IMG/VR virus record: IMGVR_UViG_2603880148_000004
Length of the DNA: 37,740 nucleotides
DNA from: a virus
Taxonomy: Duplodnaviria > Heunggongvirae > Uroviricota > Caudoviricetes
Direction: 5' to 3' (one strand)
The notes beneath the pieces are model-generated. The model was given only the letters and a program-made list of their open reading frames with translations, had not been told where the DNA came from and did no database searches. Both the position numbers and the translations under genes were made by a program. Of the stretch, positions 1-37,740 are shown one piece after another. Positions within the stretch are counted from its first letter, which is position 1, and the number at the start of each line of letters is the position of its first letter.

Positions 1-252
1 CGTCTTCTGAGCCTGCTGTCGGCCTTTGAGGTCGTGGTATGGATGACGGATGGCTGGCCGCTGTATGAATCACGCCTGAAGGGAAAGCTGCACGTTATCA
101 GCAAGCGTTACACTCAGCGCATTGAGCGACATAATCTGAATCTGAGACAACATCTGGCAAGGCTGGGACGGAAGTCGCTGTCGTTCTCAAAATCGGTGGA
201 GCTGCATGACAAGGTCATCGGGCATTATCTGAACATAAAACACTATCAGTAA
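1..252 (+). CDS. insB: IS1 transposase InsB, C-terminal fragment (N-terminus lies outside the window)
   Basis: Frame open from position 1; translation ...[72 protein letters not shown] matches IS1 InsB C-terminus from memory. Confidence 0.85.
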
Positions 253-267
253 GTTGGAGTCACTACC
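1..267 (+). mobile_element. Partial IS1 (right-end portion), cut by the window edge; end of IS1 near 267
   Basis: Region encodes the InsB C-terminus; sequence ...aaacactatcagtaagttggagtcactacc matches my recollection of the IS1 terminus; inverted copy of 37472-37740. Confidence 0.85.
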
Positions 268-346
268 AGAAAGTTAGGTAAGTACATTAAAATTATCTAT
301 CCTGAACGAAGCGTCCTGAGCTATGGTTTTACTATAGAGACTGCCA

Positions 347-670
347 ATGGATGCTGGCGTTCTCGTTCTAGCAGTTCAACAATACCCAATCACAAAACAA
401 TTCACTGATAACGAACTTTGCACACTCGCCTGGTTATGGCGAGCAGGGAATGTGATGTTAATTACCTACCAGAACGTTACTCCTCTTCTTCAGGTTGCGG
501 AGCATCGTGAAGCTGGTCGCTTCACTTCTATCGAGCAAGAATATCCCCAGATACTCAATAAGGCACAGGCAATCCTTGCCAGAGAAACGGCACATGTAAA
601 ATTCCGGCCGTGGCAGGATGATAAGTGGAGTCGAGTTTTGCCGCATTTACGTTCGGATCGATTACAGTAG
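347..670 (+). CDS. Hypothetical protein, 107 aa; no recognisable family
   Basis: ORF only; in-frame stop just upstream (335-337); weak RBS; overlapped by antisense ORFs of similar size. Confidence 0.3.
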   Translation: MDAGVLVLAVQQYPITKQFTDNELCTLAWLWRAGNVMLITYQNVTPLLQVAEHREAGRFTSIEQEYPQILNKAQAILARETAHVKFRPWQDDKWSRVLPHLRSDRLQ

Positions 671-1131
671 ATTCCAATTAACAATGAGAAACACATAGCC
701 ACCCCGTGGTATTGAAACCATATAATGTTGGATTTGAAAACAGATCTTTTTCCATGTATTAATAACTACATCCCCGCGAGTGATTCAAAAAGGAGGGCCC
801 AATTTTGTCCGAGTTTTTGTATTCCCCCGCATGCCGCTGCGGAGCACTACATCTGAGTGTCTGACTAGGGGATAAAATTAGACTGGATAGTGAGAAGAAA
901 GTGGCGTGCTAGGCTGTGCCGAGTGCTACCAGTACACCCTGGGGGTGTGCAGCTTTCGCCGAGACTGTAGTGGGTATCGGTTAATGCACGAAAAACCGAG
1001 AGGTCAGACAACCAATTTGCCGTAGGATTGTTTCCGGTGCGATACCGGTGTACTAACTGAAAGCAATGCGAAAAAGCATAAACTCGGTCCTTCAGTCGCC
1101 CTACACACTATTTACTAAGAAGGGCTAAAGC

Positions 1132-1488
1132 ATGGATACAATTATCACATGGATGGGAGATCGTCTGTTGGGGTGGATAACAAACAAATCCGATCTGCGG
1201 CAGAGGGCAATCACTGGATTAACTCCTGCGATTTATTCAACAATTTTATATACTGAAAAATTAAAACGTGGTGAGCCTAATAACCCAAACGAAGAAGAAA
1301 AACTTTATAGGCTTTGGTATGAAGCGTCTTCCCAAGTCGTAGACTTTGATCGAGAGCTGGCTAAAAGATGTTTAGATAAATCAGAATATTGGCTTCATTC
1401 TGAATTATATAGCCCTGAGAAAGTTGGAGAGCTAAACATTTCTTTGGTTGGTATGAAGGCAACGCTTGAAGGAATAAAGCACAATTAA
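1132..1488 (+). CDS. Hypothetical protein, 118 aa, AT-rich orphan gene
   Basis: ORF with plausible RBS (aaggg) upstream; visibly AT-rich codon usage compared with neighbouring phage genes; no recognisable family. Confidence 0.5.
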   Translation: MDTIITWMGDRLLGWITNKSDLRQRAITGLTPAIYSTILYTEKLKRGEPNNPNEEEKLYRLWYEASSQVVDFDRELAKRCLDKSEYWLHSELYSPEKVGELNISLVGMKATLEGIKHN

Positions 1489-1675
1489 AACCTTTGATTT
1501 GCGATAATCAACTCGCCATAATCATGTCATCGGAGCCTGAACAACTCCGGTGACTTCTGCGCTAAACGGGGACGTTTATGCGCACACACAATCCAAACTC
1601 TCTTCTCCCTCCACAGATGCAGAAATGCACCTGCGATATATTGTATCCAGCGTTTGACCTCTGCGGAGGTGAAGC

Positions 1676-2131
1676 GTGAATCTCCCACAAGATGGCATCA
1701 AATTACATCGCGGTAACTTCACCGCTATCGGTCGGCAGATCCAGCCTTATCTGGAGGAGGGCAAATGCTTTCGCATGGTGCTTAAACCGTGGCGTGAGAA
1801 ACGCAGTCTTTCCCAGAATGCACTCAGCCACATGTGGTACAGCGAAATCAGTGAATACCTCATCAGCAGGGGGAAAACGTTCGCTACTCCAGCTTGGGTA
1901 AAAGATGCTCTCAAACACACATATCTCGGTTATGAAACCAAAGACCTGGTTGATGTTGTAACCGGTGATATCACCACTATCCAGTCGTTACGCCATACCT
2001 CCGATCTTGATACCGGAGAGATGTATGTCTTCCTGTGTAAGGTTGAAGCCTGGGCGGTGAATATTGGCTGCCACCTGACTATTCCGCAGAGCTGCGAGTT
2101 CCAGCTGCTCCGCGACAAGCAGGAGGCGTAA
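1676..2131 (+). CDS. ybcN: YbcN-like nin-region protein (DLP12 YbcN family), 151 aa
   Basis: GTG start with RBS ggaggtg; translation [15 protein letters not shown]... matches K-12 DLP12 YbcN as I recall it; followed by ninE-ybcO-rusA as in DLP12. Confidence 0.8.
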
Positions 2132-2301
2132 TGGCTACACCGCTTATTCGTGTCATGAACGGACACATCTACAGAGTACCAGATCGTCGTAAGCGTAAAC
2201 CGGAGCTGAAGCCTTCCGAAATACCAACACTGCTCGGATATACCGCCAGCCTGGTTGATAAAAAATGGTTGCGACTGGCAGCAAGGAGGAATCATGGCTG
2301 A
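2131..2301 (+). CDS. ninE: NinE-like protein, 56 aa
   Basis: Manually translated small [59 protein letters not shown]; start overlaps ybcN stop (TAATG); conserved nin-region position. Confidence 0.7.
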   Translation: MATPLIRVMNGHIYRVPDRRKRKPELKPSEIPTLLGYTASLVDKKWLRLAARRNHG

Positions 2302-2584
2302 TTTGAGAAAAGCAGCGCGTAGTCGGGAATGCCAGGTAAGAATCCCTGGCGTATGTAATGGCAACCCTGAAACGTCTGTACTGGCACATATCCGGCTGAC
2401 TGGATTGTGCGGCACCGGTACCAAACCGCCAGACCTGATTGCCACCATTGCATGTTCTGCCTGCCACGACGAAATCGACCGCCGCACACATTTTGTCGAT
2501 GCTGCATATGCAAAAGAATGCGCGCTGGAAGGTATGGCGAGAACACAGGTTATCTGGCTGAAAGAGGGGGTTATTAAGGCGTGA
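2294..2584 (+). CDS. ybcO: YbcO-like nin-region protein (putative nuclease), 96 aa
   Basis: ATG at 2294 preceded by RBS aaggagga; [28 protein letters not shown]... with Cys-rich motif; DLP12 gene order. Confidence 0.8.
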
Positions 2585-2943
2585 ATACTTACCACATCAC
2601 ACTACCCTGGCCGCCGAGCAATAACCGCTACTACCGCCATAATCGAGGGCGCACGCACATCAGCGCAGAAGGGCAGGCATACCGCGATAACGTCGCCCGA
2701 ATCATTAAAGGCTCAATGCTGGATATCGGTCTGGCTATGCCTGTGAAAATCCGCATTGAGTGCCACATGCCGGATCGCCGTCGCCGTGACCTGGATAATC
2801 TGCAAAAAGCCGCTTTTGACGCACTCACTAAAGCAGGTTTCTGGCTGGATGATGAGCTGGTCGTTGATTACCGCGTTGTGAAGATGCCTGTTACCAAAGG
2901 TGGGAAGCTGGAACTGACCATCACTGAACTGGGAGATGAATGA
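2581..2943 (+). CDS. rusA: RusA Holliday-junction resolvase, 120 aa
   Basis: [26 protein letters not shown]... matches E. coli RusA from memory; length 120 aa. Confidence 0.9.
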
Positions 2944-3080
2944 TGTTTGAGTCTTATATGGCAGAACGTCTTCGCCGCCGCTGGGTGCGCCTGCGCTTAT
3001 ATCGTTTCCCCGGTTCTGTTTTGACCGATTACCGAATACTGAAGAGTTACGCCAAAACCCTGACAGGAGCAGGAGTATGA
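2940..3080 (+). CDS. ylcG: YlcG-like small protein, 46 aa
   Basis: Manually translated [46 protein letters not shown]; overlaps rusA stop; DLP12 gene order. Confidence 0.6.
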
Positions 3081-3165
3081 AGTCAGAGATAACAATCAAC
3101 TAATACTGTTTTGTTGATTTTTGCTTGTAATTGGCGTTTTGGTCTGATTTTTGTGGAGTAAGTTG

Positions 3166-3549
3166 ATGCGTGATATTCAGATGGTTCTTGAGCGTTGGGG
3201 AGCGTGGGCGGCTAATAATCATGAAGATGTGACCTGGTCGTCCATTGCCGCCGGTTTTAAGGGATTAATTCCTTCAAAAGTAAAATCTCGCCCGCAATGT
3301 TGTGACGATGACGCGATGATCATTTGCGGGTGCATGGCCCGTCTGAAAAAGAACAACAGCGATTTGCACGATTTATTAGTAGATTATTATATAGTCGGTA
3401 TGACATTCATGTCACTGGCAGGTAAGCATTGCTGCTCTGATGGTTATATCGGGAAAAGGTTACAAAAGGCTGAGGGCATAATTGAAGGGATGTTAATGGC
3501 ATTAGATATCCGGTTAGAGATGGATATCGTTGTTAATAACTCTAATTAA
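3166..3549 (+). CDS. quuD: Late-gene antiterminator Q (QuuD type), 127 aa
   Basis: ATG at 3166 with RBS ggagt; [24 protein letters not shown]... matches DLP12 QuuD from memory; Cys-rich zinc-binding motif; placed before lysis genes. Confidence 0.85.
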
Positions 3550-3570
3550 TACGCCAATTATTTACTAAAA

Positions 3571-3601
3571 GTTATTAAAAATGGGGCGTTGAAACGCCCC
3601 C
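3571..3601 (-). terminator. Putative intrinsic terminator for the minus-strand porin transcript
   Basis: Hairpin ggggcg/ttgaaa/cgcccc; on the minus strand it is followed by a T-rich run (atttttaat). Confidence 0.4.
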
Positions 3602-3688
3602 AAAAATAAAGGGTAATATATAACAGAAGATTTGTATAGTTAGAAGCAAGGTTGTGCTTCTAAAGGAAGTGGCTTGAGGGAGCCACTT

Positions 3689-3726
3689 ATATGTTGGGGA
3701 GGCAAAGCCTCCCACAACATATCTTT
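3689..3726 (+). terminator. Near-perfect palindrome, possible plus-strand terminator (tR'-like) or bidirectional terminator
   Basis: atatgttggggagg-caaag-cctcccacaacatat followed by ctttt; lies between Q and the 3' end of the porin gene. Confidence 0.3.
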
Positions 3727-3737
3727 TAGTAATCAAA

Positions 3738-4820
3738 TTAGAACTGGTAAACCATACCTACAGCAACGATATCATCGGTAGCAACGCCAGATGCTTTCGT
3801 GAAATCGCTCTTATCAATCAGGTTGATTTTGTAGTCAACAAAAGTGGACATATTTTTGTTGAAGTAATAGGTTGCACCTACATCAACATACTCAACCAGG
3901 TCCTGATCACCCCAAACACCCAAGTCTTTTCCTTTAGAATGCAGGTAAGCAACGGATGGACGCAGGCCGAAGTCGAACTGATATTGTGCAACAGCTTCGA
4001 AGTTTTGTGCTTTGTTGGCAATATGGTTATTACCAAAAACAGTCATGTTCTGGGTTTCAGAATAGGTGGTGGCCAGATAGATGTTGTTCGCATCATATTT
4101 CAGACCAGCTGCCCATACTTCAGCATTTTGACCAGAAGCATTCAGACCGTTGTTACCGTAGATAACCTGATTATTAGTGCGATCAGATTTAGCATAGGTT
4201 GCACCCACGCCGAATCCTTCATACTCATAAGTAGTTGAGAAACCGAAACCATCGCCATTAGCTTCAGTTACTTCATTTCGGTCATTTTTGCCCTGATACT
4301 GAGCTGCAAAGTTCAGGCCATCAACCAGACCAAAGAAGTCGTTGTTACGATAAGTTGCAACACCTGTGGTGCGACCAGTCATGAATACATCTGTTTGGGT
4401 CCAGGTATCGCCACCGAATTCTGGCAGAACGTCGGTCCATGCACCAATATCGTATGCTACACCGTAGTTACGGCCATAATCGATGGAGCCGTAGTCACCG
4501 AATTTCAGGCCAGCGAAGGCAAGACGGGTTTTATCTTTGGAGGAACCTTGAGATTCAGCGCGGTTGCCTTTGAATTCATATTCCCACTGACCGAAACCAG
4601 TCAGTTGATCGTTGATTTGGGTTTCACCTTTGAAGCCAAGACGGGCATAAGTAGTATCACCATCATCTGCATCATTAGAGGAGAAGTAGTGCTTAGCATT
4701 AACTTTCCCGTACAGATCCAGCTTGTTACTGTCTTTATTATAAATTTCAGCTGCCTGAGCAGACATCGCCATCAGTACTGATGCAGCTACAGCAGAAATT
4801 GCCACTGTTAATTTTTTCAT
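3738..4820 (-). CDS. nmpC: Outer-membrane general porin, NmpC/Lc family (lysogenic-conversion porin), 360 aa
   Basis: [23 protein letters not shown] signal peptide then [16 protein letters not shown]... and C-terminal ...VGMVYQF typical of OmpC/NmpC porins; start chosen at MKK (4820), not the upstream in-frame extension. Confidence 0.9.
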
Positions 4821-5245
4821 CGTGAGACCTTTTTTTGAACATTTATTAAAAAATGATGCCCTGCGCGACAAATATTCATCTAATCAATGTGATTAATTCA
4901 AGATGTAAGTTTTAGATTCTTATTTAAATTGTGATCTAGATCTCTATTTTTATCTGAACTTTTTCTAATGCATGCTGTGCATGACTATTCTCTGAAAGAA
5001 AATAAATTTGGTAGCTAAATTATATTAAAGGTTGTTATTTATAAGTGTTCTATAATTCATCTCTTTAATTTAAATTCACTGAAAATAACGTCGGAAATTA
5101 TTTAATGATTATTTGTTTATTTTTCCTTATGTGATTGTGGTGGTGTTTTGAACACTCGATATCATTCTCACAAATATTGTTTAGAGGTTTACGTACGTAA
5201 AAAATTGGTTATGCTGTTAAGAGTGGTTACTTCGCCACACAGCTT
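4821..5245. promoter_or_regulatory. AT-rich intergenic region: porin promoter (minus strand) and possibly a phage late promoter (plus strand)
   Basis: 425 bp strongly AT-rich without ORFs upstream of the porin start; followed by a plus-strand terminator. Confidence 0.3.
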
Positions 5246-5272
5246 AAACCCGCCGTCGAGCGGGTTTTTTTG
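5246..5272 (+). terminator. Rho-independent terminator (candidate tR'-like terminator before the late genes)
   Basis: Hairpin acccgc-cgtcga-gcggg followed by seven T residues on the plus strand. Confidence 0.55.
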
Positions 5273-5394
5273 TACCTGTAAACCTGGTGCAGTACGGTAA
5301 ACACGCTGGTGGTCGTGAATACTGACTTTTTATCTTGCTGGCTTTTTAGACAAGAGTTATTGGTATGTCATGTTAACCATGAAGGTAAAAAGAC

Positions 5395-5589
5395 ATGCTA
5401 AAACAGCTAGATATGACAGAAACGGCGAAAGTTGTTTTTAATGAATTAAACGGCAAACCGGCAACAGTCGGGGAGATTGCACAAAACACATACCTTTCAC
5501 GCGAACGCTGTCAGTTAATACTGACCCAGCTGGTTATGGCGGGGCTGGCAGATTACCAGTTCGGCTGTTACAGACGCCTTCAGCAATGA
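5395..5589 (+). CDS. Hypothetical small protein, 64 aa
   Basis: ORF with moderate RBS; same strand and immediately upstream of the methyltransferase gene. Confidence 0.45.
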   Translation: MLKQLDMTETAKVVFNELNGKPATVGEIAQNTYLSRERCQLILTQLVMAGLADYQFGCYRRLQQ

Positions 5590-5738
5590 AGGGCTTTTAA
5601 TTTGTGAAAATGGGCGGCTGGTGGGTGTTGGTAGCACCTGCCAGCCATTCGCTCATGCTTACTGGTCACAAGCGAACCACGGCCCACTGCTTTAGCGCAA
5701 AAGCAGAGTGAGCCTACCAGAGTTACGCTTACTGATCC

Positions 5739-6791
5739 ATGAAAAATACTGTGAAAATAAACAGTGCTGATTTAATCAACGCTGATTGCCTGCATTTTAT
5801 TCAGTCCCTGCCTGATGATTCCATTGACCTGATTGTTACCGATCCGCCGTACTTCAAGGTGAAACCCAACGGTTGGGACAATCAGTGGAAAGGGGACGAA
5901 GATTACCTGAAGTGGCTGGACCACTGTCTGGCTCAGTTCTGGCGGGGGCTGAAACCTGCCGGAAGCCTTTACCTGTTCTGTGGACATCGCCTCGCATCTG
6001 ATATCGAGATCATGATGCGTGAACGTTTCAACGTTCTTAACCATATTATCTGGGCGAAGCCGTCCGGACGATGGAACGGGTGTAATAAAGAAAGTCTGCG
6101 CGCATATTTTCCCGCAACAGAACGCGTTCTGTTTGCTGAACATTACCAGGGACCATATCGCGGCAAAAGTGACGGCTATGCGGCAAAAGAAAGTCAACTC
6201 AAACAGCACATAATGGCACCGCTGATTTCGTATTTCAGGGATGCTCGTGCCGAACTGGGTATAACGGCAAAACAGATTGCCGAAGCCACTGGTAAGAAAA
6301 ATATGGTTTCCCACTGGTTTGGTGCCAGTCAGTGGCAGTTGCCGAATGAGGCTGACTACCGGAAGTTGCAGGCACTGTTTTCCCGTATAGCGGCAGAGAA
6401 ATTTCAGGAACAACAACTGGAACAACCACACCACCAGCTGGTGGCATCTTATGATTCACTGAATCGCAAATATTCTGAATTGCTGGATGAGTTTAAAACT
6501 CTCCGGCGCTATTTCTCCGTATCAGTTTCCGTGCCTTATACCGACGTCTGGACGCATAAACCCGTTCAGTTCTACCCGGGTAAACATCCGTGTGAGAAGC
6601 CTGCGGATATGCTCCGGCAAATAATCAGTGCCAGTAGTCGACAAGGCGATCTGGTTGCTGATTTCTTTATGGGATCCGGTTCCACAATAAAAGCGGCAAT
6701 GGCGCTGGGGCGTCGGGCGTTAGGTGTTGAACTTGAGTCAGAGCGGTTTAATCAGACGGTGAAAGAGGTAAGTGAACTGGTGGGGAAATAA
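5739..6791 (+). CDS. Orphan DNA methyltransferase, beta class (N6-adenine or N4-cytosine), 350 aa
   Basis: DPPY motif (LIVTDPPYF) near the N-terminus and FxGxG SAM-binding motif (VADFFMGSGST) near the C-terminus; no adjacent restriction endonuclease gene. Confidence 0.85.
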   Translation: MKNTVKINSADLINADCLHFIQSLPDDSIDLIVTDPPYFKVKPNGWDNQWKGDEDYLKWLDHCLAQFWRGLKPAGSLYLFCGHRLASDIEIMMRERFNVLNHIIWAKPSGRWNGCNKESLRAYFPATERVLFAEHYQGPYRGKSDGYAAKESQLKQHIMAPLISYFRDARAELGITAKQIAEATGKKNMVSHWFGASQWQLPNEADYRKLQALFSRIAAEKFQEQQLEQPHHQLVASYDSLNRKYSELLDEFKTLRRYFSVSVSVPYTDVWTHKPVQFYPGKHPCEKPADMLRQIISASSRQGDLVADFFMGSGSTIKAAMALGRRALGVELESERFNQTVKEVSELVGK

Positions 6792-6867
6792 TTCTGGTGG
6801 CCACGTTGCGTGGCCTTTTTATTTCCAACACAGCACCCGCAAATATCGCGAGGTGAGAGATGACGAA

Positions 6868-7203
6868 ATGCCTCATAACCCAAATACCTGGCCGGACTGG
6901 CTGGAGTTGTTTCAGAGCTGGTGGCGTGGAGATACGCCGCTGGGCGCAGTGATTATGTCGATTGTTATGGCTGGGTTGCGCATCGCCTATTTTGGCGGTG
7001 GTGGTGGCTGGAAGCGAAAAACGCTCGAGATTTTGCTATGTGGCGCTCTGACGTTGACCTTTGCATCCGCGCTTGAGTATGTCGGATGGCCTAAATCGCT
7101 TTCTGTTGCCATTGGTGGTGGGGTGGGGCTGATCGGTGTCGATGCTATTCGTGGTGCGGCAATGAGGGTCATCGGTAACAAGTTCGGTGCCCATAAGGAG
7201 TAA
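6868..7203 (+). CDS. Putative holin, about 111 aa (start uncertain; ORF open from 6772)
   Basis: Directly precedes the R endolysin; hydrophobic segments (GAVIMSIVMAGLRIAYF, LEILLCGALTLTFASALEYVGW, AIGGGVGLIGV) and charged C-terminus; RBS gaggtgagag upstream of ATG 6868. Confidence 0.6.
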   Translation: MPHNPNTWPDWLELFQSWWRGDTPLGAVIMSIVMAGLRIAYFGGGGGWKRKTLEILLCGALTLTFASALEYVGWPKSLSVAIGGGVGLIGVDAIRGAAMRVIGNKFGAHKE

Positions 7204-7206
7204 TTA

Positions 7207-7683
7207 ATGCAGACACTTAATTCCCAGCGTAAAGCTTTCCTTGATATGGTGGCATGGTCAGAAGGAACAGATAACGGACGGCAGAAAACCAGAAATCACG
7301 GTTATGATGTTATTGTCGGTGGCGAACTGTTCACTGATTACTCCGATCACCCCCGCAAACTTGTCACGCTAAATCCGAAACTCAAATCAACAGCCGCTGG
7401 ACGTTACCAGCTTCTTTCACGCTGGTGGGATGCCTACCGCAAGCAACTTGGCCTGAAAGATTTTTCTCCAGAAAGTCAGGATGCTGTAGCGCTGCAGCAG
7501 ATTAAAGAGCGTGGCGCTTTGCCGATGATTGATCGCGGTGATATCCGTCAGGCTATCGACCGTTGCAGCAATATATGGGCTTCACTGCCGGGCGCTGGTT
7601 ATGGTCAGTTCGAGCATAAGGCTGACAGTCTGATTGCAAAATTCAAAGAAGCTGGCGGAACGGTCAGAGAGATTGAGGTATGA
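7207..7683 (+). CDS. R: Endolysin, lambda R-type lytic transglycosylase, 158 aa
   Basis: ...[47 protein letters not shown]... nearly identical to lambda R as I recall it. Confidence 0.92.
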
Positions 7684-8144
7684 GCAGAGTAACCGCGATT
7701 ATCTCCGCTCTGGTTATCTGCATCGTCGTCTGCCTGTCATGGGGTGTTAATCATTACCGTGATAACGCCATCGCCTACAAAGAACAGCGCGACAAAAATG
7801 CCAGAGAACTGAAGCTGGCGAACGCGGCAATTACTGACATGCAGATGCGTCAGCGTGATGTTGCTGCGCTCGATGCAAAATACACGAAGGAGTTAGCTGA
7901 TGCGAAAGCTGAAAATGATGTTCTGCGTGATGATGTTGCCGCTGGTCGTCGTCGGTTGCACATCAAAGCAGTCTGTCAGTCAGTGCGTGAAGCCACCACC
8001 GCCTCCGGCGTGGATAATGCAGCCTCCCCCCGACTGGCAGACACCGCTGAACGGGATTATTTCACCCTCCGGGAACGACTGGTAATGATGCAGGCCCAAC
8101 TTGAAGGTGCTCAGCAATACATAACCGAGCAGTGTTTAAAGTAA
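7680..8144 (+). CDS. Rz: Spanin, inner-membrane subunit Rz, 154 aa
   Basis: N-terminal TMD then coiled-coil; lambda Rz-like; start overlaps R stop. Confidence 0.9.
7900..8085 (+). CDS. Rz1: Spanin, outer-membrane lipoprotein subunit Rz1, embedded in Rz in the +1 frame, 61 aa
   Basis: [24 protein letters not shown]... lipobox LVVVGC, proline-rich [15 protein letters not shown]; matches lambda Rz1 from memory. Confidence 0.85.
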
Positions 8145-8281
8145 AATCTTAACTACAATATGATTCATTTTGATGATTGTTTCATAAGGAACAGTGAAGT
8201 AAGATCTAAGAGGAGTTAAATTTTATACAGTATAATCATAATATTGCAGCAAGGTGGTTATAATTGAAAGAATATTTAGAT

Positions 8282-9739
8282 ATGAATACATCTCATGTAA
8301 GAGTTGTTACTCATATGTGTGGGTTCCTGGTTTGGCTCTATAGTCTTTCAATGTTGCCACCAATGGTTGTAGCATTGTTTTATAAAGAAAAAAGCCTGTT
8401 CGTTTTCTTTATAACTTTCGTTATATTTTTTTGCATTGGTGGCGGAGCGTGGTATACAACTAAGAAATCTGGCATTCAATTACGTACCCGTGATGGGTTT
8501 ATTATAATTGTAATGTTTTGGATTTTGTTTTCTGTTATTAGTGCATTCCCTTTATGGATTGACTCAGAACTTAATTTAACGTTCATTGATGCTCTGTTTG
8601 AAGGGGTTTCTGGAATAACAACAACAGGAGCAACTGTAATTGATGATGTTAGTTCATTACCTCGGGCATATTTGTACTATCGGTCACAGTTAAATTTTAT
8701 AGGTGGTTTAGGAGTTATTGTTCTGGCGGTTGCTGTATTGCCATTATTGGGTATTGGTGGTGCAAAGCTTTATCAGTCAGAAATGCCGGGGCCATTTAAG
8801 GATGACAAACTCACTCCCCGCCTGGCCGATACGTCACGGACACTGTGGATAACTTATTCTTTATTAGGTATTGCTTGTATTGTCTGTTATAGACTTGCAG
8901 GAATGCCTTTGTTTGATGCTATTTGTCACGGGATTTCCACAGTTTCGCTTGGTGGTTTCTCAACTCATAGCGAGAGTATCGGATATTTTAATAACTATTT
9001 GGTTGAGCTGGTGGCTGGTTCTTTTTCCCTGCTATCGGCTTTCAACTTCACTCTTTGGTATATTGTTATTAGCAGGAAAACGATAAAACCTTTAATCAGA
9101 GATATTGAACTTCGTTTCTTTCTGTTAATAGCCTTAGGGGTGATCATTGTTACCTCTTTCCAGGTCTGGCATATAGGTATGTATGACTTGCATGGAAGTT
9201 TTATTCATTCGTTTTTTCTTGCCAGCTCCATGCTCACTGATAATGGTTTAGCTACGCAGGATTATGCAAGTTGGCCCACGCACACGATAGTGTTTTTGCT
9301 GTTGTCAAGTTTCTTTGGGGGATGTATAGGTTCAACTTGTGGTGGAATTAAGTCACTTCGATTTCTTATACTTTTCAAACAAAGCAAACACGAGATAAAT
9401 CAGCTTTCTCATCCCAGAGCGTTGTTGAGTGTAAATGTAGGAGGGAAGATAGTTACAGATCGTGTAATGAGGTCTGTATGGAGTTTCTTTTTTCTTTATA
9501 CTCTCTTCACGGTGTTTTTTATACTGGTGTTAAATGGTATGGGATATGATTTTCTTACATCATTTGCAACAGTGGCGGCATGTATTAATAATATGGGATT
9601 AGGTTTTGGGGCTACTGCATCGTCATTCGGAGTGCTTAATGACATTGCAAAATGTTTAATGTGCATAGCTATGATTCTTGGTCGCCTTGAAATTTATCCT
9701 GTTATTATATTGTTTTCAGGTTTTTTTTGGCGCTCCTAA
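8282..9739 (+). CDS. trkG: TrkG-type K+ uptake membrane protein (TrkH/TrkG family), 485 aa
   Basis: MNTSHVRVVTHMCGFLVWLYSL... multi-pass membrane protein matching Rac-prophage TrkG from memory; gene is AT-rich; alternative TTG start at 8264 with RBS aaggtgg. Confidence 0.88.
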   Translation: MNTSHVRVVTHMCGFLVWLYSLSMLPPMVVALFYKEKSLFVFFITFVIFFCIGGGAWYTTKKSGIQLRTRDGFIIIVMFWILFSVISAFPLWIDSELNLTFIDALFEGVSGITTTGATVIDDVSSLPRAYLYYRSQLNFIGGLGVIVLAVAVLPLLGIGGAKLYQSEMPGPFKDDKLTPRLADTSRTLWITYSLLGIACIVCYRLAGMPLFDAICHGISTVSLGGFSTHSESIGYFNNYLVELVAGSFSLLSAFNFTLWYIVISRKTIKPLIRDIELRFFLLIALGVIIVTSFQVWHIGMYDLHGSFIHSFFLASSMLTDNGLATQDYASWPTHTIVFLLLSSFFGGCIGSTCGGIKSLRFLILFKQSKHEINQLSHPRALLSVNVGGKIVTDRVMRSVWSFFFLYTLFTVFFILVLNGMGYDFLTSFATVAACINNMGLGFGATASSFGVLNDIAKCLMCIAMILGRLEIYPVIILFSGFFWRS

Positions 9740-9876
9740 TATATGGCTGATTTATAATTGTGAGTTTAATATTATGTTGACTCACTCATTGATCCAATAC
9801 CTAACTTTACCAGCAACACCTCCGTCCCCAGTAGCACTGGCTGCTGGGGTGCGTTTTATTCATAAAGCAAGGCTGT

Positions 9877-10668
9877 ATGAGCGAGAAATTAAAGATAGTC
9901 TATCGCCCATTACAAGAATTGTCACCGTATGCGCACAACGCCAGGACGCACAGTACTGAGCAGGTGGCACAACTGGTAGAAAGTATTAAGCAATTCGGCT
10001 GGACTAATCCGGTGCTGATTGACGAAAAGGGCGAAATTATTGCGGGTCACGGTCGTGTTATGGCGGCTGAAATGCTCAAAATGGATTCTGTTCCGGTCAT
10101 TGTTCTGTCTGGCCTGACGGATGAGCAGAAAAAGGCGTACCGCCTGGCAGATAATCGCCTGCCGATGAATGCTGGCTGGGATGAAGATCTGTTGCGGATG
10201 GAGCTGTCGGACCTAATCAATGCTGATTTTGATGTCTCCCTGACAGGCTTCATCCCGACAGAAATTGATGAACTGTTGACGGATGTTTTGCCCGGTACAG
10301 GAAATGAGGAGGAGCCGTATACGACGAAAATTGATACGCCTGTTTATGAGCCGTCGGGCGGTAAACCGGATATCAGTGAACTGTACGACGATACGAAAAC
10401 TCAGGAGCTGATCAGCCGGATACGTTCGGCGTCCCTTGAGCCTGATATTGAGAAATTCCTCCTGTGTGCGGCAGAACGTCACACGGTGTTTAATTTCAGC
10501 AGAATTGCGGACTATTACGCTCACGCCCCCTCTGAAATTCAGTGTTTTTTCGAGGAGTCGGCGCTGGTGATCATTGATTATCAGCAGGCTATTGAAAATG
10601 GATTTGTCCGGATGACGCAGCGCATGGTGGAGATCATGCATGGTGGTGAGGAGGAGGAATATGCATGA
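9877..10668 (+). CDS. ParB-like nuclease domain protein (ParB/sulfiredoxin fold), 263 aa
   Basis: N-terminal motif LIDEKGEIIAGHGRVMAAEML resembles the ParB N-domain core; acidic C-terminal tail; K-12 Rac ynaK is a short relative at the same position. Confidence 0.7.
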   Translation: MSEKLKIVYRPLQELSPYAHNARTHSTEQVAQLVESIKQFGWTNPVLIDEKGEIIAGHGRVMAAEMLKMDSVPVIVLSGLTDEQKKAYRLADNRLPMNAGWDEDLLRMELSDLINADFDVSLTGFIPTEIDELLTDVLPGTGNEEEPYTTKIDTPVYEPSGGKPDISELYDDTKTQELISRIRSASLEPDIEKFLLCAAERHTVFNFSRIADYYAHAPSEIQCFFEESALVIIDYQQAIENGFVRMTQRMVEIMHGGEEEEYA

Positions 10669-11593
10669 TGATTTTTGCGCCTTTATTCTGACTCACGGGC
10701 GACCGGACAAAGTTCTGACTTACCGGACGTTGCGTCGTGCTGGCTATACCGGGAAAATTTTTATCGTTGTTGATGATGAAGATAAGACACGGCATCAGTA
10801 CATGGCTGAATTTGGTGAACAGGTGCTGGTGTTTTCCAAAGCCGATATCGCCAGTCGTTTTGACGAAGCCGATAATTTCTGTGACCGCCGCTCAATTTTT
10901 TACGCCCGTAATGCCTGTTTCGACCTGGCAAAACTGGTCGGGTGTAAATACTTCATTCAGCTCGATGATGATTATCACGAGTTCCAGTTTCGGGTGGATC
11001 GCAACTATGACCAGGCCTATTTTCCGATAAGGAAACTGGATGCGATCCTTTCTGAAATGCTGGCGTACTACGAATCAATACCTGCTCTTTCCATCGCTAT
11101 GTCGCAGGGCGGGGATTTTCTTGGTGACAATGGCGGCCATGCTTCGTGGGTGAAACGCAAGGCAATGAACAGCTTTATCTGTTCGGTTGATCGACCGTTC
11201 TCATTCATGGGGCGCATTAACGAGGATGTGAATACGTACACGAATCTCGGTCGCTGTGGTGAATTGTTTATGACGATCGGTGCTGTCCAGTTAGGGCAGA
11301 AACAGACGCAGAAAAACAGCGGCGGAATGACCGAGCTGTATCTGGATTCCGGAACCTACGTTAAAAGTTTTTACTCCGTCATGTATGCGCCGTCGTGCGT
11401 AAAAATCTCACTGATGGGTGCCAGCCATAAACGCATTCACCATCAGGTCACCTGGAACAACGCTGCAGTAAAAATCCTTCACGAAAAATACAGGAAGAAG
11501 ACACCCTGCATATCAATGGGGGTGACAAATGATTCCGTATTCGAAAGTCGAGTCTCTGGCAGCGTGCCGGATGACTGCACAACAAATCGCTGA
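10661..11593 (+). CDS. Uncharacterised protein with GT-A-like glycosyltransferase features, 310 aa
   Basis: Strong RBS gaggaggagg; 8-nt overlap with the ParB-like gene; motifs ILTHGRP, IFIVVDDEDKT and IQLDDDY resemble GT-A fold DxD signatures; fold assignment is inference only. Confidence 0.6.
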   Translation: MHDDFCAFILTHGRPDKVLTYRTLRRAGYTGKIFIVVDDEDKTRHQYMAEFGEQVLVFSKADIASRFDEADNFCDRRSIFYARNACFDLAKLVGCKYFIQLDDDYHEFQFRVDRNYDQAYFPIRKLDAILSEMLAYYESIPALSIAMSQGGDFLGDNGGHASWVKRKAMNSFICSVDRPFSFMGRINEDVNTYTNLGRCGELFMTIGAVQLGQKQTQKNSGGMTELYLDSGTYVKSFYSVMYAPSCVKISLMGASHKRIHHQVTWNNAAVKILHEKYRKKTPCISMGVTNDSVFESRVSGSVPDDCTTNR

Positions 11594-11780
11594 CGTTCTG
11601 GATGTTGATCTGAACCGACTGAAAGAAAATCGGGAAGCAATGACAGATTTTTATGCGGCCATCCGTAAGGGCAGAGCGAAAGGTGAAGCCGAGTTACGAG
11701 CGGCATTGTTTAAGCTTGCCAGAAAAGGGGATGCCTTTGCTCTGCGCGAACTACTCAGGGTGGATAAAAATCAGGACTAA
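11529..11780 (+). CDS. Hypothetical protein, 83 aa, possible small DNA-binding protein upstream of the terminase
   Basis: ORF with RBS gggggtga; overlaps the 3' end of the GT-A-like gene; start ambiguous (ATG 11529 or 11571). Confidence 0.4.
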   Translation: MIPYSKVESLAACRMTAQQIADVLDVDLNRLKENREAMTDFYAAIRKGRAKGEAELRAALFKLARKGDAFALRELLRVDKNQD

Positions 11781-11783
11781 CTG

Positions 11784-12878
11784 ATGAGCAGACCGGACTG
11801 GGGGGCGTTGCAGCAGGAGTATATTGCTGAATACACCCGCTCCGGTATATCTCCGGTGGCATGGTGTGAAGCAAGGGGACTGAATTACGCAACAGCCCGT
11901 CGTTACATCAAAAAAACTCCGAAAAATGCGCAGACAGAAATGTGCAAAACTGCGCAAAAAAGTGCGCAGAAAAAATCTGCGCAGACTGCACAAAAGCGGA
12001 ACGAAAAATCTCAGGAAAAAAAGCCAGTATTCGATGCGGGCCTGAATGAGGGCGACGCGGAGGAATTTTCGTTCTGTCCCGATGAATTCGGCATTTCTGA
12101 CCAGCAGGCTAAGTTTGCGATGCTTGTTGCTCAGGGTAAAAAGCCGACAGAGGCGTACCGACTAGCCGGTTATGAGGGGCAAGGTGCGACAGCTAACAGC
12201 AACGCCAGTCGTATGCTTAGAAATGCCAGGGTTTTTCGCGCTATCAGCTACTTCCGCAATCAGTACCAGAAACGCTATACCGCAGACCTGGATTTACTAG
12301 TGAGTCAGTTGATGGCTATTGTCCTGGCCGACCCCAATCAGCTTGCACAATTTCGCCGTGTTAACTGCCGTTATTGCTGGGGCGAGAATCATCTCTACCA
12401 GTGGCGCGATATAGCAGAATTCGACAAGGCAGCGGCGCAGGCTTCCAGAGATGGCAAACCCGAACCGGAATATGGAGGCCTCGGCTTTGTTGATAACGCC
12501 ATACCCAATCCGGACTGCCCGAAGTGCTGCGGTGAGGGAACGGGACAGCTTTATATGGCTGATACCACTCTGCTTGATGGGGATGCGCGGCAATTATATG
12601 CAGGGGCAAAATTCGGAAAATTCGGCGTTGAGATCCTGCTGGAGGATAAGGCTGCCGCCCGGCGTGAATTGTTGCGTTTGTTTTCTGCTGGCGGGGCTTT
12701 ATGTGCAGATAAACGGCTACAGGAACTGGAAATTGAACGGCGCAGAATGGAAAACCAGAAGCTGCGCAAAGAGATCGAAACGGTGGAAGATAATGAACAT
12801 CCCCAGCCTGTGGCGATCAATATTAATGTGGTTGATGCCAGAGTAAGGAGTGATGAAGATGATCTCTCCGACGCTTAA
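11784..12878 (+). CDS. Terminase small subunit (N-terminal HTH, C-terminal Cys-rich region), 364 aa
   Basis: Immediately upstream of the large terminase; N-terminal HTH-like segment; central segment AKFAMLVAQGKKPTEAYRLAGYEG typical of small terminase subunits; Cys motifs CRYCW / CPKCCGEG. Confidence 0.65.
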   Translation: MSRPDWGALQQEYIAEYTRSGISPVAWCEARGLNYATARRYIKKTPKNAQTEMCKTAQKSAQKKSAQTAQKRNEKSQEKKPVFDAGLNEGDAEEFSFCPDEFGISDQQAKFAMLVAQGKKPTEAYRLAGYEGQGATANSNASRMLRNARVFRAISYFRNQYQKRYTADLDLLVSQLMAIVLADPNQLAQFRRVNCRYCWGENHLYQWRDIAEFDKAAAQASRDGKPEPEYGGLGFVDNAIPNPDCPKCCGEGTGQLYMADTTLLDGDARQLYAGAKFGKFGVEILLEDKAAARRELLRLFSAGGALCADKRLQELEIERRRMENQKLRKEIETVEDNEHPQPVAININVVDARVRSDEDDLSDA

Positions 12879-14160
12879 TGTGCCTCAGGCGCGATTTCTT
12901 TCAATGCCCCATAAATTTAAAGCCTATATTGCTGGTTTTGGCTCGGGCAAAACATGGGTTGGGTGTGGCGGCATATGCAAGGGGATTTGGGAGCATCCAG
13001 GTATAAATCAGGGATATTTTGCGCCAACGTATCCCCAAATTCGCGATATTTTTTACCCTACAGTGGAAGAAGTTGCTGCTGACTGGGGATTGAACGTAAA
13101 AATTAATGAGGGAAATAAAGAGGTTCACTTTTATTACGGACGCCAGTATCGGGGAACCACTATCTGCAGATCGATGGAGAAGCCACAAACGATCGTCGGT
13201 TTCAAAATTGGTAATGCGTTGGTGGATGAACTGGACATTTTGCCGAAGGAAAAAGCCAGAACGGCGTGGCGCAAGATAATTGCACGTATGCGTTATAAGA
13301 TTGATGGACTTCGCAACGGTATTGACGTTACAACCACGCCGGAAGGATTCAAATTTGTCTACGAGCAGTTTGTTAAAGCCGTGCGTGAAAAAACAGAGCT
13401 GGCCTCACTGTATGGTCTGGTGCAGGCATCTACTTTCGATAATGAAAAGAACCTGCCAGCAGATTACATTCCTTCGCTTCTTGAATCATACCCTCCAGAG
13501 CTGATTAAAGCCTATCTTCGAGGACAGTTTACTAACCTGACAAGTGGTACTGTTTACCATCAGTTTGACCGGAAACTGAATAATTGCGAAGAAGTGGAGC
13601 AGCCAGGGGAGCCGATTTATATTGGGATGGATTTTAACGTTGGAAAGATGGCGGGAATCGTCCATGTGCTGCGTTTGGGGCTTCCATGTGCGGTAACTGA
13701 AATCATCAATGCCTACGATACGCCGGATATGATCCGCATCATTAAAGAACGCTTCTGGCTGTATGATGGGAATGATTACCGGAAAGTGAGGGAAATTTAT
13801 ATTTATCCAGATGCTTCCGGGGATTCCAGAAAATCAAGTAACGCAAGTACGACGGATATAGCCCAGCTTAAGCAGGCTGGTTTTAACGTTGTGGTGAACA
13901 GCTCGAACCCGCCAGTAAAAGATCGCGTTAACTCAATGAATGCAATGTTCTGCAATGCCAATGGTGAGCGTCGCTATAAAGTTAATGTGAAGCGTTGCCC
14001 GTTATATGCCGAATCTCTGGAGCAACAGGTCTGGGATGAGAAGGGGGAGCCTGATAAAAAATCTGGCAATGATCACCCGAATGATGCCGGAGGTTATTTC
14101 ATCGTTAAGCAATTCCCTATTGTCAAACCGACCGGAAGAGTCACATCACTTCGGATTTAA
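12859..14160 (+). CDS. Terminase large subunit, 433 aa
   Basis: Walker A AGFGSGKTW near the N-terminus; acidic nuclease-like motifs in the C-terminal half; start at ATG 12859 with RBS aaggag. Confidence 0.85.
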   Translation: MISPTLNVPQARFLSMPHKFKAYIAGFGSGKTWVGCGGICKGIWEHPGINQGYFAPTYPQIRDIFYPTVEEVAADWGLNVKINEGNKEVHFYYGRQYRGTTICRSMEKPQTIVGFKIGNALVDELDILPKEKARTAWRKIIARMRYKIDGLRNGIDVTTTPEGFKFVYEQFVKAVREKTELASLYGLVQASTFDNEKNLPADYIPSLLESYPPELIKAYLRGQFTNLTSGTVYHQFDRKLNNCEEVEQPGEPIYIGMDFNVGKMAGIVHVLRLGLPCAVTEIINAYDTPDMIRIIKERFWLYDGNDYRKVREIYIYPDASGDSRKSSNASTTDIAQLKQAGFNVVVNSSNPPVKDRVNSMNAMFCNANGERRYKVNVKRCPLYAESLEQQVWDEKGEPDKKSGNDHPNDAGGYFIVKQFPIVKPTGRVTSLRI

Positions 14161-14162
14161 TT

Positions 14163-15569
14163 ATGGCTGATATATCAACACCCAACCTCGACTATAACGA
14201 TATGCTGGAGGCGTGGGATATTAACGACGCACTGATGGGCGGTACGCTTGAAATGCGCAGGCAGGGGGAAAATTATCTCCCAAAATGGCCTAACGAAGAT
14301 GAAGACGCTTATAAAAAACGCCTGTCTGTGGCTACGCTACTTCCTGTGTATGAAGAAAGCATCAAGCAAAATATTGGGCGCATATTTGCAGAGCCGACAG
14401 TATTGAGTGAGGAAACGCCGGCAAAAATCAGGGAATATGCAGAAAATATCGACATGGAGGGGAGCCGACTGGATGTGTGGGCGCAGCAATTTTTCAGCCT
14501 CGCATTTCAGTATGGTGTGGCACATGCGCTGGTGGACTATCCACGAACGGATATGAAAGAGATTCGGACAAAAGCCGATGAAAACGCGACCGGTGGTCGT
14601 CCGTACGTTACGATGCTGAATCCACGCCAGGTTATTGGATGGAAATCGAAAGTTGAAAAAGGGAAAGTTGTTCTCACTGATTTGCGTATAAAAGAGGTCA
14701 TCATTATTGATGGTGATGATTTCGGGCAGAAGAAGGTGGAGCAGATCCGCCATATTATGCCCCGTCGAGTTGAAATTTATCGACGTAGCGAAGGCACTAA
14801 TGGCGAATCTGTCTGGACGCTTCATGAGTCATGGAATACCAGCCGTGATGATATTCCTCTGGTAACACTGTACACGAAGAAAACAGGATTTATGCGTGGT
14901 ACACCGCCATTGCTTAATCTTGGCTTGCTGAATATCAAGCACTGGCAAAGCCAGAGCGAGCAGGACAATATTCTTCATGTTGCCCGCGTTCCATTGCTGG
15001 TGGCCTACGGGCTGGACAGGAATGAAGAACTGACGGTTGGTGCATCCACCGCTACGATTTTTGAGGACAGAACAAAAAATGGCCTCGAATATGTTGAACA
15101 TAGTGGCGCAGCGATAGAATCTGGCGAAACATCACTTGAGAAGCTGGAAAATCAGATGCGTCATGCCGGCGCTAAACTTCTGCGTGCTGAAAATACATCC
15201 ACCAAATCTGTTGATCAGACTAATGAAGAGCGAATGCAGGAAAACTCGCCGCTTTATACAATGGCGAACTCCCTCGAAGATGCCCTCGATAATATTCTCC
15301 AGATAATGGCGGAATGGATCGGAGAGAGTTGCGGTGGCAATGTGGATGTGCGCACTGAACTGGATGTATCTGCCCAGGTGTTTGACTCATCCTCCGCGCT
15401 GGCTGTTCAGTCATTGCGTCAGGGCGGTGATATACGTCAGATTGATGCGGTTCGGGTGTTGCAGGCGTTGAAATTTATCGATCAGGATTCCCGTCCAGAG
15501 GAAGTGATCGATGAATTAAAAAATCAGAGTGTAATGCTGATGGAAATCAATGATGCAAACCGTGAATGA
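14163..15569 (+). CDS. Portal protein, 468 aa
   Basis: Position directly after the large terminase; size; acidic composition typical of portal proteins. Confidence 0.7.
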   Translation: MADISTPNLDYNDMLEAWDINDALMGGTLEMRRQGENYLPKWPNEDEDAYKKRLSVATLLPVYEESIKQNIGRIFAEPTVLSEETPAKIREYAENIDMEGSRLDVWAQQFFSLAFQYGVAHALVDYPRTDMKEIRTKADENATGGRPYVTMLNPRQVIGWKSKVEKGKVVLTDLRIKEVIIIDGDDFGQKKVEQIRHIMPRRVEIYRRSEGTNGESVWTLHESWNTSRDDIPLVTLYTKKTGFMRGTPPLLNLGLLNIKHWQSQSEQDNILHVARVPLLVAYGLDRNEELTVGASTATIFEDRTKNGLEYVEHSGAAIESGETSLEKLENQMRHAGAKLLRAENTSTKSVDQTNEERMQENSPLYTMANSLEDALDNILQIMAEWIGESCGGNVDVRTELDVSAQVFDSSSALAVQSLRQGGDIRQIDAVRVLQALKFIDQDSRPEEVIDELKNQSVMLMEINDANRE

Positions 15570-16665
15570 ACGGCTGCGTGATGAATCAATTGCTCATGCA
15601 GTCTGGATATCCCGCTATAGCACTGGCGTGGCTGCCAGAATGGTGAAAATACTGAATGACAGCGATGCGGAACTTACTGCTCGCCTGCTGATAGCACTGG
15701 ACAGCCTCGATCCAGGTAATTTTACCGTTAAGCGCCTGGAGTCACTTCTGGCGAGCGTTAGAGAGGTTAACCGCACTGCTATTAACAGCATGTTTACCAG
15801 TCTCTCCGGAGAGCTGAACGAGCTGGCAATTTATGAGGCTGGTTATCAGTTAAGTCTGTTTGATTCTATGCTACCTGATTTTGTTGCTGATGTTCACCCT
15901 CTGGTTGGTATCTCTCCTGATGCACTTTATGCCGCTGCAATGGCGCGACCATTCCAGGGACGACTGCTTAGTGAGTGGGCCTCAGATCTTGAGGCGGATC
16001 GGCTCAGACGCATAACAAATACAGTGCGTCAGGGTTTTTTGCTGGGGGATACCAATGAGCAGATCGCAAGAAAAATTCGGGGACATGTCAGTAAGGGATT
16101 TCAGGATGGTGCATTGCAGATGAGCCGGGCTAATGCGGCCAGCATTGCAAAAACAGCGGTTGGACATCTTGCTGCTACTGCCCGTGAGAGTTTTGCCAGC
16201 GCGAATAATGATTTGATTAAGGGTAAGCAATGGTTATCAACGCTTGATAATCGTACTACGCCACAATGTCGAATCAGGGATCGCCTCAAATATACGCTGA
16301 ATAATAAACCTGTAGGTCACAGCGTGCCTTATTTGCAGGGGCCGGGAAAAATTCATTTCTGCTGCCGCTCAACGGAAACGTTCATTCTGAAATCAGCGAA
16401 GGAACTGGGTATTGATGTTCGCGATATTTCCCCGGCTGAGCGGGCCAGCATGGATGGCGTGGTGGCCGGAGATACAACCTACAGGGAATGGTTTTTGCGT
16501 CAGCCTTACACCAGACAAAAACAGATTGTGGGGGAAACCCGAGCAAAGCTGATTCGGGATGGTGGTATGTCGCCAGATGAATTTTACACCGATAAAGGCG
16601 AATGGCTGACGCTGAAGCAGCTCCGTGAGCGTGATGCACAGGTATTCAGAAAAGCAGGGATTTAA
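15550..16665 (+). CDS. Head morphogenesis protein (SPP1 gp7 / Mu F-like minor head protein), 371 aa
   Basis: Position after portal; size and composition; overlaps the portal 3' end. Confidence 0.65.
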   Translation: MMQTVNERLRDESIAHAVWISRYSTGVAARMVKILNDSDAELTARLLIALDSLDPGNFTVKRLESLLASVREVNRTAINSMFTSLSGELNELAIYEAGYQLSLFDSMLPDFVADVHPLVGISPDALYAAAMARPFQGRLLSEWASDLEADRLRRITNTVRQGFLLGDTNEQIARKIRGHVSKGFQDGALQMSRANAASIAKTAVGHLAATARESFASANNDLIKGKQWLSTLDNRTTPQCRIRDRLKYTLNNKPVGHSVPYLQGPGKIHFCCRSTETFILKSAKELGIDVRDISPAERASMDGVVAGDTTYREWFLRQPYTRQKQIVGETRAKLIRDGGMSPDEFYTDKGEWLTLKQLRERDAQVFRKAGI

Positions 16666-16685
16666 ATAAATCATTTATTACAACA

Positions 16686-16712
16686 GGCTACCTTCGGGTG
16701 GCCTTTTTTATT
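16686..16712 (+). terminator. Putative intrinsic terminator after the head-morphogenesis gene
   Basis: Hairpin ggctacc-ttcg-ggtggcc (one G-U pair) followed by ttttttatt. Confidence 0.4.
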
Positions 16713-16769
16713 GCTGCGATCCGGATGGTGAGCAGCGTAACTGTCGGAAGACTTAAACCAGGTACTAAT

Positions 16770-17534
16770 ATGAAACTGAAAACGGTCGAGATTAACGGAA
16801 AACAATACGCAGAAATTGATACTGCTGGCCTGCCAGTTTATGTGCACGACGATGGTAAAGAAATTGGCTTCGATGCACCGCTGGCGACAAAAAAAATTAC
16901 AGAGCTTAATGGCGAGGCAAAAAATCATCGCCTGGCTAAAGAAGCTGCAGAGGAAAAACTGGCTAAGTTTGCCGCTATCGAAGACCCGAAGAAGGCGATC
17001 GAGGCACTGGAAATGCTGTCAAAAATCGACCAGAAAAAGCTGCTCGATGCGGGACAGGTTGACCAGGTTAAGGCAGAAATTACGAAAAATTTTCAACAGC
17101 AATTAGATGAAGAAAAGCAACGCTCTCAGATGCTGGAGAAGCAGCTTTACGATTCTATGATTGGCGGTAGTTTTGCGGGTTCAAAATATATTGCCGATAA
17201 AATTGCGATCCCGGCAGATTTATTACAAGCCCGCTTCGGGCAGGCATTCAAAGTGGAAGAAGGGAGGATCGTTGCTTATGACGCTTCCGGCAACAAAATT
17301 TATTCCCGCGCGAAGCCTGGCGAACTGGCGCAGTTTGATGAGGCGCTGGAGTTCCTTGTCGAAAATTACCCTCAGAAAGACTACATCCTGAAAGCCAGTG
17401 GCAACAATGGCGGCGGCTCCCGTCCGACACAGCATGATATTGGTCAGAAAACGATGAAACGCTCTGCTTTTGATGCACTGGATGTTGCAGGTAAGCAAAA
17501 CGCATTGAAAGACGGTATCACAATCGTTGATTAA
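16770..17534 (+). CDS. Capsid scaffolding protein, 254 aa
   Basis: Directly upstream of the major capsid gene; coiled-coil-rich, charged sequence; start placed at ATG 16770 because the longer ORF would span the upstream terminator. Confidence 0.6.
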   Translation: MKLKTVEINGKQYAEIDTAGLPVYVHDDGKEIGFDAPLATKKITELNGEAKNHRLAKEAAEEKLAKFAAIEDPKKAIEALEMLSKIDQKKLLDAGQVDQVKAEITKNFQQQLDEEKQRSQMLEKQLYDSMIGGSFAGSKYIADKIAIPADLLQARFGQAFKVEEGRIVAYDASGNKIYSRAKPGELAQFDEALEFLVENYPQKDYILKASGNNGGGSRPTQHDIGQKTMKRSAFDALDVAGKQNALKDGITIVD

Positions 17535-17632
17535 CACATTTGTCAGCTTCCGGATGGGAGCTGGTGTCAGGGCTGGATAGCTCATTACTCCATCTATTCA
17601 CAATTACGCAAATTTTTAAGGAATATTTAATT

Positions 17633-18772
17633 ATGGCTGGAAATACCCTGACCGGGTTGATCCCGACTATTTATACCGCCCTGGATGTTGTATCCCGTGA
17701 GCAGGTAGGTTTTATCCCTGCGGTAGCAAAAAACGCAAAAGCTGACGCCGCAGCAAAAGATCAGACGGTAACCGCGCCAGTTGCGCCTGAGGCGAAAACC
17801 GAAGATATCGTACCGGGGCCGTCAGCTCCGAATACCGGTGATCAAAATATTGGCACTGTTGATGTAAAAATTACTAAATCCAAAATGGCACCGGTTAAAT
17901 GGAATGGTGAAGAACAACTGGCTCTTGGCCCTTCAGGGACTTACAACACCATTCTGGCTGATCAGTTCAAGCAGGCTTTTCGCGCCCTTGCAAACGAGGT
18001 TGAGGCTGATCTTGGTGCGTTGTATTTCGGTGCTTCCCGCGCCGTGGGAACCGCAGGGACAACGCCGTTTGGTGTTAAAGATGATCTTTCTGATGCTGCT
18101 CTGGCTCGTCAGGTTCTGGAGGATAACGGCGCACCGACAACCGATCTGCAGATGGTGCTTGGCTCCACTGCCATTGCTAATTTGCGCGGAAAACAGTCTG
18201 TATTGTTTAAAGTGAATGAATCCGGCACTGAACAGCTACTGCGTGAGGGCGTGTTGGGGCGTCTGGAGGGATTCAATATTCACAGTTCGGCAGGTGTGAA
18301 ACGAGCGCCAAAGGTTGCTGCAACTGGTTATCTCGTGAATGGAGAGAAAAAAGAAGGCGATGTTCTTATTTCCATTGATACTGGTTCGGGGAGTATTTCT
18401 GCAGGTCAGATTGTTACGTTCGCTGGTGATCCGAATCAGTATGTTGTGGCAGCAGCGACCAGCAATCTGATTACTCTTGCAGCGCCCGGACTGCGTCAGG
18501 ATCTGGCCGATGATACTGCCATCACAGTTGTTGGGGCCTTTACGGCAAATATGGCGTTTGATCGCAACGCGTTTCTGCTGGCATCCCGTACTCCGGCAAT
18601 GCCGGAAGGTGGCGATAATGCTGATGATGTAATGAATGTTACGGACCCGATTTCAGGGATTACGTTCCAGATTGCACTGTATCGTCAGTATCGCCAGGTG
18701 CGCTATGAAGTTGGACTGGCATGGGGTGTTTCATCAGTGAAGCCGGCACATGGTTGTCTGATTCTTGGTTAA
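17633..18772 (+). CDS. Major capsid protein, 379 aa
   Basis: Position after scaffold; size; start at ATG 17633 with RBS aaggaa; followed by a terminator hairpin. Confidence 0.72.
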   Translation: MAGNTLTGLIPTIYTALDVVSREQVGFIPAVAKNAKADAAAKDQTVTAPVAPEAKTEDIVPGPSAPNTGDQNIGTVDVKITKSKMAPVKWNGEEQLALGPSGTYNTILADQFKQAFRALANEVEADLGALYFGASRAVGTAGTTPFGVKDDLSDAALARQVLEDNGAPTTDLQMVLGSTAIANLRGKQSVLFKVNESGTEQLLREGVLGRLEGFNIHSSAGVKRAPKVAATGYLVNGEKKEGDVLISIDTGSGSISAGQIVTFAGDPNQYVVAAATSNLITLAAPGLRQDLADDTAITVVGAFTANMAFDRNAFLLASRTPAMPEGGDNADDVMNVTDPISGITFQIALYRQYRQVRYEVGLAWGVSSVKPAHGCLILG

Positions 18773-18782
18773 ACATTCAAAC

Positions 18783-18806
18783 GGGGCTTCGGCCCCATTT
18801 TTAATG
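18783..18806 (+). terminator. Intrinsic terminator downstream of the major capsid gene
   Basis: ggggc-ttcg-gcccc hairpin followed by attttt. Confidence 0.5.
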
Positions 18807-18814
18807 GAGGGCAT

Positions 18815-18991
18815 ATGGCCGGATTAACTAAAGAGCAAAGAGCACAGCGTGAAGCCGCACAAAAAACGCAAATTGAGTTAGTGGTTATGGTGACCGATTA
18901 TCAGATGTTTCCCGGCGCACCAACTATCGCTAATGTTCATCCTGATGAAGTTGACAACTGGAAGGCTATGGGCTGGAAAACTCAGGAGTAA
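18815..18991 (+). CDS. Hypothetical small protein, 58 aa
   Basis: Manually found ORF MAGLTKEQRAQREAAQKTQIELVVMVTDYQMFPGAPTIANVHPDEVDNWKAMGWKTQE with RBS ggaggg upstream; fills the gap between capsid and head-tail genes. Confidence 0.35.
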   Translation: MAGLTKEQRAQREAAQKTQIELVVMVTDYQMFPGAPTIANVHPDEVDNWKAMGWKTQE

Positions 18992-18994
18992 CAC

Positions 18995-19390
18995 ATGATC
19001 ACTTACGTGACCTGTGATGACGTTGATAATGCGTTTGGGAACGCCTGGACGAGTGAGAACGCTAAAAATAAAGCTGTTTTAATGGCTAATGCCTGGCTTA
19101 ATGGCTTCAACCTGAAAATTAACCCATCCCGTATTCCGGAAGAGGTAAAACTTGCGGGAGCATATGCAGCCAGAATTGCCTCATTCGGTAAGTTGTTTCA
19201 GCAGAAAAATGATTCTGGCGTTGTTATCAGTAAAGCCGTGTCGGCTGACGGGGTCAGTGTATCGAAATCATTTGCTGAGTTGCCAGCAAACAGCACTGTA
19301 TTGCTTGAACCCGATTTACAGCTTGCGATAGCACTGCTGAAACCGTACGGACTTAGTCGCTCACAAGTCAGGGTTGTGAGGGGGGGATAA
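18995..19390 (+). CDS. Head-tail connector / head completion protein, 131 aa
   Basis: Gene order after capsid; RBS aggag; size typical. Confidence 0.5.
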   Translation: MITYVTCDDVDNAFGNAWTSENAKNKAVLMANAWLNGFNLKINPSRIPEEVKLAGAYAARIASFGKLFQQKNDSGVVISKAVSADGVSVSKSFAELPANSTVLLEPDLQLAIALLKPYGLSRSQVRVVRGG

Positions 19391-19773
19391 TGGGGCTTCG
19401 TGAAGAGATTCAGTCAGAGGTTGCCGCTGCTTTTGATGAGGATTTAGCGGACGCCGTGAGTGATTTTTCTGGTTCTTACGTTACGCACCGGCACTGGGAT
19501 CCTGTGACGGAAACTGGCGGCGAATCCACCGCAATCTATACCGGGCGAGGCGTGTTGACACGTTATAAGCTGGGCAGAATTGATGGGATTAATATTTTGC
19601 ATGGTGACCTTAAATTAACCGCTCTGGTATGCGAGGTTACGGATAAACCCGCTGTCGACCATATTATTGAGATTTATGATCCTGTATTAAGGCAGTTACA
19701 ACGATACGAGGTAATTACAGCGAGTGTAGATCCTTCCGCATCAGTTTACTCTATCCAGTTAAGGAGAGCGTAA
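19390..19773 (+). CDS. Head closure / head-tail adaptor protein, 127 aa
   Basis: Gene order; RBS gaggggggg; start overlaps preceding stop. Confidence 0.5.
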   Translation: MGLREEIQSEVAAAFDEDLADAVSDFSGSYVTHRHWDPVTETGGESTAIYTGRGVLTRYKLGRIDGINILHGDLKLTALVCEVTDKPAVDHIIEIYDPVLRQLQRYEVITASVDPSASVYSIQLRRA

Positions 19774-20154
19774 ATGGCAAAGGCATGGGATATAGAACCG
19801 TCAATATTTGCCGGGATGATTGAGGAAGATGTGGGGCTGAAAATTCGCTACATCGCTATGCAGATTCTTACTGCTATTGATATTGCTGCTCCGGTTGATA
19901 CCGGACGTTTCAGAAATAACAACCTGGTGTCGTTACAGCATCCCGATTTTGGTATATCTGATAACGTGGATCCGAACGGTACGATTGCGGTTCAGCGTGG
20001 GATCGGGGTTATTTCGAAAGCTGCAAATTACGGAGTTATTTATATCCAGAATAACCTTCCTTATGCAGAGGCTCTTGAAAACGGTCATTCACAACAAGCG
20101 CCAACTGGCGTGTATGCCAACGCTTTTCATGGTGTTTTACAGGCTTACAAATGA
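19774..20154 (+). CDS. Tail completion / neck protein, 126 aa
   Basis: Gene order; RBS aggagag. Confidence 0.5.
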   Translation: MAKAWDIEPSIFAGMIEEDVGLKIRYIAMQILTAIDIAAPVDTGRFRNNNLVSLQHPDFGISDNVDPNGTIAVQRGIGVISKAANYGVIYIQNNLPYAEALENGHSQQAPTGVYANAFHGVLQAYK

Positions 20155-20543
20155 CGTTTACTGAAATCAGAAATACGGTTATTTCCAGAATGACGGCACA
20201 GACGATTATTGATGGAAAAGACGTATTGTATCCGAACGCGCCAACGTTCGATCCTTCCGGTAAGTTAATCTGGGCGCGGTTAAGTAATATTCCCGGGCAG
20301 GCTGGAGTTAATGAAATTGGCGCGGGGCCGGTTGTTTATCGCACGGGGATAATCATTATTCAGTTATTTGTCCCCGCAGGTTCTGGTTCAAAACTCATTA
20401 CTGAGACAGCCGATAAATTGCGGGAACTGTTTGAGTTTCAGGATGACGATCGTCTCAGTTACCAGGCTGTTTCCTCAATAGCCGTCGGCGAAAAGAATGG
20501 CTGGTTCCAGCTTAATCTTCAAATTCCATATCACGCGCTCTAG
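20151..20543 (+). CDS. Tail terminator protein, 130 aa
   Basis: Gene order immediately before the major tail gene; overlapping start. Confidence 0.5.
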   Translation: MTFTEIRNTVISRMTAQTIIDGKDVLYPNAPTFDPSGKLIWARLSNIPGQAGVNEIGAGPVVYRTGIIIIQLFVPAGSGSKLITETADKLRELFEFQDDDRLSYQAVSSIAVGEKNGWFQLNLQIPYHAL

Positions 20544-20569
20544 CGCAATTAATGACATAGGAGGCTCCT

Positions 20570-21532
20570 GTGAGTTCAGGTGCAAAGGTTATCTCGGCAT
20601 TTATCCGGGAGACAGTTGCAGGCACTACGCCAGCAAGTGGTGACTGGAGTTTATTAAAACGCACAAGCTGGGGAGTAAAACCCACCCAGAATAAAGGCGA
20701 AAATAATGAGATTGGTGGCTCCCGGATGGCTCAGGGGGCGACGCCTGGCACTGTGGATGTCGGCGGTGATGTTGGTACCAAATTTCGCTGGGGTCAACAT
20801 GATGATTTTCTTGCATCCTGTTTCGGCGCGGAATGGTCAGGCGATTCTCTGACAATGGGGAATGAGCGAATAACATTTTCTCTGGCGACCTATGCGTCCG
20901 ATGTCGGAATTGCTTCTGTCGTCAGAGGAGCGCAGGTTGGCTCATGGAAAATGCAGATCCCTAACGACGGCGATATTACAGCGACCGTAACCTTTGCCGG
21001 GCTGGGCTGGGAATCAAAGGCCGATGATACGAATTTTATCAAAGGCGAACCTGTGGATAGTGCAGGAAAGTTACGCTATTCGTTTAAGGCGGTTTCAGCA
21101 GTAAGCCTGAATGGTGTTGCCGGAGGTAACGGTTTTTGTATCGACAGTTTTGATATTCAGTTCGATAACAAACTCCAGACACAGCGTTGTATCGGGACTG
21201 GCTCGCCTTATGCAGGAGCAAATATTCCGACTACTTTTACACCGTCCGGTACGGTGACGCTTTCATGGTCTAAAGCCGCGTGGGAAATCTGGAGTAAAAC
21301 ACTGACTGGAGAAACAGTTCCGTTCAGCTTCACGCTTTCGAATGGAGAGGGGGCATACACTTTCAGTTTCCCGAAGGTTCAGGTGTCAGGTGAATGGCCT
21401 GATGGGGGTAATACTGACATTATCCAGGTTCAATTGAGCATTACCGCAGCAGATGAAGCACCTACGATAACCAGAAAAAAATGCTCCCCGACTGCCGTGA
21501 TCGCAAAAGCCAGTGCTGATGCGATTAGTTGA
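20570..21532 (+). CDS. Major tail (tube) protein, 320 aa
   Basis: GTG start with RBS ggagg; position before chaperone G/GT and tape measure; Ser/Thr/Gly-rich. Confidence 0.65.
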   Translation: MSSGAKVISAFIRETVAGTTPASGDWSLLKRTSWGVKPTQNKGENNEIGGSRMAQGATPGTVDVGGDVGTKFRWGQHDDFLASCFGAEWSGDSLTMGNERITFSLATYASDVGIASVVRGAQVGSWKMQIPNDGDITATVTFAGLGWESKADDTNFIKGEPVDSAGKLRYSFKAVSAVSLNGVAGGNGFCIDSFDIQFDNKLQTQRCIGTGSPYAGANIPTTFTPSGTVTLSWSKAAWEIWSKTLTGETVPFSFTLSNGEGAYTFSFPKVQVSGEWPDGGNTDIIQVQLSITAADEAPTITRKKCSPTAVIAKASADAIS

Positions 21533-21580
21533 TTTTCCGTTATTCCCCCTGTGGTACTGCACTACAGGGGGACGCATTGA

Positions 21581-22042
21581 ATGAGGTTATGGATGTTTAT
21601 TCTTAATCAGAAAATTATCATCGGTGGAGAACGCTGGTTTACGCCAATGAAGGACTTAAAACCTGTAGACGGGTTAAAACTGTTGGTGGCAAGCAGCGAT
21701 AACGATCAGTATCGCTCCCGTAATGCATTAATCCGTCGTCACATTGAGAAAATGGATGCCAGTTTGCACGTCGGAACGAAGGAGTTTGATATTTCAAAGG
21801 TTTCCGAGGTAGATTCTGTTGATGATTTACTCATTGATAATGCTGCTCGTTATCTGCTGAAAGACTGGAAAGGGGTTGGTGAACTGGTTAATGGTGCTGA
21901 GGTTGCACTGGAATATACGCCAGAACGAGGGATCGCGCTGCTTAAGCAGAATCCAGAGTTGTACTGGCAGATCCTTGCAGAAGCAGCCAGCATCGCCCAG
22001 GGTAAAGAGCAGCAGAAGCAGGATACGATAAAAAAGCCATAG
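21581..22042 (+). CDS. Tail assembly chaperone (lambda G-like), up to 153 aa; start uncertain (21581 or 21647)
   Basis: Position between major tail and tape measure; acidic; ends 2 codons after a slippery heptamer. Confidence 0.6.
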   Translation: MRLWMFILNQKIIIGGERWFTPMKDLKPVDGLKLLVASSDNDQYRSRNALIRRHIEKMDASLHVGTKEFDISKVSEVDSVDDLLIDNAARYLLKDWKGVGELVNGAEVALEYTPERGIALLKQNPELYWQILAEAASIAQGKEQQKQDTIKKP

Positions 22043-22350
22043 CCGCCCAGCGGTGGTTATCGGAGTTCGGGGGAGAAAGGGGGGAAAAGGCAAGATGGAA
22101 GCGAGAAAAACTCAGGTTGCCACCGATACCGGAACCAGAAATAGCCCCGGTGCTTAAGGAATTGTTGTACGCCTATTCGGTAATATCCCGTGCCCGACGT
22201 TATGCTGGAATGACCGGGGTGCCTTTGCCTTTATCTCTGACAGAGATAAATGAATATTTAGCCACTCATCCGGTATTGATTGAGCGCGATGAGTTTGAAG
22301 CAGTGATCTTTGCACTGGATGACCAGTATTTTCAGGAGCAGTGTGTGTAG
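21581..22350 (+). CDS. Tail assembly chaperone GT-like fusion produced by a programmed -1 frameshift at A-AAA-AAG (22030-22036)
   Basis: The -1 frame is open from 22006 to 22350 and overlaps the end of the G-like ORF; classical X-XXY-YYZ heptamer lies 2 codons before the G stop. Confidence 0.5.
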
Positions 22351-22470
22351 TTGTTAATTACGTACACTCTGTTACAGAGATGTGATGGTGTCTTTAATTA
22401 AATCGATGATGCTCCTGGAGAAAAGCATTGCGTGGCCTCGTAATCGCTATATCTACTATTATGTCGCCTG

Positions 22471-22496
22471 AAACCCACTTCGGTGGGCTTTTTGTT
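22471..22496 (+). terminator. Intrinsic terminator-like hairpin between the chaperone genes and tape measure
   Basis: cccac-ttcg-gtggg hairpin followed by ctttttg. Confidence 0.4.
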
Positions 22497-22513
22497 GTCT
22501 GGAGTTTTAATAA

Positions 22514-25500
22514 ATGGCAGAGCAAACCTCGCGTCTCGCAATAATTATTGATAGCACTGGAGCAAAAAATAATGCTGACAATCTGACCTCCTCATTAGTC
22601 AAAATGACGCAGGCCGGGGAAACTGCTGCAAATAGCGCAGGGAAAGTGACTAAGGCAACAGAAGATGAGAAGAACGCGCTCGCAAAATTAAAAGCAGCTA
22701 TTGATCCAGTTGGTGCCGCAATTGATACTGTCGGTCGACGCTATTCTGAATTAAAGAAATTTTTCGATAAAGGGCTTATTGATAAAGAAGAATATGAATT
22801 TCTTGTCCGTAAACTTAATGAAACCACAGAGGAATTGAGCGGGGTTGCGCAAGCGCAGAGAGAAGTCGAGAAGGCCGGAAAACTTGCTGCCGCCCAGCAG
22901 GAAGCGCAGGCTCAGGCCTTTCAAAGAATGCTGGACAAGATCGACCCTCTGGCTGCGGCGCTAAGAAATCTTGAACAACAGCATGATGAACTTAATGCTG
23001 CGTTTGCATCCGGGAAAATAAATGGTTCTCAGTTTGAGAATTATAGCCGAAAAATACAGGAAACACGGCGAGAGCTTACCGGAGAGGCTCAGGCAGAGCG
23101 AGAAGCAGCAAAAGCGCATGATGAACAGGTTGTTGCTTTGCAACGTCTGATTGCTCAACTTGATCCTGTCGGAACTGCTTTTAATCGTCTGGTAGAACAA
23201 CAGAAACAGCTCAATGAAGCAAAAGCCAAGGGGATGCTTTCTCCTGAAATGTATGAGGAGCTTTCTGGAAAACTTCGTGCTATGCGGAGTGAGCTTGAGG
23301 TTACTCAATCACAATTAAGCAAAACCGGAATGTCGGCAAAACAAACGGCTTTTGCTATGCGCATGTTGCCTGCACAAATGACGGATATTGTTGTTGGGTT
23401 GTCCACTGGTCAGTCGCCATTTATGGTGTTAATGCAGCAGGGCGGCCAGCTAAAAGATATGTTCGGTGGGATTGGCCCGGCGATCAAAGGTGTAGGTTCT
23501 TATGTGCTGGGATTAATTAATCCTTTTACCCTGGCCGCAGCAGCCGTTGGGGTCTTAGGACTGGCTTACTATAAAGGCTCTCAGGAGCAGGACGAATTTA
23601 ATAAATCTCTTATTCTTACCGGAAATTAGTTGGGGACAACCAGCGGGCAATTGGGCGATATAGCTCAACGTGCCGGGAATGCGGCTGATTCGACAACTGG
23701 TGCTGCGGCGGCAGTATTAAATCAGCTTGTGCGTTCGGGAAAGGTAGCGAGCAGTTCGCTGGAGCAAGTGACGACAGCGATAGTAAAAACGAGCGAAGTA
23801 ACAGGAATATCAACCGAACAACTGGTTAATGACTTCAATGAAATTGCAAAGGATCCTGTCAGTGCCATATCAAAACTTAATGATCAGTACCATTTTCTGA
23901 CACTTGCGACTTATAACCAGATTAAGGCGCTACAGGATGAAGGGAACCAGCAGGAGGCCGCCCGCATTGCGACAGAAGAATACTCATCCTCAATGATCCA
24001 GCGCACCAACCAGATTAAAGAAAATCTTGGTTATCTTGAGACTGCATGGAAAGCTGTCGCAGACTCCGCAAAATGGGCATGGGATTCCATGCTGGATATT
24101 GGCCGTGAGACCTCCCTTGATCAAAAAATCTCAGATGTTCTCCGTCAAATTGATGAAATAGAAAAAAATACCCGACCCGGAGTTTTCGGGTTAGGTGGCA
24201 TTGGAGATGGCGGAGCTCAAAATAAAAGGCTGGCACGATTAAAGCAGCAATTGGGCGTACTTCAAGCAGAAAAAATTGCTCAGGACGTACTAAATTCATC
24301 AATAAACGATTACAACAAGCGACAACAGGAAGGAATTGAACTCAGACAGAGAGCAGATGCCTTTTCAAAACAATATCAGACCCGGGAGCAGCAGAGAGCT
24401 AGTGAACTTGCAAAACTGGAAAAGCTAAAGAATCAGTATTCAAAGGAAGAATATAATAATCTTATCGCTCAAATAAATGAGCGTTATAAAGATCCAAAGC
24501 AACCAAAGGCGAAAGGTTATTCTGATGATGCAGCCCAACGAATGATTGATCATCTGAATCAACAGAATGCGTTACTAAGTTCACAAGCTGAGTTGACCGT
24601 TAAATTAAGTTCCTCTGAACAGGAACTGGTTAAGTGGCGTCAGCGGATTGCCGACCTAGAGTCACGACCATCATCGAAATTAACCCAGGATCAGAAATCG
24701 CTTCTCTTACACCGGGAAGAAATAACCGCGTTGATGGAGAAAAATGTTACGATTGAAAAGAATAACAGGCTAATCAAGGAATCCGCCGAAATAACAGCAT
24801 GGCGTGATTCATTGCAGGCTTCGATTGATAATCGTCAGCAGGGGTATGATATTCAGATTGCTGGTTATGGGGTTGGCGATAAAAATCAGCAACGCCAGCA
24901 GGAATTACTGCGGATTGAACATGGATATAACAATCAGCGTCTGCAACTTGAACGTGACTATGCAGATAAATCCCGTGGAATGTCAGATCATGTTTTTCAA
25001 GAGAAAATGCAGGCTCTGAATGATGCTCTGGAACGGGAAAAAGAAATTGTCAGACAGAAAAACGAGCAGCTCGATATTCAGGCAGGAGACTGGGTTAGTG
25101 ATGCCTCCCAGGGATTCAATAACTGGCTGGATGACACTAAGGATATCAGTGAGCAGATAAAATCAACCACGACTCAGATGTTTGATGGGATGACCGATGC
25201 GCTGGGTGATTTTGTCACGACAGGCAAGGCAAATTTTCGTTCTTTCGCTACTTCCGTGATTTCGGATCTTAGTCGAATAGCATTAAAGGCTTCAATTACT
25301 GGGATTTTCGACAGCATTAGTAACAGTTCTTCTGGGGGGATTTTAGGAACTATCGGGAGTGCTATTAGTAAATTTATTCCGAATGCAAAGGGCGGTGTTT
25401 ATGAGTCTCCGTCATTGAGCACGTATTCGAACGGTATTTATGATTCCCCGCAATTTTTTGCTTTTGCAAAAGGGGCTGGTGTTTTTGGTGAGGCTGGACC

Positions 25501-25747
25501 GGAAGCCATTATGCCATTAACACGAACTTCCGATGGTTCTCTTGGTGTCAGAGCTATTAATAGTAAAAGTGGTAATGGAGGCGGAGATATTACCTATGCC
25601 CCTGTATACCAAATCACTATTCAAAATGACGGCCAGAATGGAGAGATTGGCCCTCAGGCAATAAAAGCACTTATGGGGATGGTTGATCAGCGGGTGCAGG
25701 GCAATCTGTTAAATATGCGACGTGATGGGGGAATGTTAAGTGGCTAA
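22514..25747 (+). pseudogene. Tail tape measure protein gene interrupted by an in-frame TAG at 23627-23629 (371-aa and 705-aa segments in one frame)
   Basis: Both ORFs share a reading frame and are separated only by TAG; the second begins at TTG straight after the stop; coiled-coil-rich N-terminal part and Gly-rich C-terminal part; combined length about 1077 aa. Confidence 0.75.
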
Positions 25748-26078
25748 TACGGAAGAATTTCACTGGTTACCAGAGGATGGAATGAAAACAGAAAATAAAC
25801 CATCGATAAAAACTGTAAGATTTGGCGATGGTTATGAGCAACGAAGTCCAAATGGACTTAATCATTCTCTGCGCGTTTTCACCTGTGATTTCAAAGTTGA
25901 GGCGAATGAACGTGATTCATTTGAAAAATTTTTAGCCCGGCATGAAGGCTATAAATCTTTTTTTTGGCGCCCGCCGGGTATTAACAGAAAAATCAGAGTG
26001 GTGTGTCGAACGTGGTCAGCGACAGAACATATCACCTATACCGATTTTTCGTGTCAGTTTGACGAAGTGGTGATCTGA
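25740..26078 (+). CDS. M: Minor tail protein M (lambda M-like), 112 aa from GTG
   Basis: ...TVRFGDGYEQRSPNGLN... and ...WSATEHITYTDFSCQFDEVV resemble lambda M motifs; position after tape measure. Confidence 0.85.
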   Translation: MANTEEFHWLPEDGMKTENKPSIKTVRFGDGYEQRSPNGLNHSLRVFTCDFKVEANERDSFEKFLARHEGYKSFFWRPPGINRKIRVVCRTWSATEHITYTDFSCQFDEVVI

Positions 26079-26776
26079 TGCAGGACATACAACAGGAAAC
26101 GCTGAATGAATGCATTCGTGCGGAGCAGTCGGCCAGCGTGGTGCTCTGGGAAATCGACCTGACCGAGGTAGGCGGGGATCGCTACTTTTTCTGTAATGAG
26201 CAGAACGAAAAAGGTGAGTCTGTCACCTGGCAGAGTCGGCAGTATCAGGCCTATCCCATTCAGGGGAGTGGATTTGAGATGAACGGCAAGGGCAGTGCTG
26301 CCCGTCCGACACTGACGGTCTCTAACCTGCACGGCATGATCACCGGGATGGCGGAAGATCTGCAGAGTCTGGTCGGCGGGACGGTGGTCCGGCGTAAGGT
26401 TTACGCCCGCTTTCTGGATGCGGTGAACTTCGTCAACGGAAACAGCGAAGCCGATCCGGAGCAGGAGGTGATCAGCCGCTGGCGCATCGAGCAGTGCAGC
26501 GAACTGAGCGCGGTCAGTGCCTCTTTTGTACTGTCCACGCCGACTGAAACGGATGGCGCTGTTTTTCCGGGACGTATCATGCTGGCCAACACCTGCACCT
26601 GGACCTATCGCGGCGATGAGTGCGGTTATAGCGGTCCGGCGGTCGCGGATGAATATGACCAGCCGACGTCCGATATCACGAAGGATAAATGCAGCAAATG
26701 CCTGAGTGGCTGTAAGTTTCGCAATAATGTCGGCAACTTTGGCAGCTTCCTTTCCATTAACAAACTTTCGCAGTAA
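26078..26776 (+). CDS. L: Minor tail protein L (lambda L-like), 232 aa
   Basis: MQDIQQETLNECIRAEQSASVVLWEIDLTEVGG... near-identical to lambda L as recalled; C-terminal Cys cluster. Confidence 0.92.
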   Translation: MQDIQQETLNECIRAEQSASVVLWEIDLTEVGGDRYFFCNEQNEKGESVTWQSRQYQAYPIQGSGFEMNGKGSAARPTLTVSNLHGMITGMAEDLQSLVGGTVVRRKVYARFLDAVNFVNGNSEADPEQEVISRWRIEQCSELSAVSASFVLSTPTETDGAVFPGRIMLANTCTWTYRGDECGYSGPAVADEYDQPTSDITKDKCSKCLSGCKFRNNVGNFGSFLSINKLSQ

Positions 26777-26781
26777 ATCCC

Positions 26782-27525
26782 ATGACAGAGACAGAATCAG
26801 CGATTCTGGCGCACGCCCGCCGATGTGCGCCAGCGGAGTCGTGCGGCTTCGTGGTGAAAACGCCGGAGGGAGAAAGATATTTTCCCTGCGTGAATATCTC
26901 CGGTGAGCCGGAGGAGTATTTCCGGATGTCGCCGGAGGACTGGCTGCGGGCAGAGATGCAGGGTGAGATTGTGGCACTGGTCCACAGTCACCCCGGTGGT
27001 CTGCCCTGGCTGAGTGAGGCCGACCGGCGGCTGCAGGTGCAGAGTGATTTGCCGTGGTGGCTGGTCTGCCGGGGGGCGATTCATAAATTCCGCTGTGTGC
27101 CGCATCTCACCGGGCGGCGCTTTGAGCACGGGGTGACGGACTGTTACACGCTGTTCCGGGATGCTTACCATCTGGCGGGAATTGAGATGCCGGATTTTCA
27201 TCGCGGGGATGACTGGTGGCGTCACGGTCAGAATCTCTATCTGGATAATCTGGAGGCCACAGGGCTGTATCAGGTGCCGTTGTCAGCGGCGCAGCCGGGC
27301 GATGTGCTGCTGTGCTGTTTTGGTTCATCGGTGCCGAATCATGCCGCCATTTACTGCGGCGACGGCGAGCTGTTGCACCATATTCCTGAACAACTGAGCA
27401 AACGAGAGAGGTATACAGACAAATGGCAGCGACGCACACACTCCCTCTGGCGTCACCGGGCATGGCACGCATCTGCCTTTACGGGGATTTACAACGATTT
27501 GGCCGCCGCATCGACCTTCGTGTGA
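26782..27525 (+). CDS. K: Tail tip assembly protein K (lambda K-like; MPN/JAMM and NlpC/P60-like motifs), 247 aa as the longest ORF
   Basis: MTETESAILAHARRCAPAESCGFVV...HSHPGG... lambda K-like; the 3' end overlaps gene I by 103 nt. Confidence 0.88.
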   Translation: MTETESAILAHARRCAPAESCGFVVKTPEGERYFPCVNISGEPEEYFRMSPEDWLRAEMQGEIVALVHSHPGGLPWLSEADRRLQVQSDLPWWLVCRGAIHKFRCVPHLTGRRFEHGVTDCYTLFRDAYHLAGIEMPDFHRGDDWWRHGQNLYLDNLEATGLYQVPLSAAQPGDVLLCCFGSSVPNHAAIYCGDGELLHHIPEQLSKRERYTDKWQRRTHSLWRHRAWHASAFTGIYNDLAAASTFV

Positions 27526-28094
27526 AAACGGGGGCCGAAGCCATCCGGGCGCTGGCCACACAGCTCCCGGCGTTTCGTCAGAAACTGAGCGACGGCTGGT
27601 ATCAGGTACGGATTGCCGGGCGGGACGTCAGCACGTCCGGATTGACGGCGCAGTTACATGAGGTTCTGCCTGACGGCGCTGTGATTCATATTGTTCCCAG
27701 AGTCGCCGGGGCCAAGTCAGGGGGCGTATTCCAGATTGTTCTGGGGGCTGCCGCCATTGCCGGATCATTCTTTACTGCCGGAGCCACCCTTGCAGCATGG
27801 GGGGCAGCCATTGGGGCAGGTGGTATGACCGGCATCCTGTTTTCTCTCGGTGCCAGTATGGTGCTCGGTGGTGTGGCCCAGATGCTGGCACCGAAAGCCA
27901 GTACCGCAACAACGACCAGCACGGATAACGGTAAGCAGAACACGTATTTCTCGTCACTGGATAACATGGTTGCCCAGGGCAATGTTCTGCCTGTTCTGTA
28001 CGGTGAAATGCGCGTGGGGTCACGCGTGGTTTCTCAGGAGATCAGCACGGCAGACGAAGGGGACGGTGGTCAGGTTGTGGTGATTGGTCGCTGA
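27423..28094 (+). CDS. I: Tail tip assembly protein I (lambda I-like), 223 aa
   Basis: MAATHTLPLASPGMARICLYGDLQRFGRRIDLRVKTG... matches lambda I from memory. Confidence 0.9.
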   Translation: MAATHTLPLASPGMARICLYGDLQRFGRRIDLRVKTGAEAIRALATQLPAFRQKLSDGWYQVRIAGRDVSTSGLTAQLHEVLPDGAVIHIVPRVAGAKSGGVFQIVLGAAAIAGSFFTAGATLAAWGAAIGAGGMTGILFSLGASMVLGGVAQMLAPKASTATTTSTDNGKQNTYFSSLDNMVAQGNVLPVLYGEMRVGSRVVSQEISTADEGDGGQVVVIGR

Positions 28095-28154
28095 TGCAAA
28101 ATGTTTTATGTGAAACCGCCTGCGGGCGGTTTTGTCATTTATGGAGCGTGAGGA

Positions 28155-29894
28155 ATGGGTAAAGGAAGCAGTAAGGGGCATACCCCGCGCGAAGCGAAGG
28201 ACAACCTGAAGTCCACGCAGCTGCTGAGTGTGATCGATGCCATCAGCGAAGGGCCGGTTGAAGGTCCGGTGGATGGATTAAAAAGCGTGCTGCTGAACAG
28301 TACGCCGGTGCTGGACAGTGAGGGGAATACCAACATCTCCGGTGTCACGGTGGTGTTCCGGGCAGGTGAGCAGGAGCAGACACCGCCGGAGGGATTTGAA
28401 TCCTCCGGTTCCGAGACGGTGCTGGGTACGGAAGTGAAATACGACACGCCGATCACCCGGACCATCACGTCTGCAAACATCGACCGTCTGCGCTTTACCT
28501 TCGGTGTGCAGGCACTGGTGGAAACCACCTCAAAGGGTGACCGGAATCCGTCGGAAGTCCGCCTGCTGGTTCAGATACAACGTAACGGTGGCTGGGTGAC
28601 AGAAAAAGACATCACCATTAAGGGCAAAACCACGTCGCAGTATCTGGCCTCGGTGGTGGTGGATAACCTGCCGCCGCGACCGTTCAATATCCGGATGCGC
28701 AGGATGACACCGGACAGCACCACAGACCAGCTGCAGAACAAAACGCTCTGGTCGTCATACACCGAAATCATCGATGTGAAACAGTGCTACCCGAACACGG
28801 CACTGGTCGGCGTACAGGTGGATTCGGAGCAGTTCGGCAGCCAGCAGGTGAGCCGTAATTATCATCTGCGCGGGCGTATTCTGCAGGTGCCGTCGAACTA
28901 TAACCCGCAGACGCGGCAATACAGCGGTATCTGGGACGGAACGTTTAAGCCAGCATACAGCAATAACATGGCCTGGTGTCTGTGGGATATGCTGACCCAT
29001 CCACGCTACGGCATGGGGAAACGTCTTGGTGTGGCGGATGTGGATAAATGGGCGCTGTATGTCATCGGCCAGTACTGCGACCAGTCAGTGCCGGACGGTT
29101 TTGGCGGTACGGAGCCGCGCATCACCTGTAATGCGTACCTGACCACACAGCGCAAGGCGTGGGATGTGCTCAGTGATTTCTGCTCGGCGATGCGCTGTAT
29201 GCCGGTATGGAACGGGCAGACGCTGACGTTCGTGCAGGACCGACCGTCGGATAAGGTGTGGACCTATAACCGCAGTAATGTGGTGATGCCGGATGATGGC
29301 GCGCCGTTCCGCTACAGCTTTAGCGCCCTGAAAGACCGCCATAATGCCGTTGAGGTGAACTGGATTGACCCGAACAACGGCTGGGAGACGGCAACAGAGC
29401 TTGTGGAGGATACGCAGGCCATTGCCCGTTACGGTCGTAACGTCACGAAGATGGATGCTTTTGGCTGTACCAGCCGGGGGCAGGCACACCGCGCCGGGCT
29501 GTGGCTGATTAAAACAGAACTGCTGGAAACGCAGACCGTGGACTTCAGCGTGGGCGCAGAAGGGCTTCGCCATGTGCCGGGTGATGTCATTGAAATCTGT
29601 GATGATGACTATGCCGGTATCAGCATCGGCGGGCGCGTGCTGGCGGGAAACAGCCAGACCCGGACGCTGACGCTCGACCGTGAAATCACGCTGCCATCCT
29701 CCGGCACCAGGCTGATAAGCCTGGTTGACGGAAGTGGCAATCCGGTCAGCGTGGAGGTTCAGTCCGTCACCGACGGCGTGAAGGTGAAAGTTAGCCGTGT
29801 TCCTGACGGCGTTGCCGGATACAGCGTGTGGGGGCTGAAGCTGCCGACGCTGCGCCAGCGCCTGTTCCGCTGCGTGAGTATTATAACCAGGTGA
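28155..29894 (+). pseudogene. J: Host specificity / central tail fibre protein J (lambda J-like), truncated after 579 codons by the Mu-like insertion
   Basis: MGKGSSKGHTPREAKDNLKSTQLLSVIDAISEGP... matches the lambda J N-terminus; lambda J is about 1130 aa; homology stops near 29882 and the ORF ends in a short unrelated tail. Confidence 0.88.
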
Positions 29895-29896
29895 AT

Positions 29897-30055
29897 CATT
29901 TGATACCGACAAGGGTTTTAGTGAAAGGAGGTGAAATCACCTGTAAGATACTGAAATAAAACAGGTGATGGCTAGATGTGCGGATAAGGTCTATTTGATA
30001 CCGATTGTGCAATAATTAGTCATTTATTATAAAATCGGCAACTCATTTGATACTG
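29897..30055 (+). repeat. Three direct copies of ATTTGATAC(C/T)G, candidate transposase-binding sites of the Mu-like left end
   Basis: Copies at 29897-29909, 29993-30004 and 30044-30055, between the element terminus and the repressor gene. Confidence 0.45.
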
Positions 30056-30127
30056 TGGTTTTAGTCTTTTAAGGCGTTCCAAACAATGCGAAATACTCGA
30101 TATAGTGCAAAATGCGGGCTAATGCTA

Positions 30128-30673
30128 TTAACCCGCTTTTGGTTCTACCGCGTTAGATTTGCGACTTCTCTCAGTTTCTTCCAAAATCTCTCTGACGCGT
30201 TCGTCAGACATACCTTCAAGCTGTAATGCAGCTATTCTTTTCCTTCCTTCTAAGCGGATTAGATCTTGATTTTCAGGCTCTAACAACCGAGCTAAGTACT
30301 TGGCTCCATTCAGAACCAAATTTTTCGATAGCTGCTCTAAGTCTTTTTCATCAAGTGCGCTGATAATCGTCATAATTATCTTCTTGCTTTCATCTTGATT
30401 TTCCTTGATCTCACACCGATTCACTTGTGATGCATCACTGAATCCACATAGCCACTCAACACTTACTCCTTCGATAGACGCAATCTGAAGGGCGACACTT
30501 AAGGATGGCTCAGTGCCACGAGACAGATAATTGTTTAGTGTTGAAAATGAAAGCCCCCAATCTCTTGCTGCAGCTCTGACGCTGCGGGAGCCAATCAGCC
30601 TTTTCAGACGCTCAGCAATGCTTTCTTTTCTACCACCAGGAAAAGAAAGAGATGTTGTTGTTTGCTTGTTCAT
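30128..30673 (-). CDS. Transcriptional repressor with HTH (XRE-like), in the Mu c position, 181 aa
   Basis: Leftward-transcribed gene between the element end and ner; HTH-like segment GLSFSTLNNYLSRGTEPSLSVALQIASIEGVSVEWL; RBS aggaag. Confidence 0.65.
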   Translation of the reverse strand: MNKQTTTSLSFPGGRKESIAERLKRLIGSRSVRAAARDWGLSFSTLNNYLSRGTEPSLSVALQIASIEGVSVEWLCGFSDASQVNRCEIKENQDESKKIIMTIISALDEKDLEQLSKNLVLNGAKYLARLLEPENQDLIRLEGRKRIAALQLEGMSDERVREILEETERSRKSNAVEPKAG

Positions 30674-30857
30674 TTTCTTTTCTTCCTATCAATTTGAAAT
30701 TATTAACTTTTAGTGTTGTCAGCAACCATTGATCCACAATAGACAAAAGAAAGATGTTTTTTTGCTTTACATGAAGCAGAGGTGGATCAATACTTATATC
30801 AAACTTGATAACTAAGTTTAGTTATCAAATTTCGTAACTTTTTAGGATAGATGAATC
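30674..30857. promoter_or_regulatory. Divergent promoter/operator region between repressor and ner
   Basis: Inverted repeats TTGATCCAC / GTGGATCAA about 75 bp apart and the palindrome TTGATAACTAAgTTTAGTTATCAA; AT-rich. Confidence 0.5.
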
Positions 30858-31088
30858 ATGGCGAGAAATGAAGTTAAGCCTGATTGGCATCCTCAAAGAA
30901 TTTTGGGGGAAGTCAGAGCCAGAGAAGGAAGCATGAGGGCGCTGGCCCGTAAAGCTGGCGTGGGTCAGAACAATCTGTACAACGCGGTATACCGCCATGT
31001 TCCCAAGTATGAGGGGATTATCGCGGAATGCCTGGGGGTGCCGCCCGAGGAGATTTGGCCCAGCCGCTACATTCGTAAGGTCGCGTAA
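30858..31088 (+). CDS. ner: Ner-like DNA-binding protein, 76 aa
   Basis: ...DWHPQRILGEVRAREGSMRALARKAGVG...VPKYEGIIAECLGVPPEEIWPSRY resembles Mu Ner (DWH.., IWPSRY motifs); located before the transposase. Confidence 0.8.
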   Translation: MARNEVKPDWHPQRILGEVRAREGSMRALARKAGVGQNNLYNAVYRHVPKYEGIIAECLGVPPEEIWPSRYIRKVA

Positions 31089-31090
31089 TT

Positions 31091-33178
31091 ATGTTTGCTT
31101 CAGTCAAAGAACTGGTTGGATTACCGGGGATGCCGGGAACGGAGCAAGGCGTTCGCTATTCAATCAGGAAGTATGCAACCAGCGAAACCAGCAGACGCCG
31201 CAAGAAAGGCGCTAAAGGTTTTGAATACAGCATTGACTGTTTACCTGAAGTGACACAGCAGGCATTACGCGAACGTTATGCCCTGCAACTGATGACGCAA
31301 AAAGCCGATGAATCACCGGCTCCGGTGGTGACAAAGGCCAGACGCTCGTCTGCCGTGGTTGATGCGGTGGAGGCATATCGCGGATCACCACAACTGATGG
31401 TCGAACGCCTCAATGCCCTGACTGAAAACCAGCGCCAGGTGGCAGACGCACGCATTGCGATCGTCAGTGAGGTGCTGAAATTCACGCAACAACCCGGTTT
31501 CAGCTGCGCTAAAGCTATCCGGTTCATCGTTGACCGCCTGTCACACTCGCAACTGGATGAGCGCATTGTGGCAATGGTTGAGATAGCGAACGCCAGAAAG
31601 GGAAACAGTCGCGTGTTGAGTGAAATCACGCTGAAACGCTGGATTGCGGCCTTTAATAAGGCACAGAACGCTGCTGAACGCCTGCTTTTGCTGGCACCAG
31701 GTAAACGCCAGGAAATAAAAGCCGAAGATATTAACTGGTTGCCCGAATTTCTGGCGCAGTATCGCCAGTCAAACGGCCGACCAATGACCGAGGCTTACGA
31801 GGATTTTGTTGCCGAATGGCAGCACCGGCACGCTGATGAGCCTTATATGCTCGATATCATGCCGTCTTATGACACCATTCGCCGCGCAATGAAGAAACTG
31901 CCGGAAGTGGTGAAACAAAAAGGACGGGTTACCGGCAGTGAATACCGCCAGCTTGAGGGATTCACGCGCCGCGACTGGTCAAAAATGCCGGTGAATTATG
32001 TCTGGATTGGTGACGGTCACGGCATGAAGCTGAAATGCGCGCACCCGGTTCACGGGCGGCCATTCGCACCGGAAGTGACCTTTGTTATCGACGGTGGCAC
32101 GCGCTTTGTGGTGGGCTGGAGCCTTGACCTGGCTGAAAATGTTTTCGCCGTAGCCGGTGCCATACAGCACGGTATTCGCCATCATGGCAAACCGTTTCTG
32201 TATTACTCGGATAATGGCTCCGGGGAAACCGCCGACGTCCTGGATAAGGAGATTGTGGGGATACTGCCACGACTGGGGATTAATCACCCGACAGGGATTG
32301 CCGGTAATCCGCAGGGACGGGGCATTATCGAACGGCTTAACCGCACATTACCGATGCGCATAGCCCGTAAATACCGCACCTATTTCGGGAAAGGAGCAGA
32401 TCGCGAGACGTTACGTAAAACCAACCGCGATTTACGCTCGGCATTCAGTGCCCTGCAACAGGGCAAACGGCTGAACGCCCGGCAGCAGTCAGCGATGCGT
32501 GATTTACCGTCCTGGTCTGAACTGATTGATGCCATTCGTGACGGTGTTGAGTGGTACAACAACCGGCCGCACGATGAATTACCCATGAAGCCGAACGGTA
32601 AACATTACAGCCCGGCGGAGTTCAGAAAAAAACGCCTGGCGGAAGAGGACACGGAAATTGAATGGCTGTCCGATGTTGAACTGCGGGATATGTTCCGGCC
32701 GATGGTGGAGCGCCCTGTAAGACGCTGTGAAATACGCTGGCTGAATAATATTTACTACGCGCCCGAGCTGCGTGACGAGCATGGCCGTAAGGTACTTATC
32801 AGCTATGACATTCATGATGCCGAACGAATTACCGTGCGCCGCCCGGATGGCAGCGTGATTTGCGAGGCGGTATGGGACGGCAATAAACGCGAAGCCTTCC
32901 CTGTCAGCGCGGAATACTACAAACAGCAGCAGCGCCTTAAAGGCATGCGTAAACGCGCAGAGGAAAAAATCCGTGATGCCGAGGATGAGGTTGTCAACGT
33001 GCGGGAGCACAAGCCGCAGGAGCCCTGGCTGGAAAACATATACCGCCCTGTGGGTAATACGGTGACCGTTCAGCAACCGGTCGCTGACGATGAACCTGAT
33101 GAAGAATACGAGCGTAATTTCCAGCGGGGATTGCAACTGCTCGAAGCGAAATTAAAAGAAAGTGATCCGCTGGCCTGA
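31091..33178 (+). CDS. Mu-type DDE transposase (MuA-like), 695 aa
   Basis: Size and position after ner; N-terminal segment VKELVGLPGMPGTEQGVRYSIRK...KGAKGFEYSIDCLP resembles the MuA N-terminal DNA-binding domain; followed by the MuB-like ATPase. Confidence 0.85.
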   Translation: MFASVKELVGLPGMPGTEQGVRYSIRKYATSETSRRRKKGAKGFEYSIDCLPEVTQQALRERYALQLMTQKADESPAPVVTKARRSSAVVDAVEAYRGSPQLMVERLNALTENQRQVADARIAIVSEVLKFTQQPGFSCAKAIRFIVDRLSHSQLDERIVAMVEIANARKGNSRVLSEITLKRWIAAFNKAQNAAERLLLLAPGKRQEIKAEDINWLPEFLAQYRQSNGRPMTEAYEDFVAEWQHRHADEPYMLDIMPSYDTIRRAMKKLPEVVKQKGRVTGSEYRQLEGFTRRDWSKMPVNYVWIGDGHGMKLKCAHPVHGRPFAPEVTFVIDGGTRFVVGWSLDLAENVFAVAGAIQHGIRHHGKPFLYYSDNGSGETADVLDKEIVGILPRLGINHPTGIAGNPQGRGIIERLNRTLPMRIARKYRTYFGKGADRETLRKTNRDLRSAFSALQQGKRLNARQQSAMRDLPSWSELIDAIRDGVEWYNNRPHDELPMKPNGKHYSPAEFRKKRLAEEDTEIEWLSDVELRDMFRPMVERPVRRCEIRWLNNIYYAPELRDEHGRKVLISYDIHDAERITVRRPDGSVICEAVWDGNKREAFPVSAEYYKQQQRLKGMRKRAEEKIRDAEDEVVNVREHKPQEPWLENIYRPVGNTVTVQQPVADDEPDEEYERNFQRGLQLLEAKLKESDPLA

Positions 33179-33260
33179 AATAAAAAAATAACCCGAGGGG
33201 TGACTCAGGTTATTTGAGGTTTCAGTCTCGGAGAATGCTGTCTCAAGCGAGGTGAATAAT

Positions 33261-34193
33261 ATGACCGATATTAACGATGTAATCAAGACCATTGATGAAC
33301 TTATTGATGGCGGCGTACTGACGCAGTATGCCATCGCCAGAGAGGCGGGAATTTCCGACGGCACATTATCGGCTTTCCGTAAGGGAAAATATAAAGGCGA
33401 TAACGCTGCTGTGGCTGCTTCCCTGCGCTCCTGGTATGAGAACTGGAATAAACAAAGCGCACTGCCGGAACCGCCGCAGTTTGTGGAAACTCAGACAGTC
33501 CAGGAGCTGCGCGCACTGTTTCAGGCGGTTCGCCTGATGGGCTGTATTAACGTTATTGTGGGCGTACCGGGTGTGGGTAAAACGGCCACTGCCCGTAATT
33601 ACTGCCAGGAGCAACCAAACACCTGGATGATCACCCTGTCACCCGCGCACTCCAGCGTCACGGAGTGTCTGCTGGAGCTGGCCGATGCGCTGGGGATTGA
33701 TTACACCCGCGCGAACAAAGGGGCATTATCCCGCGCCATCCGCCGTCGCCTGATGGGAACGCGTGGACTGGTGATTGTGGATGAGGCGGATCATCTTGGT
33801 ATTGACGGTCTGGAGCAACTCCGGGCAATTCAGGACGCCACGGGGATCGGGATGGTGCTTATTGGTAACCCGCGCGGATTGTTTAAAGGTGGACGCCGCG
33901 CCTTTGGTGATTTATCGCGCCTGTTCAGCCGTCTTGCCCGTACAAAACAACTTCGCAAGGCCAAAAAGGCGGATGTGCTGGCCATTGCCATGGCGTGGGG
34001 GATCAGTGGTGAGGCCGAGCTGGCCGTCATGCAGGCTATCGCTGAAAAGCCGGGAGCGTTACGCGTTCTGACACATACGCTTAACCAGGCGTGGCTCACC
34101 GCCAGCGGTGAAGGCGCGGCGCTGACAGAAAAACATATTAATGCGGCCTTTAAAGAGGTTTATACCAACCCTGAATTACTCTCACAGGTGTGA
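33261..34193 (+). CDS. Transposition ATPase (MuB-like AAA+ protein), 310 aa
   Basis: Walker A GVPGVGKT and Walker B VIVDEADHL; N-terminal HTH; RBS gaggtga; immediately after the transposase. Confidence 0.85.
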   Translation: MTDINDVIKTIDELIDGGVLTQYAIAREAGISDGTLSAFRKGKYKGDNAAVAASLRSWYENWNKQSALPEPPQFVETQTVQELRALFQAVRLMGCINVIVGVPGVGKTATARNYCQEQPNTWMITLSPAHSSVTECLLELADALGIDYTRANKGALSRAIRRRLMGTRGLVIVDEADHLGIDGLEQLRAIQDATGIGMVLIGNPRGLFKGGRRAFGDLSRLFSRLARTKQLRKAKKADVLAIAMAWGISGEAELAVMQAIAEKPGALRVLTHTLNQAWLTASGEGAALTEKHINAAFKEVYTNPELLSQV

Positions 34194-34195
34194 TT

Positions 34196-34417
34196 ATGGC
34201 GGTATTTAATATTCCTGATATTTACGGACGCTTTTACCTGGTTAATTTCGATAACGTGAAGGTGATTTCACTGGCCGAAAATAAAGAATGTGGCGATTTA
34301 CTTTTTGAATTTAATGACCGCACACGAATGGTGATATCTGCCGGACTTGATCGCGAAGGTGCGACAGAAGTTTACAGCGGAATATGCCGTTCTGTTGGTG
34401 CGAAACAAGTCAGCTAA
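34196..34417 (+). CDS. Small early protein in the Mu kil position, 73 aa
   Basis: Position directly after the B-like gene; RBS aggtg; overlaps the B stop. Confidence 0.45.
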   Translation: MAVFNIPDIYGRFYLVNFDNVKVISLAENKECGDLLFEFNDRTRMVISAGLDREGATEVYSGICRSVGAKQVS

Positions 34418-34429
34418 ATGAGGTGTTAT

Positions 34430-34684
34430 ATGAATATGCAATCCTGCGGTAACAAAATGAATTTATTCGACTCCCTGAACAGCGCGCGCCGTCTGACCGA
34501 ACTTGCCGGTGCGGTACTGGAACGCAGTAAGCGCTATCCGCAACGTTTTGCACTGAAAACCACGCCGCCGGTAGGCAACGTGCAGGGAACCGGTGAAATT
34601 GAAATCACCATACAGACCAACGGCCTGCGCCGCCGTGTGAAGGCCACCCGCATCAGCGGCTGCACGGTTTACTGGGAGGTGTGA
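34430..34684 (+). CDS. Hypothetical Mu-like early protein, 84 aa
   Basis: ORF with RBS gaggtg 4 nt upstream of ATG 34430. Confidence 0.4.
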   Translation: MNMQSCGNKMNLFDSLNSARRLTELAGAVLERSKRYPQRFALKTTPPVGNVQGTGEIEITIQTNGLRRRVKATRISGCTVYWEV

Positions 34685-34685
34685 G

Positions 34686-34967
34686 GTGAAAAAAAATCTC
34701 ATTGCATGGGCGTGGTCGAGTGGTCTTATTGAGTTTGGTTACGTCCTGCCGGAAGGTGCATTGCCGATAGTTGCCGGAAAGCCTGCCACGGTACGGCATG
34801 TGATTGAGGTTATGGCGCGTCATGGACGTGATGAACAGGAGCAGTTACTGGTTCCGGGGATACCGGAAGCGGTGACGGAGGAAGAAGCCTTTAATGCCAT
34901 GATTCGGTTCTGCCGTGAGGTTAGACGCCGGGTCAGTTATCCAAACAGAACGAGGACCAGAGGATGA
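34686..34967 (+). CDS. Hypothetical Mu-like early protein, 93 aa
   Basis: GTG start with RBS gggaggtg; tightly packed operon. Confidence 0.45.
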   Translation: MKKNLIAWAWSSGLIEFGYVLPEGALPIVAGKPATVRHVIEVMARHGRDEQEQLLVPGIPEAVTEEEAFNAMIRFCREVRRRVSYPNRTRTRG

Positions 34968-35236
34968 GTAAAGTCGTACGCATTATTTTCGAATACAAGG
35001 AAGATGTTATCTGCAAAAACTCTGATGGCAGCACGCACAGAGGGGTAAGTCTGGATATACGTTCAACCGGAATAAAGAAGAAAGATAATGGACCCGCCAT
35101 GATTTTTGGGGTGGTTATGCTGGCAGAAAGCAGAAACTTCGCAGAGTTTGTGGCAATGAAAGCCAGTGCATTCATGAAAGACAGAGGCATGGCTTCCGGG
35201 GTTATTAACGGTAATGAATTTAATCAACAGGGGTAA
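34964..35236 (+). CDS. Hypothetical Mu-like early protein, 90 aa (paralog of the next gene)
   Basis: RBS gaggaccagagg; N-terminus MSKVVRIIFEYKED similar to the N-terminus of the following ORF. Confidence 0.45.
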   Translation: MSKVVRIIFEYKEDVICKNSDGSTHRGVSLDIRSTGIKKKDNGPAMIFGVVMLAESRNFAEFVAMKASAFMKDRGMASGVINGNEFNQQG

Positions 35237-35240
35237 TTCC

Positions 35241-35534
35241 ATGAGCAAAGTACGCGTTATTTTTGAATTTAATCATGTTTCGCATGACGAAAAGTTGGCA
35301 GGCAATGACTGTGTTGAAGTGCATGAAAAGATTGGAGTGGATGTGAAAACAGAACGTGATACGGATAACAGGCCGACGTCACTCTGTGACGTTTATGCAA
35401 GTATTCTCCAGTATCACAGTCCTGCAATTATTCAGTTTCTCTCAGCGGAATTTCAGGCATCTGCACAGTCTTTTGGAGCGGATGCCATCATTAAACGCCA
35501 CCGCGTGCATAAAGCATCAGGCACACTGCAATAA
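35241..35534 (+). CDS. Hypothetical Mu-like early protein, 97 aa (paralog of the previous gene)
   Basis: RBS acagggg; N-terminus MSKVRVIFEFNHV similar to the preceding ORF. Confidence 0.45.
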   Translation: MSKVRVIFEFNHVSHDEKLAGNDCVEVHEKIGVDVKTERDTDNRPTSLCDVYASILQYHSPAIIQFLSAEFQASAQSFGADAIIKRHRVHKASGTLQ

Positions 35535-35545
35535 GGAAAAACAAA

Positions 35546-36076
35546 ATGGCTAAACGCGTTACAAAATTAAAGGCCGCAGCCGAGGCGGCACCGCAGACCC
35601 GGGAAGAAGTCAGCCGTGATATCCGCACCCTGGGAGATATTCAGCGAGAGGCGCTGCGCCTGGAAACGGCGATGAATGACGAAGTGGCAGAAATCACCGC
35701 CCGTTATACGCCGCAGATTGAAAATCTTAAAAAGCAAATCAAAGTGCTTTTTAAAGGGATTCAGGACTGGTGCAAAACCAACCGTGATGAGCTGACGAAC
35801 GGCGGCAAAACCAAAACAGCCAATCTGACCACCGGAACGGTGTCATGGCGGCTGGGAACGCCATCATGCAGCGTCAGCCGTGATGTGGAAGGTGTGATTG
35901 AAATGCTGCGCCGTATGGGGCTTGAGCGTTTCATCCGCACGAAAGAGGAAGTGAACAAGGAAGCCGTCCTGGCGGAGCCGGATGCTGTGAAAGGCATTGC
36001 CGGTATCAAGGTGAATAAAGGCGCTGAAAGTTTTTATGTCGAGCCTTTTGAACAGGACGCCGGACTGAATAAATAA
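35546..36076 (+). CDS. gam: Gam-like host-nuclease inhibitor / DNA-end-binding protein, 176 aa
   Basis: Size and position as for Mu Gam; RBS aaggaaaa. Confidence 0.7.
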   Translation: MAKRVTKLKAAAEAAPQTREEVSRDIRTLGDIQREALRLETAMNDEVAEITARYTPQIENLKKQIKVLFKGIQDWCKTNRDELTNGGKTKTANLTTGTVSWRLGTPSCSVSRDVEGVIEMLRRMGLERFIRTKEEVNKEAVLAEPDAVKGIAGIKVNKGAESFYVEPFEQDAGLNK

Positions 36077-36221
36077 CACCACATTAATCAATTAAATATC
36101 ACTTCATTTTAATTATGGCGCTCGCGTCAGGGGACTGCTTGCGCCTGAAAACAGAAAATAAGGGTTAAGAAATATGAAATACGTTTATATCGTCATTAAT
36201 AATGTGGTGGGGAAATAAATC

Positions 36222-36755
36222 ATGATTGATGCAAAAGTGCTTGAAGGGGTTAAAAACTGGCTGTGTATTTATGGCCGCCTGACCTGCGGTGTACTGGCTG
36301 AAAAAATGAATATGCCGCCATCCTCCATGGTTTATTTTCTGCGTGATGCGGTTGATGCAGGCGTGCTGACGGAATGTAACGGTTTTTATGATATTCCGCG
36401 CCCCCGCCCGGTGCAGCCGGTTCGTCGCAAATGCAGCCAGGAATCTGCGGCTGATGATGTTCAGTGGTGCGGCTTCAGAAAATCCCTGCCATGGATTGAG
36501 GGGCATGATATTCCGTCGATGGCGTGGGAATTTGCTCAGGGCGTTCTGACCTGTGAAACCGTTTATGTGGTGGCTGAAGTTGATGAGCAGGCCATGAAAG
36601 AAGGCGTGCCCCAGTTTGTGATGGCGTATATCGACATACGCCTGGGCGTCATTATCTGCGGTTTAAGCGGCTGGAATATCACTGAACATGTTCTGCGCTA
36701 CCTGATTGTTGACCGGACAGCAGCGCCTGCCGGGATATCTGCGGAGGTGGCGTAA
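36222..36755 (+). CDS. Hypothetical Mu-like early protein, 177 aa
   Basis: ORF with RBS ggtgggga; position similar to Mu GemA-type genes (position only). Confidence 0.5.
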   Translation: MIDAKVLEGVKNWLCIYGRLTCGVLAEKMNMPPSSMVYFLRDAVDAGVLTECNGFYDIPRPRPVQPVRRKCSQESAADDVQWCGFRKSLPWIEGHDIPSMAWEFAQGVLTCETVYVVAEVDEQAMKEGVPQFVMAYIDIRLGVIICGLSGWNITEHVLRYLIVDRTAAPAGISAEVA

Positions 36756-37270
36756 TGTTCTTTAAAACATCAAACCCTTCCGCGCTGGCTGCGTGGCAAA
36801 AATACCAGCAGGACTGCCAGAAAGTTAAGGATGAGGCAAAACGCCTTGAGGCCGTGCTGAATGTTGCGTGCCGGTCGGTATTTGTATCCGGTATCAGTGG
36901 ATTTTACTTTAAGGGACTGCGTTTTACGGAGGACAAATATCCTTTTCATCGCGACTTATGGCGAAAACCGACTGCGTCGAATGGCTGGAGCTGCACACCG
37001 CGCACATCACGTATCCCTAAAACCCTGCGTGTTGCCTCTGATGAACTGAACAGTCTGTGGCGTGAATATTCGCCCGTCACGTATGCCAGAACCGATGCGC
37101 TGTTGTTCTGGTTGGGTATTGATTTCTCGGCAATCCTGTTTGGCCCTGTGAAGTGGTTCTGCGTTGACGATGTGATTTACCTTCAGTGCGGCGTAAAACC
37201 CGCAAAACAGAAAATGACCGAAATACTGTCTGATGAGTTTTATGCTGCTGAAAAGCGAGTCAGGGGGTGA
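36755..37270 (+). CDS. Hypothetical Mu-like early protein, 171 aa
   Basis: ORF with RBS ggaggtgg; start overlaps preceding stop. Confidence 0.5.
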   Translation: MFFKTSNPSALAAWQKYQQDCQKVKDEAKRLEAVLNVACRSVFVSGISGFYFKGLRFTEDKYPFHRDLWRKPTASNGWSCTPRTSRIPKTLRVASDELNSLWREYSPVTYARTDALLFWLGIDFSAILFGPVKWFCVDDVIYLQCGVKPAKQKMTEILSDEFYAAEKRVRG

Positions 37271-37273
37271 TGC

Positions 37274-37471
37274 ATGATGAAATTACAACCCATGGGACTA
37301 AAAGGTCGCGCCCCCGCTCATGTCCGTCCGTGGACACCTGAAGAAGATGCGCTGCTGATTGCGCTTTATTCATCCACCCCGGTTAAGGATATTGCTGCCA
37401 GAATAAAAAGAACTGTCTGGGCTGTATATAACCGGACTGGTGTATTGCGCAGTTCATACCCGGAGTTACTG
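37274..37471 (+). pseudogene. Mu-like early gene truncated by IS1 insertion (first about 66 codons intact)
   Basis: ORF MMKLQPMGLKGRAPAHVRPWTPEEDALLIALY... runs into the IS1 terminus at 37472; its last about 26 codons are read from IS1 sequence. Confidence 0.4.
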
Positions 37472-37740
37472 GGTAGTGACTCCAACTTACTGATAGTGTT
37501 TTATGTTCAGATAATGCCCGATGACCTTGTCATGCAGCTCCACCGATTTTGAGAACGACAGCGACTTCCGTCCCAGCCTTGCCAGATGTTGTCTCAGATT
37601 CAGATTATGTCGCTCAATGCGCTGAGTGTAACGCTTGCTGATAACGTGCAGCTTTCCCTTCAGGCGTGATTCATACAGCGGCCAGCCATCCGTCATCCAT
37701 ACCACGACCTCAAAGGCCGACAGCAGGCTCAGAAGACGCT
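37472..37740 (-). mobile_element. Partial IS1, inverted relative to the copy at 1-267, cut by the window edge
   Basis: ggtagtgactccaacttactgatagtgttttatgttcag... is the reverse complement of the IS1 end at 240-267; encodes an identical InsB C-terminus on the minus strand. Confidence 0.85.
37487..37740 (-). CDS. insB: IS1 transposase InsB, C-terminal fragment (N-terminus outside the window)
   Basis: Minus-strand translation identical to the InsB fragment at 1-252. Confidence 0.85.

Follow-up and report, generated by a model that had tools for sequence, protein, structure and literature searches.

The window, by which we mean the whole stretch of DNA analysed (37,740 nucleotides of a Caudoviricetes virus, a lambda-like prophage of E. 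coli; IMG/VR virus record IMGVR_UViG_2603880148_000004), carries the right end of an IS1 element and, between it and ybcN, a formerly unexplained 1.4-kb segment (268-1675) that we resolved into five defined parts. The features at the locus are as follows.

1..267, + strand: right end of IS1, given for context only (DDE_Tnp_IS1 at 3.4e-38, NF033558)
347..670, + strand: 107-aa ORF with a P22AR_C domain only (Pfam P22_AR_C, 1.1e-15)
734..762, + strand: promoter-like signal (TTGAAA at 734-739, 17-nt spacer, TATTAA at 757-762)
770..1100, + strand: predicted structured RNA element of about 331 nt with two domains and about 18 helices (alignments A2, A4 and A5; covariance model)
1132..1488, + strand: 118-aa ORF, phage protein phrog_12412 (profile match at 4.9e-71 over residues 1-118 of 118)
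1494..1679, + strand: segment of phage-82 type preceding ybcN (92% identity to X92588, positions 49-231)
1494-1499 and 1517-1522, + strand: putative -35 and -10 (X92588 annotation; promoter scan TTGATT-17-CATAAT at 1494-1522)
1526-1554, + strand: inverted repeat (X92588 annotation)
1578-1679, + strand: orf33, 33 aa (X92588 annotation; a 33-aa ORF is also annotated by RefSeq)
1676-2131: ybcN (ORF list)

A sequence-only reading of this DNA had placed the end of IS1 at 267, which was confirmed by the terminal inverted repeat, which stops there, and by the match of residues within 34-249 to DDE_Tnp_IS1. In the IS1-free relative L001, ybcK ends at 5968 and position 268 of the window corresponds to 6001, which puts the IS1 edge 33 bp past the ybcK stop. 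The positions given for the two flanking ORFs were also correct (107 aa at 347-670 and 118 aa at 1132-1488), as was the description of a moderately GC-rich gap followed by an AT-rich ORF (GC 0.52-0.53 over 801-1100 versus 0.365-0.39 over 1101-1500). The stretch 1493-1675 had been counted as unexplained as well, which does not hold, as it belongs to the segment of phage 82 whose annotation in X92588 covers the putative promoter, the inverted repeat and orf33 found in 1494-1679.

Judged from its homology, the 107-aa ORF is a C-terminal fragment left over from a 249-aa Bro-N/P22AR_C antirepressor-like gene and not the orphan it had been taken for. We found only P22_AR_C and no Bro-N domain in this ORF, which makes it a truncated rather than an intact Ant-type member; the full-length 249-aa counterpart in loci L010 and L092 has both domains and matches PHROG 245 (anti-repressor Ant) and phrog_7640. 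Genes of intermediate length (136 aa and 202 aa) are also present among the relatives. Homology to the full gene begins near position 360, thus the first few codons of the 107-aa ORF are junction sequence, and the phage match to the window starts at query position 93.

The 118-aa ORF is a real, uncharacterised Enterobacterales phage protein. Its reading as an orphan is superseded by the membership in phrog_12412, which carries no assigned function, and neither this protein nor the other cargo proteins encoded downstream of the element matched Pfam, NCBIfam or PADLOC. The reasonable ribosome-binding site ascribed to it corresponds to an SD-like GAAGG (1119-1123), 8 nt ahead of the ATG at 1132. 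Homologues form 21 clusters among 5.8e9 proteins, all of them from Enterobacterales. Structure prediction, which the sequence-only reading had proposed, gave an AlphaFold model with a pLDDT of 78 that is a four-helix bundle with generic fold matches only. A HEPN RNase was considered and rejected, as the protein has no conserved R-x4-6-H motif and no significant fold match. Homologs with at least 69% identity adjoin the 3' end of the RNA element in every case examined, and one homolog with 51% identity does not. Whether the ORFs are disrupted in most related prophages had been raised as a question; the 118-aa family is conserved, and in about half of the close relatives the ORF has been reduced by deletion to 66 aa, with the RNA element intact (98-99% identity).

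Between these two genes, the stretch free of ORFs of at least 60 aa on both strands is slightly larger than had been claimed (671-1131, 461 bp, instead of about 700-1130), and within 703-1131 the longest ORF on either strand has at most 48 aa. Such a gap is by itself statistically unremarkable. Comparative evidence raises it above chance, since its core (770-1100) is 77-100% identical between loci with differing flanking genes and its length is near-constant (332-334 nt throughout at least 32 distinct variants). The covariance-model match on the window spans 768-1101 (391.9 bits, + strand only).

We found the element in 159 of 5426 complete E. coli genomes (about 3%), in a single copy each and never annotated; E. 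coli MB56, EC93 and NCTC9966 are among the carriers. It is also present in the cultivable phages Turner and IdasGreatGrand, in two Klebsiella phages (78% identity), in prophages of Enterobacter bugandensis and Obesumbacterium proteus, and in about 65 IMG/VR contigs and 29 metagenome contigs. A scan of species-representative genomes did not find it and gave two chance matches only (Acidobacteria and Ruminococcus), and PLSDB plasmids contained no match. The single new locus returned by the two-anchor pattern GTCTGAC...GGTCAGACAACC (L162) proved to be coding sequence and was discarded as a false match. The element has four different gene contexts on its upstream side and at least five on its downstream side. 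In other loci the downstream gene codes for a 191-aa protein with two TM segments, a 183-aa protein or others; L012 has no cargo gene, and its terminator is directly followed by the nin region. A later-found copy, L172, is more divergent than the members of alignment A2 (at least 77% identity), and the copies in L094 and L177 look degenerate, that of L177 probably decaying.

The sequence-only reading had suggested a structured non-coding RNA or a regulatory region in the gap. This interpretation gained support from covariation, from the lack of a conserved reading frame, from terminators in most relatives and from the covariance-model matches. The predicted fold has the following main parts.

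770..873, + strand: 5' domain, closed by helix P1 (770-775 AUCCCC with 868-873 GGGGAU) and containing helices 1-5
881..1097, + strand: 3' domain, closed by helix P6 (881-886 GACUGG with 1092-1097 UCAGUC)
859..865, + strand: 5' strand of the pseudoknot, GUCUGAC, complementary to 1003-1009
1003..1009, + strand: 3' strand of the pseudoknot, GUCAGAC, complementary to 859-865

RNAalifold proposed 82 pairs, 11 of them compensated, and our model with 97 pairs, including the 7-bp pseudoknot, has 97% of its cells paired. A brute-force search of all covarying column pairs was swamped by phylogenetic signal, so we relied on helix-level counts with slid (shifted) controls. In the 97-pair model, 24 pairs were changed on both sides, versus 3-8 in these controls. 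Over three alignments, including one fitted by the covariance model, 97.0-97.4% of the cells were paired and 16-24 pairs were changed on both sides, versus 1-8 in the controls. The covariation score was 0.205-0.214, versus 0.04-0.06 in controls, and none of 500 shuffles reached it; conserved structure in 700-1130, whose absence would have spoken against an RNA, was thus detected above both shifted and shuffled controls. As the family is a narrow one (roughly seven lineages, with identities of at least 77% in A2), it offers only a modest number of independent compensatory events; many paired columns never vary. Invariant columns make up 52% of the unpaired and 62% of the paired positions, the unpaired ones thus being no better conserved. 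G-U cells number in the hundreds, G-U being tolerated and A-C not, and these frequent G-U pairs place the RNA on the + strand. Consistent with this strand, cmsearch found exactly one full-length + strand match per locus and nothing significant in 7 control loci.

The best-supported helices sit in the 3' domain, among them the hairpins 934-948 and 958-981; helices 9-12 have 3-5 pairs each that are changed on both sides. Hairpin 958-981 occurs in six compensated versions (CCGAGAC/GUAUCGG, CCUUCAG/UUGAAGG, CCGAUGUC/GACGUCGG, CCAAAGCC/GGGUUUUGG, CCGUAAC/GUUGCGG and that of L172). The cells of the pseudoknot are paired at 99.6-100%, with one mismatch in L177. Its strands are invariant except in the divergent L172, where C-G is replaced by U-A at one end and G-C by G-U at the other. 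The RNAalifold hairpin P13 (GGU/ACC with a CAGACA loop) was dropped in favour of the pseudoknot because a G-to-A change in L172 breaks P13 and is compensated in the pseudoknot. The conservation of its junctions points to a compact tertiary fold, and the only sign that the RNA might oligomerise is the invariant palindrome GCAUGC (829-834).

Folding of the single sequence, one of the checks that had been proposed, gave an ordinary energy (z = -0.73 on the + strand and -0.04 on the - strand), thus single-sequence folding alone could not have revealed the structure. Comparison with Rfam 15 (4227 models, among them sRNAs, riboswitches, ribozymes, RNase P, tmRNA and group I/II introns), likewise proposed, returned no match for window 1-4000 at E <= 1, for 740-1135 at E <= 10 or for the whole window at gathering score, which leaves the RNA interpretation standing with a family that is uncatalogued. 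The element also went unmatched in L005, L012 and L156, the same search recovering STnc100 and two tRNAs elsewhere in L005 as a positive control. ARAGORN predicted 0 tRNA or tmRNA genes in window 1-3000, TRF (minimum score 30) found no repeat arrays in 200-1800, and our literature search returned no description of such a structured RNA from lambdoid phages, the nin region or morons.

No reading frame is kept across the variants: each frame has a variant in which the longest run without a stop is down to 22-39 codons. Variable sites show no third-position excess either (30/30/21 by codon position, and 5/6/4 over the micro-ORF listed here). The 5' domain contains a near-invariant AAGGAGG at 790-796, which is followed by one short frame.

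805 (UUG) to 862-864 (UGA), + strand: poorly conserved 19-codon frame within the 5' domain

Upstream of the element, the variants keep TTGNNN and a 17-nt spacer of varying sequence, followed by an A/T-rich second hexamer (TATTAA, TTTAAT or TTAAAT) located 6-7 nt before the conserved A of AUCCCC. From these signals we infer that 734-762 may act as the promoter of the RNA, with a predicted start near A770, in which case the first nucleotide would already lie within helix P1. A consensus scanner makes no promoter call at 734-762, since the -10-like hexamers lack A2 or T6, and for this reason the RNA might only be excised from a long early transcript. It would in addition be made as a portion of the early-right operon. 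At the other end, RNAfold and a terminator scanner identified a canonical intrinsic terminator within about 5-12 nt of the 3' end of the element in most relatives (G+C-rich stems of 6-7 bp and 6-8 U, 7-8 in most variants). In such relatives, Klebsiella phage Kp4856-1 being one, the RNA would be a discrete species of about 345 nt. The copy in the window has no terminator and runs on into the 118-aa ORF, thus its RNA is expected to form the 5' part of the transcript of this ORF. Genes downstream begin 20-45 nt past the terminator and showed no promoter of their own when the c41 and c48 junctions were inspected by eye. The lack of a visible promoter before these genes and the persistence of the 118-aa and 191-aa neighbours fit a cis-acting role equally well. 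Two other candidate relationships were discarded. An operator shared with the prophage cI/cro region (L001) amounted to a 7-mer with wrongly oriented half-sites, and the 12-nt complementarity between RNA 881-892 and ybcN 1975-1986 is expected about 1.4 times by chance, ybcN also being missing from many host phages.

We estimate a probability of about 0.6 that 770-1100 (+ strand) is the gene for an uncatalogued structured RNA of about 330 nt that forms a self-contained accessory module ("moron") of Enterobacterales lambdoid phages. The RNA is independent of the 118-aa ORF, as it persists at 98-99% identity next to the 66-aa deletions and elsewhere is followed by unrelated genes or by none. It would be transcribed from its own signal and would work as a folded molecule, conceivably in trans, by binding a small ligand or a protein of host or phage origin; action as an mRNA or as a simple base-pairing sRNA is not what we would expect. 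Tentatively, this could be a new class of compact pseudoknotted RNA, an RNA-only accessory gene with its own biochemical role that is distinct from base-pairing sRNAs and leaders. Candidate roles would then be an RNP scaffold, a sponge for a protein or ligand, or a ribozyme, acting in lysogen physiology or in phage-host or phage-phage conflict.

Two alternatives keep the element as an RNA but tie it to translation or to its neighbours. The RNA could be a cis-acting leader, a 5' untranslated sensor that controls the downstream accessory gene by terminator read-through or ribosome access. The downstream genes are invariably co-oriented and so close to the terminator that there is no room for a promoter of their own; in the type found in the window, where the terminator is missing, AGGGC (1121-1125), overlapping the SD of the 118-aa ORF, is able to pair with the tail GCCCU (1099-1103); and two of the genes have kept their place beside the RNA while both diverged, the 118-aa gene with identities of at least 69% and the 191-aa gene with identities down to 54%. 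We nevertheless consider a leader doubtful, as the same RNA precedes at least five unrelated genes and none in L012, and stays nearly unchanged where the 118-aa gene has been cut short. Among the terminator variants inspected, the terminators are strong and no conserved antiterminator pairing was seen; a weak GUCGCC/GGCGGU option still leaves a terminator-like hairpin, and the different terminator stem of L012 (GCCACC/GGUGG) has no matching change in the RNA. Moreover, the stretch linking P6 to the terminator lacks conservation, and 330 nt with 18 helices is far above the size of known leaders of this kind. It is improbable that the RNA is instead the mRNA of a 19-residue micro-protein or a dual-function RNA. 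The near-perfect Shine-Dalgarno sequence AAGGAGG lies 8 nt before UUG 805, the frame opens with MSEFLYSPACRCGALHLSV, hardly any variation occurs in the SD-like block or the first 10 codons, and a 2-nt indel within the SD-start spacer (L009, L012 and L156) leaves a workable spacing. Against this, the variable sites of the frame are spread over all codon positions, three variants have a UGA that interrupts the frame, L095 and L172 carry frameshifts, and GGAGG has become GGUGG in L172 and GUUGG in L177. It also spans only 60 of the roughly 330 conserved nt, and the same nucleotides make helices P3-P5.

The remaining alternatives do without an RNA. Lambdoid phages are known for conserved junction sequences between modules, and the element occupies a junction where neighbouring modules swap, with break points exactly at its 3' end and, in L004, within the terminator loop. 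An element that acts as DNA, be it as a linker for recombination between modules, as a binding region for a protein or as a signal for single-strand initiation, is very improbable, however, since a function of double-stranded DNA explains neither the compensatory changes nor the strand asymmetry of G-U and A-C, nor the same-strand terminator right after the element, and TRF detected no repeats or iterons. The surroundings of the element do show decay (IS1, the truncated antirepressor gene and the often-deleted 118-aa gene), as do the degenerate copies in L094 and L177. That the element itself is the remains of a decayed gene or a meaningless spacer is hardly credible and is already contradicted by the alignment, the pair counts and the frame analysis: its length is constant, no frame is open in all variants, codon periodicity is lacking, and blocks of 30-50 nt are identical across phages of E. 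coli, Klebsiella, Enterobacter and Obesumbacterium whose flanking proteins are 50-80% identical.

To our knowledge, large bacterial RNAs with a complex fold and without known function are few, and almost none occurs in a genetically easy host. The element described here belongs to the best-studied phage-host system, E. coli with its lambda-like prophages, occurs also in phages that can be cultivated, and is missed by current annotation. Provided that the RNA is functional, standard E. coli and lambda genetics would allow a direct test of its role, be it in defence, anti-defence or host takeover, and of RNP formation and catalysis. An RNA-only module would then join the list of phage morons.

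DicF and IsrK are regulatory small RNAs encoded by enterobacterial lambdoid prophages. Further members of this group are AgvB and AsxR (PMC4104026) and StxS (PMC7547250). Like all of these RNAs from E. coli or Salmonella, the element would be an RNA gene that forms an independent transcription unit in a lambdoid prophage with no single protein partner. Prophage sRNAs also usually close with an intrinsic terminator, as most relatives of the element do. Unlike the element, with its roughly 330 nt, about 18 helices and a long-range pseudoknot, they are about 50-200 nt long and have one to three hairpins. They act by short seed pairing with Hfq, and the size and fold of the element are atypical for this Hfq-dependent class; none of the sRNA models in Rfam matches it.

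Prophages often carry ROOL and GOLLD. Together with OLE, these two RNAs belong to the large "ornate" RNAs of bacteria and prophages (PMC12286853). The element resembles them in being a large multi-helix RNA that has no known biochemical role and was recognised purely by comparative analysis. These RNAs are about 580-800 nt long, come mostly from Firmicutes and their relatives and assemble into homo-oligomeric cages, whereas the element is smaller, is restricted to Enterobacterales lambdoid phages and matches no Rfam model.

ToxIN is a type III toxin-antitoxin system with an RNA upstream of the protein. The AbiF-associated RNA represents an Abi locus in which the RNA likewise precedes the protein (PMC12373285). 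In both, as at the element (where the promoter is putative), a promoter, a structured RNA and an intrinsic terminator are followed by the gene of a small accessory protein, and the location is an accessory or defence hot spot; PhiR26_1 has PD-lambda-1 at the equivalent position. In contrast to antitoxin RNAs of the ToxIN type, the element lacks tandem repeats (TRF, 200-1800), and in contrast to type III systems it has no single cognate endoribonuclease toxin, being followed by at least five unrelated families or by none. Attenuation riboswitches and leaders share with it the order of a structured RNA, an intrinsic terminator and a coding sequence on the same strand. The element differs from them by its much larger size, by the lack of a constant downstream gene class and of a detected antiterminator, and by the copy without cargo in L012.

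An IMG/VR-wide screen by Fremin et al. 2023 reported 8495 candidate structured RNAs of DNA viruses, with lengths of 29-151 nt (PMC10690425). The element has in common with these candidates its intergenic source in IMG/VR and the evidence from covariation, and is set apart from them by description, as a 330-nt pseudoknotted RNA with two domains does not appear in the description of that screen (PMC10690425). Single hairpins of the element may figure among the 8495 candidates.

The window opens inside an IS1 copy, where the part of the transposase encoded at nucleotides 34-249 matches DDE_Tnp_IS1 (3.4e-38) and is also matched by NF033558. From the IS1 end to ybcN the layout is as follows (ORF positions from the ORF list):

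end at 267: IS1 terminal repeat
347-670: 107-aa ORF
770-1100, + strand: the RNA element
1132-1488: 118-aa ORF
1493-1675: phage-82-type stretch, 92% identity to phage 82 (X92588)
within 1494-1679: putative promoter TTGATT-17-CATAAT, phage-82 type
within 1494-1679: inverted repeat of 29 bp, labelled "possible regulator-binding site" in X92588
1578-1679: orf33, 33 aa, overlapping the ybcN start
1676-2131: ybcN

A sequence-only reading had called all of 268-1675 unexplained. This stands for the gap between the two ORFs and not for 1493-1675, which is known from phage 82 (1494-1679 is the counterpart of the putative -35/-10, inverted repeat and orf33 of X92588). The gap is as that reading described it: the mechanical ORF list has no frame longer than 48 aa in 671-1131 on either strand, and the GC content is moderately high (0.52-0.53 over 801-1100) compared with the AT-rich 118-aa ORF (0.365-0.39). 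An ORF-free gap alone is not improbable, and its weight comes from the cross-genome comparison. Escherichia phage Turner and 95 complete E. coli genomes share the entire segment 268-1675 at 99-100% identity, and its hosts are lambdoid prophages of the DLP12 type. Where relatives lack the IS1, the segment begins 33 bp after the serine-recombinase gene ybcK, and the gene order on its 3' side is ybcN-ninE-ybcO-rusA-ylcG-quuD. Colinearity with the E. coli MB56 prophage (97.7%) covers 268-5269 only, and beyond 5269 that prophage matches just two tail-region pieces (26056-29881), thus the window prophage is a mosaic.

The two flanking ORFs lie where they had been placed but are not orphans. The sole domain of the 107-aa ORF is the P22AR C-terminal domain (1.1e-15), and in other phages the same gene encodes 249 aa, with Bro-N at the N terminus, and this longer form matches PHROG 245 "anti-repressor Ant"; intermediates of this Ant-like gene have 136 and 202 aa. 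Since the 107-aa ORF has the C-terminal domain only and its homology to the full gene starts near 360, it is what remains of a truncated gene, and its first codons derive from the junction. The match of the 118-aa ORF to phrog_12412 spans its full length (4.9e-71), and no Pfam, NCBIfam or PADLOC model hits it; a conserved R-x4-6-H motif was looked for in the protein and not found. Its relatives form just 21 protein clusters among 5.8 billion sequences, all from Enterobacterales. A deletion of ~140 bp has cut the gene to 66 aa in about half of the window-type copies (e.g., 4465-4665 in comparison locus L006, and ~25 IMG/VR loci) and the RNA there is 98-99% identical, showing that it does not need that protein.

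With 671-1131 as query, the element was identified in 159 of 5426 complete E. coli genomes, in a single copy each and with no annotated feature beneath the match, as well as in two E. coli phages and, at 78% identity, two Klebsiella phages. Pattern scans detected it in ~65 IMG/VR contigs and 29 metagenome contigs, and protein-anchored look-ups in prophages of Enterobacter bugandensis and Obesumbacterium proteus and, as a clearly more divergent copy, in locus L172. It was absent from species-representative genomes (scan) and from plasmids (search). Conservation has a sharp 5' edge at A770 (AUCCCCGCGAG) and a 3' edge at ~1100 (CAGUCGCC), the length is 332-334 nt across 32 distinct variants, and different hosts share 30-50-nt blocks without a mismatch, although their flanking proteins are only 50-80% identical. 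The L172 copy (1116-1447, on a contig shared with L178) is the most divergent intact one; every motif scan missed it and it was located solely through its neighbour gene, so the family is probably wider than those scans suggest. Copies in two other loci, L094 (5319-5652) and L177 (4024-4357), are without terminator, have substitutions at otherwise invariant positions (G-to-C in helix P1, GUCAGAC to GUCAGUC and ACUCGG to ACUAGG) and are probably decaying.

Comparison of the variants revealed a conserved, autonomously placed + strand RNA structure of two domains, closed by helices P1 (770-775 with 868-873) and P6 (881-886 with 1092-1097), and a pseudoknot. Folding of the single sequence, one of the checks proposed earlier, gave an ordinary energy (z = -0.73); RNAalifold on 31 variants gave 82 pairs, 11 with compensatory double changes. 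The refined model of 95-97 pairs was counted on three alignments, the third fitted to the covariance model and hence biased towards that structure: 97.0-97.4% of cells are in standard pairs (34-45% when the 3' partners are slid 1-3 alignment columns), 16-24 pairs are changed on both sides (1-8 when slid), the covariation score is 0.20-0.21 (0.04-0.06 when slid), and none of 500 shuffles attained the observed value. The hairpin at 958-981 occurs in six different mutually compensated versions, and that at 934-948 is wholly rewritten in L172 (ACACCC/GGGUGU to AAAGCAC/GUGCUUU). At many pairs G-C or A-U swaps with G-U, an alternation tolerated only in the + strand transcript, which assigns the RNA to that strand. 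GUCUGAC (859-865) and GUCAGAC (1003-1009), two invariant heptamers, are complementary to each other; L172 has U-A in place of C-G at one end of the resulting helix and G-U in place of G-C at the other, supporting a pseudoknot that would join the 5' domain (770-873) and the 3' domain (881-1097). The same L172 changes argue against a small hairpin predicted by RNAalifold at the heptamer site.

A covariance model spanning the complete RNA (334 positions, 90 pairs) has one full-length + strand match in the window (768-1101, 391.9 bits) and exactly one in every one of the 33 variant loci. Only one further hit reached E <= 1: a 12-bit fragment (E = 0.099) of the element in locus L092, lying on the opposite strand and treated as spurious. 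The seven control loci gave no match, among them that of phage PhiR26_1, where other genes occupy this position. The suspicion of a structured RNA in the gap is thus borne out by covariation above both controls and by one match per locus. Many model pairs are invariant across variants, and the family spans little diversity (identity of at least 77%, roughly seven lineages). One unpaired joiner in the 5' domain contains an invariant palindrome, GCAUGC (829-834), a candidate site of RNA-RNA dimerisation.

The covariance-model check against Rfam 15 yielded no family matching the element at any threshold; as a positive control, the search recovered STnc100 and tRNAs at other places in one control locus. 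No tRNA, tmRNA or tandem repeats were found at the element, and literature searches returned no description of such an RNA. The candidates in the IMG/VR-wide screen of Fremin et al. are 29-151 nt only (PMC10690425). The RNA is therefore a new family, belonging to no catalogued one, and the nearest kinds are prophage-borne RNA genes and large structured RNAs of unknown function. Its conserved block GACUGGAUAGUG (881-892) has a perfect 12-nt complement inside ybcN (1975-1986); chance alone would give ~1.4 such matches in the window.

Upstream signals were compared in variants from each lineage, except the IS3-disrupted copies of L060 and L092. A TTGNNN hexamer is kept, followed by a 17-nt spacer of variable sequence and an A/T-rich second hexamer 6-7 nt ahead of the conserved A (TATTAA at 757-762 in the window, TTTAAT or TTAAAT in other loci). 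With this spacing, the predicted first nucleotide is the first base of P1. A consensus scanner did not call this signal because the second hexamer is without A2 or T6; the promoter-like conservation pattern suggests that the RNA has its own promoter. In L092 (5553-6807) and also L060, an IS3-family element (orfA 103 aa, orfB 275 aa) between the -35-like and -10-like hexamers parts the RNA from this presumed promoter. In most phages a terminator of its own ends the RNA; among variants other than the window type, most carry a canonical intrinsic one 5-12 nt past the element (e.g., UACCGCCUCAUGGCGGUA then U8), detected by RNAfold and a scanner (9451-9468 in L052, 2162-2187 in L012). The window type and relatives bearing the 118-aa gene are without one, and in the window type the RNA continues directly into the ribosome-binding site of the 118-aa ORF. 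In L012 the phage-82-type block (promoter, inverted repeat, orf33) lies directly 3' of the RNA terminator.

Upstream of the RNA we found the Ant-like gene, a 164-aa secreted protein (phrog_1848), a MazG-like dATP/dGTP pyrophosphohydrolase or a 200-aa protein. Downstream are the 118-aa gene, a 191-aa protein whose ends, as judged by eye, both have hydrophobic stretches that may span the membrane, a 183-aa protein (phrog_27260), a 95-aa and 162-aa pair, another gene (L094) or none except the nin region (L012). Replication modules and Q types vary between loci too, hence no protein partner is constantly linked to the RNA. Near-identical RNAs are followed by different cargo genes in L025 and L037, which marks the RNA 3' end as an exchange point. 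The 118-aa gene adjoins the RNA in all looked-up homologs of at least 69% identity, as does the 191-aa gene down to 54%; homologs at lower identity (51% and 43%) sit elsewhere, without the RNA.

The element is not coding. Each of the six frames has at least one variant with its longest stop-free run shortened to 22-39 codons, and a 61-aa frame open in some variants has variable sites distributed 30/30/21 by codon position. A 19-codon + strand frame (UUG 805 to UGA 862-864) after a near-invariant AAGGAGG (790-796) is retained as a minor rival only, since its variable sites number 5/6/4 at the three codon positions, stop codons interrupt it in three variants and frameshifts in two, and the GGAGG is lost in L172 and L177.

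A functional structured RNA of some kind is very probable. We favour, at a probability of roughly 0.6, a folded RNA with its own promoter that binds a host or phage protein or a ligand, as suggested by its size, helix count, A-rich invariant joiners and lack of a fixed neighbour gene; it would not be a seed-pairing sRNA. Its promoter would allow expression from the repressed prophage, like other morons, and it may also be expressed within the early-right transcript. The main rival, a cis-acting leader gating whichever accessory gene is downstream, would account for the apparently promoter-less cargo genes, their long-term adjacency to the RNA, and an RNA tail that possibly masks the SD of the 118-aa ORF. 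It is unlikely, however, given that the cargo genes are diverse and absent in L012, that the terminators are strong and no conserved antiterminator pairing was seen on inspection of their variants, and that the RNA is retained where the 118-aa gene is deleted. The RNA is directly testable in E. coli.

In Klebsiella phage Kp4856-1, the 183-aa phrog_27260 protein encoded past the RNA terminator (5416-5967) contains RHNLLH, which fits an R-x4-H HEPN-like motif. PhiR26_1 encodes a PD-lambda-1 defence gene and an intact Rha gene, and no RNA, between ren and the nin genes (2190-3692), which marks the equivalent position as a hot spot of accessory or defence genes.

Follow-up and report, generated by a model that had tools for sequence, protein, structure and literature searches.

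Two probable classes of cargo position between antiterminator Q and the lysis genes in a defective lambdoid prophage of Escherichia coli

The interval between the antiterminator gene Q and the lysis genes of the prophage described here probably offers two mechanistically different positions for cargo, one independent of Q and expressible in the lysogen, the other dependent on Q and used late only. It lies in a window (the whole stretch of DNA analysed, 37,740 nucleotides; IMG/VR record IMGVR_UViG_2603880148_000004) and most likely represents the late-control region of a defective lambdoid E. coli prophage at attB-lambda (ybhC to ybhB/bioA), built from two familiar modules joined at the late terminator. 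The first, resembling DLP12 and ev243, would consist of a QuuD-type Q and a reverse-strand porin moron equipped with terminators and an AT-rich promoter region of its own. The second, resembling orf47/orf48 of phage SfV, would lie downstream of the terminator tR' and comprise a 64-aa protein, a 140-nt leader, a methylase, a terminator, and S, R and Rz. An earlier sequence-only reading had reported an intact porin on the opposite strand, a 64-aa ORF and a beta-class methylase between Q and the holin, and all three are where it put them. It had also treated the interval as a single slot equivalent to the one that holds stx in Stx phages. This description suits the 64-aa ORF and the methylase, whose position would be Q-dependent, but not the porin, which is upstream of the 5188-5273 block, on the other strand and with its own signals. 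The distinction helps predict which cargo genes, toxins among them, are already expressed in the lysogen and which have to await induction. The features of the region are the following.

3166..3549, + strand: antiterminator Q, QuuD (DLP12) type (PF06530, 180.4 bits; start 3166 and stop 3549 as in RefSeq)
3583..3722, - strand: hairpin cluster 3' of the porin stop (terminator scan; kept in ev243, ev017 and DLP12)
3738..4820, - strand: intact porin of the NmpC/Lc/OmpC family, 360 aa with signal peptide (PF00267, 506.9 bits)
4821..5187, no strand assigned: AT-rich region (27-36% GC) upstream of the porin (composition profile)
5188..5201, + strand: 14-bp perfect palindrome TTTACGTACGTAAA, candidate Q-binding element; overlaps the TTTACG hexamer (-35) of the candidate late promoter
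5188..5245, + strand: candidate late promoter pR' (TTTACG-16-TATGCT, -10 at 5210-5215) with conserved initial transcribed sequence GTTAAGAGTGGTTACTTCGCCAC
5246..5273, + strand: intrinsic terminator tR' (terminator scan; annotated terminator in SfV)
5395..5589, + strand: 64-aa stand-alone winged-helix protein, SfV orf47 family (phrog_331, E 1e-33)
5577..5592, + strand: hairpin with U-rich tail across the small-ORF stop codon, a weak terminator-like site (terminator scan)
5602..5738, + strand: structured methylase leader (conservation, covariation, fold)
5739..6791, + strand: orphan beta-class N6-adenine DNA methyltransferase of the M.EcoGII family, 350 aa (PF01555)
6799..6825, + strand: intrinsic terminator between methylase and holin (terminator scan; annotated terminator in SfV)
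6868..8144, + strand: lambda-type lysis cassette S, R, Rz (TIGR01594 holin_lambda; PF03245 for Rz; RefSeq annotation)
6868-7203, + strand: lambda-type holin, starting 77 nt past the methylase stop

The locus is already known. RefSeq record NZ_CM128582.1 matches the region at 100% with identical gene calls, this 5.2-kb segment is carried by 27 of 5,426 complete E. coli genomes, and both passenger genes are well known, so the observation is correct but ordinary.

Q belongs to the QuuD type by its Pfam match and by its near-identity (98%) to QuuD of K-12; the Q21 structure 6P18 is a distant match (E 1e-7). QuuD is presumably to be grouped with the Q protein of phage 82. The latter, 82Q, is thought to contact its QBE as a dimer (PMC4914094). 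The TTTACGTACGTAAA palindrome occurs once in the window, where 0.02 matches would be expected by chance, and it follows the Q type: it was found in all 11 loci with a QuuD-type Q and in none of 79 other loci. In cargo-free relatives (Trabulsiella, Xenorhabdus, Photorhabdus) it sits 40-66 nt past the Q stop codon. The pR' candidate overlapping it is the best one on the + strand between 4880 and 5400, albeit weak (6.2 bits with a crude sigma-70 weight matrix), and a sigma-70 consensus scan yielded no + strand promoter above threshold. Its -10 position is retained in relatives, and four DLP12-type phages show 100% identity across the late-promoter block, against 85-90% in the surroundings. The terminator that comes next folds at -19.8 kcal/mol (z -3.35) and forms a mosaic junction, at which ev243/DLP12 homology stops and SfV/mEp460 homology starts. 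We consider it likely that the palindrome marks the late promoter, with tR' directly following. Transcription would start near 5220 and Q would bind the palindrome; such a start places the 82-type pause (+25) at the foot of the terminator, and a clear -10-like pause element was not seen there. Since the palindrome tracks the Q type and its usual place is 40-66 nt past Q, the porin cassette appears, with good probability, to be an insertion that separates Q from its own late promoter and brings its own signals on the other strand. Homology of the 5193-5273 segment to isrK (Rfam RF01394) was rejected, since it scores 15.6 bits where the gathering score is 50 and the terminator drives the alignment; so was homology to the Trp, Phe and Leu leaders returned by Rfam in E-value mode, which scored far below their gathering scores and aligned on the terminator.

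Porins of the NmpC/Lc kind have been known since the 1980s, and there is precedent for their expression and outer-membrane insertion in lysogens. The porin of the window has everything expected of a full-length general bacterial porin of the OmpC/NmpC/Lc group. The PF00267 alignment covers positions 1-337 of the 337 in the model, the NCBIfam OmpC subfamily score is 515 bits against a cutoff of 484, and the protein has a signal peptide, the L3 motif PEFGGD and a C-terminal aromatic residue (...VYQF). Its start is the ATG at 4820, giving the same 360 aa as in RefSeq, in place of the upstream TTG at 4871 given in the ORF list. Whereas nmpC of K-12 is truncated by IS5, the copy in the window is intact; the two proteins are 91% identical over the 347 residues that K-12 retains before the insertion, and identity to the functional phage ev243 reaches 99.3% at the nucleotide level. 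The upstream AT-rich region contains a candidate minus-strand promoter at 5135->5108 (promoter scan) and is 84-90% conserved with DLP12, ev243 and ev017. On the other side of the gene, the last hairpin of the cluster (3600->3583) has the canonical form of an intrinsic terminator for the minus strand; it is not a terminator for the + strand, where an A-rich sequence follows. The earlier proposal that the porin is a lysogenic-conversion candidate is supported; we likewise regard it as a candidate moron. Two short ORFs were treated as spurious: one of 53 aa (3575-3736, - strand), which has no family match and overlaps the hairpin cluster, and one of 50 aa (5148-5300, + strand), which spans the promoter and terminator block.

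The early region of the prophage has been lost through an IS1-associated deletion. IS1 immediately follows int/xis, with a P22AR fragment and the nin region as the genes that come next; the tape-measure gene contains an internal stop according to the annotation of the 100%-identical record. Because the prophage is defective, its late genes may never be expressed in the present host. The porin might then be the sole working gene in this strain, the methylase, the small ORF and the lysis genes persisting as unexpressed relics of a broken early-to-late cascade (N, cI, O and P lost). We give this possibility somewhat less than an even chance. The deletion and the tape-measure lesion both speak for it, as does the fact that M.EcoGI and M.EcoGII are unexpressed in their own host. 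On the other hand, all ORFs from Q through Rz are intact and the methylase retains every catalytic motif, while Q could be supplied from IS1-proximal or cryptic promoters or, in trans, by a prophage with the same type of Q. In any event, the question concerns activity in the present host and leaves the identity of the two modules unaffected.

The methylase scores 139.3 bits with PF01555 (gathering threshold 26.7). Its DPPY motif at residues 35-38 and its FxGxG motif (FMGSG) at 310-314 occur in the beta-class order and line up with their counterparts in M.EcoGII, M.RsrI and others. Both findings that would have told against the sequence-only reading are thus absent, the catalytic residues (DPPY, FxGxG) being present and the porin ORF intact. 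The description of the enzyme as an orphan also holds: no endonuclease-like ORF or nuclease domain was found next to the methylase in the region and its flanks, so that the locus does not qualify as a Type II restriction-modification system, and PADLOC returned matches to methylase models alone. Identity to M.EcoGII extends over 281 of 349 residues (81%) and is again 81% to the enzyme of phage 1720a-02, which was named as a close relative by Murray et al. (PMC5778455). Compared with reconstructed ancestors, the protein is 88% identical to Anc291 (M.EcoGII itself being 83%) and 69% identical to Anc284/SUPREM; the reference sequences for these comparisons, taken by machine reading of a supplement, could contain a few misread letters. 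M.EcoGII is a non-specific, prophage-borne enzyme, unexpressed in the lysogen and deleterious if constitutive (PMC5778455); the reconstructed ancestors are all active on DNA and RNA, and Anc291 and SUPREM proved non-site-specific on RNA by nanopore sequencing (PMC11551740). The window enzyme resembles M.EcoGII and M.EcoGI, from prophages of E. coli O104:H4 (PMC5778455), in length (350 versus 349 aa), in the DPPY-TRD-FxGxG order and in being a prophage-borne orphan; this, together with the close full-length relationship, places it in the M.EcoGII clade. The M.EcoGII publication does not describe a place behind tR', a partner ORF or a leader, all of which are present in the window.

Since two proteins shown to methylate adenine irrespective of sequence are so close to it, M.EcoGII (81% identity) and a reconstructed ancestor (88%), the methylase probably lacks a target motif and would be an M.EcoGII-type adenine hypermethylase. 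Some doubt attaches to specificity because the enzyme departs from M.EcoGII at 19% of its residues, of which many fall in the central TRD region: the 68 differences among 349 positions are concentrated at about residues 140-260. The same differences could be taken to indicate a sequence-specific orphan, possibly an epigenetic regulator in the lysogen; M.PflMI, the closest site-specific relative of the clade, proves that the fold can be specific, and both PADLOC and NCBI label the protein simply as a Type II or site-specific methylase. We nonetheless judge this unlikely, since the enzyme falls inside the M.EcoGII clade alongside M.EcoGII, Anc291 and Anc284/SUPREM, all of them non-specific, sits behind a terminator in a late operon, and has homologues for which methylome studies of lysogens saw no extra motif. 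As regards the earlier proposals for this gene, an anti-restriction function is indeed the reading favoured in the literature for the family, while assigning a target by methylome comparison is probably moot. The product annotated as "DNA-methyltransferase" is better described as very probably an M.EcoGII-type hypermethylase, that is, a broad anti-restriction weapon rather than a motif-specific enzyme. The family was characterised in 2018, so the finding itself adds little and the gain is one of annotation.

Relatives of the two modules are found separately. The quuD-nmpC regions of DLP12 (qsr') in K-12 and of functional phages such as ev243 and ev017 share with the window Q (98%), the reverse-strand porin, the AT-rich spacer, the palindrome and the terminator; they differ in having an S21-type holin directly after the terminator and no methylase module. 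We take the lc region of phage PA-2 to be a further relative of this quuD-porin group. Conversely, the orf47-orf48-S segment of SfV (NC_003444) is 96% identical at the nucleotide level over a stretch that starts with the terminator, takes in the small ORF, the methylase and the second terminator, and runs on into the holin, but SfV has a different Q, of 250 aa, directly upstream and no porin. In phiP27, Stx2a_WGPS2 and 1720a-02, a Q of the same family (45-49% aa identity) is followed by a variable cargo slot and then by a conserved block of initial-transcript and terminator sequences, small ORF, leader and methylase (about 80% nucleotide identity). These Stx2 phages continue with the ileZ/argN/argO tRNAs and stxAB, whereas in the window a terminator and the holin come next. 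Because the ORF-methylase pair immediately precedes the tRNAs and stx in all three, it is not a substitute for stx; on these alignments the window is the stx-less form, like orf47/orf48 of SfV. The absence of stx and tRNA genes noted previously was borne out: tblastn with the A and B subunits of Stx2a and Stx2e gave only matches with E > 0.9, blastn gave none when queried with tRNA-stx segments from two Stx phages, and ARAGORN found no tRNA or tmRNA in the whole window; stxA/stxB and the three tRNAs that define the late region of an Stx-converting phage are thus missing between Q and the lysis genes. It is most improbable that the late promoter lies directly downstream of Q (3550-3600), with Q-modified polymerase reading antisense through the porin and 5188-5273 serving as an internal attenuator only: lambda and many relatives do have pR' directly after Q, Q-modified polymerase ignores terminators so that a 1.7-kb antisense run is possible, and the 190 nt past Q are conserved among DLP12-type phages, but neither an acceptable promoter nor a + strand terminator was found in 3500-3760, the palindrome that goes with QuuD-type Q is at 5188 and not after Q, and in phiP27 and WGPS2 unrelated cargo likewise separates Q from the same conserved block.

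With the late promoter at 5188-5245, the second module would be transcribed only once Q has rendered RNA polymerase resistant to terminators. The porin would be made in the lysogen, altering its set of outer-membrane porins (lysogenic conversion). The methylase would be held off by tR' and the further terminators (its unit is flanked by three + strand terminator-like sites) because indiscriminate adenine methylation is toxic. During late lytic growth the enzyme would be switched on and would methylate adenines of progeny DNA without sequence preference, which might blunt many host restriction systems at once. This timing of expression is inferred, and so are the functions considered below for the 64-aa protein and the methylase leader.

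The 64-aa ORF is a real conserved gene. In 59 of 80 species loci a homologue (54 distinct sequences, all with the motif RCQL(I/L)LTQ) precedes the methylase by 130-190 nt, and the order Q, small ORF, methylase is retained from Escherichia to Proteus and Xenorhabdus. Profile searches gave weak winged-helix matches (TrmB, MarR, DprA_WH); a single-sequence AlphaFold model (pLDDT 57.5) was too poor for a fold search. The layout is analogous to that of antQ-isrK-orf45-anrP in Gifsy-1 (Hershko-Shalev et al. 2016, PMC4825925), where a Q-like gene is closely followed by a short terminated RNA, and readthrough gives rise to a small ORF together with a downstream gene under RNA-structure control; the two loci have no sequence homology and their downstream genes differ.

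A conserved structured leader of about 140 nt precedes the ATG of the methylase. It contains no Shine-Dalgarno sequence, and GATC stands directly before the ATG. Column identity in six phages is 87% and exceeds that of the coding DNA, which is roughly 80% identical at the nucleotide level between the two groups. The predicted minimum free energy is -56.9 kcal/mol (z -3.69), and the predicted stems include P1 (5616-5649) and P2 (5651-5679). Covariation is pronounced, with 88.9% of cells paired against 31-45% when the partners are slid, and 13 pairs changed on both sides; none of 500 shuffles reached the observed values. A model of the leader (R1) has matches of 108 bits or more in 55 sources, always ending at the methylase ATG; no other full-length + strand match was found in 793 kb, and no Rfam family for it was found. 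The AUGGGC segment may pair with either GCCCA (P0) or GCUCAU. The possibility that the segment is a peptide gene (ATG at 5610, MGGWWVLV...) was rejected, as indels shift the frame among relatives and compensatory stem changes rewrite the peptide. Similarly, TGTGAAAAT was dismissed as an extended -10 promoter since about half of the relatives read TGTGGAAAT.

Conceivably, though we advance it only tentatively, the 64-aa winged-helix protein and the leader (5602-5738) act together as a control module not described so far, gating either the translation or the activity of the toxic, non-specific adenine methylases that open the late operon of many lambdoid phages. These include the Stx2 phages, in which stx comes directly after the module. 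In that case the leader would represent a new class of cis-regulatory RNA confined to this methylase family. Together, the RNA and its partner protein offer cheap, testable leads on how phages restrain a toxic enzyme. As to the hairpin across the stop codon of the small ORF, most relatives have one at the corresponding position, even those without the ORF.

As judged from its homologies, the region between the antiterminator gene Q and the holin is composed of two modules joined at a terminator (5246-5273). DLP12, ev243 and ev017 are homologous to the stretch that starts at Q, takes in the porin and the AT-rich region upstream of it and stops at the end of this terminator; homology to SfV (96%) and mEp460 begins at the terminator and spans the 64-aa ORF, the methyltransferase gene and a second terminator, extending into a lambda-type holin. 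The whole 5.2-kb combination was found in 27 of 5,426 complete E. coli genomes, and the methyltransferase module, counted in its close form only (above about 90% identity), in about 360. The content of the locus is already known from RefSeq annotation, DLP12/NmpC, SfV orf47-48 and M.EcoGII; the re-analysis adds the family assignment of the methyltransferase, a proposed split of the hotspot into Q-independent and Q-dependent slots, and two small leads, a leader RNA and a possible winged-helix partner.

Features of the window, with the basis of each call in parentheses
34-252: IS1 end, transposase C-terminus (within 1-700)
3166-3549, plus strand: Q antiterminator (PF06530)
3583-3722: four consecutive hairpins after the porin stop codon, the last a minus-strand terminator (terminator scan)
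3738-4820, minus strand: porin, 360 aa from the RefSeq ATG (PF00267, 506.9 bits)
5188-5201, plus strand: perfect 14-bp palindrome TTTACGTACGTAAA, opening the invariant block (sequence)
5395-5589, plus strand: 64-aa ORF (tblastn conservation)
5602-5741, plus strand: conserved structured leader, 140 nt, directly before the methyltransferase ATG (alignment, covariation)
5739-6791, plus strand: methyltransferase, 350 aa (PF01555)
22514-25747, plus strand: tape-measure gene, internal stop annotated in a 100%-identical RefSeq record (RefSeq)

The 88 nt up to and including the terminator (5187-5275) are near-invariant in four DLP12-type sequences, with one C/T difference, and are flanked by sequence only 85-90% identical. 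The palindrome that opens this block occurs once in the window (chance expectation, 0.02 matches). In a survey of 90 loci, with QuuD-type (DLP12) Q set at 68% identity or more, it was present at all 11 loci with such a Q and at none of the other 79. In cargo-free relatives from Trabulsiella, Xenorhabdus and Photorhabdus it lies 40-66 nt past the Q stop codon (the distance from Q is 1.6 kb in the window); after it come TATTGT or TACTCT, G(A/T)TAAGAGTG and a terminator, in that order. Based on the invariance of the block, the co-occurrence of palindrome and Q and the position in relatives, we read 5188-5245 as a candidate Q-binding element plus late promoter pR' (TTTACG-16-TATGCT) and 5246-5273 as the late terminator tR', the palindrome being the likely Q-binding element. 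A palindromic site fits with 82Q, which is thought to bind its element as a dimer (PMC4914094). The TTTACG-16-TATGCT arrangement was the top plus-strand candidate in a crude weight-matrix scan; the promoter is weak, a standard consensus scan did not pick up the 5188-5245 candidate, and a search of it for a sigma-dependent pause element recognised none. Where a phage has another Q allele, a near-palindrome of another sequence stands at this position, for example ATTCGTTACGAAT in loci L025 and L044 (about 3490-3510), upstream of the conserved initial transcribed sequence GTTAAGAGTGG common to QuuD-type loci. This pairing of a different Q allele with a different near-palindrome before the same sequence suggests that Q-binding sites are allele-specific on a common late leader.

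The sequence-only reading listed elements that are all present, and its interpretation was right only in part: the single slot that it described is not borne out, since the porin precedes the candidate promoter block and the 64-aa ORF and methyltransferase follow tR'. The porin cassette (3550-5187) is an insertion that separates Q from Q's candidate promoter; it runs on the opposite strand and carries at its end a hairpin cluster and a terminator of its own. Other cargo at this position includes a GIY-YIG gene in phiP27, two reverse ORFs in Stx2a_WGPS2 and a hypothetical gene in mEp460. Cargo so placed would be independent of Q and could be expressed in the lysogen, as is classical for the PA-2 Lc and NmpC porins. 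The porin is intact, as had been proposed, with a signal peptide, the loop-3 motif PEFGGD and a C-terminal ...VYQF, and exceeds the cutoff of the NCBIfam model for the OmpC subfamily. Its identity to K-12 NmpC is 91%, the differences being grouped at about residues 181-235 and 262-266, taken to be surface-loop segments. A longer ORF with a TTG start is an artefact, produced by the rule used to call ORFs. Only the last of the four hairpins is a canonical terminator; all are kept in ev243 and ev017, and in K-12 an IS5 is inserted at their position.

The 64-aa ORF and the methyltransferase would lie on the Q-dependent transcript, after tR'. In phiP27, Stx2a_WGPS2 and 1720a-02 this pair is immediately followed by tRNAs and the Shiga toxin genes (stx), so that the pair is a neighbour of stx rather than a substitute. 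The window itself contains no tRNA (ARAGORN) and no match to Stx A/B subunits or to the tRNA-stx DNA of two Stx phages, in agreement with the earlier account. Three plus-strand terminator-like sites, at 5246, 5577 and 6799, bracket the methyltransferase unit, an arrangement that fits a gene having to stay silent.

The beta-class methyltransferase (DPPY at residues 35-38, FxGxG at 310-314) was correctly described as an orphan, no partner endonuclease having been found. A nucleotide search matched phage 1720a-02, which carries an enzyme very similar to M.EcoGII (Murray et al., PMC5778455). Full-length comparison with M.EcoGII, its sequence taken from the supplementary data to the SUPREM paper (PMC11551740), gave 281 of 349 residues identical (81%); identity to the reconstructed ancestors Anc291 and Anc284/SUPREM is 88% and 69%, respectively. 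By these comparisons it is an M.EcoGII-family enzyme, and because it falls inside that clade its activity is most likely non-specific adenine methylation. M.EcoGII methylates adenine in any context, is unexpressed in the lysogenic host and is deleterious under constitutive expression (PMC5778455); the reconstructed ancestors are all active on DNA and RNA, Anc291 and SUPREM being non-site-specific on RNA (PMC11551740). Methylome studies of homologue-bearing strains show no extra motif in lysogens (PMC6602927).

The approximately 150 nt between the 64-aa ORF and the methyltransferase ATG show 87% column identity in six phages, more than the adjacent coding DNA (roughly 80% nucleotide identity between two phage groups), and loci without the ORF still keep the leader. 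In a proposed five-helix structure (MAFFT alignment, 50 distinct sequences), 88.9% of cells pair, compared with 31-45% with partners slid. Pairs changed on both sides number 13, against 5-8 with partners slid; none of 500 shuffles matched the observed values. All these figures are inflated by the derivation of the structure from the same sequences. Compensatory changes occur across genera, one pair being seen as CG, AU and UA. Matches to the covariance model at 108 bits or more come from 55 sources and all end at the ATG of an M.EcoGII-family gene; the model found no further full-length plus-strand match in 793 kb. Rfam holds no family for it. The leader lacks a Shine-Dalgarno sequence and has GATC abutting the ATG; the copy in the window has a folding energy of -56.9 kcal/mol (z -3.69). 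Its predicted role, limiting translation of a toxic methyltransferase, is plausible.

The 64-aa ORF, rightly listed in the slot, is by its conservation a genuine gene: tblastn places it 130-190 nt before the methyltransferase in 59 of 80 species-level loci, from Escherichia to Proteus and Xenorhabdus, and all 54 distinct homologues keep RCQL(I/L)LTQ...AGL. The only matches from profile and family searches were weak ones to winged-helix domains: TrmB, MarR, DprA_WH and the N-terminal domain of the methyltransferase DsyB.

The window belongs to a lambdoid prophage of E. coli. Window positions 3000-8200 are 100% identical to NZ_CM128582.1 (strain 600029), where the prophage is flanked by ybhC on one side and ybhB/bioA on the other, the lambda attachment site. 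The window starts inside an IS1 that itself follows int/xis; next come a C-terminal fragment of P22AR and the nin region (ybcN, ninE, ybcO, rusA, ylcG), so that the immunity and replication region is missing. The prophage lacks its entire early region (recombination, N, cI/cro, O/P) and therefore has no normal induction cascade; with the internal stop in the tape-measure gene, these losses make it defective. Another cargo gene, the potassium-transporter gene trkG (8282-9739, plus strand; GC low, 33-40%), lies between Rz and the head genes; K-12 has a comparable trkG in the Rac prophage. A 263-aa ORF with a ParB_N domain appears at 9877-10668 (plus strand), of which RefSeq marks the first 258 nt only, as a partial ynaK pseudogene. 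The tail end of the prophage carries further cargo, namely an Ail/Lom-family outer-membrane protein (31723-32322, plus strand) and, just within the right boundary, a sensor diguanylate cyclase (36443-37740, minus strand).

Follow-up and report, generated by a model that had tools for sequence, protein, structure and literature searches.

Comparison of 78 diverse loci suggests that the gene pair described here encodes a functional unit of two parts: a glycosyltransferase of the TAGT family, and a previously unmodelled 110-aa domain, YnaK_C. The ParB-like domain fused to YnaK_C in this prophage appears to be an optional module. With middling confidence, the pair can be read as a two-subunit, late-expressed phage DNA glycosyltransferase that most likely acts on DNA of the phage itself; it would probably place sugar there despite the absence of a hydroxymethyl-base acceptor. 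The window, as the whole analysed stretch of 37,740 nucleotides is termed, is an apparently intact Rac-like lambdoid E. coli prophage, making it an experimentally convenient example.

Both genes lie on the plus strand, as do all features located below, and both open reading frames of the first-pass annotation were borne out. ORF-A (9877–10668) is full-length YnaK, a 263-aa protein composed of a ParB/Srx N-terminal module, a flexible arm and the YnaK_C domain; ORF-B, which runs from an ATG at 10661 to 11593, is a TAGT-family GT-A glycosyltransferase of 310 aa. Their start codons are the RefSeq starts in ETEC H10407, and the pair is 100% identical to the copy in that strain. The reported 8-nt overlap is present, as the TGA of ynaK occupies 10666–10668 and the ATG of ORF-B 10661–10663. 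The strong ribosome-binding site claimed for ORF-B can also be read from the sequence: the region is GGAGG-rich, with a GGAGGAGG run at 10650–10657, and the Shine-Dalgarno-like run AGGAGGAGG (10649–10657), within the 3′ end of ynaK, would serve the start at 10661. Homologues reach E values of about 1e-209 and 1e-199, and conservation of the pair extends over bacterial phyla and to a virus of archaea. ORF-A and ORF-B are therefore genes, not chance open reading frames.

ORF-B matches PF20691 (TAGT) over residues 8–222 at 122.3 bits (cut-off 27.5; E 3.4e-35), and its fold is that of the GT-A (nucleotide-diphospho-sugar transferase) enzymes. The GT-A core (aa 1–215) is followed by a conserved basic region (aa 216–285) and a non-conserved tail (aa 286–310). 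The R...DDD...ED active-site motif described for the family (bioRxiv 10.1101/2023.12.21.572611) is found in ORF-B as R14, D102-D103-D104 and E188-D189, each invariant across 74 loci. The GT-A-like signatures quoted in the first-pass annotation are likewise genuine and conserved, with D41 of IFIVVDDEDKT and D102–D104 of IQLDDDY invariant in those loci. ORF-B would be the catalytic GT-A subunit, using an NDP-sugar and a DxD-bound metal. Its name in RefSeq and UniRef is 'GREB1-related protein'. T6 ggt scores 35.8 bits with the PF20691 model, whereas hhalign of the clade profile against T6 ggt produced no alignment; what links the two is therefore their common Pfam model, together with similarity of fold.

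The N-terminal module of YnaK (aa 1–136; 9877–10284) belongs to the ParB/Srx superfamily (PF02195) by both HMM match and fold. The ParB motif noted earlier is real: IIAGHGRVMAA aligns with the GERRxRAA box of ParB. In this nucleotide-binding box, AGHGRVMAA retains the glycine and one arginine and has lost two arginines; a helical WD..LL..E...LTGF..EID segment follows. G57, R60 and N93 of the module are invariant and D92 is nearly so. With the partition ParB proteins Spo0J, KorB and PadC, YnaK has in common the fold of the N-domain and two motifs, GxxR and (D/E)N. In contrast to them, it lacks an HTH DNA-binding domain, a C-terminal dimerisation domain and a neighbouring ParA. Of the three box-II arginines, two are replaced; YnaK_C makes up the C-terminal half, and trkG and the TAGT gene lie on either side. 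The match to TIGR00180 covers residues 11–94 only and scores 38 bits, short of the cut-off of 58. Labels such as 'chromosome partitioning protein' notwithstanding, YnaK is not a partition protein. It is also highly acidic (pI 4.5; net charge about −25), and no HTH is detectable in it, so direct DNA binding by YnaK is not evident.

The N-terminal ~140 residues are homologous, at 30–56% identity, to those of ParB/Srx–DNA methyltransferase fusions (phrog_498, matched at 9e-51; PADLOC MTase_II PDLC03229, matched at 1.5e-38). In these phage and plasmid proteins the module also resides on mobile elements, often encoded near terminase genes. There, a methyltransferase domain follows ParB; in YnaK, that place is taken by YnaK_C, and the catalytic glycosyltransferase is a separate, translationally coupled polypeptide. 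A domain scan found no N6/N4 methyltransferase domain within YnaK. The TAGT family and its link to ParB are already described in the literature (Iyer et al. 2013, as relayed in PMC8256090), and no experimental test of the ParB-linked form was found in the literature searched.

What is new is that this TAGT clade has YnaK_C, and not the ParB domain, as its obligatory partner, judging by comparative sequence analysis. YnaK_C (aa 145–255, ~110 aa; 10309–10641) was delimited from an HMM scan of the loci, a conservation table and an alignment. It begins with an extended arm, Y148-[ST]-x-K-x-x-x-P155-x-Y157-x-P, and continues into helices; Y148, P155, Y157, L195, R201, A211, Y214, E226, D234 and A238 are invariant across 74 loci. 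The domain has no Pfam match, its best hit in a PDB profile search was to designed armadillo repeats at only E 0.018, and its AF2 model is of low confidence. It is C-terminal in all of 1189 cluster representatives. The pair was kept across genomes, as a co-occurrence check suggested by the first-pass annotation could have it, with the correction that the conserved companion of TAGT is YnaK_C: its gene lies directly upstream of the TAGT gene, usually overlapping it, in 75 of the 78 loci. The loci come from Proteobacteria, Firmicutes, Bacteroidota and Saccharibacteria, together with an archaeal MAG and the halovirus HHTV-2. Mean identity is 48% for YnaK_C and 51% for TAGT but only 36% for ParB, and YnaK_C and TAGT distances are correlated (r = 0.57; Mantel p <= 0.001).

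These observations bear on whether the genes are adjacent without sharing a function, YnaK being a ParB-like packaging accessory at pac or cos and the TAGT unrelated cargo. Genes with a ParB module do occur upstream of terminases without a glycosyltransferase, as in E. coli phage vB_EcoM-473R2, and insertions are common in the slot upstream of terS. However, it is YnaK_C that accompanies TAGT, even in ParB-less loci distant from the terminase; the overlap of the genes recurs in phages whose hosts are unrelated; and the two partners diverge in concert. The co-occurrence data largely refute chance adjacency, which is very hard to credit. Two further ideas about YnaK_C were rejected. A small helical oxygenase making 5hmU for a base-J-like pathway would be at odds with the lack of an invariant histidine (H202 is 92% conserved, H216 below 85%; E226 and D234 are the sole invariant acidic residues). 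A clade-specific C-terminal dock for YnaK_C on TAGT was discarded because the candidate element, GG(M/N)(T/S)...Y...GT..KS, also occurs in the partner-less TAGT of Aeromonas phage 65.

Genomic context points to how the modules may be used. The ParB-fused form is nearly always upstream of terminase genes, whatever the terminase family (at least four families), and in phage c5 it lies 79 nt from the cos end. ParB-less pairs are found between DNA polymerase A and the beta clamp (loci L101 and L111) and, in Vibrio phage pv27, between primase/exonuclease and helicase; stand-alone YnaK_C forms without ParB exist in phages whose pair sits among replisome genes. In another locus (L136), a SAM-methyltransferase, ParB and YnaK_C are fused. 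The ParB/Srx module would be an optional targeting or regulatory add-on, as on many phage DNA methyltransferases, kept where the pair heads a packaging operon and missing where the pair is among replisome genes. YnaK_C probably binds ORF-B and helps to specify the acceptor or present it. When neighbours within 5 kb were clustered by BLAST, terminase and portal families alone emerged, and no third conserved gene.

In the window, the pair precedes the terminase genes as first annotated; it does not directly follow the lysis cassette, from which the trkG moron (8264–9739) separates it. A terminator-like hairpin followed by a T-run (9826–9849), found by terminator scan, closes this low-GC moron and sets the 5′ boundary of the module just upstream of ynaK. 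Downstream, the terminase region (11784–14160) comprises small (11784–12878) and large (12850–14160) subunit genes with Pfam matches to Terminase_2, Terminase_6N and Terminase_6C. A small ORF (11529–11780) resembling a segment of small terminase subunits (phrog_309 at 8e-23; 69 aa in the RefSeq version) overlaps the non-conserved tail of ORF-B. GC is 0.32–0.41 over trkG and 0.48–0.50 over the pair and terminase genes. Morons, trkG and a porin gene, flank the region. A late promoter would drive the pair together with the terminase genes, and the enzyme would act on DNA already replicated, ahead of packaging or as it proceeds, probably to blunt host nucleases.

The same surroundings bear on a role in prophage defence or lysogenic conversion, in which the glycosyltransferase would act on invading phage DNA or the cell envelope to the benefit of the lysogen. 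Anti-phage roles of prophage glycosyltransferases were raised by the first-pass annotation and elsewhere (bioRxiv 10.1101/2023.12.21.572611), and the flanking morons would suit such a role. Against it, the pair has the GC of the phage backbone, lies beyond the terminator that closes trkG and has no convincing promoter of its own. Among PADLOC 2.0 defence models, ORF-B is unmatched and ORF-A matches only through the likeness of its ParB module to a methyltransferase N-terminus. Non-temperate contexts occur as well (a 191-kb Vibrio phage, the cos phage c5, replisome modules), and the same pair is found in viruses of Gram-negative bacteria, Gram-positive bacteria and haloarchaea, whose envelopes are unrelated. 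A defence function is accordingly quite improbable.

The preferred reading, modification of the phage's own DNA, draws on the characterised relatives. The T2/T6 beta-glucosyl-HMC-alpha-glucosyltransferase, metavirome 5hmC GT-A enzymes and the base-J glucosyltransferase JGT of kinetoplastids have PF20691, the GT-A fold and the R...DDD...ED motif in common with ORF-B, and the phage members, like ORF-B, are phage-encoded in DNA-linked gene neighbourhoods. T2/T6 ggt act on DNA (PMC13216743, PMC13390438), as does the kinetoplastid JGT (PMC7968844). The span of hosts from Proteobacteria to archaea calls for a universal substrate. The T4 alpha- and beta-glucosyltransferases also glycosylate phage DNA after replication, as is proposed for the pair, and the reported work of T4 alpha-GT with the replisome (PMC13216743) parallels the PolA/clamp context of ParB-less pairs; unlike ORF-B, to which they are evolutionarily unrelated, these enzymes have a GT-B fold (GT63/GT72) and need a 5hmC acceptor. 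Several L. delbrueckii phages have a split or truncated TAGT gene, a state that fits an accessory role.

The difficulty lies in the acceptor. The T2/T6, metavirome and JGT enzymes use 5-hydroxymethyl-pyrimidines, or sugar already on them, and their genes are accompanied by that of a hydroxymethylase, or by those of a methyltransferase and TET (PMC8256090). The YnaK-linked clade differs in having no hydroxymethyl partner even in complete genomes, and in its dedicated YnaK_C subunit, which the 5hmC-type TAGTs of Aeromonas phage 65 and T6 do not have beside them. The scanned ORFs of the window include no TET/JBP, thymidylate-synthase-like hydroxymethylase or C5-methyltransferase. Within 5 kb across the 78 loci, neither a hydroxymethyl-pyrimidine source (TET/JBP with C5-methyltransferase, or dCMP/dUMP hydroxymethylase) nor a primary glycosyltransferase recurs, and the complete genomes of phi jlb1 and c5 have no TET/JBP, hydroxymethylase or primary glycosyltransferase annotated. 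The absence of TET/JBP, hydroxymethylase and C5-methyltransferase from the window and from both genomes speaks against DNA glycosylation, and the acidity of YnaK and its lack of an HTH would do so too. To our knowledge, every characterised phage DNA glycosylation begins at 5-hydroxymethyl-pyrimidine or 5-hydroxy-pyrimidine bases, and we know of no hydroxyl acceptor in unmodified DNA, which counts further against a DNA acceptor. Recent surveys found no such pathway for the majority of viral GT-A/TAGT genes, whose role they left open (bioRxiv 10.1101/2023.12.21.572611; PMC13216743), with a solitary TAGT in 288 of 753 phages (PMC13216743). In the literature searched, no modification was reported for any phage with the pair. 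One tentative solution, plausible though short of an even prospect, is that YnaK_C–TAGT adds sugar directly to an ordinary DNA component (an exocyclic amine or oxygen of a canonical base, or the backbone) without a hydroxymethyl-pyrimidine precursor, YnaK_C supplying acceptor recognition or activation.

Alternatively, the acceptor may be a protein. TAGT could target the YnaK arm (Tyr148, Ser/Thr149, Tyr157) in a glycogenin-like manner, or another phage protein co-made with it, for instance terminase, portal or capsid, with ParB/YnaK_C as substrate or substrate adaptor. The eukaryotic family member GREB1, which shares the TAGT catalytic domain with ORF-B and is an animal protein O-GlcNAc transferase, glycosylates a protein, and this counts against the DNA reading; it is a 1949-aa multidomain cytoplasmic protein acting on ER-alpha (PMC7968844) and, unlike ORF-B, has no YnaK_C or ParB partner. 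The invariant Tyr and the Ser/Thr of the disordered YnaK_C arm could themselves be acceptors. Yet ParB-less pairs lie within replisome modules far from structural genes, the ParB module is elsewhere joined to DNA methyltransferases, and the characterised prokaryotic-virus and kinetoplastid relatives act on DNA. A glycosylated YnaK has no apparent biological purpose, and carriers have differing terminase, portal and capsid families, which makes a common target in the virion unlikely. Protein glycosylation is possible on this evidence but doubtful.

A small-molecule or counter-defence enzyme is unlikely. It would act on a nucleotide, signalling molecule or other soluble metabolite, with ParB/Srx serving to bind nucleotide or transfer phosphate, as it does in sulfiredoxin or free serine kinase. 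Stand-alone YnaK_C forms show the ParB module to be dispensable, most of its nucleotide-binding box is lost, and the tight linkage to replisome and terminase genes would be left unexplained. We know of no TAGT family member that acts on a small molecule.

The first-pass reading of a ParB-like protein and a GT-A-like partner in DNA or protein modification is supported. If the acceptor is canonical DNA, the pair would represent a chemically new class of DNA modification, with bearing on restriction evasion, sequencing artefacts and enzyme tools. Its carriers would then be more than 1000 phage lineages (50% identity clusters) infecting bacteria and archaea, and about 16–30% of complete E. coli genomes would have it dormant in their prophages. 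Should the acceptor be a protein, the pair would instead constitute a new, widespread phage protein-glycosylation system tied to DNA replication and packaging.

The window corresponds to a lambdoid, Rac-like E. coli prophage, whose positions 9700-11800 are 100% identical to ETEC H10407 and are matched in 1610 of 5426 complete E. coli genomes (867 of the 1610 at ≥80% query coverage). The local gene order is: Q antiterminator; porin gene (minus strand); N6/N4 DNA methyltransferase; holin, endolysin and Rz; trkG; ORF-A; ORF-B; a small terS-like ORF; terS; and terL. The coupled pair proposed in the first-pass annotation is borne out. ORF-A, the full-length form of YnaK, spans 9877-10668 (263 aa), ORF-B extends from an ATG at 10661 to 11593 (310 aa), and the YnaK stop codon at 10666-10668 results in an 8-nt overlap. 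The Shine-Dalgarno-like run GGAGGAGG is read at 10650-10657, ahead of the ORF-B ATG. In E. coli K-12, ynaK survives only as a truncated remnant. In E. coli MB22 (NZ_CP073974.1, search hit H1), an IS3 element lies inside the region of the pair, such that the otherwise identical prophage is matched in two pieces.

Upstream of the pair is trkG (8264-9739, plus strand), a low-GC moron for a Trk potassium transporter situated after the lysis cassette and ahead of the late packaging genes; its insertion has a GC content of 0.32-0.41 against flanks of ~0.50, and it is closed by a terminator-like hairpin and T-run at 9826-9849. The GC content of the pair, 0.48-0.50, is that of the phage late genes, and inspection of the region for terminators, GC and promoters identified no convincing promoter belonging to the pair itself. 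Taken together with its position behind the hairpin, this suggests that the pair is transcribed from the late promoter with the terminase genes.

Several neighbors merit description. The interval separating the Q antiterminator from the lysis genes contains a typical lambdoid moron, a complete Gram-negative porin gene (3738-4871, minus strand; Porin_1, 4e-152). The gene at 5739-6791 (plus strand) encodes a 350-aa N6/N4 DNA methyltransferase (PF01555, 2e-40; PADLOC MTase_II PDLC03265, 5e-151) and adjoins and overlaps the downstream holin gene (6772-7203). The ETEC H10407 prophage, homologous elsewhere, has no gene in that place, and its holin (essD) is a different one. An 83-aa ORF (11529-11780, plus strand; 69 aa in RefSeq) overlaps the non-conserved tail of ORF-B directly 5' of the 364-aa terS. 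It resembles an internal segment of small terminase family phrog_309 (positions 145-218 of 319) and may be a split or additional terS-like DNA-binding piece. Past the tail genes, at the right end (35546-37270, plus strand), a Mu-like Gam (PF07352, 5e-42) and a Mu gp11 C-terminal domain protein (6e-41) point either to a mosaic junction or to another element of Mu type.

The GT-A reading of the 310-aa protein is upheld by sequence, fold and motif, each of which places ORF-B among the TET/JBP-associated glycosyltransferases (TAGT). It matches Pfam PF20691 at 3.4e-35 and phrog_842 at 1.6e-103. The AlphaFold model has a pTM of 0.75, with core residues 1-215 mostly above pLDDT 90, and the viral structures that it matches best are those of proteins annotated as TAGT, including a T-even-type beta-glucosyl-HMC-alpha-glucosyltransferase. 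Across 74 diverse loci, R14, D102-D104 and N187-E188-D189 are invariant, a pattern that corresponds to the R...DDD...ED motif reported for JGT and the GT-A DNA glycosyltransferases of phages (bioRxiv 10.1101/2023.12.21.572611).

The genomic context differs from that of characterized TAGT relatives, which have a defining hydroxymethyl-base partner. TET/JBP dioxygenases, thymidylate-synthase-like hydroxymethylases and C5-methyltransferases gave zero Pfam matches among the scanned window ORFs (both flanks and the packaging genes), and the annotation of the complete Lactobacillus phage genomes phi jlb1 (38 kb) and c5 (32 kb) likewise lists none. The source of hydroxymethyl-pyrimidine, and with it the defining partner, is thus missing from this clade as sampled here.

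For the 263-aa protein, the proposed ParB-type N-domain is supported. ORF-A scores barely over the cut-off for Pfam ParB_N, and its IIAGHGRVMAA segment aligns with the ParB GERRxRAA box, but one of the three box arginines is retained and two are lost. A partition ParB is ruled out: Pfam and NCBIfam detect no helix-turn-helix (HTH), no ParA gene is adjacent, and the score lies below the TIGR00180 cut-off. The N-terminal ~140 residues are instead closest to the N-module of phage DNA methyltransferases (phrog_498, 9e-51; PADLOC MTase_II model, 1.5e-38). This module occurs in 430 phage records by tblastn, and many among the matches listed are annotated as DNA methylases. In Streptococcus phage Javan517 (locus L158, 3501-4675), the gene for a 172-aa ParB-module protein annotated 'DNA modification methylase' overlaps by 22 nt that of a 225-aa protein which is labeled, implausibly, 'ABC iron siderophore transporter'. 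These two genes, ~1.4 kb upstream of the terminase, may represent a further two-gene system that uses this ParB module.

The constant partner of TAGT is the C-terminal domain of YnaK, here YnaK_C. HMMs were built for the YnaK N-module, the C-terminal region (aa 145-255) and TAGT, and every locus was scanned; a one-genome-per-species scan contributed 65 loci with pair homologues. In 75 of 78 diverse loci, YnaK_C is encoded directly 5' of TAGT, mostly overlapping it, and the other three are TAGT fragments or contig edges. The pairing therefore holds across genomes, with YnaK_C rather than the ParB module as its fixed element. Of these 75 loci, 55 have a recognizable ParB module; eight more have divergent N-domains, with weak ParB_N matches in four of the seven scanned with Pfam; and at least five (Vibrio phage pv27, L009; L101, L111, L118, L125) encode a stand-alone YnaK_C of ~130-140 aa. 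YnaK_C matches the enzyme in conservation (mean identity 48%, against 51% for TAGT and 36% for ParB), and the pairwise divergences of YnaK_C and TAGT are correlated (r = 0.57, Mantel p ≤ 0.001). This co-occurrence effectively excludes bare adjacency of genes with unshared functions, to which we give almost no credence. The ParB fold has kinase and sulfiredoxin relatives, which points to a possible small-molecule or nucleotide target, but such a target is improbable given that the ParB module is dispensable.

YnaK_C has zero matches in Pfam, NCBIfam or PDB searches. The family comprises 1189 representatives at 50% clustering, with the domain C-terminal in all. The domain signature consists of an extended arm, Y148-[S/T]-x-K-x-x-x-P155-x-Y157-x-P, and the helices behind it, and Y148, P155, Y157, L195, R201, A211, Y214, E226, D234 and A238 are invariant in 74 loci. 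The arm is conserved although predicted to be disordered, and GREB1 shows that the TAGT family can act on proteins (PMC7968844). Both observations favor protein glycosylation, possibly self-glycosylation on an invariant Tyr or Ser/Thr of this arm, an explanation that we consider unlikely.

Pair homologues were first seen in metagenomic phages, 5' of terminases of three unrelated types, and occur in phi jlb1, haloarchaeal virus HHTV-2 and phage c5, where they are ORF1-ORF2, 79 nt from the cos end. The 65 scan loci span Bacteroidota, Firmicutes, Veillonella, Kiritimatiellae, Acidobacteriota, Saccharibacteria, an archaeal MAG and others. The largest ORF ≤600 nt downstream of TAGT, taken for 72 loci, encodes a large terminase subunit in ~45 of them, with at least four families represented (Terminase_6N, 26; Terminase_3, 15; GpA, 2-3; TerL_ATPase, 2), and a small subunit in several others. 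Besides terminase and portal, no gene family recurs within 5 kb of the pair. A defense or envelope conversion benefiting the lysogen is very improbable: the pair has a late-operon position, its carriers include non-temperate phages and infect hosts whose envelopes are of unrelated types, and it has no PADLOC defense match beyond that of the ORF-A N-module to MTase_II.

Pairs with stand-alone YnaK_C are located among replication genes. In the 191-kb Vibrio phage pv27, primase/exonuclease lies on one side and helicase on the other. In L101, a Bacteroidaceae MAG, DNA polymerase A is followed by a second divergent TAGT, then YnaK_C, TAGT and beta clamp, with RecA further downstream; the flanking of YnaK_C by two TAGT paralogues (2970-5117) suggests, by analogy with T6, two successive sugar additions. 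An Ignavibacteriae MAG (L136, 189-1739) encodes, directly 5' of TAGT, a 516-aa fusion of a class I SAM-methyltransferase-like part (weak Pfam matches, about 5e-4), ParB module and YnaK_C.

Taken as a whole, there is about an even chance that the pair forms one two-protein enzyme with DNA as its probable target and an accessory role, for example counter-restriction. DNA is favored on four grounds: it is the substrate of the viral and kinetoplastid relatives characterized so far; the pair occurs in two alternative settings, replisome and packaging machinery; DNA methyltransferases carry the ParB module as well; and hosts ranging over many bacterial phyla and haloarchaea call for a universal substrate. 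Against this, we know of no hydroxyl acceptor in unmodified DNA, YnaK is strongly acidic (pI 4.5, net charge about -25) with no detected HTH, and the literature searched reports no DNA modification for carrier phages. Direct glycosylation of canonical DNA is a tentative proposal, which we would sooner doubt than accept. In the proposed two-protein mechanism, TAGT would be the NDP-sugar-dependent catalytic subunit, YnaK_C an obligatory subunit helping acceptor binding or presentation, and the ParB/Srx module an optional targeting or regulatory add-on, as phages also attach to DNA methyltransferases. Late expression would restrict modification to virion-bound DNA. TAGT frequently decays in L. 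delbrueckii phages, being split in phiLdb and Ld17, partial in LL-Ku and a 45-aa remnant in Ld25A (hits H49-H59, H66-H67). This decay indicates repeated module loss among close relatives of c5, and fits an accessory rather than an essential packaging role.

The first-pass annotation regarded the pair as a candidate uncharacterized system. It is not a new kind of system, since the TAGT family is already named, ParB, terminase and clamp genes have been noted near viral GT-A genes (bioRxiv 10.1101/2023.12.21.572611; PMC13216743), and both genes are annotated in RefSeq. Likewise, ~65% of GT-bearing viral contigs lack 5mYOX or ThyS, and a solitary TAGT, its role left open, occurs in 288 of 753 phages (bioRxiv 10.1101/2023.12.21.572611; PMC13216743). 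No YnaK_C gene was found near the TAGT of T6 or Aeromonas phage 65, in contrast to this clade; both phages use hydroxymethylcytosine. Within reach of the tools used, what appears to be previously undescribed is the definition of this large solitary-TAGT clade by an obligatory, unmodeled partner domain, YnaK_C, to which ParB is accessory.

Follow-up and report, generated by a model that had tools for sequence, protein, structure and literature searches.

Organization of the locus

The window, by which we mean the whole 37,740-nucleotide stretch of viral DNA that was analysed (IMG/VR record IMGVR_UViG_2603880148_000004), represents the late region of a siphovirus-type prophage. Within it the tube gene (20570-21532) is followed by the G/T region (21581-22350) and the tape measure gene (22514-25747), and then by homologues of lambda M, L and K. 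An earlier note on this DNA had placed in the G/T region a programmed -1 ribosomal frameshift site of a GT-type tail chaperone. The features of the locus, with the evidence on which each call rests, are as follows.

20570-21532, + strand: major tail (tube) protein gene; an ORF annotated as 'phage tail tube protein' in RefSeq and as 'BIG2 domain-containing protein' in phage records
21581-22042, + strand: predicted G-like tail assembly chaperone gene (YdaY family); ORF list, translation, PHROG 313 and synteny
22030-22036, + strand: slippery heptamer A_AAA_AAG, codons ATA AAA AAG; sequence and conservation
22036-22350, + strand: predicted T-like extension in the -1 frame, 104 codons, stop TAG 22348-22350; translation, profiles and conservation
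21581 or 21593-22036 joined with 22036-22350, + strand: predicted GT coding sequence, joined at the slip
22037-22063, + strand: candidate stimulatory hairpin with an 11-bp stem and the loop CAGC; minimum free energy, E. coli clade
22514-25747, + strand: tape measure gene, composed of the same-frame ORFs 22514-23629 and 23630-25747; so annotated in related records

The DNA of the window is 98-99.9 % identical to that of E. coli phage isolates of the vB_EcoS-xxxR series, and prophage matches are found in 1075 of 5426 complete E. coli genomes (about 1 in 5), including the K-12 reference. RefSeq and GenBank name the G gene YdaY; the name comes from b1366, a truncated gene of the K-12 Rac prophage that is itself annotated as 'putative uncharacterized protein YdaY'. 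The K-12 MG1655 copy of ydaY (locus L095 of our set; NC_000913.3 1425621-1426290) has lost the N-terminus and keeps both AAAAAAG and the complete 104-codon T frame. A search of the literature on ydaY with frameshifting or the Rac prophage yielded no functional description of the gene, and no paper there treats YdaY as a chaperone. Every E. coli and Klebsiella record that we inspected, K-12 included, lacks an annotation of ribosomal slippage, and the extension is either unannotated in these records or entered as a short 'hypothetical protein'. In a collection of 5.8 billion proteins the T ORFs are unnamed, lack a Pfam domain and are inconsistent in length (60-138 aa), such erratic lengths being what is expected of an ORF without a real start.

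The tape measure gene of the window is split by an in-frame amber codon at 23627-23629, where TAG replaces the CAG of phage vB_EcoS-683R6. In a host without amber suppression this copy of the prophage may therefore fail to make tails.

Between the stop codon of T and the start of the tape measure gene lies a spacer of 163 nt (22351-22513), which is 96-100 % identical in 48 related loci and thus more conserved than the coding sequence on either side. This spacer contains a tiny ORF at approximately 22385-22471 (MVSLIKSMMLLEKSIAWPRNRYIYYYVA), the ATG of which is lost in some relatives, and at 22474-22497 a terminator-like hairpin with a T run, an unexpected place for such an element, between the chaperone and tape measure genes. 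The spacer has no match in Rfam, and Rfam and tRNA scans over the whole window were likewise empty. Between T and the tape measure gene, the relatives from Klebsiella, Pseudomonas and Acinetobacter have from one to four additional small genes (hypothetical, membrane protein or DUF4760), at L002 2340-3325, L005 2226-3560 and L007 1774-2940. These additional genes occupy the place of the window's conserved spacer, so that this junction seems to be a preferred place for the insertion of accessory genes.

The proposed slip site and the overlapping reading frames

The bases at 22030-22036 are AAAAAAG and lie in the phase X_XXY_YYZ in the zero frame of the ORF 21581/21593-22042, the 3' end of which reads CAG GAT ACG ATA AAA AAG CCA TAG. 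The stop codon at 22040-22042 is thus situated 3 nt past the heptamer with one codon (CCA) between them, and the coordinates given previously for the heptamer and the stop are borne out in the sequence. In the -1 frame a TAA at 22003-22005 is followed by an open frame from 22006 to the TAG at 22348-22350, so that the G and T frames overlap by 34 nt with the heptamer inside, and A_AAA_AAG is the sole Z_ZZN or heptamer motif in this overlap. A -1 slip here adds 104 residues (AIAAQRWLSEFGG...QEQCV), taking G from 149 or 153 aa to a GT of 252 or 256 aa depending on the start codon, which is either ATG 21581 (153 aa) or ATG 21593 (149 aa, with the better Shine-Dalgarno sequence, GAGG). The earlier note had described the -1 frame as open from 22006 to 22350 with an extension of about 105 residues, which agrees with the 104 that we count, and there is no -1 stop between 22036 and 22117. 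It was also correct that the extension is reported as a separate ORF, as the program's ORF list gives it solely as a TTG-initiated 77-codon ORF at 22117-22350.

By itself the occurrence of the heptamer is within chance, since nine copies of AAAAAAG are found on both strands of the window against 10.4 expected. E. coli genes show a strong avoidance of A_AAA_AAG in the X_XXY_YYZ phase (z = -10.1; PMC4066793, Table S3). Taken together, the phase of the heptamer, its location in a 34-nt overlap within the gene lying between the tube and tape measure genes, and its invariance in the 84 loci described below are beyond chance.

A second in-phase A_AAA_AAG is present at 12017-12023 in the ORF 11784-12878, again in a AAAAAAGCCA context. 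A -1 slip there would stop after eight codons and give a truncated product of about 88 aa, and this copy of the heptamer may be incidental.

Conservation of the proposed slip site, and transcriptional slippage as an unlikely alternative

For comparison we used 94 related loci, which together with the window make 95, taken from GenBank phages, from genome contigs (one genome per species; at least 7 loci) and from IMG/VR viral contigs, the scan of the latter contributing the bulk of the set. Motifs were read at the codon homologous to Lys148, a residue that does not vary in the protein alignment. At this codon A_AAG is present in 95 of 95 loci and a canonical heptamer in 90 of 95, with individual counts of 84 for AAAAAAG, 6 for GGGAAAG, 4 for GGAAAAG and 1 for GCAAAG followed by TAA. 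All 84 of the enterobacterial loci (40 distinct 220-nt sequences from E. coli, a Salmonella phage, Klebsiella, Citrobacter and relatives) have A_AAA_AAG without variation. The lambda heptamer, G_GGA_AAG, is found in the six loci from Mixta and Acinetobacter, and G_GAA_AAG in four Pseudomonas loci belonging to two subclades (phages phiPSA1 and Aurca01 together with two Pseudomonas genomes), in which the zero frame runs 20-25 codons further. Erwinia phage Gungnir39 has GCA AAG TAA, a bare A_AAG tetramer beside the stop codon. The loci with non-canonical slip sites are L003 (1986-1995), L004 (434-440), L005, L010 and L011.

The T frame is -1 relative to G in 94 of the 95 loci, the exception (L015, 1985-2012) having two separate 1-nt deletions 3' of the slip site. 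Depending on lineage the zero-frame stop occurs 0, 1, 7, 20, 24, 25 or 35 codons past the slip, and whatever its position the -1 peptide, with the pattern A-I-A/E-A-Q-R/K-W after the slip-site K, begins at the slip in every lineage. The versions of this post-slip peptide seen in different lineages are AIAAQRWLSEFGG, AIEAQKWLKEFAG, VIEAQEWLNEFGG and AIARFQWESEW, and the slip site, the -1 frame and the post-slip peptide are all conserved from E. coli to Pseudomonas and Acinetobacter. The earlier note had held that a lack of conservation of the heptamer and downstream frame in orthologous phages would speak against a programmed site; with the counts given above, both are conserved.

A contiguous fusion is seen in one protein from Providencia stuartii (P0026), in which TIKK is joined directly to VIEAQKWL (...ETIKK followed by VIEAQKWLTEFGG), and this is the junction predicted for the slip. 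In P0001 a deletion fuses the frames 5' of the heptamer, and P0002 also has a homopolymer indel in this region. These fused or shifted copies (L015, P0001, P0002 and P0026) may be either sequencing errors or real mutations.

Slippage of RNA polymerase on the A6 run, with one A inserted in some of the mRNAs, would give the same GT protein. The site is indeed a homopolymeric A run, but six A residues are short for efficient slippage by the E. coli RNA polymerase, for which about 8-9 or more are normally required. Moreover, what all members of the family share is the ribosomal A_AAG motif, of which the invariant terminal G matters for re-pairing of tRNA-Lys and not for slippage of the polymerase. 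Although transcriptional slippage is an established route to like products in some bacteria and IS elements (PMC5009743), it is not the family-wide mechanism here, because the G_GGA_AAG and GCA_AAG sites have no homopolymer. We consider it very unlikely as the source of GT; as a minor contributor on the A6 run it may play some part.

The coding signature changes frame at the heptamer

Variability was counted by codon position in the 40 distinct enterobacterial sequences. Over the 120 nt preceding the heptamer 36 of the 40 columns at zero-frame position 3 are variable, as compared with 14 and 10 at positions 1 and 2, while in the 93 nt downstream it is the -1-frame position 3 that varies (28 of 31 columns, with 11 and 10 at positions 1 and 2). 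As the wobble variability follows the zero frame upstream and the -1 frame downstream, the periodicity switches frame at the heptamer. All seven columns of the heptamer itself are invariant, and these include three zero-frame wobble positions. Immediately 5' of the Lys pair the codon is either ATA or GTA, such that the third base A is held though the amino acid changes, and the ATA at the slip site is the only ATA among the 12 Ile codons of the window's G gene.

These observations bear on whether T might be a separate gene, initiated at TTG 22117 or TTG 22165 or by termination-reinitiation, with the heptamer being incidental. Such a gene is what the ORF lister reports and what several public records call as a 'hypothetical protein' at this position. 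However, the annotated starts disagree among records, and the -1 frame contains no ATG, GTG or TTG from 22006 to 22117, notwithstanding that the 27 codons between the slip site and TTG 22117 are conserved as protein from E. coli to Pseudomonas. An AGG directly abuts TTG 22117, leaving no usable Shine-Dalgarno spacing, and third-position variability follows the -1 frame from the heptamer on. Reinitiation at the G stop is excluded by the loci in which the zero-frame stop lies 7-35 codons downstream, as the -1 peptide starts at the heptamer in these too. We therefore regard a separate T gene as very unlikely.

That a contiguous gene has been broken by a 1-nt indel, or that the A run contains a sequencing error, with the heptamer there by chance, is scarcely credible: the amber codon in the window's tape measure gene and the homopolymer indels seen here in some assemblies (L015, P0001, P0002) would be in keeping with decay or error, but the -1 arrangement recurs throughout the independent loci save the one noted, in at least seven genera and in isolated phages, the G-only stop is kept everywhere, and the exceptions are singletons, each with a different lesion.

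Family assignment and predicted structure

The G protein matches PHROG 313, 'tail assembly chaperone', with E = 8e-47 over profile positions 13-149 of 258, and the T extension matches positions 173-246 of the same profile (E = 7e-3) as well as phrog_1189 (E = 1e-35). As PHROG 313 has 258 positions and G is only about 150 aa, this profile contains fused G-T proteins of the predicted length. The Pfam family Phage_TAC_18 (PF23812) matches the extension at 20.2 bits (E = 7e-4, positions 12-78 of 79), below its 27-bit gathering threshold, which suggests a distant relationship between the two sequences. Pfam and NCBIfam provide no assignment for G, and no Pfam or NCBIfam match to the lambda G or T families was obtained at E <= 1.

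Tail assembly chaperones reportedly share a conserved 'spiral' fold, a description credited to Pell et al. in 2013. In an AlphaFold model of GT built with a 26-sequence alignment the T domain is predicted confidently (pLDDT 84-92) and a helix formed by residues 121-159 spans the junction; the G part has pLDDT values of 34-60, which are too low to check for the spiral. The best BFVD matches of the GT model are full-length tape-measure or tail-assembly chaperones of 230-270 aa, from Caulobacter phage CcrColossus (E = 2e-6), Acinetobacter phage Loki (5e-5), Escherichia phage Seurat and Salmonella phage 9NA; their scores range from E = 2e-6 to 1e-2, yet the TM-scores are just 0.3-0.4. Profile searches of the PDB sequences and a Foldseek search of the PDB gave no match.

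The search for stimulatory elements

In the window a hairpin at 22037-22063 has a predicted free energy of -14.2 kcal/mol (z = -3.6), with 1 of 200 shuffled sequences being equally stable. It begins without a spacer after the heptamer, which is closer than for typical stimulators, and it is absent from the Klebsiella, Citrobacter and Erwinia copies, so that it was rejected as a feature of the family. We propose it as a putative stimulator in the E. coli clade only. A conserved stimulatory RNA structure was not found, the consensus fold of 22 diverse sequences having about -2 kcal/mol and no meaningful covariation. In the Pseudomonas copies, GC-rich hairpins of -17 to -20 kcal/mol come after the G_GAA_AAG, although these are no stabler than those of shuffled sequence. 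We also considered the AGGA located 6 nt upstream of the heptamer as a Shine-Dalgarno-like stimulator and rejected it, since conserved Gln-Asp/Glu codons account for it and the Erwinia phage lacks it.

In an E. coli reporter the efficiencies reported for A_AAA_AAG are 0.29, 4.3 and 39 % with no, a weak and a strong stimulator respectively, and those for G_GGA_AAG are 0.28, 3.8 and 43 % (PMC4066793, Table S3). These near-equal values fit the interchange of the two heptamers within the YdaY-type family.

Comparison with known frameshift systems

Tail assembly chaperones of the G/GT type, with a -1 programmed frameshift, are said to have been defined as a functional class by Xu et al. in 2004, a class in which G and GT are made at a fixed low ratio, are both needed for tail assembly and are both missing from virions. 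Frameshifting of the G/GT type is a conserved trait of long-tailed dsDNA phages, with experimental proof for lambda, P2, L5, TM4, phiC31, HK022 and HK97 (PMC5313236; PMC5009743). In lambda the coat on the tape measure consists of G and GT, and recruitment of the tube protein falls to T (PMC5009743). The locus described here resembles lambda gpG/gpGT (Levin et al. 1993; Xu et al. 2004, 2013, 2014; reviewed in PMC5009743) in the placement of the gene pair, with the major tail gene on one side and the tape measure gene on the other, in that the predicted -1 slip is near the 3' end of G at an X_XXY_YYZ heptamer ending in A_AAG, and in that the extension is of about 100 residues; moreover, remote members of the YdaY family use lambda's own G_GGA_AAG. 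It differs in having A_AAA_AAG as the heptamer and a zero-frame stop one codon later, and there is no detectable sequence similarity to lambda G or T. The comparison with lambda G/GT made in the earlier note therefore stands for the architecture and the predicted function and does not extend to sequence, the likeness being one of architecture and mechanism only.

A closer relative by descent is the homologue in Acinetobacter phage vB_AbaS_TRS1 (TRS1_18/TRS1_19), which has been deposited as a joined CDS, and the frameshift is thus already annotated in this remote branch of the YdaY-type family. It is a true homologue within the same aligned family, with a T part that is 39 % identical, the same -1 architecture and the slip at the homologous Lys codon. 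Unlike the window it uses G_GGA_AAG, its zero frame continues for approximately 26 codons past the slip, and its G part is too diverged for detection by tblastn.

Among E. coli prophages, ECs1801 of prophage Sp9 in O157:H7 Sakai belongs to the cluster A_AAA_AAG_25, for which frameshifting was considered 'safely inferred' (Sharma et al. 2014, PMC4066793). The ECs1801 chaperone gene likewise carries A_AAA_AAG in its last codons (AGA AAA AAG TAG) and has the same synteny, but its 124-aa protein gives no BLASTP alignment to the YdaY-type G and is part of a different tail module. The cluster was accordingly rejected as a representative of the YdaY family, being an unrelated chaperone of prophage Sp9, and the YdaY family is absent from the clusters listed in that study (PMC4066793).

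The heptamer of the window is identical to that of E. coli dnaX (tau/gamma), where A_AAA_AAG is also decoded by tRNA-Lys. Frameshifting in dnaX reaches about 50 % under the influence of two stimulators, a Shine-Dalgarno-like element upstream and a strong hairpin downstream. The shift shortens the dnaX product, whereas the YdaY-type shift would lengthen the product, and in the YdaY-type family we found no conserved stimulator.

A model for synthesis of G and GT

Because of the position, phase and conservation of the heptamer, together with the match of both halves to PHROG 313, the proposal of a programmed -1 site in a GT-type tail chaperone is supported. We propose that GT is made by -1 frameshifting at 22030-22036, and estimate the probability of this reading from the sequence evidence at about 0.9. 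The same evidence supports the gene at 21581/21593-22042 as encoding the predicted G of a Rac-type siphovirus prophage (YdaY family). In this model, most ribosomes would terminate at TAG 22040 to give G (149 or 153 aa), and a minority, with tRNA-Lys on A_AAA_AAG, would slip back by one base. The slip would be of the classical tandem -1 type, in which the tRNA on AAA in the P site and the tRNA-Lys on AAG in the A site shift to pair anew with AAA AAA. The slipped ribosomes would then read the -1 frame to 22350, giving a GT of 252 or 256 aa with a 104-residue T domain.

If lambda gpG/gpGT is taken as a guide, the tape measure protein would be coated by G and by the corresponding part of GT, the T domain would recruit the tail tube protein, and a low and fixed GT:G ratio would be set by the efficiency of frameshifting. 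We infer both the occurrence of the slip and the role of G and GT in assembly; on the same analogy the efficiency is probably a few per cent, as in lambda.

A more speculative idea, and one that we hold to be rather doubtful, is that the YdaY-type chaperones represent a natural allelic series in which -1 frameshifting takes place at a single, fixed codon. The members of such a series may comprise the tandem-slip sites A_AAA_AAG and G_GGA_AAG, the near-cognate P-site variant G_GAA_AAG, and the bare A_AAG with UAA of Gungnir39. If all of these variants are functional, a single tRNA-Lys slip together with a pause, imposed by a stop codon or a hairpin, could replace tandem slippage with the GT:G ratio being kept. 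In this picture the highly conserved 163-nt spacer and its terminator could provide a further level of control over stoichiometry.

Implications for the YdaY family

Taken as a whole, the sequence data support a real but ordinary case of the known G/GT frameshift, of which the new aspect is that it is unannotated in the E. coli Rac-type (YdaY) prophage family. The main value is therefore in annotation: YdaY, including b1366 of K-12, can be renamed tail assembly chaperone G, the downstream 'hypothetical protein' is to be read as its predicted T extension made by frameshifting, and the records should gain a joined CDS for GT. The slip-site variants provide a small comparative series that is usable for testing the sequence requirements of -1 frameshifting. 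The picture of phage tail assembly and of recoding is unchanged, with one more sequence family coming under the conserved G/GT rule.

Follow-up and report, generated by a model that had tools for sequence, protein, structure and literature searches.

A natural amber codon in the tape-measure gene of a defective Escherichia coli prophage

The tape-measure gene and the surrounding tail module

The window, that is, the whole 37,740-nucleotide stretch of DNA that was analysed, holds part of an E. coli prophage and ends in IS1 sequence at both contig edges. The tape-measure gene and the chaperone genes upstream of it comprise the following features.

21581-22350, plus strand: tail assembly chaperone pair, a YdaY/gpG-like ORF with a -1 frame extension (gpGT-like), apparently intact; recognised by its slippery site and PF27119 (Phage_YdaY).
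22514-25747, plus strand: tape-measure gene of 1077 codons with one internal stop, a pseudogene; identified by translation, intact orthologues, Pfam/NCBIfam profiles, PDB 8iyk_H and the PGAP flag on its counterpart in strain 600029.
22514-23626, plus strand: 371-aa N-terminal fragment, the sole part expected to be translated, with a coiled-coil region, hydrophobic segments and the first half of TMP_2 (translation, Pfam).
23627-23629, plus strand: amber codon TAG, derived from CAG (Gln372); from the alignment of relatives and allele counts.
23630-25747, plus strand: remainder predicted to be untranslated, codons 373-1077, with the second half of TMP_2, TMP_4, the lambda-type C-terminal domain and a C-terminal tail-tip helix, and the changes A746T and G863D (Pfam, gpH alignment).

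The internal stop lies in the codon context ...ACC GGA AAT TAG TTG GGG... on the plus strand. It parts two open reading frames that share one frame, 22514-23629 (371 aa, beginning with ATG) and 23630-25747 (705 aa, beginning with TTG), and translation of 22514-25747 gives 1078 codons, in which the stops are codon 372 and the terminal one. An earlier, sequence-only reading of this DNA had described just this arrangement, and the sequence, the ORF list and the translation agree with it exactly. That reading also held that the two ORFs together make one tape-measure protein of roughly 1077 aa, broken by one nonsense change. Both points are borne out by relatives, in which the gene is a single unbroken stretch of 3234 bases (1077 codons) annotated as phage tail tape-measure protein; DNA identity is 99.8% to E. 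coli MB22 and PSS-16, and 99.6% to Salmonella phage SPF_0923. In the alignment with these relatives the ancestral codon 372 is CAG, and the amber codon is a single C>T transition at 23627.

Profile searches were run on the intact MB22 orthologue; the two ORFs of the window hold the same domains in pieces. In brief, Pfam detects TMP_2 (residues 267-471, 273.6 bits, cut-off 30.2), TMP_4 (residues 671-748, 85.9 bits, cut-off 27) and Tape_meas_lam_C (residues 858-932, 91.4 bits, cut-off 23), and NCBIfam detects TIGR01541 (218.7 bits, cut-off 104.75). The stop divides TMP_2, leaving profile positions 2-109 in the upstream ORF (residues 267-371) and 112-208 in the downstream one. Since one domain is cut in two, the two ORFs are not natural separate genes. 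The TTG at which the 705-aa ORF begins encodes Leu373 in the intact protein; to a mechanical ORF rule it is the earliest start codon available after the stop. We did not find a Shine-Dalgarno-like sequence upstream of this TTG, where the stretch reads CTTACCGGAAATTAG. In the 371-aa fragment, a coiled coil is combined with hydrophobic, membrane-seeking segments.

Residues 267-1077 align to residues 54-850 of lambda gpH (PDB 8iyk_H; E=1.2e-70), and the two proteins have TMP_2 and Tape_meas_lam_C/TIGR01541 in common (PDB 8IYK/8IYL/8K35 chain H). Q372 lies opposite a Gln in gpH, within a motif found in both, L(I/V)L(T/S)GNQ(L/A)G(T/L)T, and the C-terminal 30 residues (1048-1077), about 680 codons past the stop, align to gpH with high confidence. 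The protein encoded in the window is longer than gpH, 1077 against 853 aa, and its residues 1-266, a coiled-coil-like region, have no gpH alignment. By homology, then, the gene encodes a tail tape-measure protein of the lambda gpH type. Deletion work by Katsura is said to have shown that the tape measure acts as a continuous ruler. The lambda tail tube is filled by a trimer of gpH that sets the tail length, and the C-terminal helix of gpH, residues 818-842, lies in the lumen of the tail tip, where it is held by gpI (PMC10721106).

The tape-measure gene has the frameshifted chaperone pair (G/GT) on its upstream side and the tail-tip genes (M, L, K, I and J) on its downstream side. The chaperone pair has a slippery heptamer, A_AAA_AAG, at 22030-22036, and the -1 frame is open to 22350. 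Downstream of the tape-measure gene are genes for Phage_min_tail, Phage_tail_L, an NlpC/P60 and JAB protein, Lambda_tail_I and J. The gene order is thus shared with lambda: tube, G/GT chaperones with a slippery site, tape measure, and then homologues of M, L, K, I and J. We suggest that the upstream chaperone pair and the tape-measure gene correspond to the G/GT-H arrangement of lambda. The structural module of strain 600029 carries annotation flags on the tape-measure gene and a partial ynaK only, and the remainder looks intact. Since the rest of the module looks intact, the amber codon appears to be a recent lesion and not part of a wholesale erosion of the late genes.

Distribution and origin of the amber allele

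The allele was searched for with a probe of 31 bases centred on the site, so that any 28-base megablast word must span the variant base. Among 5426 complete E. coli genomes the TAG allele was found in one, strain 600029, and the CAG allele in 703; TAG thus accounts for one of the 704 complete genomes that have the site. IMG/VR contigs gave a similar picture, with TAG in one of 66 and CAG in the other 65. CAG was also present in 69 fetched loci, and TAG is an in-frame stop confined to one lineage at a position where orthologues keep a sense codon. No match to the TAG allele was found in JGI metagenome contigs; ENA metagenome assemblies do hold it, so this null result is uninformative. The exact 371-aa product was found in 75 assembly-index blocks and in at least ten independent assemblies, among them two ENA metagenome assemblies and a Logan run. 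Persistence of the allele in many isolates would fit a retained function, and it also fits hitch-hiking in a successful clone.

Strain 600029 (NZ_CM128582.1), isolated from human stool in Bangladesh, is the sole carrier among complete genomes. Its tape-measure gene has the same amber allele as the window and differs from it by one synonymous change, at nucleotide 714. RefSeq PGAP gives this gene, ACU5SP_RS20470, the product name "phage tail tape measure protein" and flags it as a pseudogene, with the remark "internal stop". The amber allele is therefore already known as a pseudogene in RefSeq, in this sister strain.

All 14 TAG sequences compared also carry A746T and G863D, which occur in none of 56-59 CAG alleles, so that the haplotype reads Q372*, A746T, G863D. 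The sharing of these two private changes by all 14 indicates that the amber lineage had one origin and was inherited vertically. The second of them, G863D, hits a glycine that is also present in lambda gpH. Private changes downstream of the stop in the amber lineage number five non-synonymous and no synonymous, against 93 and 127 in intact alleles (one-sided Fisher p=0.015), a weak comparison of small counts in which the events are not phylogenetically independent. The pattern would fit relaxed constraint on a downstream part that is no longer translated. Two of the five lie in adjacent codons, 549 and 550, and are confined to one or two of the 14 sequences.

Other lesions in the prophage

Downstream of the tape-measure gene and at the contig edges, the window holds the following interrupted gene and mobile elements.

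28155-29881, plus strand: 5' part of the tail-tip gene J, the first 575 complete codons of 1165, broken by an insertion; other amber carriers run on into J past 29881.
29882-37471, plus strand: left 7.6 kb of a Mu-like transposable prophage inside J, with a repressor gene (30128-30673, minus strand), a Ner-like gene, transposase A (31091-33178), B ATPase (33252-34193), Gam and others; matches start at 29882, and Pfam profiles match.
1-268, no strand assigned: IS1 end at the left contig edge (sequence matches).
37472-37740, no strand assigned: IS1 end at the right contig edge, directly adjoining the Mu-like sequence; an IS1 terminus lies at 37472, and the Mu-like copy in 600029 runs on unbroken.

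The Mu-like sequence is matched by the Pfam profiles HTH_Tnp_Mu_1, Mu-transpos_C, Phage-MuB_C and HTH_35, and the annotations of matching sequences in other genomes agree with this. Its right end lies outside the window, as the contig closes in IS1. Among the matches listed, those to the Mu-like copy alone, which come from many genomes, all start at window position 29882. Strain 600029 differs from the window in that its J is intact and its Mu-like prophage lies elsewhere, in an SgrR-family gene. There the element terminus, TATAACCAGG..., is joined to the SgrR-family gene, with flanking sequence that is different right up to the last base; the sequence TATAACCAGGTGAATCATTTGATACCG... follows J (past 29881) in the window and the SgrR-family gene in 600029. 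Since the J sequence breaks off exactly at the Mu-like terminus seen in other genomes, the break is the true end of the element, and a real Mu-like transposition is far more likely to account for the junction at 29881/29882 than a misjoin.

Truncation of J by a deletion or by a contig misjoin was considered and rejected: the break falls exactly at the Mu-like terminus, and in two other contigs with the amber allele (L010 and L011) the J sequence continues for about 70 bases past the break point, after which the contigs end. An intact J of 1165 aa is present in the amber carriers 600029, L007 and L008. Since amber carriers with an intact J exist, the insertion is later than the amber codon, and it is private to the strain of the window. 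The sequence-only reading had taken a truncated J as a sign of a decaying prophage. The prophage is indeed decaying, but J has not been deleted; it is interrupted by the left end of a Mu-like element.

The prophage of strain 600029 occupies the lambda attachment site, flanked by ybhC and ybhB, and its left IS1 is immediately adjacent to int-xis. Where 600029 has this IS1, strain 6EVA has about 12 kb with exo, bet, gam, kil, a repressor gene, a cro-like gene, O, P and ren. With IS1 in place of these early genes, the prophage of the amber lineage has no immunity, replication or recombination module in those carriers where the region is visible. This replacement, absent from the sequence-only reading, is stronger evidence of decay than the lesion in J.

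Carrier L008 has a further IS1 in a tail gene. PSS-16, the closest relative with CAG, has IS1 and IS3 lesions of its own that differ from these, and in the vB_EcoS-885R8 group the tape-measure protein is cut by another nonsense codon of independent origin, at position 833, with no indels. Related prophages are thus decaying by other, independent routes.

The genes trkG, ynaK and ydaY near the tape-measure gene are named after genes of the Rac prophage, so that the late genes belong to the same prophage lineage. In Rac, a cryptic prophage of E. coli K-12, the tape-measure remnant (ydaY-tmpR region) is a pseudogene and most structural genes are deleted. Both prophages are thus defective and have a tape-measure pseudogene, but the gene in the window keeps its full length, with a point mutation as its single defect, and the whole head-tail module is still present, unlike in K-12 Rac. 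The location also differs, the window prophage being at the lambda attachment site (ybhC/ybhB) and Rac not. The left arm, with ybcN, ninE, rusA, quuD and a porin gene, resembles that of DLP12. The prophage is a lambdoid mosaic, its left arm being like that of DLP12 and its late region like that of Rac.

Interpretation of the amber allele

We consider it very probable that the amber codon is a loss-of-function nonsense allele, in which Gln372 (CAG) of a 1077-aa gpH-type tape-measure protein has become TAG, and that the gene is an ordinary pseudogene of a defective E. coli prophage. The C>T change at 23627 would end translation after 371 residues, in the middle of TMP_2, and the product would lack 65% of the full length, with both the lambda-type C-terminal domain and the tail-tip helix among the lost parts. 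We infer that no full-length protein is made from the amber allele, and by analogy with lambda no tail of defined length would then be built. The laboratory amber mutants of lambda H (Ham) are tail-defective, and because of this likeness tail assembly would be expected to fail with the amber allele too. The mutation in the window is a natural one residing in a prophage, whereas those in lambda were selected as conditional-lethal mutants and grown on a suppressor host.

A sequencing or assembly artefact is one alternative to a mutation. The window is the whole of a draft contig assembled from short reads, JNLZ01000052.1 (GCA_000700125.1), and a single-base difference is the commonest type of error. 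The same T and the exact 371-aa product are found, against this, in at least ten other assemblies from different projects, including the complete chromosome of 600029, the two metagenomes and the Logan run, and all carriers share one haplotype, in which two private missense changes are linked to the T. An artefact at 23627 is thus extremely unlikely, and we rejected sequencing error on the basis of these many independent assemblies; the sequence-only reading had named a sense codon on resequencing as able to overturn its TAG, and these assemblies have the T.

The same reading had allowed that two separate proteins might be normal in relatives. In such a functional split gene, translation would restart at the TTG and give 371-aa and 705-aa proteins that act together, or two genes would be the normal arrangement in the phage group. 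Gene callers annotate both ORFs, and some records of related phages list two tape-measure CDS. The records in question, of the vB_EcoS-885R8 type with an "x2" annotation, are split elsewhere, by the independent nonsense codon at position 833, and two tape-measure genes as the norm were rejected as a candidate on that account. At codon 372, a single ORF spans the site in 703 of 704 complete genomes. The break falls within one conserved domain, TMP_2, a ribosome-binding sequence of the Shine-Dalgarno type is not seen before the TTG, and the tape measure is a continuous ruler that reaches from the tail tip to the top of the tail (PMC10721106). All of this makes a functional split gene extremely unlikely.

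Suppression or readthrough of the amber codon, by a suppressor tRNA of the host or of a mobile element or by natural near-cognate decoding, would yield the full-length protein and leave the gene functional, perhaps conditionally. It is in keeping with this that the late gene module of 600029, including the G/GT frameshift site, is otherwise intact and that the allele persists in many isolates. We did not find a tRNA gene in the window. In 600029 the glnX-glnV cluster, located by synteny, has two tRNA-Gln(CUG) genes that both keep the wild-type anticodon CTG, and a supF-type tRNA-Tyr was not found in this strain; the look-up covered Gln- and Tyr-type tRNAs in strain 600029 alone, a scope that leaves a little room for suppression by other tRNAs. 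The supF-type probe matched one laboratory strain only. A supE-type 31-mer probe was positive in its controls (C600, DH5alpha, DH1 and other K-12 derivatives), and among the 60 of 156 matches listed nearly all were K-12 laboratory strains or their derivatives, which speaks against natural suppression of this kind.

The context of a stop codon reportedly affects its suppression, a following T being poor according to work by Bossi in 1983 and by Poole et al. in 1995, and the stop at codon 372 is followed by T. Programmed readthrough or recoding would have a stop codon that is conserved in relatives, and this one is not (TAG against CAG is 1 vs 703 in complete genomes and 1 vs 65 in IMG/VR contigs). 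The changes downstream of the stop in the amber lineage, all non-synonymous and one of them at the gpH-conserved glycine, do not suggest continued selection, bearing in mind that they are five non-independent changes. In a prophage without its early region, moreover, a working tail gene would serve no phage life cycle. Suppression or readthrough is for these reasons very unlikely. It is highly improbable that the allele is kept and not merely tolerated, be it that the host has co-opted the 371-aa fragment, for example to block DNA injection by lambdoid phages, or that a natural suppressor tRNA makes tails conditional.

The loss-of-function reading thus makes the allele a natural equivalent of a lambda H amber mutation, and nothing suggests recoding, a functional split gene or a new mechanism. 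The amber codon had a single origin, in a prophage located at the lambda attachment site, and was then passed down one E. coli lineage in which later lesions followed. This makes a small stepwise series of prophage decay, with the amber codon first, followed by the Mu-like phage in J in the strain of the window and, in a second strain, by an IS1 within a tail gene. For annotation, the two ORFs should be merged into a single tape-measure pseudogene and the prophage scored as defective. The allele raises no new question on tape-measure proteins or translation and matters little beyond annotation. Combined with A746T and G863D, the T at 23627 can conveniently serve to mark a single clonal lineage of E. 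coli.

Nonsense codons and insertions in relatives

The tape-measure gene has been hit more than once. In locus L003 (ON470602.1), a relative, codon 833 of this gene is a stop, as it is in ON470581, ON470585, ON470587 and ON470595, and this nonsense change arose independently of the amber codon of the window. These records are partial genomes named 'Escherichia phage vB_EcoS-...', and their annotation shows two tape-measure CDS.

In locus L008 (GCA_977066965.1), which carries the amber codon, an IS1 element interrupts a gene of the tail module (126 aa) that lies upstream of the tail terminator (L008 locus 6485-7640, corresponding to approximately 20040 of the window). This IS1 is a second, independent and later lesion within the amber lineage. 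The ynaK-like ParB/Srx gene (9877-10134) is annotated by PGAP as a partial pseudogene with the C-terminus missing, both in strain 600029, the complete-genome carrier of the amber codon, and in strain PSS-16. Since the TMP of PSS-16 is intact, the ynaK-like lesion extends beyond the amber lineage.

Mu-like element and IS1 termini

The gene J is broken by a Mu-like transposable prophage, whose exact left end lies at 29881/29882.

29882-37471, Mu-like element encoding a repressor, a Ner-like protein, A, B and Gam
1-268 and 37472-37740, IS1 termini, one at each contig end and mutually inverted

The Mu-like element starts with TATAACC, whereas phage Mu starts with TG. The sequence CATTTGATACC/T is repeated close to its terminus, and these repeats resemble transposase-binding sites. 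Strain 600029 has a copy of the element with 99.5% identity, located within a gene encoding an SgrR-family regulator. Where the Mu-like sequence of the window adjoins the right IS1, the copy in strain 600029 runs on into a SANT/Myb-like gene. Thus, either IS1 inserted into the Mu-like copy as well, or the segments were joined through an IS1-mediated rearrangement. The left IS1 marks the loss of approximately 12 kbp of early genes.

Cargo genes and mosaic composition

The late region of the prophage harbors three cargo genes, of which trkG is flanked by lysis and terminase genes.

3738-4820, minus strand, OmpC/NmpC-like porin
5739-6791, plus strand, DNA methyltransferase
8282-9739, plus strand, trkG, potassium transporter

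The prophage is a mosaic, with ybcN, ninE, rusA, quuD and the porin gene forming a DLP12-like part, and trkG, ynaK and ydaY a Rac-like part.

Tail chaperones and the N-terminal region of the TMP

The tail assembly chaperone pair (21581-22350) has the canonical -1 frameshift arrangement, with a slippery site at 22030-22036. The YdaY-like ORF ends in ATA AAA AAG CCA TAG, beyond which approximately 100 further codons are open in the -1 frame. In the PGAP annotation each part is a gene of its own, one named 'protein YdaY' and the other 'hypothetical protein'.

Residues 59-237 of the TMP (approximate; window positions around 22680-23230) comprise three similar segments, each around an (I/L)DP(V/L)(G/A) motif and spaced approximately 70-80 residues apart. 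These may be the product of an internal triplication, which would make the ruler longer. The N-terminal region containing them does not align to lambda gpH.

Follow-up and report, generated by a model that had tools for sequence, protein, structure and literature searches.

The left arm of an Sp18-family Mu-like prophage interrupts the tail-tip gene J of a lambdoid prophage

Phages like Sp18 are transposable, and of ten such phages six were located within mobile elements, prophages and Stx phages among them (PMC10132054; PMC7430833; PMC2669165). Members of this family, among them Sp18 of O157:H7 Sakai, a prophage of E. coli HH35 and Phi804-3, have a common layout of end sites and variable insertion sites. 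Mu_JNE082796 and Mu_JNE122137 (LC727881 and LC727895; PMC10132054) belong to the same family and lie inside lambdoid prophages (Stx2c and Stx1a, respectively); their 4-bp duplications were annotated by the depositors. Literature searches on the duplication length of Sp18 itself gave nothing useful, and one on the accession JNLZ00000000 found nothing. A further family member lies in the TipJ gene of E. coli OkiPb01714; this Mu-like prophage entered the J gene of a lambdoid prophage independently and shows both of its ends and a CGTA duplication.

The window analyzed here is a stretch of 37,740 bp, which is the entire draft contig JNLZ01000052.1 and ends inside an IS1 element. A preliminary description had placed a Mu-type transposable prophage, other than Mu itself, inside the J gene of a lambdoid prophage. 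This view is upheld, as J is intact in relatives and the element occurs in unrelated genes; every feature listed in that description was found, in place or shifted by at most 1 bp. We propose that a Mu-like phage of the Sp18 family integrated by DDE transposition at codon 576 of J in a resident lambdoid prophage, a reading to which we assign a probability of about 0.93. The finding is real but ordinary: the element is a common, already described Mu-like prophage of E. coli, and its insertion into prophages has already been published. The features of the region are as follows.

28155-29881, plus strand: lambdoid gene J for tail tip and host specificity, first 576 codons, severed by the insertion
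29878-29881, no strand: predicted 4-bp target sequence GTAT, extrapolated from the 4-bp duplications at four other family insertions
29882-37471, plus strand: left arm, 7590 bp, of a Mu-like transposable prophage of the Sp18 family, by homology to full-length Mu-like prophages
29882-30055, plus strand: left attachment end, by position and motif, with the terminus TATAACCAGG and three direct sites of the transposase-binding type
29898-29908, 29993-30003 and 30045-30055, plus strand: putative transposase-binding sites, 11-mer ATTTGATACYG
30128-30673, minus strand: immunity repressor, 181 aa, XRE/CI-type HTH (phrog_3037 transcriptional repressor, E 4.5e-60)
30674-30857, no strand: divergent early control region, with putative operator and promoter roles suggested by position
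30858-31088, plus strand: ner-type early regulator, 76 aa (Pfam HTH_35, E 1e-21)
31091-33178, plus strand: MuA-type DDE transposase, 695 aa (Pfam HTH_Tnp_Mu_1 and Mu-transpos_C)
33261-34193, plus strand: MuB-like AAA+ target-DNA activator, 310 aa (Phage-MuB_C, E 8e-25; AAA_22)
34196-35534, plus strand: five small early genes, by gene calls, PF26843 and PHROG matches
34196-34417, plus strand: small early gene 1 (phrog_3375)
34430-34684, plus strand: Kil (PF26843 Kil_protein, phrog_2679)
34686-34967, plus strand: small early gene 3 (phrog_1518)
34964-35236, plus strand: small early gene 4 (phrog_4107)
35241-35534, plus strand: small early gene 5 (phrog_2230)
35546-36076, plus strand: Gam host-nuclease inhibitor, 176 aa (Phage_Mu_Gam, E 5.5e-42)
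36222-36755, plus strand: Mu gp11-like gene (Pfam Gp11_C, E 6e-41)
36755-37270, plus strand: Mu gp12-like gene (PF26885 Phage_Mu_Gp12)
37274-37471, plus strand: first 66 of 183 codons of a Myb/SANT-like regulator gene, interrupted by IS1
37472-37740, minus strand: IS1 end, 269 bp, with terminal inverted repeat (GGTAGTGACTCCAACTTACTGATAGTG...) and PF03400 DDE_Tnp_IS1

Scans of the whole window for Rfam families and tRNA genes found nothing.

The junction was located by alignment with intact J. The open reading frame at 28155-29894 (579 codons) is identical to the intact 1131-aa gpJ of NCTC9088 at 575 of the residues 1-576. On the DNA level the window equals intact J through 29881 (...GAGTAT) and diverges beyond this position, where intact J reads CCGTGAGAAC and the window reads TATAACCAGGTGAATC. 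J homology stops at codon 576, and the final codons, ITR followed by the stop (29895-29897), are element sequence. The element starts at 29882; the earlier description was right about the disruption, while its values for the start (29883) and for the last J codon (579) need correction. The GC content falls at the junction from about 0.57-0.59 to 0.40-0.50. The N-terminal Pfam domains of J (FNIII-A_GpJ and Phage-tail_3) are intact; a full-length lambda gpJ/TipJ has about 1130 aa with a C-terminal receptor-binding region, and only residues 1-576 are present here. The insertion leaves J coding for 576 of 1131 residues, without the C-terminal receptor-binding part, and the lambdoid prophage would consequently be unable to build an infectious tail tip. 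The tape-measure gene of the same prophage also has a nonsense codon.

The order of J, repressor, ner, A and B could in principle be native to one mosaic phage. We found no support for this view, and it is hardly credible, because J homologues with 99.5% DNA identity run on for 555 codons and are then followed by lom and tail-fibre genes. Moreover, a homology search detected the junction between J and the Mu-like element in no complete E. coli genome, and elsewhere the element sits in chromosomal genes. An exact scan for the 47-nt junction, run on a genome collection of species representatives to which the source assembly does not belong, gave 0 matches. An origin of the join by faulty assembly or by recombination has in its favor that the contig comes from a draft short-read assembly with one visible junction. 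This is nevertheless very improbable: the break falls on the canonical terminus of the family, with HH35, 600029, S1-CAM-01-A and JE86-ST05 agreeing to the base, the two sides have no repeat in common, and the contig is recorded in three samples.

The identity of the inserted DNA is clear from full-length relatives. E. coli HH35 has a complete prophage of 38.6 kb, which interrupts dgcE, and the arm (29882-37471) aligns with the left 7.6 kb of this prophage in one ungapped piece at 99.6% identity. The Mu-type late genes (Mor, portal gp29-like, MuF, head gpT, contractile tail, Com/Mom) lie outside the window; they are present in the HH35 copy, whose annotation lists head, tail, Mor, Com and Mom genes of the Mu type. 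In the full copies, too, the late genes are annotated as Mu-type head and contractile-tail proteins. Sp18 has the same gene order, 93-99% protein identity in the early genes (A, B, Gam, gp11 and gp12) and 93-95% DNA identity to the arm outside the immunity region. It differs in its immunity module, which is another allele, and in its left 400 bp, which are only 78% identical; its left terminus is TGTAACC against TATAACC in the window, which shows only the left 7.6 kb. Early-gene identity and the ends place the arm in the Sp18 family, albeit with a different allele of the immunity module. The arm is 93.5% identical on the DNA level to Mu_JNE082796 at 87% coverage; this prophage and Mu_JNE122137 differ from our copy in the host prophage and target gene, in being complete with both ends and in a left end with TG. 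The OkiPb01714 copy differs by its position at about codon 503, by another immunity region and by a TG left end.

The element is mobile. Over the shared 7.6 kb, copies of this element with 98.5-99.6% identity occur in dgcE, in sgrR and in genes of the PilZ and RHS types. The gene sorM, the prpD/prpE intergenic region, Stx phages and the second J gene mentioned above carry further copies of the family. Among 5426 complete E. coli genomes, 248 have the A-B module, each at one to four places. The family thus shows the many sites and short duplications that characterize Mu-like phages, the duplications being known from four full copies elsewhere (TACG, CGTA, CATC and AGAG). All of these are 4 bp, contrary to the 5 bp expected in the preliminary description. 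GTAT is predicted to recur at the right junction, which lies outside the contig; one junction is visible here. Transposition into J would accordingly be read from this one junction, with the right end and the target duplication beyond the window.

The left terminus had been described as TG-initiated. The window reads TATAACC at this place, and other family members have TGTAACC. The TA terminus, compared with TG/CA in Mu, counts against the proposed transposition; yet the right end of the Sp18 family, with the motif GGTATCAAAAAAATCGCCGCGCTATA, natively reads ...GCTATA-3', and copies ending in TATAACC occupy five different genes. The three direct repeats reported for the left end are confirmed as exact copies of ATTTGATACYG at 29898, 29993 and 30045. 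These are the only three in 37.7 kb, all on the plus strand and all at the left end; with one mismatch there are 6 matches against 1.48 expected, and 6 were reached in 0 of 100 shuffles. Their offsets from the terminus (+20, +115 and +167) are the same in the window, HH35, OkiPb01714 and LC727881. The right termini of full copies carry the same motif in inverted orientation at +20, +42 and +77, a layout which matches the multiple inverted end repeats of a Mu-like phage.

The transposase was examined by profile searches because an AlphaFold2 model, computed from 13 close homologues, was unusable (mean pLDDT 38.9). Its profile matches best, among PDB entries, the MuA transpososome 4FCY (E 7.8e-23) and also 1BCM (E 1.4e-13) and 1TNS; alignment to MuA with hhalign gave a probability of 98.75% over 600 columns. 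D308, D374 and E414 are invariant across 38 transposase homologues with 28-80% identity, and these residues probably form the catalytic triad. The protein appears to have the architecture of MuA, with an N-terminal HTH, an RNase H-like D-D-E core and Mu-transpos_C; sequence and profile homology together point to a DDE fold. A gene order native to a single phage and the lack of a DDE transposase fold had both been named beforehand as grounds for giving up the Mu-like interpretation. J is intact in the relatives and the putative triad is invariant, so neither ground applies.

The rest of the early gene set that was described before, repressor, ner, MuB-like ATPase, small early genes and gam, is confirmed together with the 695-aa transposase by Pfam and PHROG matches, and all open reading frames of the arm are intact. 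Over 300 aa the MuB-like protein shares 48% identity with Mu B, and it is 99% identical to Sp18 B; encoded next to the transposase, it belongs by homology to the AAA+ target activators of the MuB type. Gam is 57% identical to Mu Gam and 99% to Sp18 Gam, gp11 and gp12 are 68% and 55% identical to the Mu proteins and 98% and 94% to those of Sp18, and Ner is 45% identical to Mu Ner and 43% to Sp18 Ner. The full-length Myb/SANT-like protein of HH35 matches phrog_323. The repressor is 42% identical to that of Sp18. The Pfam family HTH_3 matches it at E 2e-4 and Phage_CI_repr at E 7e-3, in each case short of the curated cut-off, and BLASTP gave no match to Mu c. Residues 94-178, by contrast, are weakly similar to the Mu c family phrog_7148 (E 1.2e-4, reciprocal profile match). 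The view of an XRE-type repressor holds for its XRE/CI HTH, whereas the statement that it is unlike Mu c must be softened, since this weak similarity suggests that its C-terminal half is not wholly unrelated. The control region between repressor and ner contains inverted repeats (30728-30737/30782-30791), a palindrome (30801-30832) and one weak promoter-like site on the plus strand (30766-30794), a count not above shuffle expectation.

By homology with Mu, the MuA-type transposase would bind three TTTGATACYG sites per end and nick the 3' ends. The MuB-like AAA+ protein would pick the target, and the ends would be joined with a 4-bp stagger at GTAT (29878-29881). The leftward XRE-HTH repressor would then silence the ner-A-B-kil-gam early operon. 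At a later time IS1 would have entered the Myb-like gene at a distance of 7590 bp from the left end.

The alignment to HH35 ends at 37471, exactly where the IS1 end starts; for the remainder of the Myb-like gene HH35 has ...AAATATAAACACCCAAGAT.... The terminal 83-aa product matches PF03400 DDE_Tnp_IS1 (InsB-type), so that IS1 is recognized from 269 bp. A truncation of the element by IS1, as claimed before, is not established: because the contig ends inside IS1, truncation looks the same as a simple IS1 insertion combined with an assembly break. On balance we find it probable that the Mu-like prophage is complete, with a simple IS1 insertion, and that other contigs carry its remaining sequence of about 31 kb, its right end and the 3' half of J. 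The contig stop would then reflect a short-read assembly breaking at the multicopy IS1. This agrees with a contig that equals the window and stops 269 bp into IS1, and the lack of indels relative to HH35 and the intact reading frames suggest a recent, otherwise undamaged element. The far side of IS1 is not in the window. A predicted right-junction fusion, MKCKSVSKKSPRYS followed by J 577-1131, was searched in the protein database; no product of the predicted 570-605 aa was found at full coverage, in results swamped by partial J fragments. IS1 promotes adjacent deletions, and it adjoins the element at 37472. A deletion caused by IS1, which would leave the 7.6-kb left arm as the sole remnant, is plausible but on the whole doubtful, as a contig ending in IS1 is equally expected from simple insertion and the retained arm has no other decay.

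The locus is an example of one prophage knocking out the host-range gene of another, with an IS on top. Such layering is ordinary decay in E. coli prophage regions and carries little weight beyond correct annotation. The 579-codon frame should be annotated as a disrupted J and 29882-37471 as an arm of an Sp18-family Mu-like prophage; a truncation by IS1 cannot be claimed from a contig ending in an IS.

Compared with known transposable phages, the arm has the left-end order of Mu (repressor, ner, A, B, kil, gam, gp11, gp12), the domain architecture of MuA, the C-terminal domain of MuB and the site layout L1...L2, L3 / R1, R2, R3. An identity with Mu or D108 was rejected: in the BLAST comparison proposed earlier neither was among the megablast matches, and the proteins are only 23-68% identical to those of Mu, which makes the element Mu-like but not Mu. 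The ends also exclude Mu proper (Muvirus mu), given the left TATAACC, the right ...GCTATA-3' and the 4-bp duplications. Mu makes a 5-bp duplication, and its right terminus is CA-3' as opposed to TA-3' in the Sp18 family. The DNA-binding domain of the Mu repressor is a winged helix like MuA-Ialpha, that of the window repressor an XRE HTH. The transposase is 93% identical to Sp18 A and 23% to Mu A, and its D374 and E414 lie 40 residues apart, compared with 56 from D to E in MuA. It is closer to D3112 (30% identity over 89%, E 6e-78) and to VW-6B (47%) than to MuA. For the D3112/B3-type phages and VW-6B no DNA similarity to the window was found, and, in contrast to them, B, gam, gp11 and gp12 of the window match Mu at 48-68% on the amino acid level. 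The Sp18 family may represent a mechanism of its own within Mu-type transposition and may also land preferentially in resident prophages, although we regard this as unlikely. Its traits would be a 4-bp stagger, tolerance of TA-3' termini, a D3112/B3-like transposase with a Mu-like B and, possibly, a repressor in which an XRE HTH is joined to a C-terminal domain resembling that of Mu c. The preference is suggested by the six of ten copies in mobile elements in one study and by two independent J-gene insertions; if true, landing in resident prophages would disable competing phages. Alternatively, insertions into prophages are simply better tolerated than those elsewhere. The 4-bp duplications and TA termini of the Sp18 family advise caution in taking Mu as a universal model for transposable phages.

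The lambdoid gene J in the window is interrupted by a Mu-like prophage, the left arm of which extends from 29882 to 37471. The window is a complete draft contig (JNLZ01000052.1, 37,740 bp, assembly GCA_000700125.1), which is recorded in 3 samples. Since it starts within the lambdoid prophage and ends within IS1, neither prophage boundary is visible. Positions 1-29881 comprise the late half of the lambdoid prophage with the following genes.

First genes, in order: antirepressor fragment, NinB, RusA, Q
3738-4871, minus strand: porin gene, after Q
5739-6791: DNA methylase, then holin and Rz
8264-9739: TrkH-type cation transporter, between Rz and terminase
9877-11593: ParB_N protein and adjoining TET-associated glycosyltransferase (TAGT)
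Head genes, in order: small and large terminase, portal, MuF-like protein, P22-type coat protein
Lambda-type tail genes, in order: terminator, tube, chaperone, tape measure, M, L, K, I, J

The porin, the DNA methylase, the TrkH-type transporter, the ParB_N protein and TAGT are cargo genes of this prophage; the last two may form a DNA-modification module.

The ORF at 28155-29894 (579 codons) is identical in 575 of 576 positions to residues 1-576 of the intact gpJ (1131 aa) of E. coli NCTC9088, a strain in which lom and tail-fibre genes come after J. On the DNA level the identity extends up to ...CGCTGCGTGAGTAT, the last base of which is window position 29881; beyond this point the intact J reads CCGTGAGAACGAC, whereas the window reads TATAACCAGGTGAATCATTTGATACCG. 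This divergence indicates that J is cut at codon 576 and that the inserted DNA supplies the terminal codons ITR and the stop. These data confirm the preliminary description of a Mu-like prophage nested in a lambdoid J gene and support the core of its interpretation, but its element start (29883) is one base off and its codon 579 is the length of the ORF and not the end of J homology. The tape-measure gene (22514-25747) contains one in-frame stop at 23627-23629, which divides it into ORFs of 371 and 705 aa; the host prophage hence has a second tail defect beside the broken J.

The inserted DNA aligns to complete E. coli genomes as a single ungapped piece. The best match, with 99.6% identity, is to a prophage of strain HH35, inserted in the diguanylate cyclase gene dgcE; it is about 38.6 kb long, and its left 7.6 kb correspond to the element. 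The HH35 prophage encodes a protein of the gp16 family, to which Mu GemA belongs, as well as Mor and lysis genes. These are accompanied by head genes (a protein of the DUF935 family, which provides the portal in Mu; a MuF-like minor head protein; a protease; the gpT head protein), tail genes (sheath, tube, tape measure, baseplate, invertible tail-fibre genes), Com and a Mom-like protein. Identity is 93.5% between the window element and "Mu_JNE082796", which is annotated as a Mu-like phage inside an Stx2c phage.

The homology with HH35 ends at 37471 within a 183-aa Myb/SANT-like gene, the continuation of which is AAATATAAACACCCAAGAT... An IS1 terminal repeat begins at 37472, and the contig stops 269 bp further. 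Short-read assemblies break at multicopy IS elements. Because the contig ends inside such an element, a simple insertion of IS1 into an otherwise complete Mu-like prophage and an IS1-mediated deletion of the remaining prophage give the same data; the truncation by IS1 stated in the preliminary description is one of these two readings. Simple insertion is slightly favoured over deletion, since the left arm is free of indels and its ORFs are all unbroken. A junction scan of the genome collection and a protein search with the predicted J fusion did not reveal the other side of IS1 or the right junction.

The ends of the element were compared with those of related full copies. The exact motif ATTTGATACYG occurs in the window only at 29898, 29993 and 30045, in agreement with the three direct repeats previously noticed at the left end. 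In the window, HH35, OkiPb01714 and LC727881 these sites begin at +20, +115 and +167 from the terminus, and this spacing is kept even across diverged spacers. In full copies the motif recurs, inverted, at +20, +42 and +77 from the right terminus. The family ends thus match the layout of Mu, in which the left end has one terminal site and two distal ones and the right end has three sites close together. The left terminus was expected to start with TG, but this copy reads TATAACC. The same terminus is found in HH35 (dgcE), 600029 (sgrR), S1-CAM-01-A (a PilZ gene) and JE86-ST05 (an RHS gene); together with the copy in J, TA-ended copies occur in five different genes, which indicates that they have moved. 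Other lineages, among them Sp18, the name-giving Mu-like prophage of E. coli O157 Sakai, have TGTAACC. Every right end seen reads ...GCGCTATA-3'. Sp18-family prophages terminate in TATA-3' on the right; on the left some lineages have TG, and the lineage of this window has TA. Repeats of 4 bp flank four full copies: TACG (HH35), CGTA (OkiPb01714), CATC (LC727881) and AGAG (LC727895), the latter two annotated by the depositors as 4-bp duplications. A search for a 5-bp target duplication, as proposed earlier, was therefore based on the wrong expectation. In both duplication and termini the family departs from Mu, which has a 5-bp duplication and TG/CA termini. Among the comparison loci, family ends and duplications lie at L001 20001, L003 ~7141 (minus strand), L002 21511, L006 ~9595 and the ends of L007 and L009. 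The duplication at the insertion in J is predicted to be GTAT (29878-29881); the right junction, outside the contig, would then read the right-end motif GGTATCAAAAAAATCGCCGCGCTATA followed by GTATCCGTGAGAACGACGAC.

The 695-aa protein contains the Pfam domains HTH_Tnp_Mu_1 and Mu-transpos_C as well as weak rve matches. It aligns with MuA in hhalign over 600 columns (98.75% probability), and D269 and D336 of MuA align to D308 and D374. The protein also contains GNPQGRGIIERLNRT, a classic integrase-core E motif, which is probably the counterpart of GQAKPVERAFG in MuA. D308, D374 and E414 are invariant across an alignment of 38 homologues with 28-80% identity. The best solved structure for the profile of this alignment is the MuA transpososome 4FCY (E 7.8e-23); the profile also matches the MuA core 1BCM, MuA domain Ialpha 1TNS, TnsB and retroviral integrase cores. 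The AlphaFold model (pLDDT 38.9) was too poor for use, and we infer a DDE fold from homology. Collectively these results uphold the assignment as a Mu-type DDE transposase. The C-terminus (33100-33178) ends with DDEPDEEYERNFQRGLQLLEAKLKESDPLA; most of the ~80%-identical E. coli homologues end with DDEYETERDEYLNHSLDILEQNRRKK, the same tail as MuA, which suggests a mosaic swap. In Mu this tail contacts MuB and ClpX.

The comparison with Sp18 shows high identity for A (93%), B (99%), Gam (99%), gp11 (98%) and gp12 (94%), but only 42% for the repressor, 43% for Ner and, on the DNA level, 78% for the first ~400 bp. The element therefore belongs to the Sp18 family but has an immunity cassette different from that of Sp18. 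The divergence covers left end, repressor and ner (window 29882-31090 versus 272-1490 in the Sp18 locus L013; 42-43% on the amino acid and 78% on the DNA level, with 93-99% in the rest). OkiPb01714 has a different repressor gene, of 203 aa, at the same position. Together this argues for exchangeable immunity cassettes in the Sp18 family. Among 5426 complete E. coli genomes, 248 contain the A-B module, in 1-4 places each.

The repressor (30128-30673, minus strand) strongly matches phrog_3037 and general XRE/CI-type HTH families, and BLASTP gave no match to the Mu c repressor; this agrees with the earlier view of an XRE-type protein that is not Mu c-like. A weak match (E 1.2e-4) connects residues 94-178 with phrog_7148, to which Mu c belongs (E 7e-73); conversely, residues 90-185 of Mu c have a weak match to phrog_3037 (E 1.1e-4). 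Judging from these reciprocal matches the repressor might be a chimera with an N-terminal XRE/CI-type HTH on a Mu-c-like C-terminal domain.

The gene order at the left end is the same as in Mu. The identity with Mu proteins is modest (Ner 45%, B 48%, Gam 57%, gp11 68%, gp12 55%, Kil weak), MuA is only 23% identical over the full length (E 1e-13), and Mu and D108 are absent from the megablast matches of the element; the proposal that it is not Mu itself is hence sustained. In tblastn the transposases of Pseudomonas VW-6B (47% identity) and of D3112-type phages (30%, E 6e-78) are closer than MuA.

Both the element and the occurrence of a Mu-like phage in a prophage are already described, and the interest of the present case is low for this reason; the corrections to the preliminary description are limited to terminus, duplication size, codon number and IS1 truncation. 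In O157 Sakai, Sp18 was reported to be a Mu-like prophage that is intact (PMC2669165), and its relatives occupy strain-specific sites and were termed transposable (PMC7430833). In clonal complex 119, six of ten Mu-like phages reside inside mobile elements, among them prophages and Stx phages (PMC10132054). In OkiPb01714 a related Mu-like prophage has inserted independently into a lambdoid TipJ gene, at a different codon (about 503) and with both ends present, in the following loci.

L002 20000-21510: OkiPb01714 TipJ insertion
L006 9590-11776: OkiPb01714 TipJ insertion

Follow-up and report, generated by a model that had tools for sequence, protein, structure and literature searches.

A Mu-like prophage early block with a probable old tandem gene pair and a predicted partner of Gam

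What do the small genes packed behind the transposition genes of a Mu-like prophage encode? For decades, this semi-essential region of Mu-like phages has amounted to a list of unassigned small open reading frames (ORFs). In Mu itself, this SE region lies inside a long early transcript and comprises 14 ORFs, mostly unassigned (PMC3325207), and such regions are described as encoding small, poorly conserved proteins of unknown function (PMC8705779). The question is raised here by the window, i.e., the 37,740 nucleotides of the IMG/VR virus record IMGVR_UViG_2603880148_000004, in which eight tightly packed small ORFs are localized between a gene for a MuB-like ATPase and an IS1 element. A sequence-only reading had described these eight ORFs, which are present exactly as it stated, had considered that only gam could be named, had seen a tandem duplication in two adjacent ORFs (hereafter o4 and o5), and had expected host-takeover and anti-defence functions.

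A Mu-like transposable prophage has its semi-essential early (SEE) block in the interval 34196-37270 (Table 1). The position of this block had been recognized correctly: it follows c, ner, A and B, and in relatives GemA, Mor and lysis genes come next, gp16/GemA and Mor being seen in the near-identical L001 and L002. The Mu-like element of the window sits inside a lambdoid prophage. Within o1-o8, the spacing goes from a 4-nt overlap up to 12 nt, with the gap between gam and o7 as sole exception. A Shine-Dalgarno-like motif is found at the start of each of the eight genes and a promoter-like site is located upstream of ner, at 30766-30794. No terminator-like site was found on the + strand from the end of B to IS1, and the region has neither an excess of terminators nor an Rfam match. 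By analogy with Mu, the eight genes would be read within a long early transcript upon lifting of the repressor.

Table 1. Coordinates (in the window), strand and description of the genes of the early block and of the flanking features.
Feature	Position	Strand	Description
Repressor, c-like	30128-30673	-	Weak Pfam HTH_3 / Phage_CI_repr matches; divergent from ner-A-B, like Mu
Ner-like HTH protein	30858-31088	+	Gene 1 of the early operon; HTH protein in RefSeq relatives
Mu-type transposase A	31091-33178	+	"Mu transposase C-terminal domain-containing protein" in RefSeq relatives
MuB-like AAA+ target-DNA activator (B)	33252-34193	+	Pfam Phage-MuB_C 7.8e-25, AAA_22 4.4e-18
o1	34196-34417	+	73 aa, acidic; lineage-specific
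o2	34430-34684	+	84 aa; Kil-family protein, predicted cell-division inhibitor
o3	34686-34967	+	93 aa; free-standing "LLVPGxPEA" domain, predicted Gam partner
o4	34964-35236	+	90 aa; predicted small β-hairpin plus helix family, probable paralog of o5
o5	35241-35534	+	97 aa; probable paralog of o4, same family
gam	35546-36076	+	176 aa; Mu Gam, Ku-like DNA-end-binding protein
Intergenic gap gam/o7	36077-36221	.	145 bp; empty variable slot
o7	36222-36755	+	177 aa; Mu gp11 homolog
o8	36755-37270	+	171 aa; Mu gp12 homolog
Ninth ORF, Myb/SANT-like (Mu gp9-like)	37274-37471	+	5' part, truncated by IS1; phrog_323 2.5e-16
IS1 end (InsB C-terminus)	37472-37740	-	Pfam DDE_Tnp_IS1 3.4e-38; interrupts the prophage

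The explanation retained as a whole, and judged likely, has four parts: (i) the SEE block; (ii) the gene assignments given below; (iii) o4 and o5 as an old tandem pair; (iv) a link between o3 and Gam. The block is of the ordinary semi-essential early type, the prophage being one that is common in E. coli, and these assignments leave the type of the element as it was.

Other Mu-like prophages have these ORFs as well. All eight are conserved in 232 of the 5,426 complete E. coli genomes (about 4%, O157:H7 included) and in 41 IMG/VR contigs. Over the 41 loci, the dN/dS of the eight genes goes from 0.09 to 0.35, i.e., each is lower than 1. The values are 0.05-0.19 for B (0.05), kil (o2, 0.09), gam, o3, gp11 and gp12, 0.20 for o1, 0.30 for o4 and 0.35 for o5. 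Thus o4 and o5 are the fastest-evolving genes of the operon; their values correspond to relaxed or partly diversifying selection and fall short of demonstrated positive selection. That some of the small ORFs are chance open frames of a decaying prophage, and not genes, is already largely refuted and hardly credible: the prophage is indeed interrupted by IS1, and o1, o4 and o5 have no homologs beyond a narrow lineage, but dN/dS is well below 1 for all eight across many independent loci, each gene has its Shine-Dalgarno-like motif and is tightly coupled to its neighbour, and all eight have a PHROG family and are annotated in RefSeq.

The view that gam alone could be named was too modest, four of the eight genes being named by homology (Kil family, Gam, Mu gp11 and Mu gp12) and a fifth, o3, being Gam-linked. 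o2 matches phrog_2679 ("Kil protein for bacterial septation inhibition", 6.6e-46), which Mu Kil itself matches at 9e-5; the direct match between o2 and Mu Kil is weak (BLASTP, 33% over the C-terminal 39 aa, E 1e-4). By these matches o2 is a Kil-family member, and a block of division is predicted. The product of gam matches Pfam Phage_Mu_Gam (PF07352, 5.5e-42, over the gathering score) and has 57% identity to Mu Gam and 54% to residues 1-161 of D3112 Gam; Gam is the Ku-like end-binding protein by which linear phage DNA is shielded from RecBCD. o7 has 68% identity to Mup11 and matches Pfam Gp11_C over residues 90-167 (5.7e-41). o8 has 55% identity to Mup12 and matches phrog_2314 (1.2e-84); in one RefSeq record it is called "Mu-Gp12 family protein". 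o1 matches phrog_3375 (1.2e-46), a family without functional annotation. Its sole matches in the phage collection are two Stx-phage records bearing the same Mu-like insert, and Citrobacter braakii has a homolog (L051, 2526-2768).

No PADLOC model matched any of the nine proteins at E ≤ 0.01, and o1, o4 and o5 gave no informative match in the fold, Pfam, NCBIfam, PDB or PADLOC searches. Characterised anti-defence inhibitors (Acr, Ocr, anti-RM) were absent from the Pfam, NCBIfam, PHROGs, PDB-sequence and fold matches. The host-takeover or anti-defence role given to the region is an expectation from its reputation.

The link between o3 and Gam comes from a gene fusion. o3 has 43% identity (BLASTP, E 8e-19) to residues 176-248 of the 266-aa D3112 Gam, which is made of a Gam domain and of an o3-like domain at the C-terminus. 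Pfam covers just the Gam part of D3112-type Gam, o3 has no sequence match in Pfam, NCBIfam or PDB, and no literature description of the function of the D3112 C-terminal domain was found. The domain (about 75 aa) stands alone in JBD69 gp14, BcepMigl gp54 and KL4 gp21, and is near gam in JBD69. Relatives of o3 were found in 115 stretches of a one-genome-per-species collection, of which 80 loci were kept; P, VPG and PE are invariant in the family (79 sequences). Among the 149 flanking ORFs, the immediate neighbours include DUF3164 (12 times) and Gam (7 times), o3 directly adjoining Gam in three loci (L052, L055 and L058); in other phages, o3 homologs are near RdgC or RecET. By sequence comparison, o3 is the separate-gene form of the C-terminal extension domain of D3112-type Gam, and because of this extension it is predicted to be a Gam partner. 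Fusion and neighbourhood together suggest that o3 would work with Gam at DNA ends. The domain is spread across Proteobacterial transposable prophages.

The N-termini quoted for o4 and o5 (MSKVVRIIFEYKED versus MSKVRVIFEFNHV) are correct and share the pattern MSKV-R-IFE-. Their likeness is above chance: the Smith-Waterman score is 50, against 23.9 ± 4.3 for shuffled sequences, and 1 of 5,000 shuffles reaches it. The pairwise alignment is also significant by BLASTP (22% identity, E 6e-4). This direct signal is mostly within the first 11 residues; without the first 11-12 residues the score falls to 31 (shuffles 22.3 ± 4.0; 191 of 5,000), which is marginal. Direct comparison of each HMM with the other gene gives E-values of 0.06-0.5, and hhalign of the two families alone (83-87% probability, E 5e-6 to 9e-6) is limited to 33-45 N-terminal columns. 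These results would suit unrelated genes, whose N-termini look alike by chance or by convergent first-codon constraints in translationally coupled genes. Such an origin is nevertheless unlikely, for the following reasons: (i) an o5 profile with Citrobacter and Edwardsiella intermediates, chimeras removed, detects o4 at E 2.1e-5 among 6,689 ORFs; (ii) with the intermediates, hhalign extends to 75 columns (E 2.1e-5, probability 77%), it being noted that all these profiles are very shallow (Neff about 1.5-2.5) and all probabilities lower than 90%; (iii) the Edwardsiella protein is matched by both HMMs, at 1.4e-4 by that of o5 and at 0.009 by that of o4, of which it is the best non-self match; (iv) o4 and o5 share one predicted order of secondary-structure elements, although from weak AF2 models; (v) no comparable similarity is seen when further genes of this coupled operon are paired.

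The intermediates are single-copy genes. Citrobacter braakii (L051, matched by o5 at 4e-13) and Edwardsiella anguillarum (L062, at 1.4e-4) have one copy between o3 and DUF3164 or Gam. Related prophages have a single copy of the gene next to o3 and Gam, so that an old tandem pair would be present in the E. coli lineage. The sequence comparisons thus support one family and an ancient tandem duplication, and it is mainly through the Citrobacter and Edwardsiella intermediates that the relationship is significant; of the duplication read at first sight, the common origin stands, while a recent event does not agree with an identity of about 20%. An E. coli variant (L042) has o5 and lacks both o3 and o4, and a natural o4::o5 deletion chimera (P0030) exists.

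Mu gp7 (E6) is probably a third member of the family, on the basis of profile comparison. It is similar in size (87 aa), lies in the same operon region and has in common with o4 and o5 the pattern M-[AS]-K-V-hydrophobic strand, polar loop, amphipathic helix. By hhalign it matches the profile of o4, o5 and the intermediates (73.6% probability, E 2.9e-5), and its match to the o5 family, phrog_2230, has an E-value of 0.009. The membership is left at probable because neither HMMER (E 0.26-1.1) nor family-to-family hhalign (E 0.02-0.24) is significant.

o4 matches phrog_4107 and o5 matches phrog_2230 (1.8e-38). An exhaustive search of 1.84 billion representatives gave, for o4, only E. coli copies and fragments besides spurious repeat proteins; o4 is confined to E. 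coli Mu-like prophages. The best AF2 model of o4 (pLDDT 72.8, the only one of five above 50) has strands at 6-18 and 24-35 and a helix at 44-73. The model of o5 (pLDDT 52.5) has the same order of elements, a long β-hairpin and then a helix. Each protein is thus modelled as an N-terminal β-hairpin followed by an amphipathic helix, and the fold searches gave no match for either.

In the 41 loci, o5 alleles are found at 100, 94, 82 and 57-60% identity while the flanking genes are above 90%, and o4 alleles (about 80% or 100%) combine freely with o5 alleles (100, 94 or 58%). The fastest evolution of the operon together with this independent assortment of alleles fits binders of variable host targets: o4 and o5 may be small oligomeric proteins acting in host takeover or counter-defence. 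They may alternatively modulate the neighbouring Gam module. A joint proposal is advanced only tentatively, namely that o3 is an undescribed accessory subunit adding an activity to Gam (e.g., it would directly inhibit a nuclease or repair factor of the host, or recruit one) and that o4/o5 (gp7/E6-like) form a fast-evolving, duplicable counter-defence or host-takeover family specific to enterobacterial Mu-like phages.

Two other arrangements of the same genes have to be weighed. o3, o4 and o5 could form one module with Gam (DNA-end protection, recombination or nuclease control) and not be separate host-takeover or anti-defence factors. All enterobacterial relatives that were examined have a gp7-like gene, o3, and either Gam or DUF3164 side by side, in variable order (L052 and L055: gp7-like, o3, Gam; L051, L062 and the window: o3, gp7-like, then Gam or DUF3164), and the D3112 fusion as well as RdgC or RecET near o3 homologs of other phages point the same way. 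Yet Mu has gp7 and Gam without o3, the variant L042 lacks o3 and o4, the evolution of o4 and o5 is much faster than that of Gam and o3, and synteny in a compact operon is a weak sign of joint function, so that a single module is rather doubtful. An obligate heteromeric pair of o4 and o5, e.g., a paralogous heterodimer or a toxin-antidote-like couple, is less probable again. The two genes are 4 nt apart and are found together in almost every one of the 41 related loci, and their net charges are opposite (pI 9.3 for o4, 6.3 for o5), but a strict pair does not agree with alleles that assort independently, with the single-copy states of L042, L051 and L062, or with the chimera P0030.

Besides the tandem pair and the Gam-linked o3, the block has a variable position. 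In relatives, the gam/o7 slot is filled by a gene of 180-196 aa (L004, 3479-4021; L036, 4934-5476; L040, 4909-5499), that of L040 being a DUF5420 match. At the other end, the ninth ORF has 183 aa in intact relatives, and the identity to them stops at 37471; the IS1 junction of the window was found in no complete E. coli genome. With IS1 inserted in the prophage, productive expression of the operon may never occur in the genome of the window.

Three testable leads are obtained for the region: (i) o3, a widespread domain fused to Gam in Pseudomonas phages, is nominated as Gam partner; (ii) o4, o5 and probably Mu gp7 display duplication, copy loss and allele swaps amid a near-constant operon, i.e., the pattern expected with variable host targets; (iii) the gam/gp11 slot is variable. 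Deletion, toxicity and anti-defence assays can be rationally directed at them.

The SE region of Mu (Mup05-Mup16) has the same position as the block of the window, after c, ner, A and B, with tightly packed small ORFs in a single direction. Both have Kil-family, Gam, gp11, gp12 and Myb-like (gp9-type) genes, and GemA and Mor are downstream in Mu and in the intact relatives of the window. The clear orthologs are however just gam, gp11 and gp12 (55-68% identity), kil being very diverged. o1 and o3 have no counterpart in Mu, whereas Mu gp6 and gp8 are missing from the window; the gp9-like gene is localized after gp12 in the window and before gam in Mu, and the window has two copies of the putative gp7-like gene. 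The Pseudomonas phages D3112, DMS3 and JBD24 have a long form of Gam, the first 161 residues of which match the window Gam (54%). In this D3112 type, Gam and the o3-like part are fused, while in the window they are two genes, separated by o4 and o5. A further close system is the Mu-like prophage inserted in Stx-converting phages (LC727881, LC727895) and that of E. coli O157:H7, with the same eight genes, identically ordered and of 93-95% nucleotide identity; unlike the window, these copies have an extra gene of about 180 aa between gam and gp11 and are free of IS1 at the site where it interrupts the window.

Eight small ORFs (o1 to o5, gam, o7 and o8) lie between the MuB-like ATPase gene (B) and IS1, with spacings from a 4-nt overlap up to 12 nt, the exception being a 145-nt gap between gam and o7. 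A Shine-Dalgarno-like motif is found at all eight start codons. The 5' side of the block is occupied by a divergent c-like repressor, a ner-like gene, a Mu-type transposase and the ATPase itself (Phage-MuB_C in Pfam, 7.8e-25). The terminator/promoter scan and the Rfam search gave nothing above chance, i.e., zero Rfam matches and no terminator-like site on the + strand from the end of B to IS1. The eight genes are probably co-transcribed. The dN/dS values (Nei-Gojobori, over 41 IMG/VR loci and RefSeq copies) are below 1 for every gene tested, i.e., B and o1 to o8, the weakest constraint being that of o4 and o5. All eight ORFs are real genes.

Coordinates and evolutionary rates of the genes of the block, with IS1 and the genes occupying the gam-gp11 slot in related loci
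Feature	Locus	Coordinates	Strand	dN/dS	Match
B (MuB-like ATPase)	window			0.05	
o1	window	34196-34417	+	0.20	
o2 (kil)	window	34430-34684	+	0.09	
o3	window	34686-34967	+	0.13	
o4	window	34964-35236	+	0.30	
o5	window	35241-35534	+	0.35	
gam	window	35546-36076	+	0.095	
o7 (gp11)	window	36222-36755	+	0.165	
o8 (gp12)	window	36755-37270	+	0.19	
IS1	window	37472-37740			DDE_Tnp_IS1, 3.4e-38
gam-gp11 slot gene	L004	3479-4021			
gam-gp11 slot gene	L036	4934-5476			
gam-gp11 slot gene	L040	4909-5499			DUF5420

The sequence-only reading could name gam only; four of the eight genes are in fact named by homology (Kil family, Gam, gp11 and gp12). The assignment of gam is unambiguous (PF07352, 5.5e-42; 57% identity to Mu Gam). 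The o7 protein has 68% identity to Mu gp11 (Gp11_C, 5.7e-41) and o8 55% to Mu gp12. The o2 protein falls in the Kil PHROG (6.6e-46); its C-terminal part matches Mu Kil weakly (E 1e-4), and Mu Kil also matches the PHROG of o2.

The o3 protein, which carries an LLVPGxPEA-motif domain, has zero relatives in Pfam, NCBIfam and PDB, and PDB sequence searches with o3 and with its family gave nothing under E 0.4. Relatives were found by tblastn in 76 phage records. In D3112 the o3-like segment forms the C-terminal portion of Gam, a protein of 266 aa: residues 1-161 have 54% identity to the Gam of the window, residues 176-248 have 43% identity to o3 (E 8e-19), and the Pfam model covers the Gam part only. 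Judged by matching annotation and coordinates, the same holds for DMS3 and JBD24. The fusion explains the label «host nuclease inhibitor» of phrog_1518. In JBD69 the o3-type domain is a gene of its own, two genes after gam; in Burkholderia phage KL4 it is upstream of exoVIII/RecT, and in Stenotrophomonas phiSHP3 two genes before RdgC.

When one genome per species was scanned, 115 stretches with an o3 relative were obtained, and 80 loci were kept. These relatives come mainly from Alpha-, Beta- and Gammaproteobacteria, and P, VPG and PE are invariant. Among the 149 ORFs immediately flanking them, DUF3164 (12) and Phage_Mu_Gam (7) are the most frequent Pfam families, followed by HU, MuB-like AAA, Mor and GemA. 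Gam directly adjoins o3 in several enterobacterial relatives. The 79 ORFs hosting the o3 family contain no Gam domain according to Pfam (single marginal match: Phage_zn_bind_2, E 9.5e-4) and none is matched by a three-sequence Gam HMM, thus no Gam fusion was detected in the scanned genomes. Taken together, fusion and gene neighbourhood suggest that o3 is a Gam-associated domain, which would act as a partner of Gam; the literature search gave nothing specific on the function of the D3112 Gam C-terminus.

Two further observations concern the o3-type domain and its neighbours. (i) In Dickeya and Lonsdalea (L098, 2824-3282; L123, 1669-2139) the o3-type domain is preceded by an N-terminal CxxC...CxxC zinc-ribbon, and Pluralibacter (L054, 2586-2762) has a similar zinc-ribbon protein of 58 aa as a separate gene nearby; a marginal Phage_zn_bind_2 match came from one of these. 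(ii) In several enterobacterial Mu-like prophages a protein of about 205-212 aa adjoins o3 at the position of Gam (L051, 3572-4210; L053, 3571-4188; L054, 3743-4360; L056, 3271-3888). By size and position it would correspond to the DUF3164 neighbours counted above, and it could stand in for Gam functionally.

The adjacent genes o4 and o5 had been proposed to be a tandem duplication on the basis of similar N-termini. Compared directly, the two proteins offer only thin evidence of such a relationship. Their identity in BLASTP is 22% (E 6e-4) and the Smith-Waterman score is 50 vs. 23.9 +/- 4.3 for shuffles, with 1 of 5,000 shuffles as high; but the signal comes mostly from the first 11-12 residues, and without them the score is 31 vs. 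22.3 +/- 4.0. Between the two shallow families, hhalign gives a probability of 83-87% over the N-terminal 33-45 columns only, and in reciprocal HMM searches the families are mutual best non-self matches at E 0.06-0.5.

Distant relatives are scarce. Word-indexed searches with o4, o5 and Mu gp7 (E6 of phage Mu) gave nearly exclusively E. coli copies and zero distant relatives, the exceptions being a gp7 entry from Shigella and another from Salmonella. A profile search with o4 over 1.84 billion representatives gave E. coli copies and fragments, the rest being spurious LRR/repeat proteins; the o4 family is narrow and limited to E. coli in this exhaustive search. A first scan of genome contigs with the o5 alignment gave no match. 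The decisive evidence came from the loci anchored on o3. A single gene of 97-100 aa is present between o3 and DUF3164 or Gam in Citrobacter braakii (L051) and Edwardsiella anguillarum (L062), and these two serve as intermediates.

A first iterative search from o5 to o4 was discarded since its database held P0030, able to bridge the families artificially. This 67-aa E. coli protein is a natural chimera of o4 residues 1-49 and o5 residues 80-97, produced by a deletion across the pair at an «FG» common to both. The search was repeated with the P-series proteins and L045 left out, the latter being a partly deleted locus that might create such a bridge as well. With the chimera removed, the o5 HMM finds L051 (4e-13) and L062 (1.4e-4) and, once rebuilt with both, o4 at 2.1e-5 among 6,689 six-frame ORFs. 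L062 is also the top non-self match of the o4 HMM (E 0.009), and hhalign, run with o4 and the profile of o5 and the intermediates, covers 75 columns, i.e., near full length (E 2.1e-5, 77% probability). The AF2 models, which are of low confidence (o4: pLDDT 72.8 in one model out of five; o5: 52.5), share the order of elements, a long beta-hairpin then a helix. The proposed homology is thus upheld by the profile with intermediates, but at 22% identity the duplication is not a recent one: o4 and o5 are probably true but ancient paralogs.

This family probably includes Mu gp7 as well. Against the combined o4/o5 family, hhalign gives 73.6% probability (E 2.9e-5); gp7 matches phrog_2230 at E 0.009, and the o4/o5-type pattern is visible by eye in its alignment. 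Neither HMMER (E 0.26-1.1) nor a direct hhalign of the o4 or o5 family with that of gp7 is significant.

The gene content of the related prophages is fluid. Across the related loci of E. coli the amino-acid identity of kil, o3 and gam, wherever these genes are present, is about 90% or more, and that of gp11 and gp12 likewise in nearly all loci. The alleles of o5 are at 100, 94, 82 and 57-60% identity, those of o4 at about 100% and 80%, and o1 spans 75% to 100%. The alleles of o1, o4 and o5 are freely combined, which is evidence against o4 and o5 being an obligate pair that co-evolves. L040-type variants (3013-3432, 3646-3996) have a Mu gp8-like gene of 139 aa between o1 and kil, have lost o3, and their o4 has a 26-aa leader. 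In L042 (3796-4188) o3 and o4 are both lost, and the leader that precedes o4 in variants devoid of o3 now precedes o5. The gam-gp11 slot is empty in the window (36077-36221, 145 bp); in many relatives, O157:H7 included, it is filled by a gene of 180-196 aa, with at least two divergent genes. This is moron-like behaviour.

No family handle was obtained for o1, o4 and o5 in Pfam, NCBIfam, PHROG functions, PADLOC or PDB sequence searches (nothing under E 0.4 in PDB for o4 and o5). Foldseek searches of BFVD and PDB with the o4 model, and of BFVD with the o5 model, gave no match at E <= 1e-3 (best E 0.04); OsmC/Ohr and the other top fold matches were rejected as noise (TM-scores <0.5). The three proteins are predicted to be soluble, with zero transmembrane segments, and could be small oligomerising early proteins with host targets. 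Since o4 and o5 evolve faster and their alleles shuffle, host takeover or counter-defence is the likeliest role, though a tentative one. The main alternative, that they modulate the adjoining o3-Gam module, is rather unlikely. The literature search gave nothing specific on functions of Mu gp6-gp12 or on anti-defence roles of Mu early genes.

The Mu-like prophage lies within a lambdoid prophage (window 11784-29894 and 29890-30060), whose upstream genes comprise terminase, portal-like, P22-type coat, tail tube, tape measure, K (JAB/NlpC) and the J tip-attachment ORF. Since the J ORF is only 579 aa long and ends at 29894, gene J seems to be the site into which the Mu-like element transposed. The sequence CATTTGATAC(C/T)G is present three times, at about 29897, 29994 and 30046, and these copies resemble left-end binding sites for the transposase. 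The lambdoid tape-measure gene (22514-25747) is read as two abutting ORFs (22514-23629 and 23630-25747), each with TMP_2 parts; a stop codon or a frameshift may have split it, or it may be a pseudogene. An ORF for a TrkH-family cation transporter (8264-9739, 5.2e-145) lies on the upstream side of the lambdoid late genes and may be a sign of host chromosome or of cargo beside the prophage. At the other end, a Myb/SANT-like (Mu gp9-type) gene downstream of o8 is interrupted by IS1 at 37471/37472. This junction is absent from all 5,426 complete E. coli genomes, thus IS1 entered here in the source strain only, and the prophage is probably disabled downstream of it.

The 3-kb block is matched in 233 records, from 232 of these 5,426 genomes (O157:H7 among them), with at least 90% identity in all but one. 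It is also found in two Stx-converting phage records, whose annotation «inserted Bacteriophage Mu-like phage» matches the nested arrangement of the window. In intact near-identical copies the block is followed by gp16/GemA, Mor, lysozyme and late genes. It is therefore the semi-essential early region of a Mu-like prophage, as the first description of a Mu-like accessory region of small packed genes had it. Three modest leads come from it: (i) the link between o3 and Gam; (ii) a duplicating gp7-like family; (iii) the variable slot after gam. In Mu, the semi-essential region belongs to a long early transcript and contains 14 ORFs, mostly unassigned (PMC3325207), and such regions are usually described as encoding small, poorly conserved proteins of unknown function (PMC8705779). 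The present region is of this ordinary, already recognisable kind, i.e., a further instance of the Mu semi-essential early region.

Follow-up and report, generated by a model that had tools for sequence, protein, structure and literature searches.

Probable separate IS1 events and repeat-induced contig breaks at the ends of an Escherichia coli contig carrying a Mu-like prophage nested in a defective lambdoid prophage

Introduction

IS1 usually inserts in a simple manner, and its insertions have classically polar effects. IS1 also forms composite transposons, among them some with inverted arms. In phage Mu, mor is transcribed in the early operon and is required for the middle promoter, and hence for middle and then late transcription. 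The locus described here touches on all of these, and each of its parts is of a kind already known: insertion of IS1, deletion next to IS1, draft contigs that break at IS copies, and lambdoid prophages that harbor Mu-like phages.

The stretch of DNA that we analyzed (the window, 37,740 bp) is the whole of contig JNLZ01000052.1 of the draft assembly GCA_000700125.1, from E. coli 3-105-05_S1_C1 (100% identity); GenBank protein KDT31704.1 belongs to the same strain. A first-pass annotation had proposed that IS1 truncates a Mu-like element at one edge of the window, and that two inverted IS1 copies bracketing the prophage DNA reflect IS1-mediated deletion or inversion. Our results very probably have a different explanation as a whole, in which the contig stops within a multi-copy IS1 at both ends and, behind these stops, lie two real but separate IS1 events.

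Results

Both edges of the window carry the same end of IS1 (Table 1). A repeat finder returned an inverted repeat of 267 nt (1-267 and 37472-37738) with arms that are 100% complementary and separated by 37,204 nt; the right arm runs 2 bases beyond the repeat, reaching 37740. The right-end IS1 terminus, GGTAGTGACTCC, begins at 37472, and the right edge reads CCCGGAGTTACTG followed by GGTAGTGACTCCAACTTACTGATAGTG across the 37471/37472 boundary. The left edge reads CAGTAAGTTGGAGTCACTACC followed by AGAAAGTTAGG across the 267/268 boundary, with CAGTAAGTTGGAGTCACTACC the reverse complement of the right IS1 end. An IS1-type terminal inverted repeat (GGTRRTG...CCAACTTA...) is present at the element boundaries, as GGTAGTGACTCCAACTTACTG from 37472 and as its reverse complement ending at 267, and at both boundaries it is identical to the IRR end of the annotated IS1 of E. 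coli 600029, the closest complete relative. The IRR (insB) ends of the two copies point inward. Each arm contains an ORF of 72 aa, at 34-252 (+) and 37487-37705 (-), that encodes the InsB C-terminus and matches PF03400 (DDE_Tnp_IS1; E = 3.4e-38, profile positions 61-131 of 131); PF03400 is likewise assigned to the gene called on the contig. Thus, the first-pass annotation was right that an IS1 end at 37472 faces an inverted, identical copy with the same InsB fragment at 1-267, and that two inverted IS1 ends bracket 37.2 kb of DNA.

Table 1. Features of the 37,740-bp window
Feature	Position	Strand	Remarks
Left IS1 arm, last 267 nt (IS1 502-768)	1..267	insB 3' end on +	IRR terminus at 267; contig begins inside the element
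Nine bases AGAAAGTTA, directly inside the left IS1	268..276		Outer flank in 600029 is TGCTATCTG, no match
Defective lambdoid prophage, nin region to first 575 full codons of J	268..29881	+	Collinear with the ybhC/bioA prophage of 600029
Mu-like prophage left end and early region, inserted in J	29882..37471	+ (repressor -)	Mu-specific domains in order, end repeats
Interrupted SANT/Myb-like gene: 66 native codons (37274-37471), 26 IS1-derived codons and stop	37274..37552	+	Native form 183 codons
GAGTTACTG, 9 bp that a simple insertion would duplicate on the far side	37463..37471		Empty site in L001, L007, L011, L012
Right IS1 arm, last 269 nt (IS1 500-768), inverted	37472..37740	-	IRR terminus at 37472; contig terminates inside the element

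Both arms match the last 267-269 nt of annotated 768-bp IS1 copies in E. coli 600029 at 100% identity. In that genome, the IS1 at the identical left junction is 768 bp long and is annotated with a programmed frameshift. This type of IS1 (window arms; 600029 sequence L008, 6870-7637) is a mosaic: it shows 39 differences from an IS1A copy, 35 of which fall at positions 396-764, and its 5' part is almost identical to IS1A. The pattern suggests that recombination between divergent IS1 variants may have produced it.

The contig begins at IS1 coordinate 502 and terminates at IS1 coordinate 500 (of 768), so that its two ends stop within 2 nt of each other in the element. Queries with pieces of IS1 found a median of 10 matching places per E. 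coli genome and at least 40 in 600029. Since the stop coordinate is almost the same at both ends and IS1 is highly repeated, we infer from the geometry of the ends that both are repeat-induced stops of the assembler in multi-copy IS1. The last ~267 nt of IS1 are apparently common to several copies that diverge further in; the mosaic structure of the element, with its differences clustered at 396-764, makes such a pattern plausible. As the arms end in a collapsed repeat, their identity says little about these two particular copies. In addition, because the window edges are draft contig ends, the absence of middle and late Mu genes, which the first-pass annotation attributed to IS1, says only that the contig stops. 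The window by itself cannot show that IS1 removed the remainder of the Mu-like prophage.

Inside the left IS1, the lambdoid segment carries a P22AR_C remnant, ybcN, ninE, rusA, Q, a porin gene, a methyltransferase gene, lysis genes, trkG, terminase, head and tail genes, and a split tape-measure gene. Alignment of window positions 1-29881 with the 600029 chromosome (NZ_CM128582.1, L008) revealed 19 mismatches and 0 gaps. The 600029 prophage sits between ybhC and ybhB/bioA, at the lambda attachment site. Its left IS1 is a full 768-bp copy between xis and the nin region, giving the order int-xis-IS1-nin, and the junction of this IS1 with the nin region matches the left junction of the window base for base.

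The tape-measure gene (22514-25747) is split into ORFs of 371 aa and 705 aa by an internal stop at 23627-23629, and the same gene in 600029 is annotated as a pseudogene with an internal stop. Thus, the lambdoid prophage is defective in several ways. The cargo genes between Q and terminase include an OmpC/NmpC-like porin gene (3738-4871, -), a DNA methyltransferase gene (5739-6791, +) and a gene for a TrkG potassium transporter (8282-9739, +); the TrkG protein is extremely widespread, being listed in 21,295 index blocks.

The complete copy in 600029 allowed both flanks of the left IS1 to be compared. The outer flank, TGCTATCTG, does not match the inner flank, AGAAAGTTA, and there is no 9-bp target duplication. 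In the IS1-free EC100, ybcK and a full early region precede the inner flank. Since the target duplication is lacking and the early region is absent between xis and the nin region, the left junction is, on this evidence from outside the window, best read as an IS1-associated deletion junction. Matching 9-bp direct repeats around each IS1, which had been named as the observation that would speak against rearrangement, are therefore not what the left copy shows in 600029. The earlier proposal that IS1-mediated deletion or inversion shaped the locus stands in part: deletion is supported on the left side through 600029, while the visible flanks carry no signature of inversion.

In relatives with the same int and xis genes, the outer flank runs on into other prophage DNA (CGCCCACAGC...) and then meets a different IS1, whose neighbor is a truncated quuD in 2018-05-5CC and a truncated portal gene in CUPF09. 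Thus, the family of prophages integrated at ybhC is repeatedly eroded by IS1. The other IS1 occupies one fixed left position in the two ybhC prophages (17160-17930 of both L016, from CUPF09, and L017, from 2018-05-5CC), with the portal gene as right neighbor in the former and quuD in the latter, a textbook adjacent-deletion series of differing extent.

The second prophage is joined to J after position 29881. It consists of an attL with three ATTTGATACCGA-type sites, a repressor gene (on the - strand), ner, A, B, kil, gam, gp11-like and gp12-like genes, and, up to its codon 66, a Myb/HTH regulator-like gene. The three direct ATTTGATACCGA-type sites, at 29898, 29993 and 30045, lie within 175 nt of the Mu-like end, and the Mu domains PF02316, PF09299, PF09077, PF07352, PF26843 and PF26885 are consecutive on the contig. 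Both the synteny of the left end (repressor/ner/MuA/MuB/kil/gam) and the repeated putative transposase-binding sites are those of a Mu-like prophage. The end sequence, TATAACCAGGTGAATC..., does not vary among three different insertion sites. Judged from three independent left flanks and one right end, the termini of this element may be TA(TA)...(TA)TA rather than the canonical TG...CA of Mu. In 600029, the J gene is intact, and a complete, IS1-free Mu-like prophage resides in sgrR, 99.5% identical to the window over the 7.6 kb that they share. The Mu-like segment is also 93.5% identical to an 'inserted Bacteriophage Mu-like phage' of Stx phages.

The gene at the right IS1 junction encodes 183 aa when intact. 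This form carries the annotation 'SANT/Myb-like DNA-binding domain-containing protein' and hits phrog_323, 'transcriptional regulator'. In Pfam, it gives weak Myb and HTH matches that fall below threshold. Intact relatives continue past the regulator-like gene with gemA/gp16, mor and lysozyme genes. The uninterrupted gene, with the empty site CCCGGAGTTACTG joined directly to AAATATAAACACCC, is present in 600029 and in several other sequences. With the IRR at 37472, the 183-codon gene cut after codon 66 and the empty site found in relatives, the interruption of a Mu-like early ORF by IS1, as described in the first-pass annotation, is confirmed.

The right junction recurs in JNMX01000022.1 (L003; 66,644 bp, GCA_000700685.1), a contig that reads 304 nt into IS1 before it ends, and in L005, an ENA metagenome contig of 821 bp. 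The sister assembly, L003, shares both the J::Mu and the Mu::IS1 junctions with the window and has 1 mismatch in the 7.6 kb of Mu. Its positions 1-600, compared with window positions 27249-28300, contain a divergent tail K/I block with ~40 clustered mismatches and an indel, a pattern that indicates probable recombination within the lambdoid tail region between close relatives. An independent IS1 lies ~85 nt further into the same regulator-like gene in SRR29904427 (Logan contig L007, 10001-10307; protein P0013). This IS1 is in the opposite orientation, with its left end first, and the Mu-like prophage that contains it is at another chromosomal locus. As this is a second independent insertion, the SANT/Myb-like gene is a recurrent target of IS1.

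What lies beyond the right IS1 depends on whether the element arrived by simple insertion or whether a deletion or other rearrangement accompanied it, and we consider the two about equally probable. A simple insertion predicts that the far side would consist of the IS1 left end GGCAGCATCACC, then a duplication of GAGTTACTG, then AAATATAAACACCC with the rest of the gene. It also predicts a callable C-terminal remnant ORF of 96 aa (MTCQQMG...). If the remainder of the prophage were still in place, the J sequence adjoining the Mu right end would be AGTATCCGTGAGAAC.

The 96-aa ORF is present in the protein collection, and none of the contigs that carry it shows an IS1 junction. These contigs are frameshift variants of the gene (L009, L011, L014, L015 and L019), short or scaffold-gapped metagenome contigs (L012 and L013), and L010. 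The last comes from 3-373-03_S1_C2, another isolate of the same collection. This contig, of 1,603 bp, contains no IS1 bases; its first base lies 11 nt beyond the insertion point and 20 nt from the position at which a simple insertion would place the IS1 end. L010 carries the remainder of the gene and the downstream early genes up to gemA.

Other searches for the far side were negative. An exact-match protein index has no entry for the 96-aa ORF from any of the three data sets with the right junction, two NCBI assemblies and one ENA metagenome. A homology search with the intact 183-aa protein returned no remnant from the lineage of the window, and only P0013, the product of the different IS1 insertion. 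Neither the predicted partner junction nor the observed junction turned up when the JGI metagenome, GTDB-representative and IMG/VR collections, which exclude this assembly, were scanned for exact patterns. The Mu-right-end::J fusion ORFs predicted from 600029 sequences had no match in the protein collection, for which an exact match was required. A literature search on the WGS accessions recovered only unrelated pipolin papers.

The strongest alternative to a simple insertion is a true truncation, to which we give somewhat less than an even chance. In this case, an IS1 adjacent deletion or IS1-IS1 recombination removed the Mu-like prophage from codon 67 on, possibly together with the 3' half of J and sequences beyond, and a dead Mu left-end fragment remains. 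IS1 is found repeatedly at deletion junctions in this prophage family, both at the left junction of 600029 and next to quuD and the portal gene in 2018-05-5CC and CUPF09, and the DNA of the predicted partner junction is absent from the three collections that could be scanned. That assemblies holding the junction have no record of the C-terminal remnant ORF is weak evidence that leans slightly toward downstream loss. However, absence from an exact-match protein index hinges on the allele, the choice of start codon and the filtering of contigs, and the DNA collections that were scanned do not contain this assembly. Moreover, the start of L010 at this very site hints that the downstream part exists in a related collection, and a simple insertion is the usual outcome for IS1.

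We also considered whether the inverted IS1 pair forms a functional unit with the 37.2 kb that it encloses. Such a unit could be a composite IS1 transposon, or a segment that arose or was inverted through IS1 intramolecular transposition or through recombination between the copies. The geometry, inverted copies with both IRRs inward, is compatible with such a unit, and composite transposons with this arrangement of arms are known. The distribution of the junctions argues otherwise. Among 5,426 complete E. coli genomes, the exact left junction occurs in one, 600029, while neither the right junction nor the J::Mu junction occurs in any. (EC931 aligns over the whole left-junction query and was at first a candidate for a second genome; it was rejected because it carries a different IS1A insertion ~160 nt away.) In 600029, the prophage with the identical left junction has normal gene order, with no Mu in J and no right IS1. 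Since this genome combines the left junction with an intact J and an IS1-free Mu elsewhere, the two IS1 events are independent, and since the two junctions do not occur together in the closest relative, the composite-transposon reading fails this test of co-occurrence.

The flanking sequences point the same way. The two inner flanks, AGAAAGTTA and GAGTTACTG, bear no relation to each other, whether compared directly or in reverse complement, and the reverse complement of the outer-left flank of 600029 (CAGATAGCA) does not match the inner-right flank GAGTTACTG. Thus, for the inner pair and for the inner-right flank compared with the outer-left flank of 600029, there is no signature of IS1 intramolecular transposition or inversion. 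The cargo, moreover, consists of two dead prophage pieces, and a genome with dozens of IS1 copies should by chance contain neighboring inverted pairs. That the bracketed segment could move or invert again, as had been suggested, would hold for any inverted IS1 pair; a unit is unsupported here, where 600029 has the left junction alone. We consider a functional unit very unlikely. An elaboration of this idea, in which IS1 in the early operon made a stable, non-lytic Mu-like remnant (left end, repressor and A/B) that is invertible, or mobilizable with the lambdoid late genes as a 38.7-kb IS1 composite, is extremely unlikely.

Finally, both IS1 ends fall where a short-read draft contig runs into a collapsed repeat and might have been chimeric joins with no IS1 truly adjacent, an artefact that the first-pass annotation had allowed for; this can be dismissed with near certainty, since the left junction is present base for base in a complete genome and the right junction recurs both in an independent assembly with different neighboring alleles and in a metagenome contig, and such recurrence in independent sequences excludes assembly chimerism.

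Discussion

The reading that we prefer, repeat-induced contig ends with two separate IS1 events behind them, implies a history of three steps. In the oldest, an IS1 and a deletion between xis and nin would have removed the whole early region of the lambdoid prophage, an event common to the window and 600029. A Mu-like phage would then have transposed into J of the dead lambdoid prophage. In the third step, IS1 would have landed after codon 66 of the Myb/HTH regulator-like gene, an early-operon gene that precedes gemA and mor.

This last insertion should have destroyed the regulator-like gene, removing two thirds of its protein. As IS1 is strongly polar, early-operon transcription should not reach mor. 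The switch from early to middle and late expression would be blocked even if the remainder of the prophage were present. Thus, even after a simple insertion, the prophage should still express its repressor and A/B, and not its late genes.

The biology of the locus is routine layered prophage decay in an IS1-rich E. coli lineage, without wider consequence: a lambdoid early region was lost to IS1, a Mu-like phage entered J, and IS1 settled upstream of mor. The locus carries a caution for the annotation of drafts. Identical inverted IS fragments at the edges of a draft sequence are the normal footprint of repeat-induced contig breaks, and genes that seem 'missing' past contig ends in an IS are no evidence of deletion.

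Comparison with described systems places each part of the locus. Its element belongs with the IS1 family (IS1A-like), since annotated 768-bp copies share its terminal inverted repeat and its InsB C-terminus at 100% identity; of the 768 positions in this lineage's copy type, 39 depart from IS1A, most of them in the 3' half, and the window holds only 267-269 nt of each copy. The contig resembles short-read drafts broken at repeats in that both ends lie in one multi-copy element at the same internal coordinate (±2 nt) and in that the sister-assembly contig also terminates inside the IS1 of the right junction, although in the window the break is deduced from geometry.

The locus shares with Tn9 (direct repeats) and Tn1681 (inverted repeats) a DNA segment with an IS1 copy on either side, and its own copies are inverted. 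Unlike in these composite transposons, there is no sign that the block exists or moves as a unit, as a relative has one junction without the other, and the 37-kb cargo is far larger than in known examples. The left junction instead resembles the classical IS1 adjacent deletions, in that ~10 kb of early prophage genes have given way to IS1 and no target duplication is present. The closest counterparts of the nested prophages are the Mu-like inserts in the lambdoid Stx prophages LC727881 and LC727895, which belong to the same Mu-like family (93.5% over the early region) and are likewise nested in a lambdoid prophage. In the window, in contrast, the target is J of a non-Stx prophage that was already defective, and the early operon of the Mu-like element has itself received an IS1.
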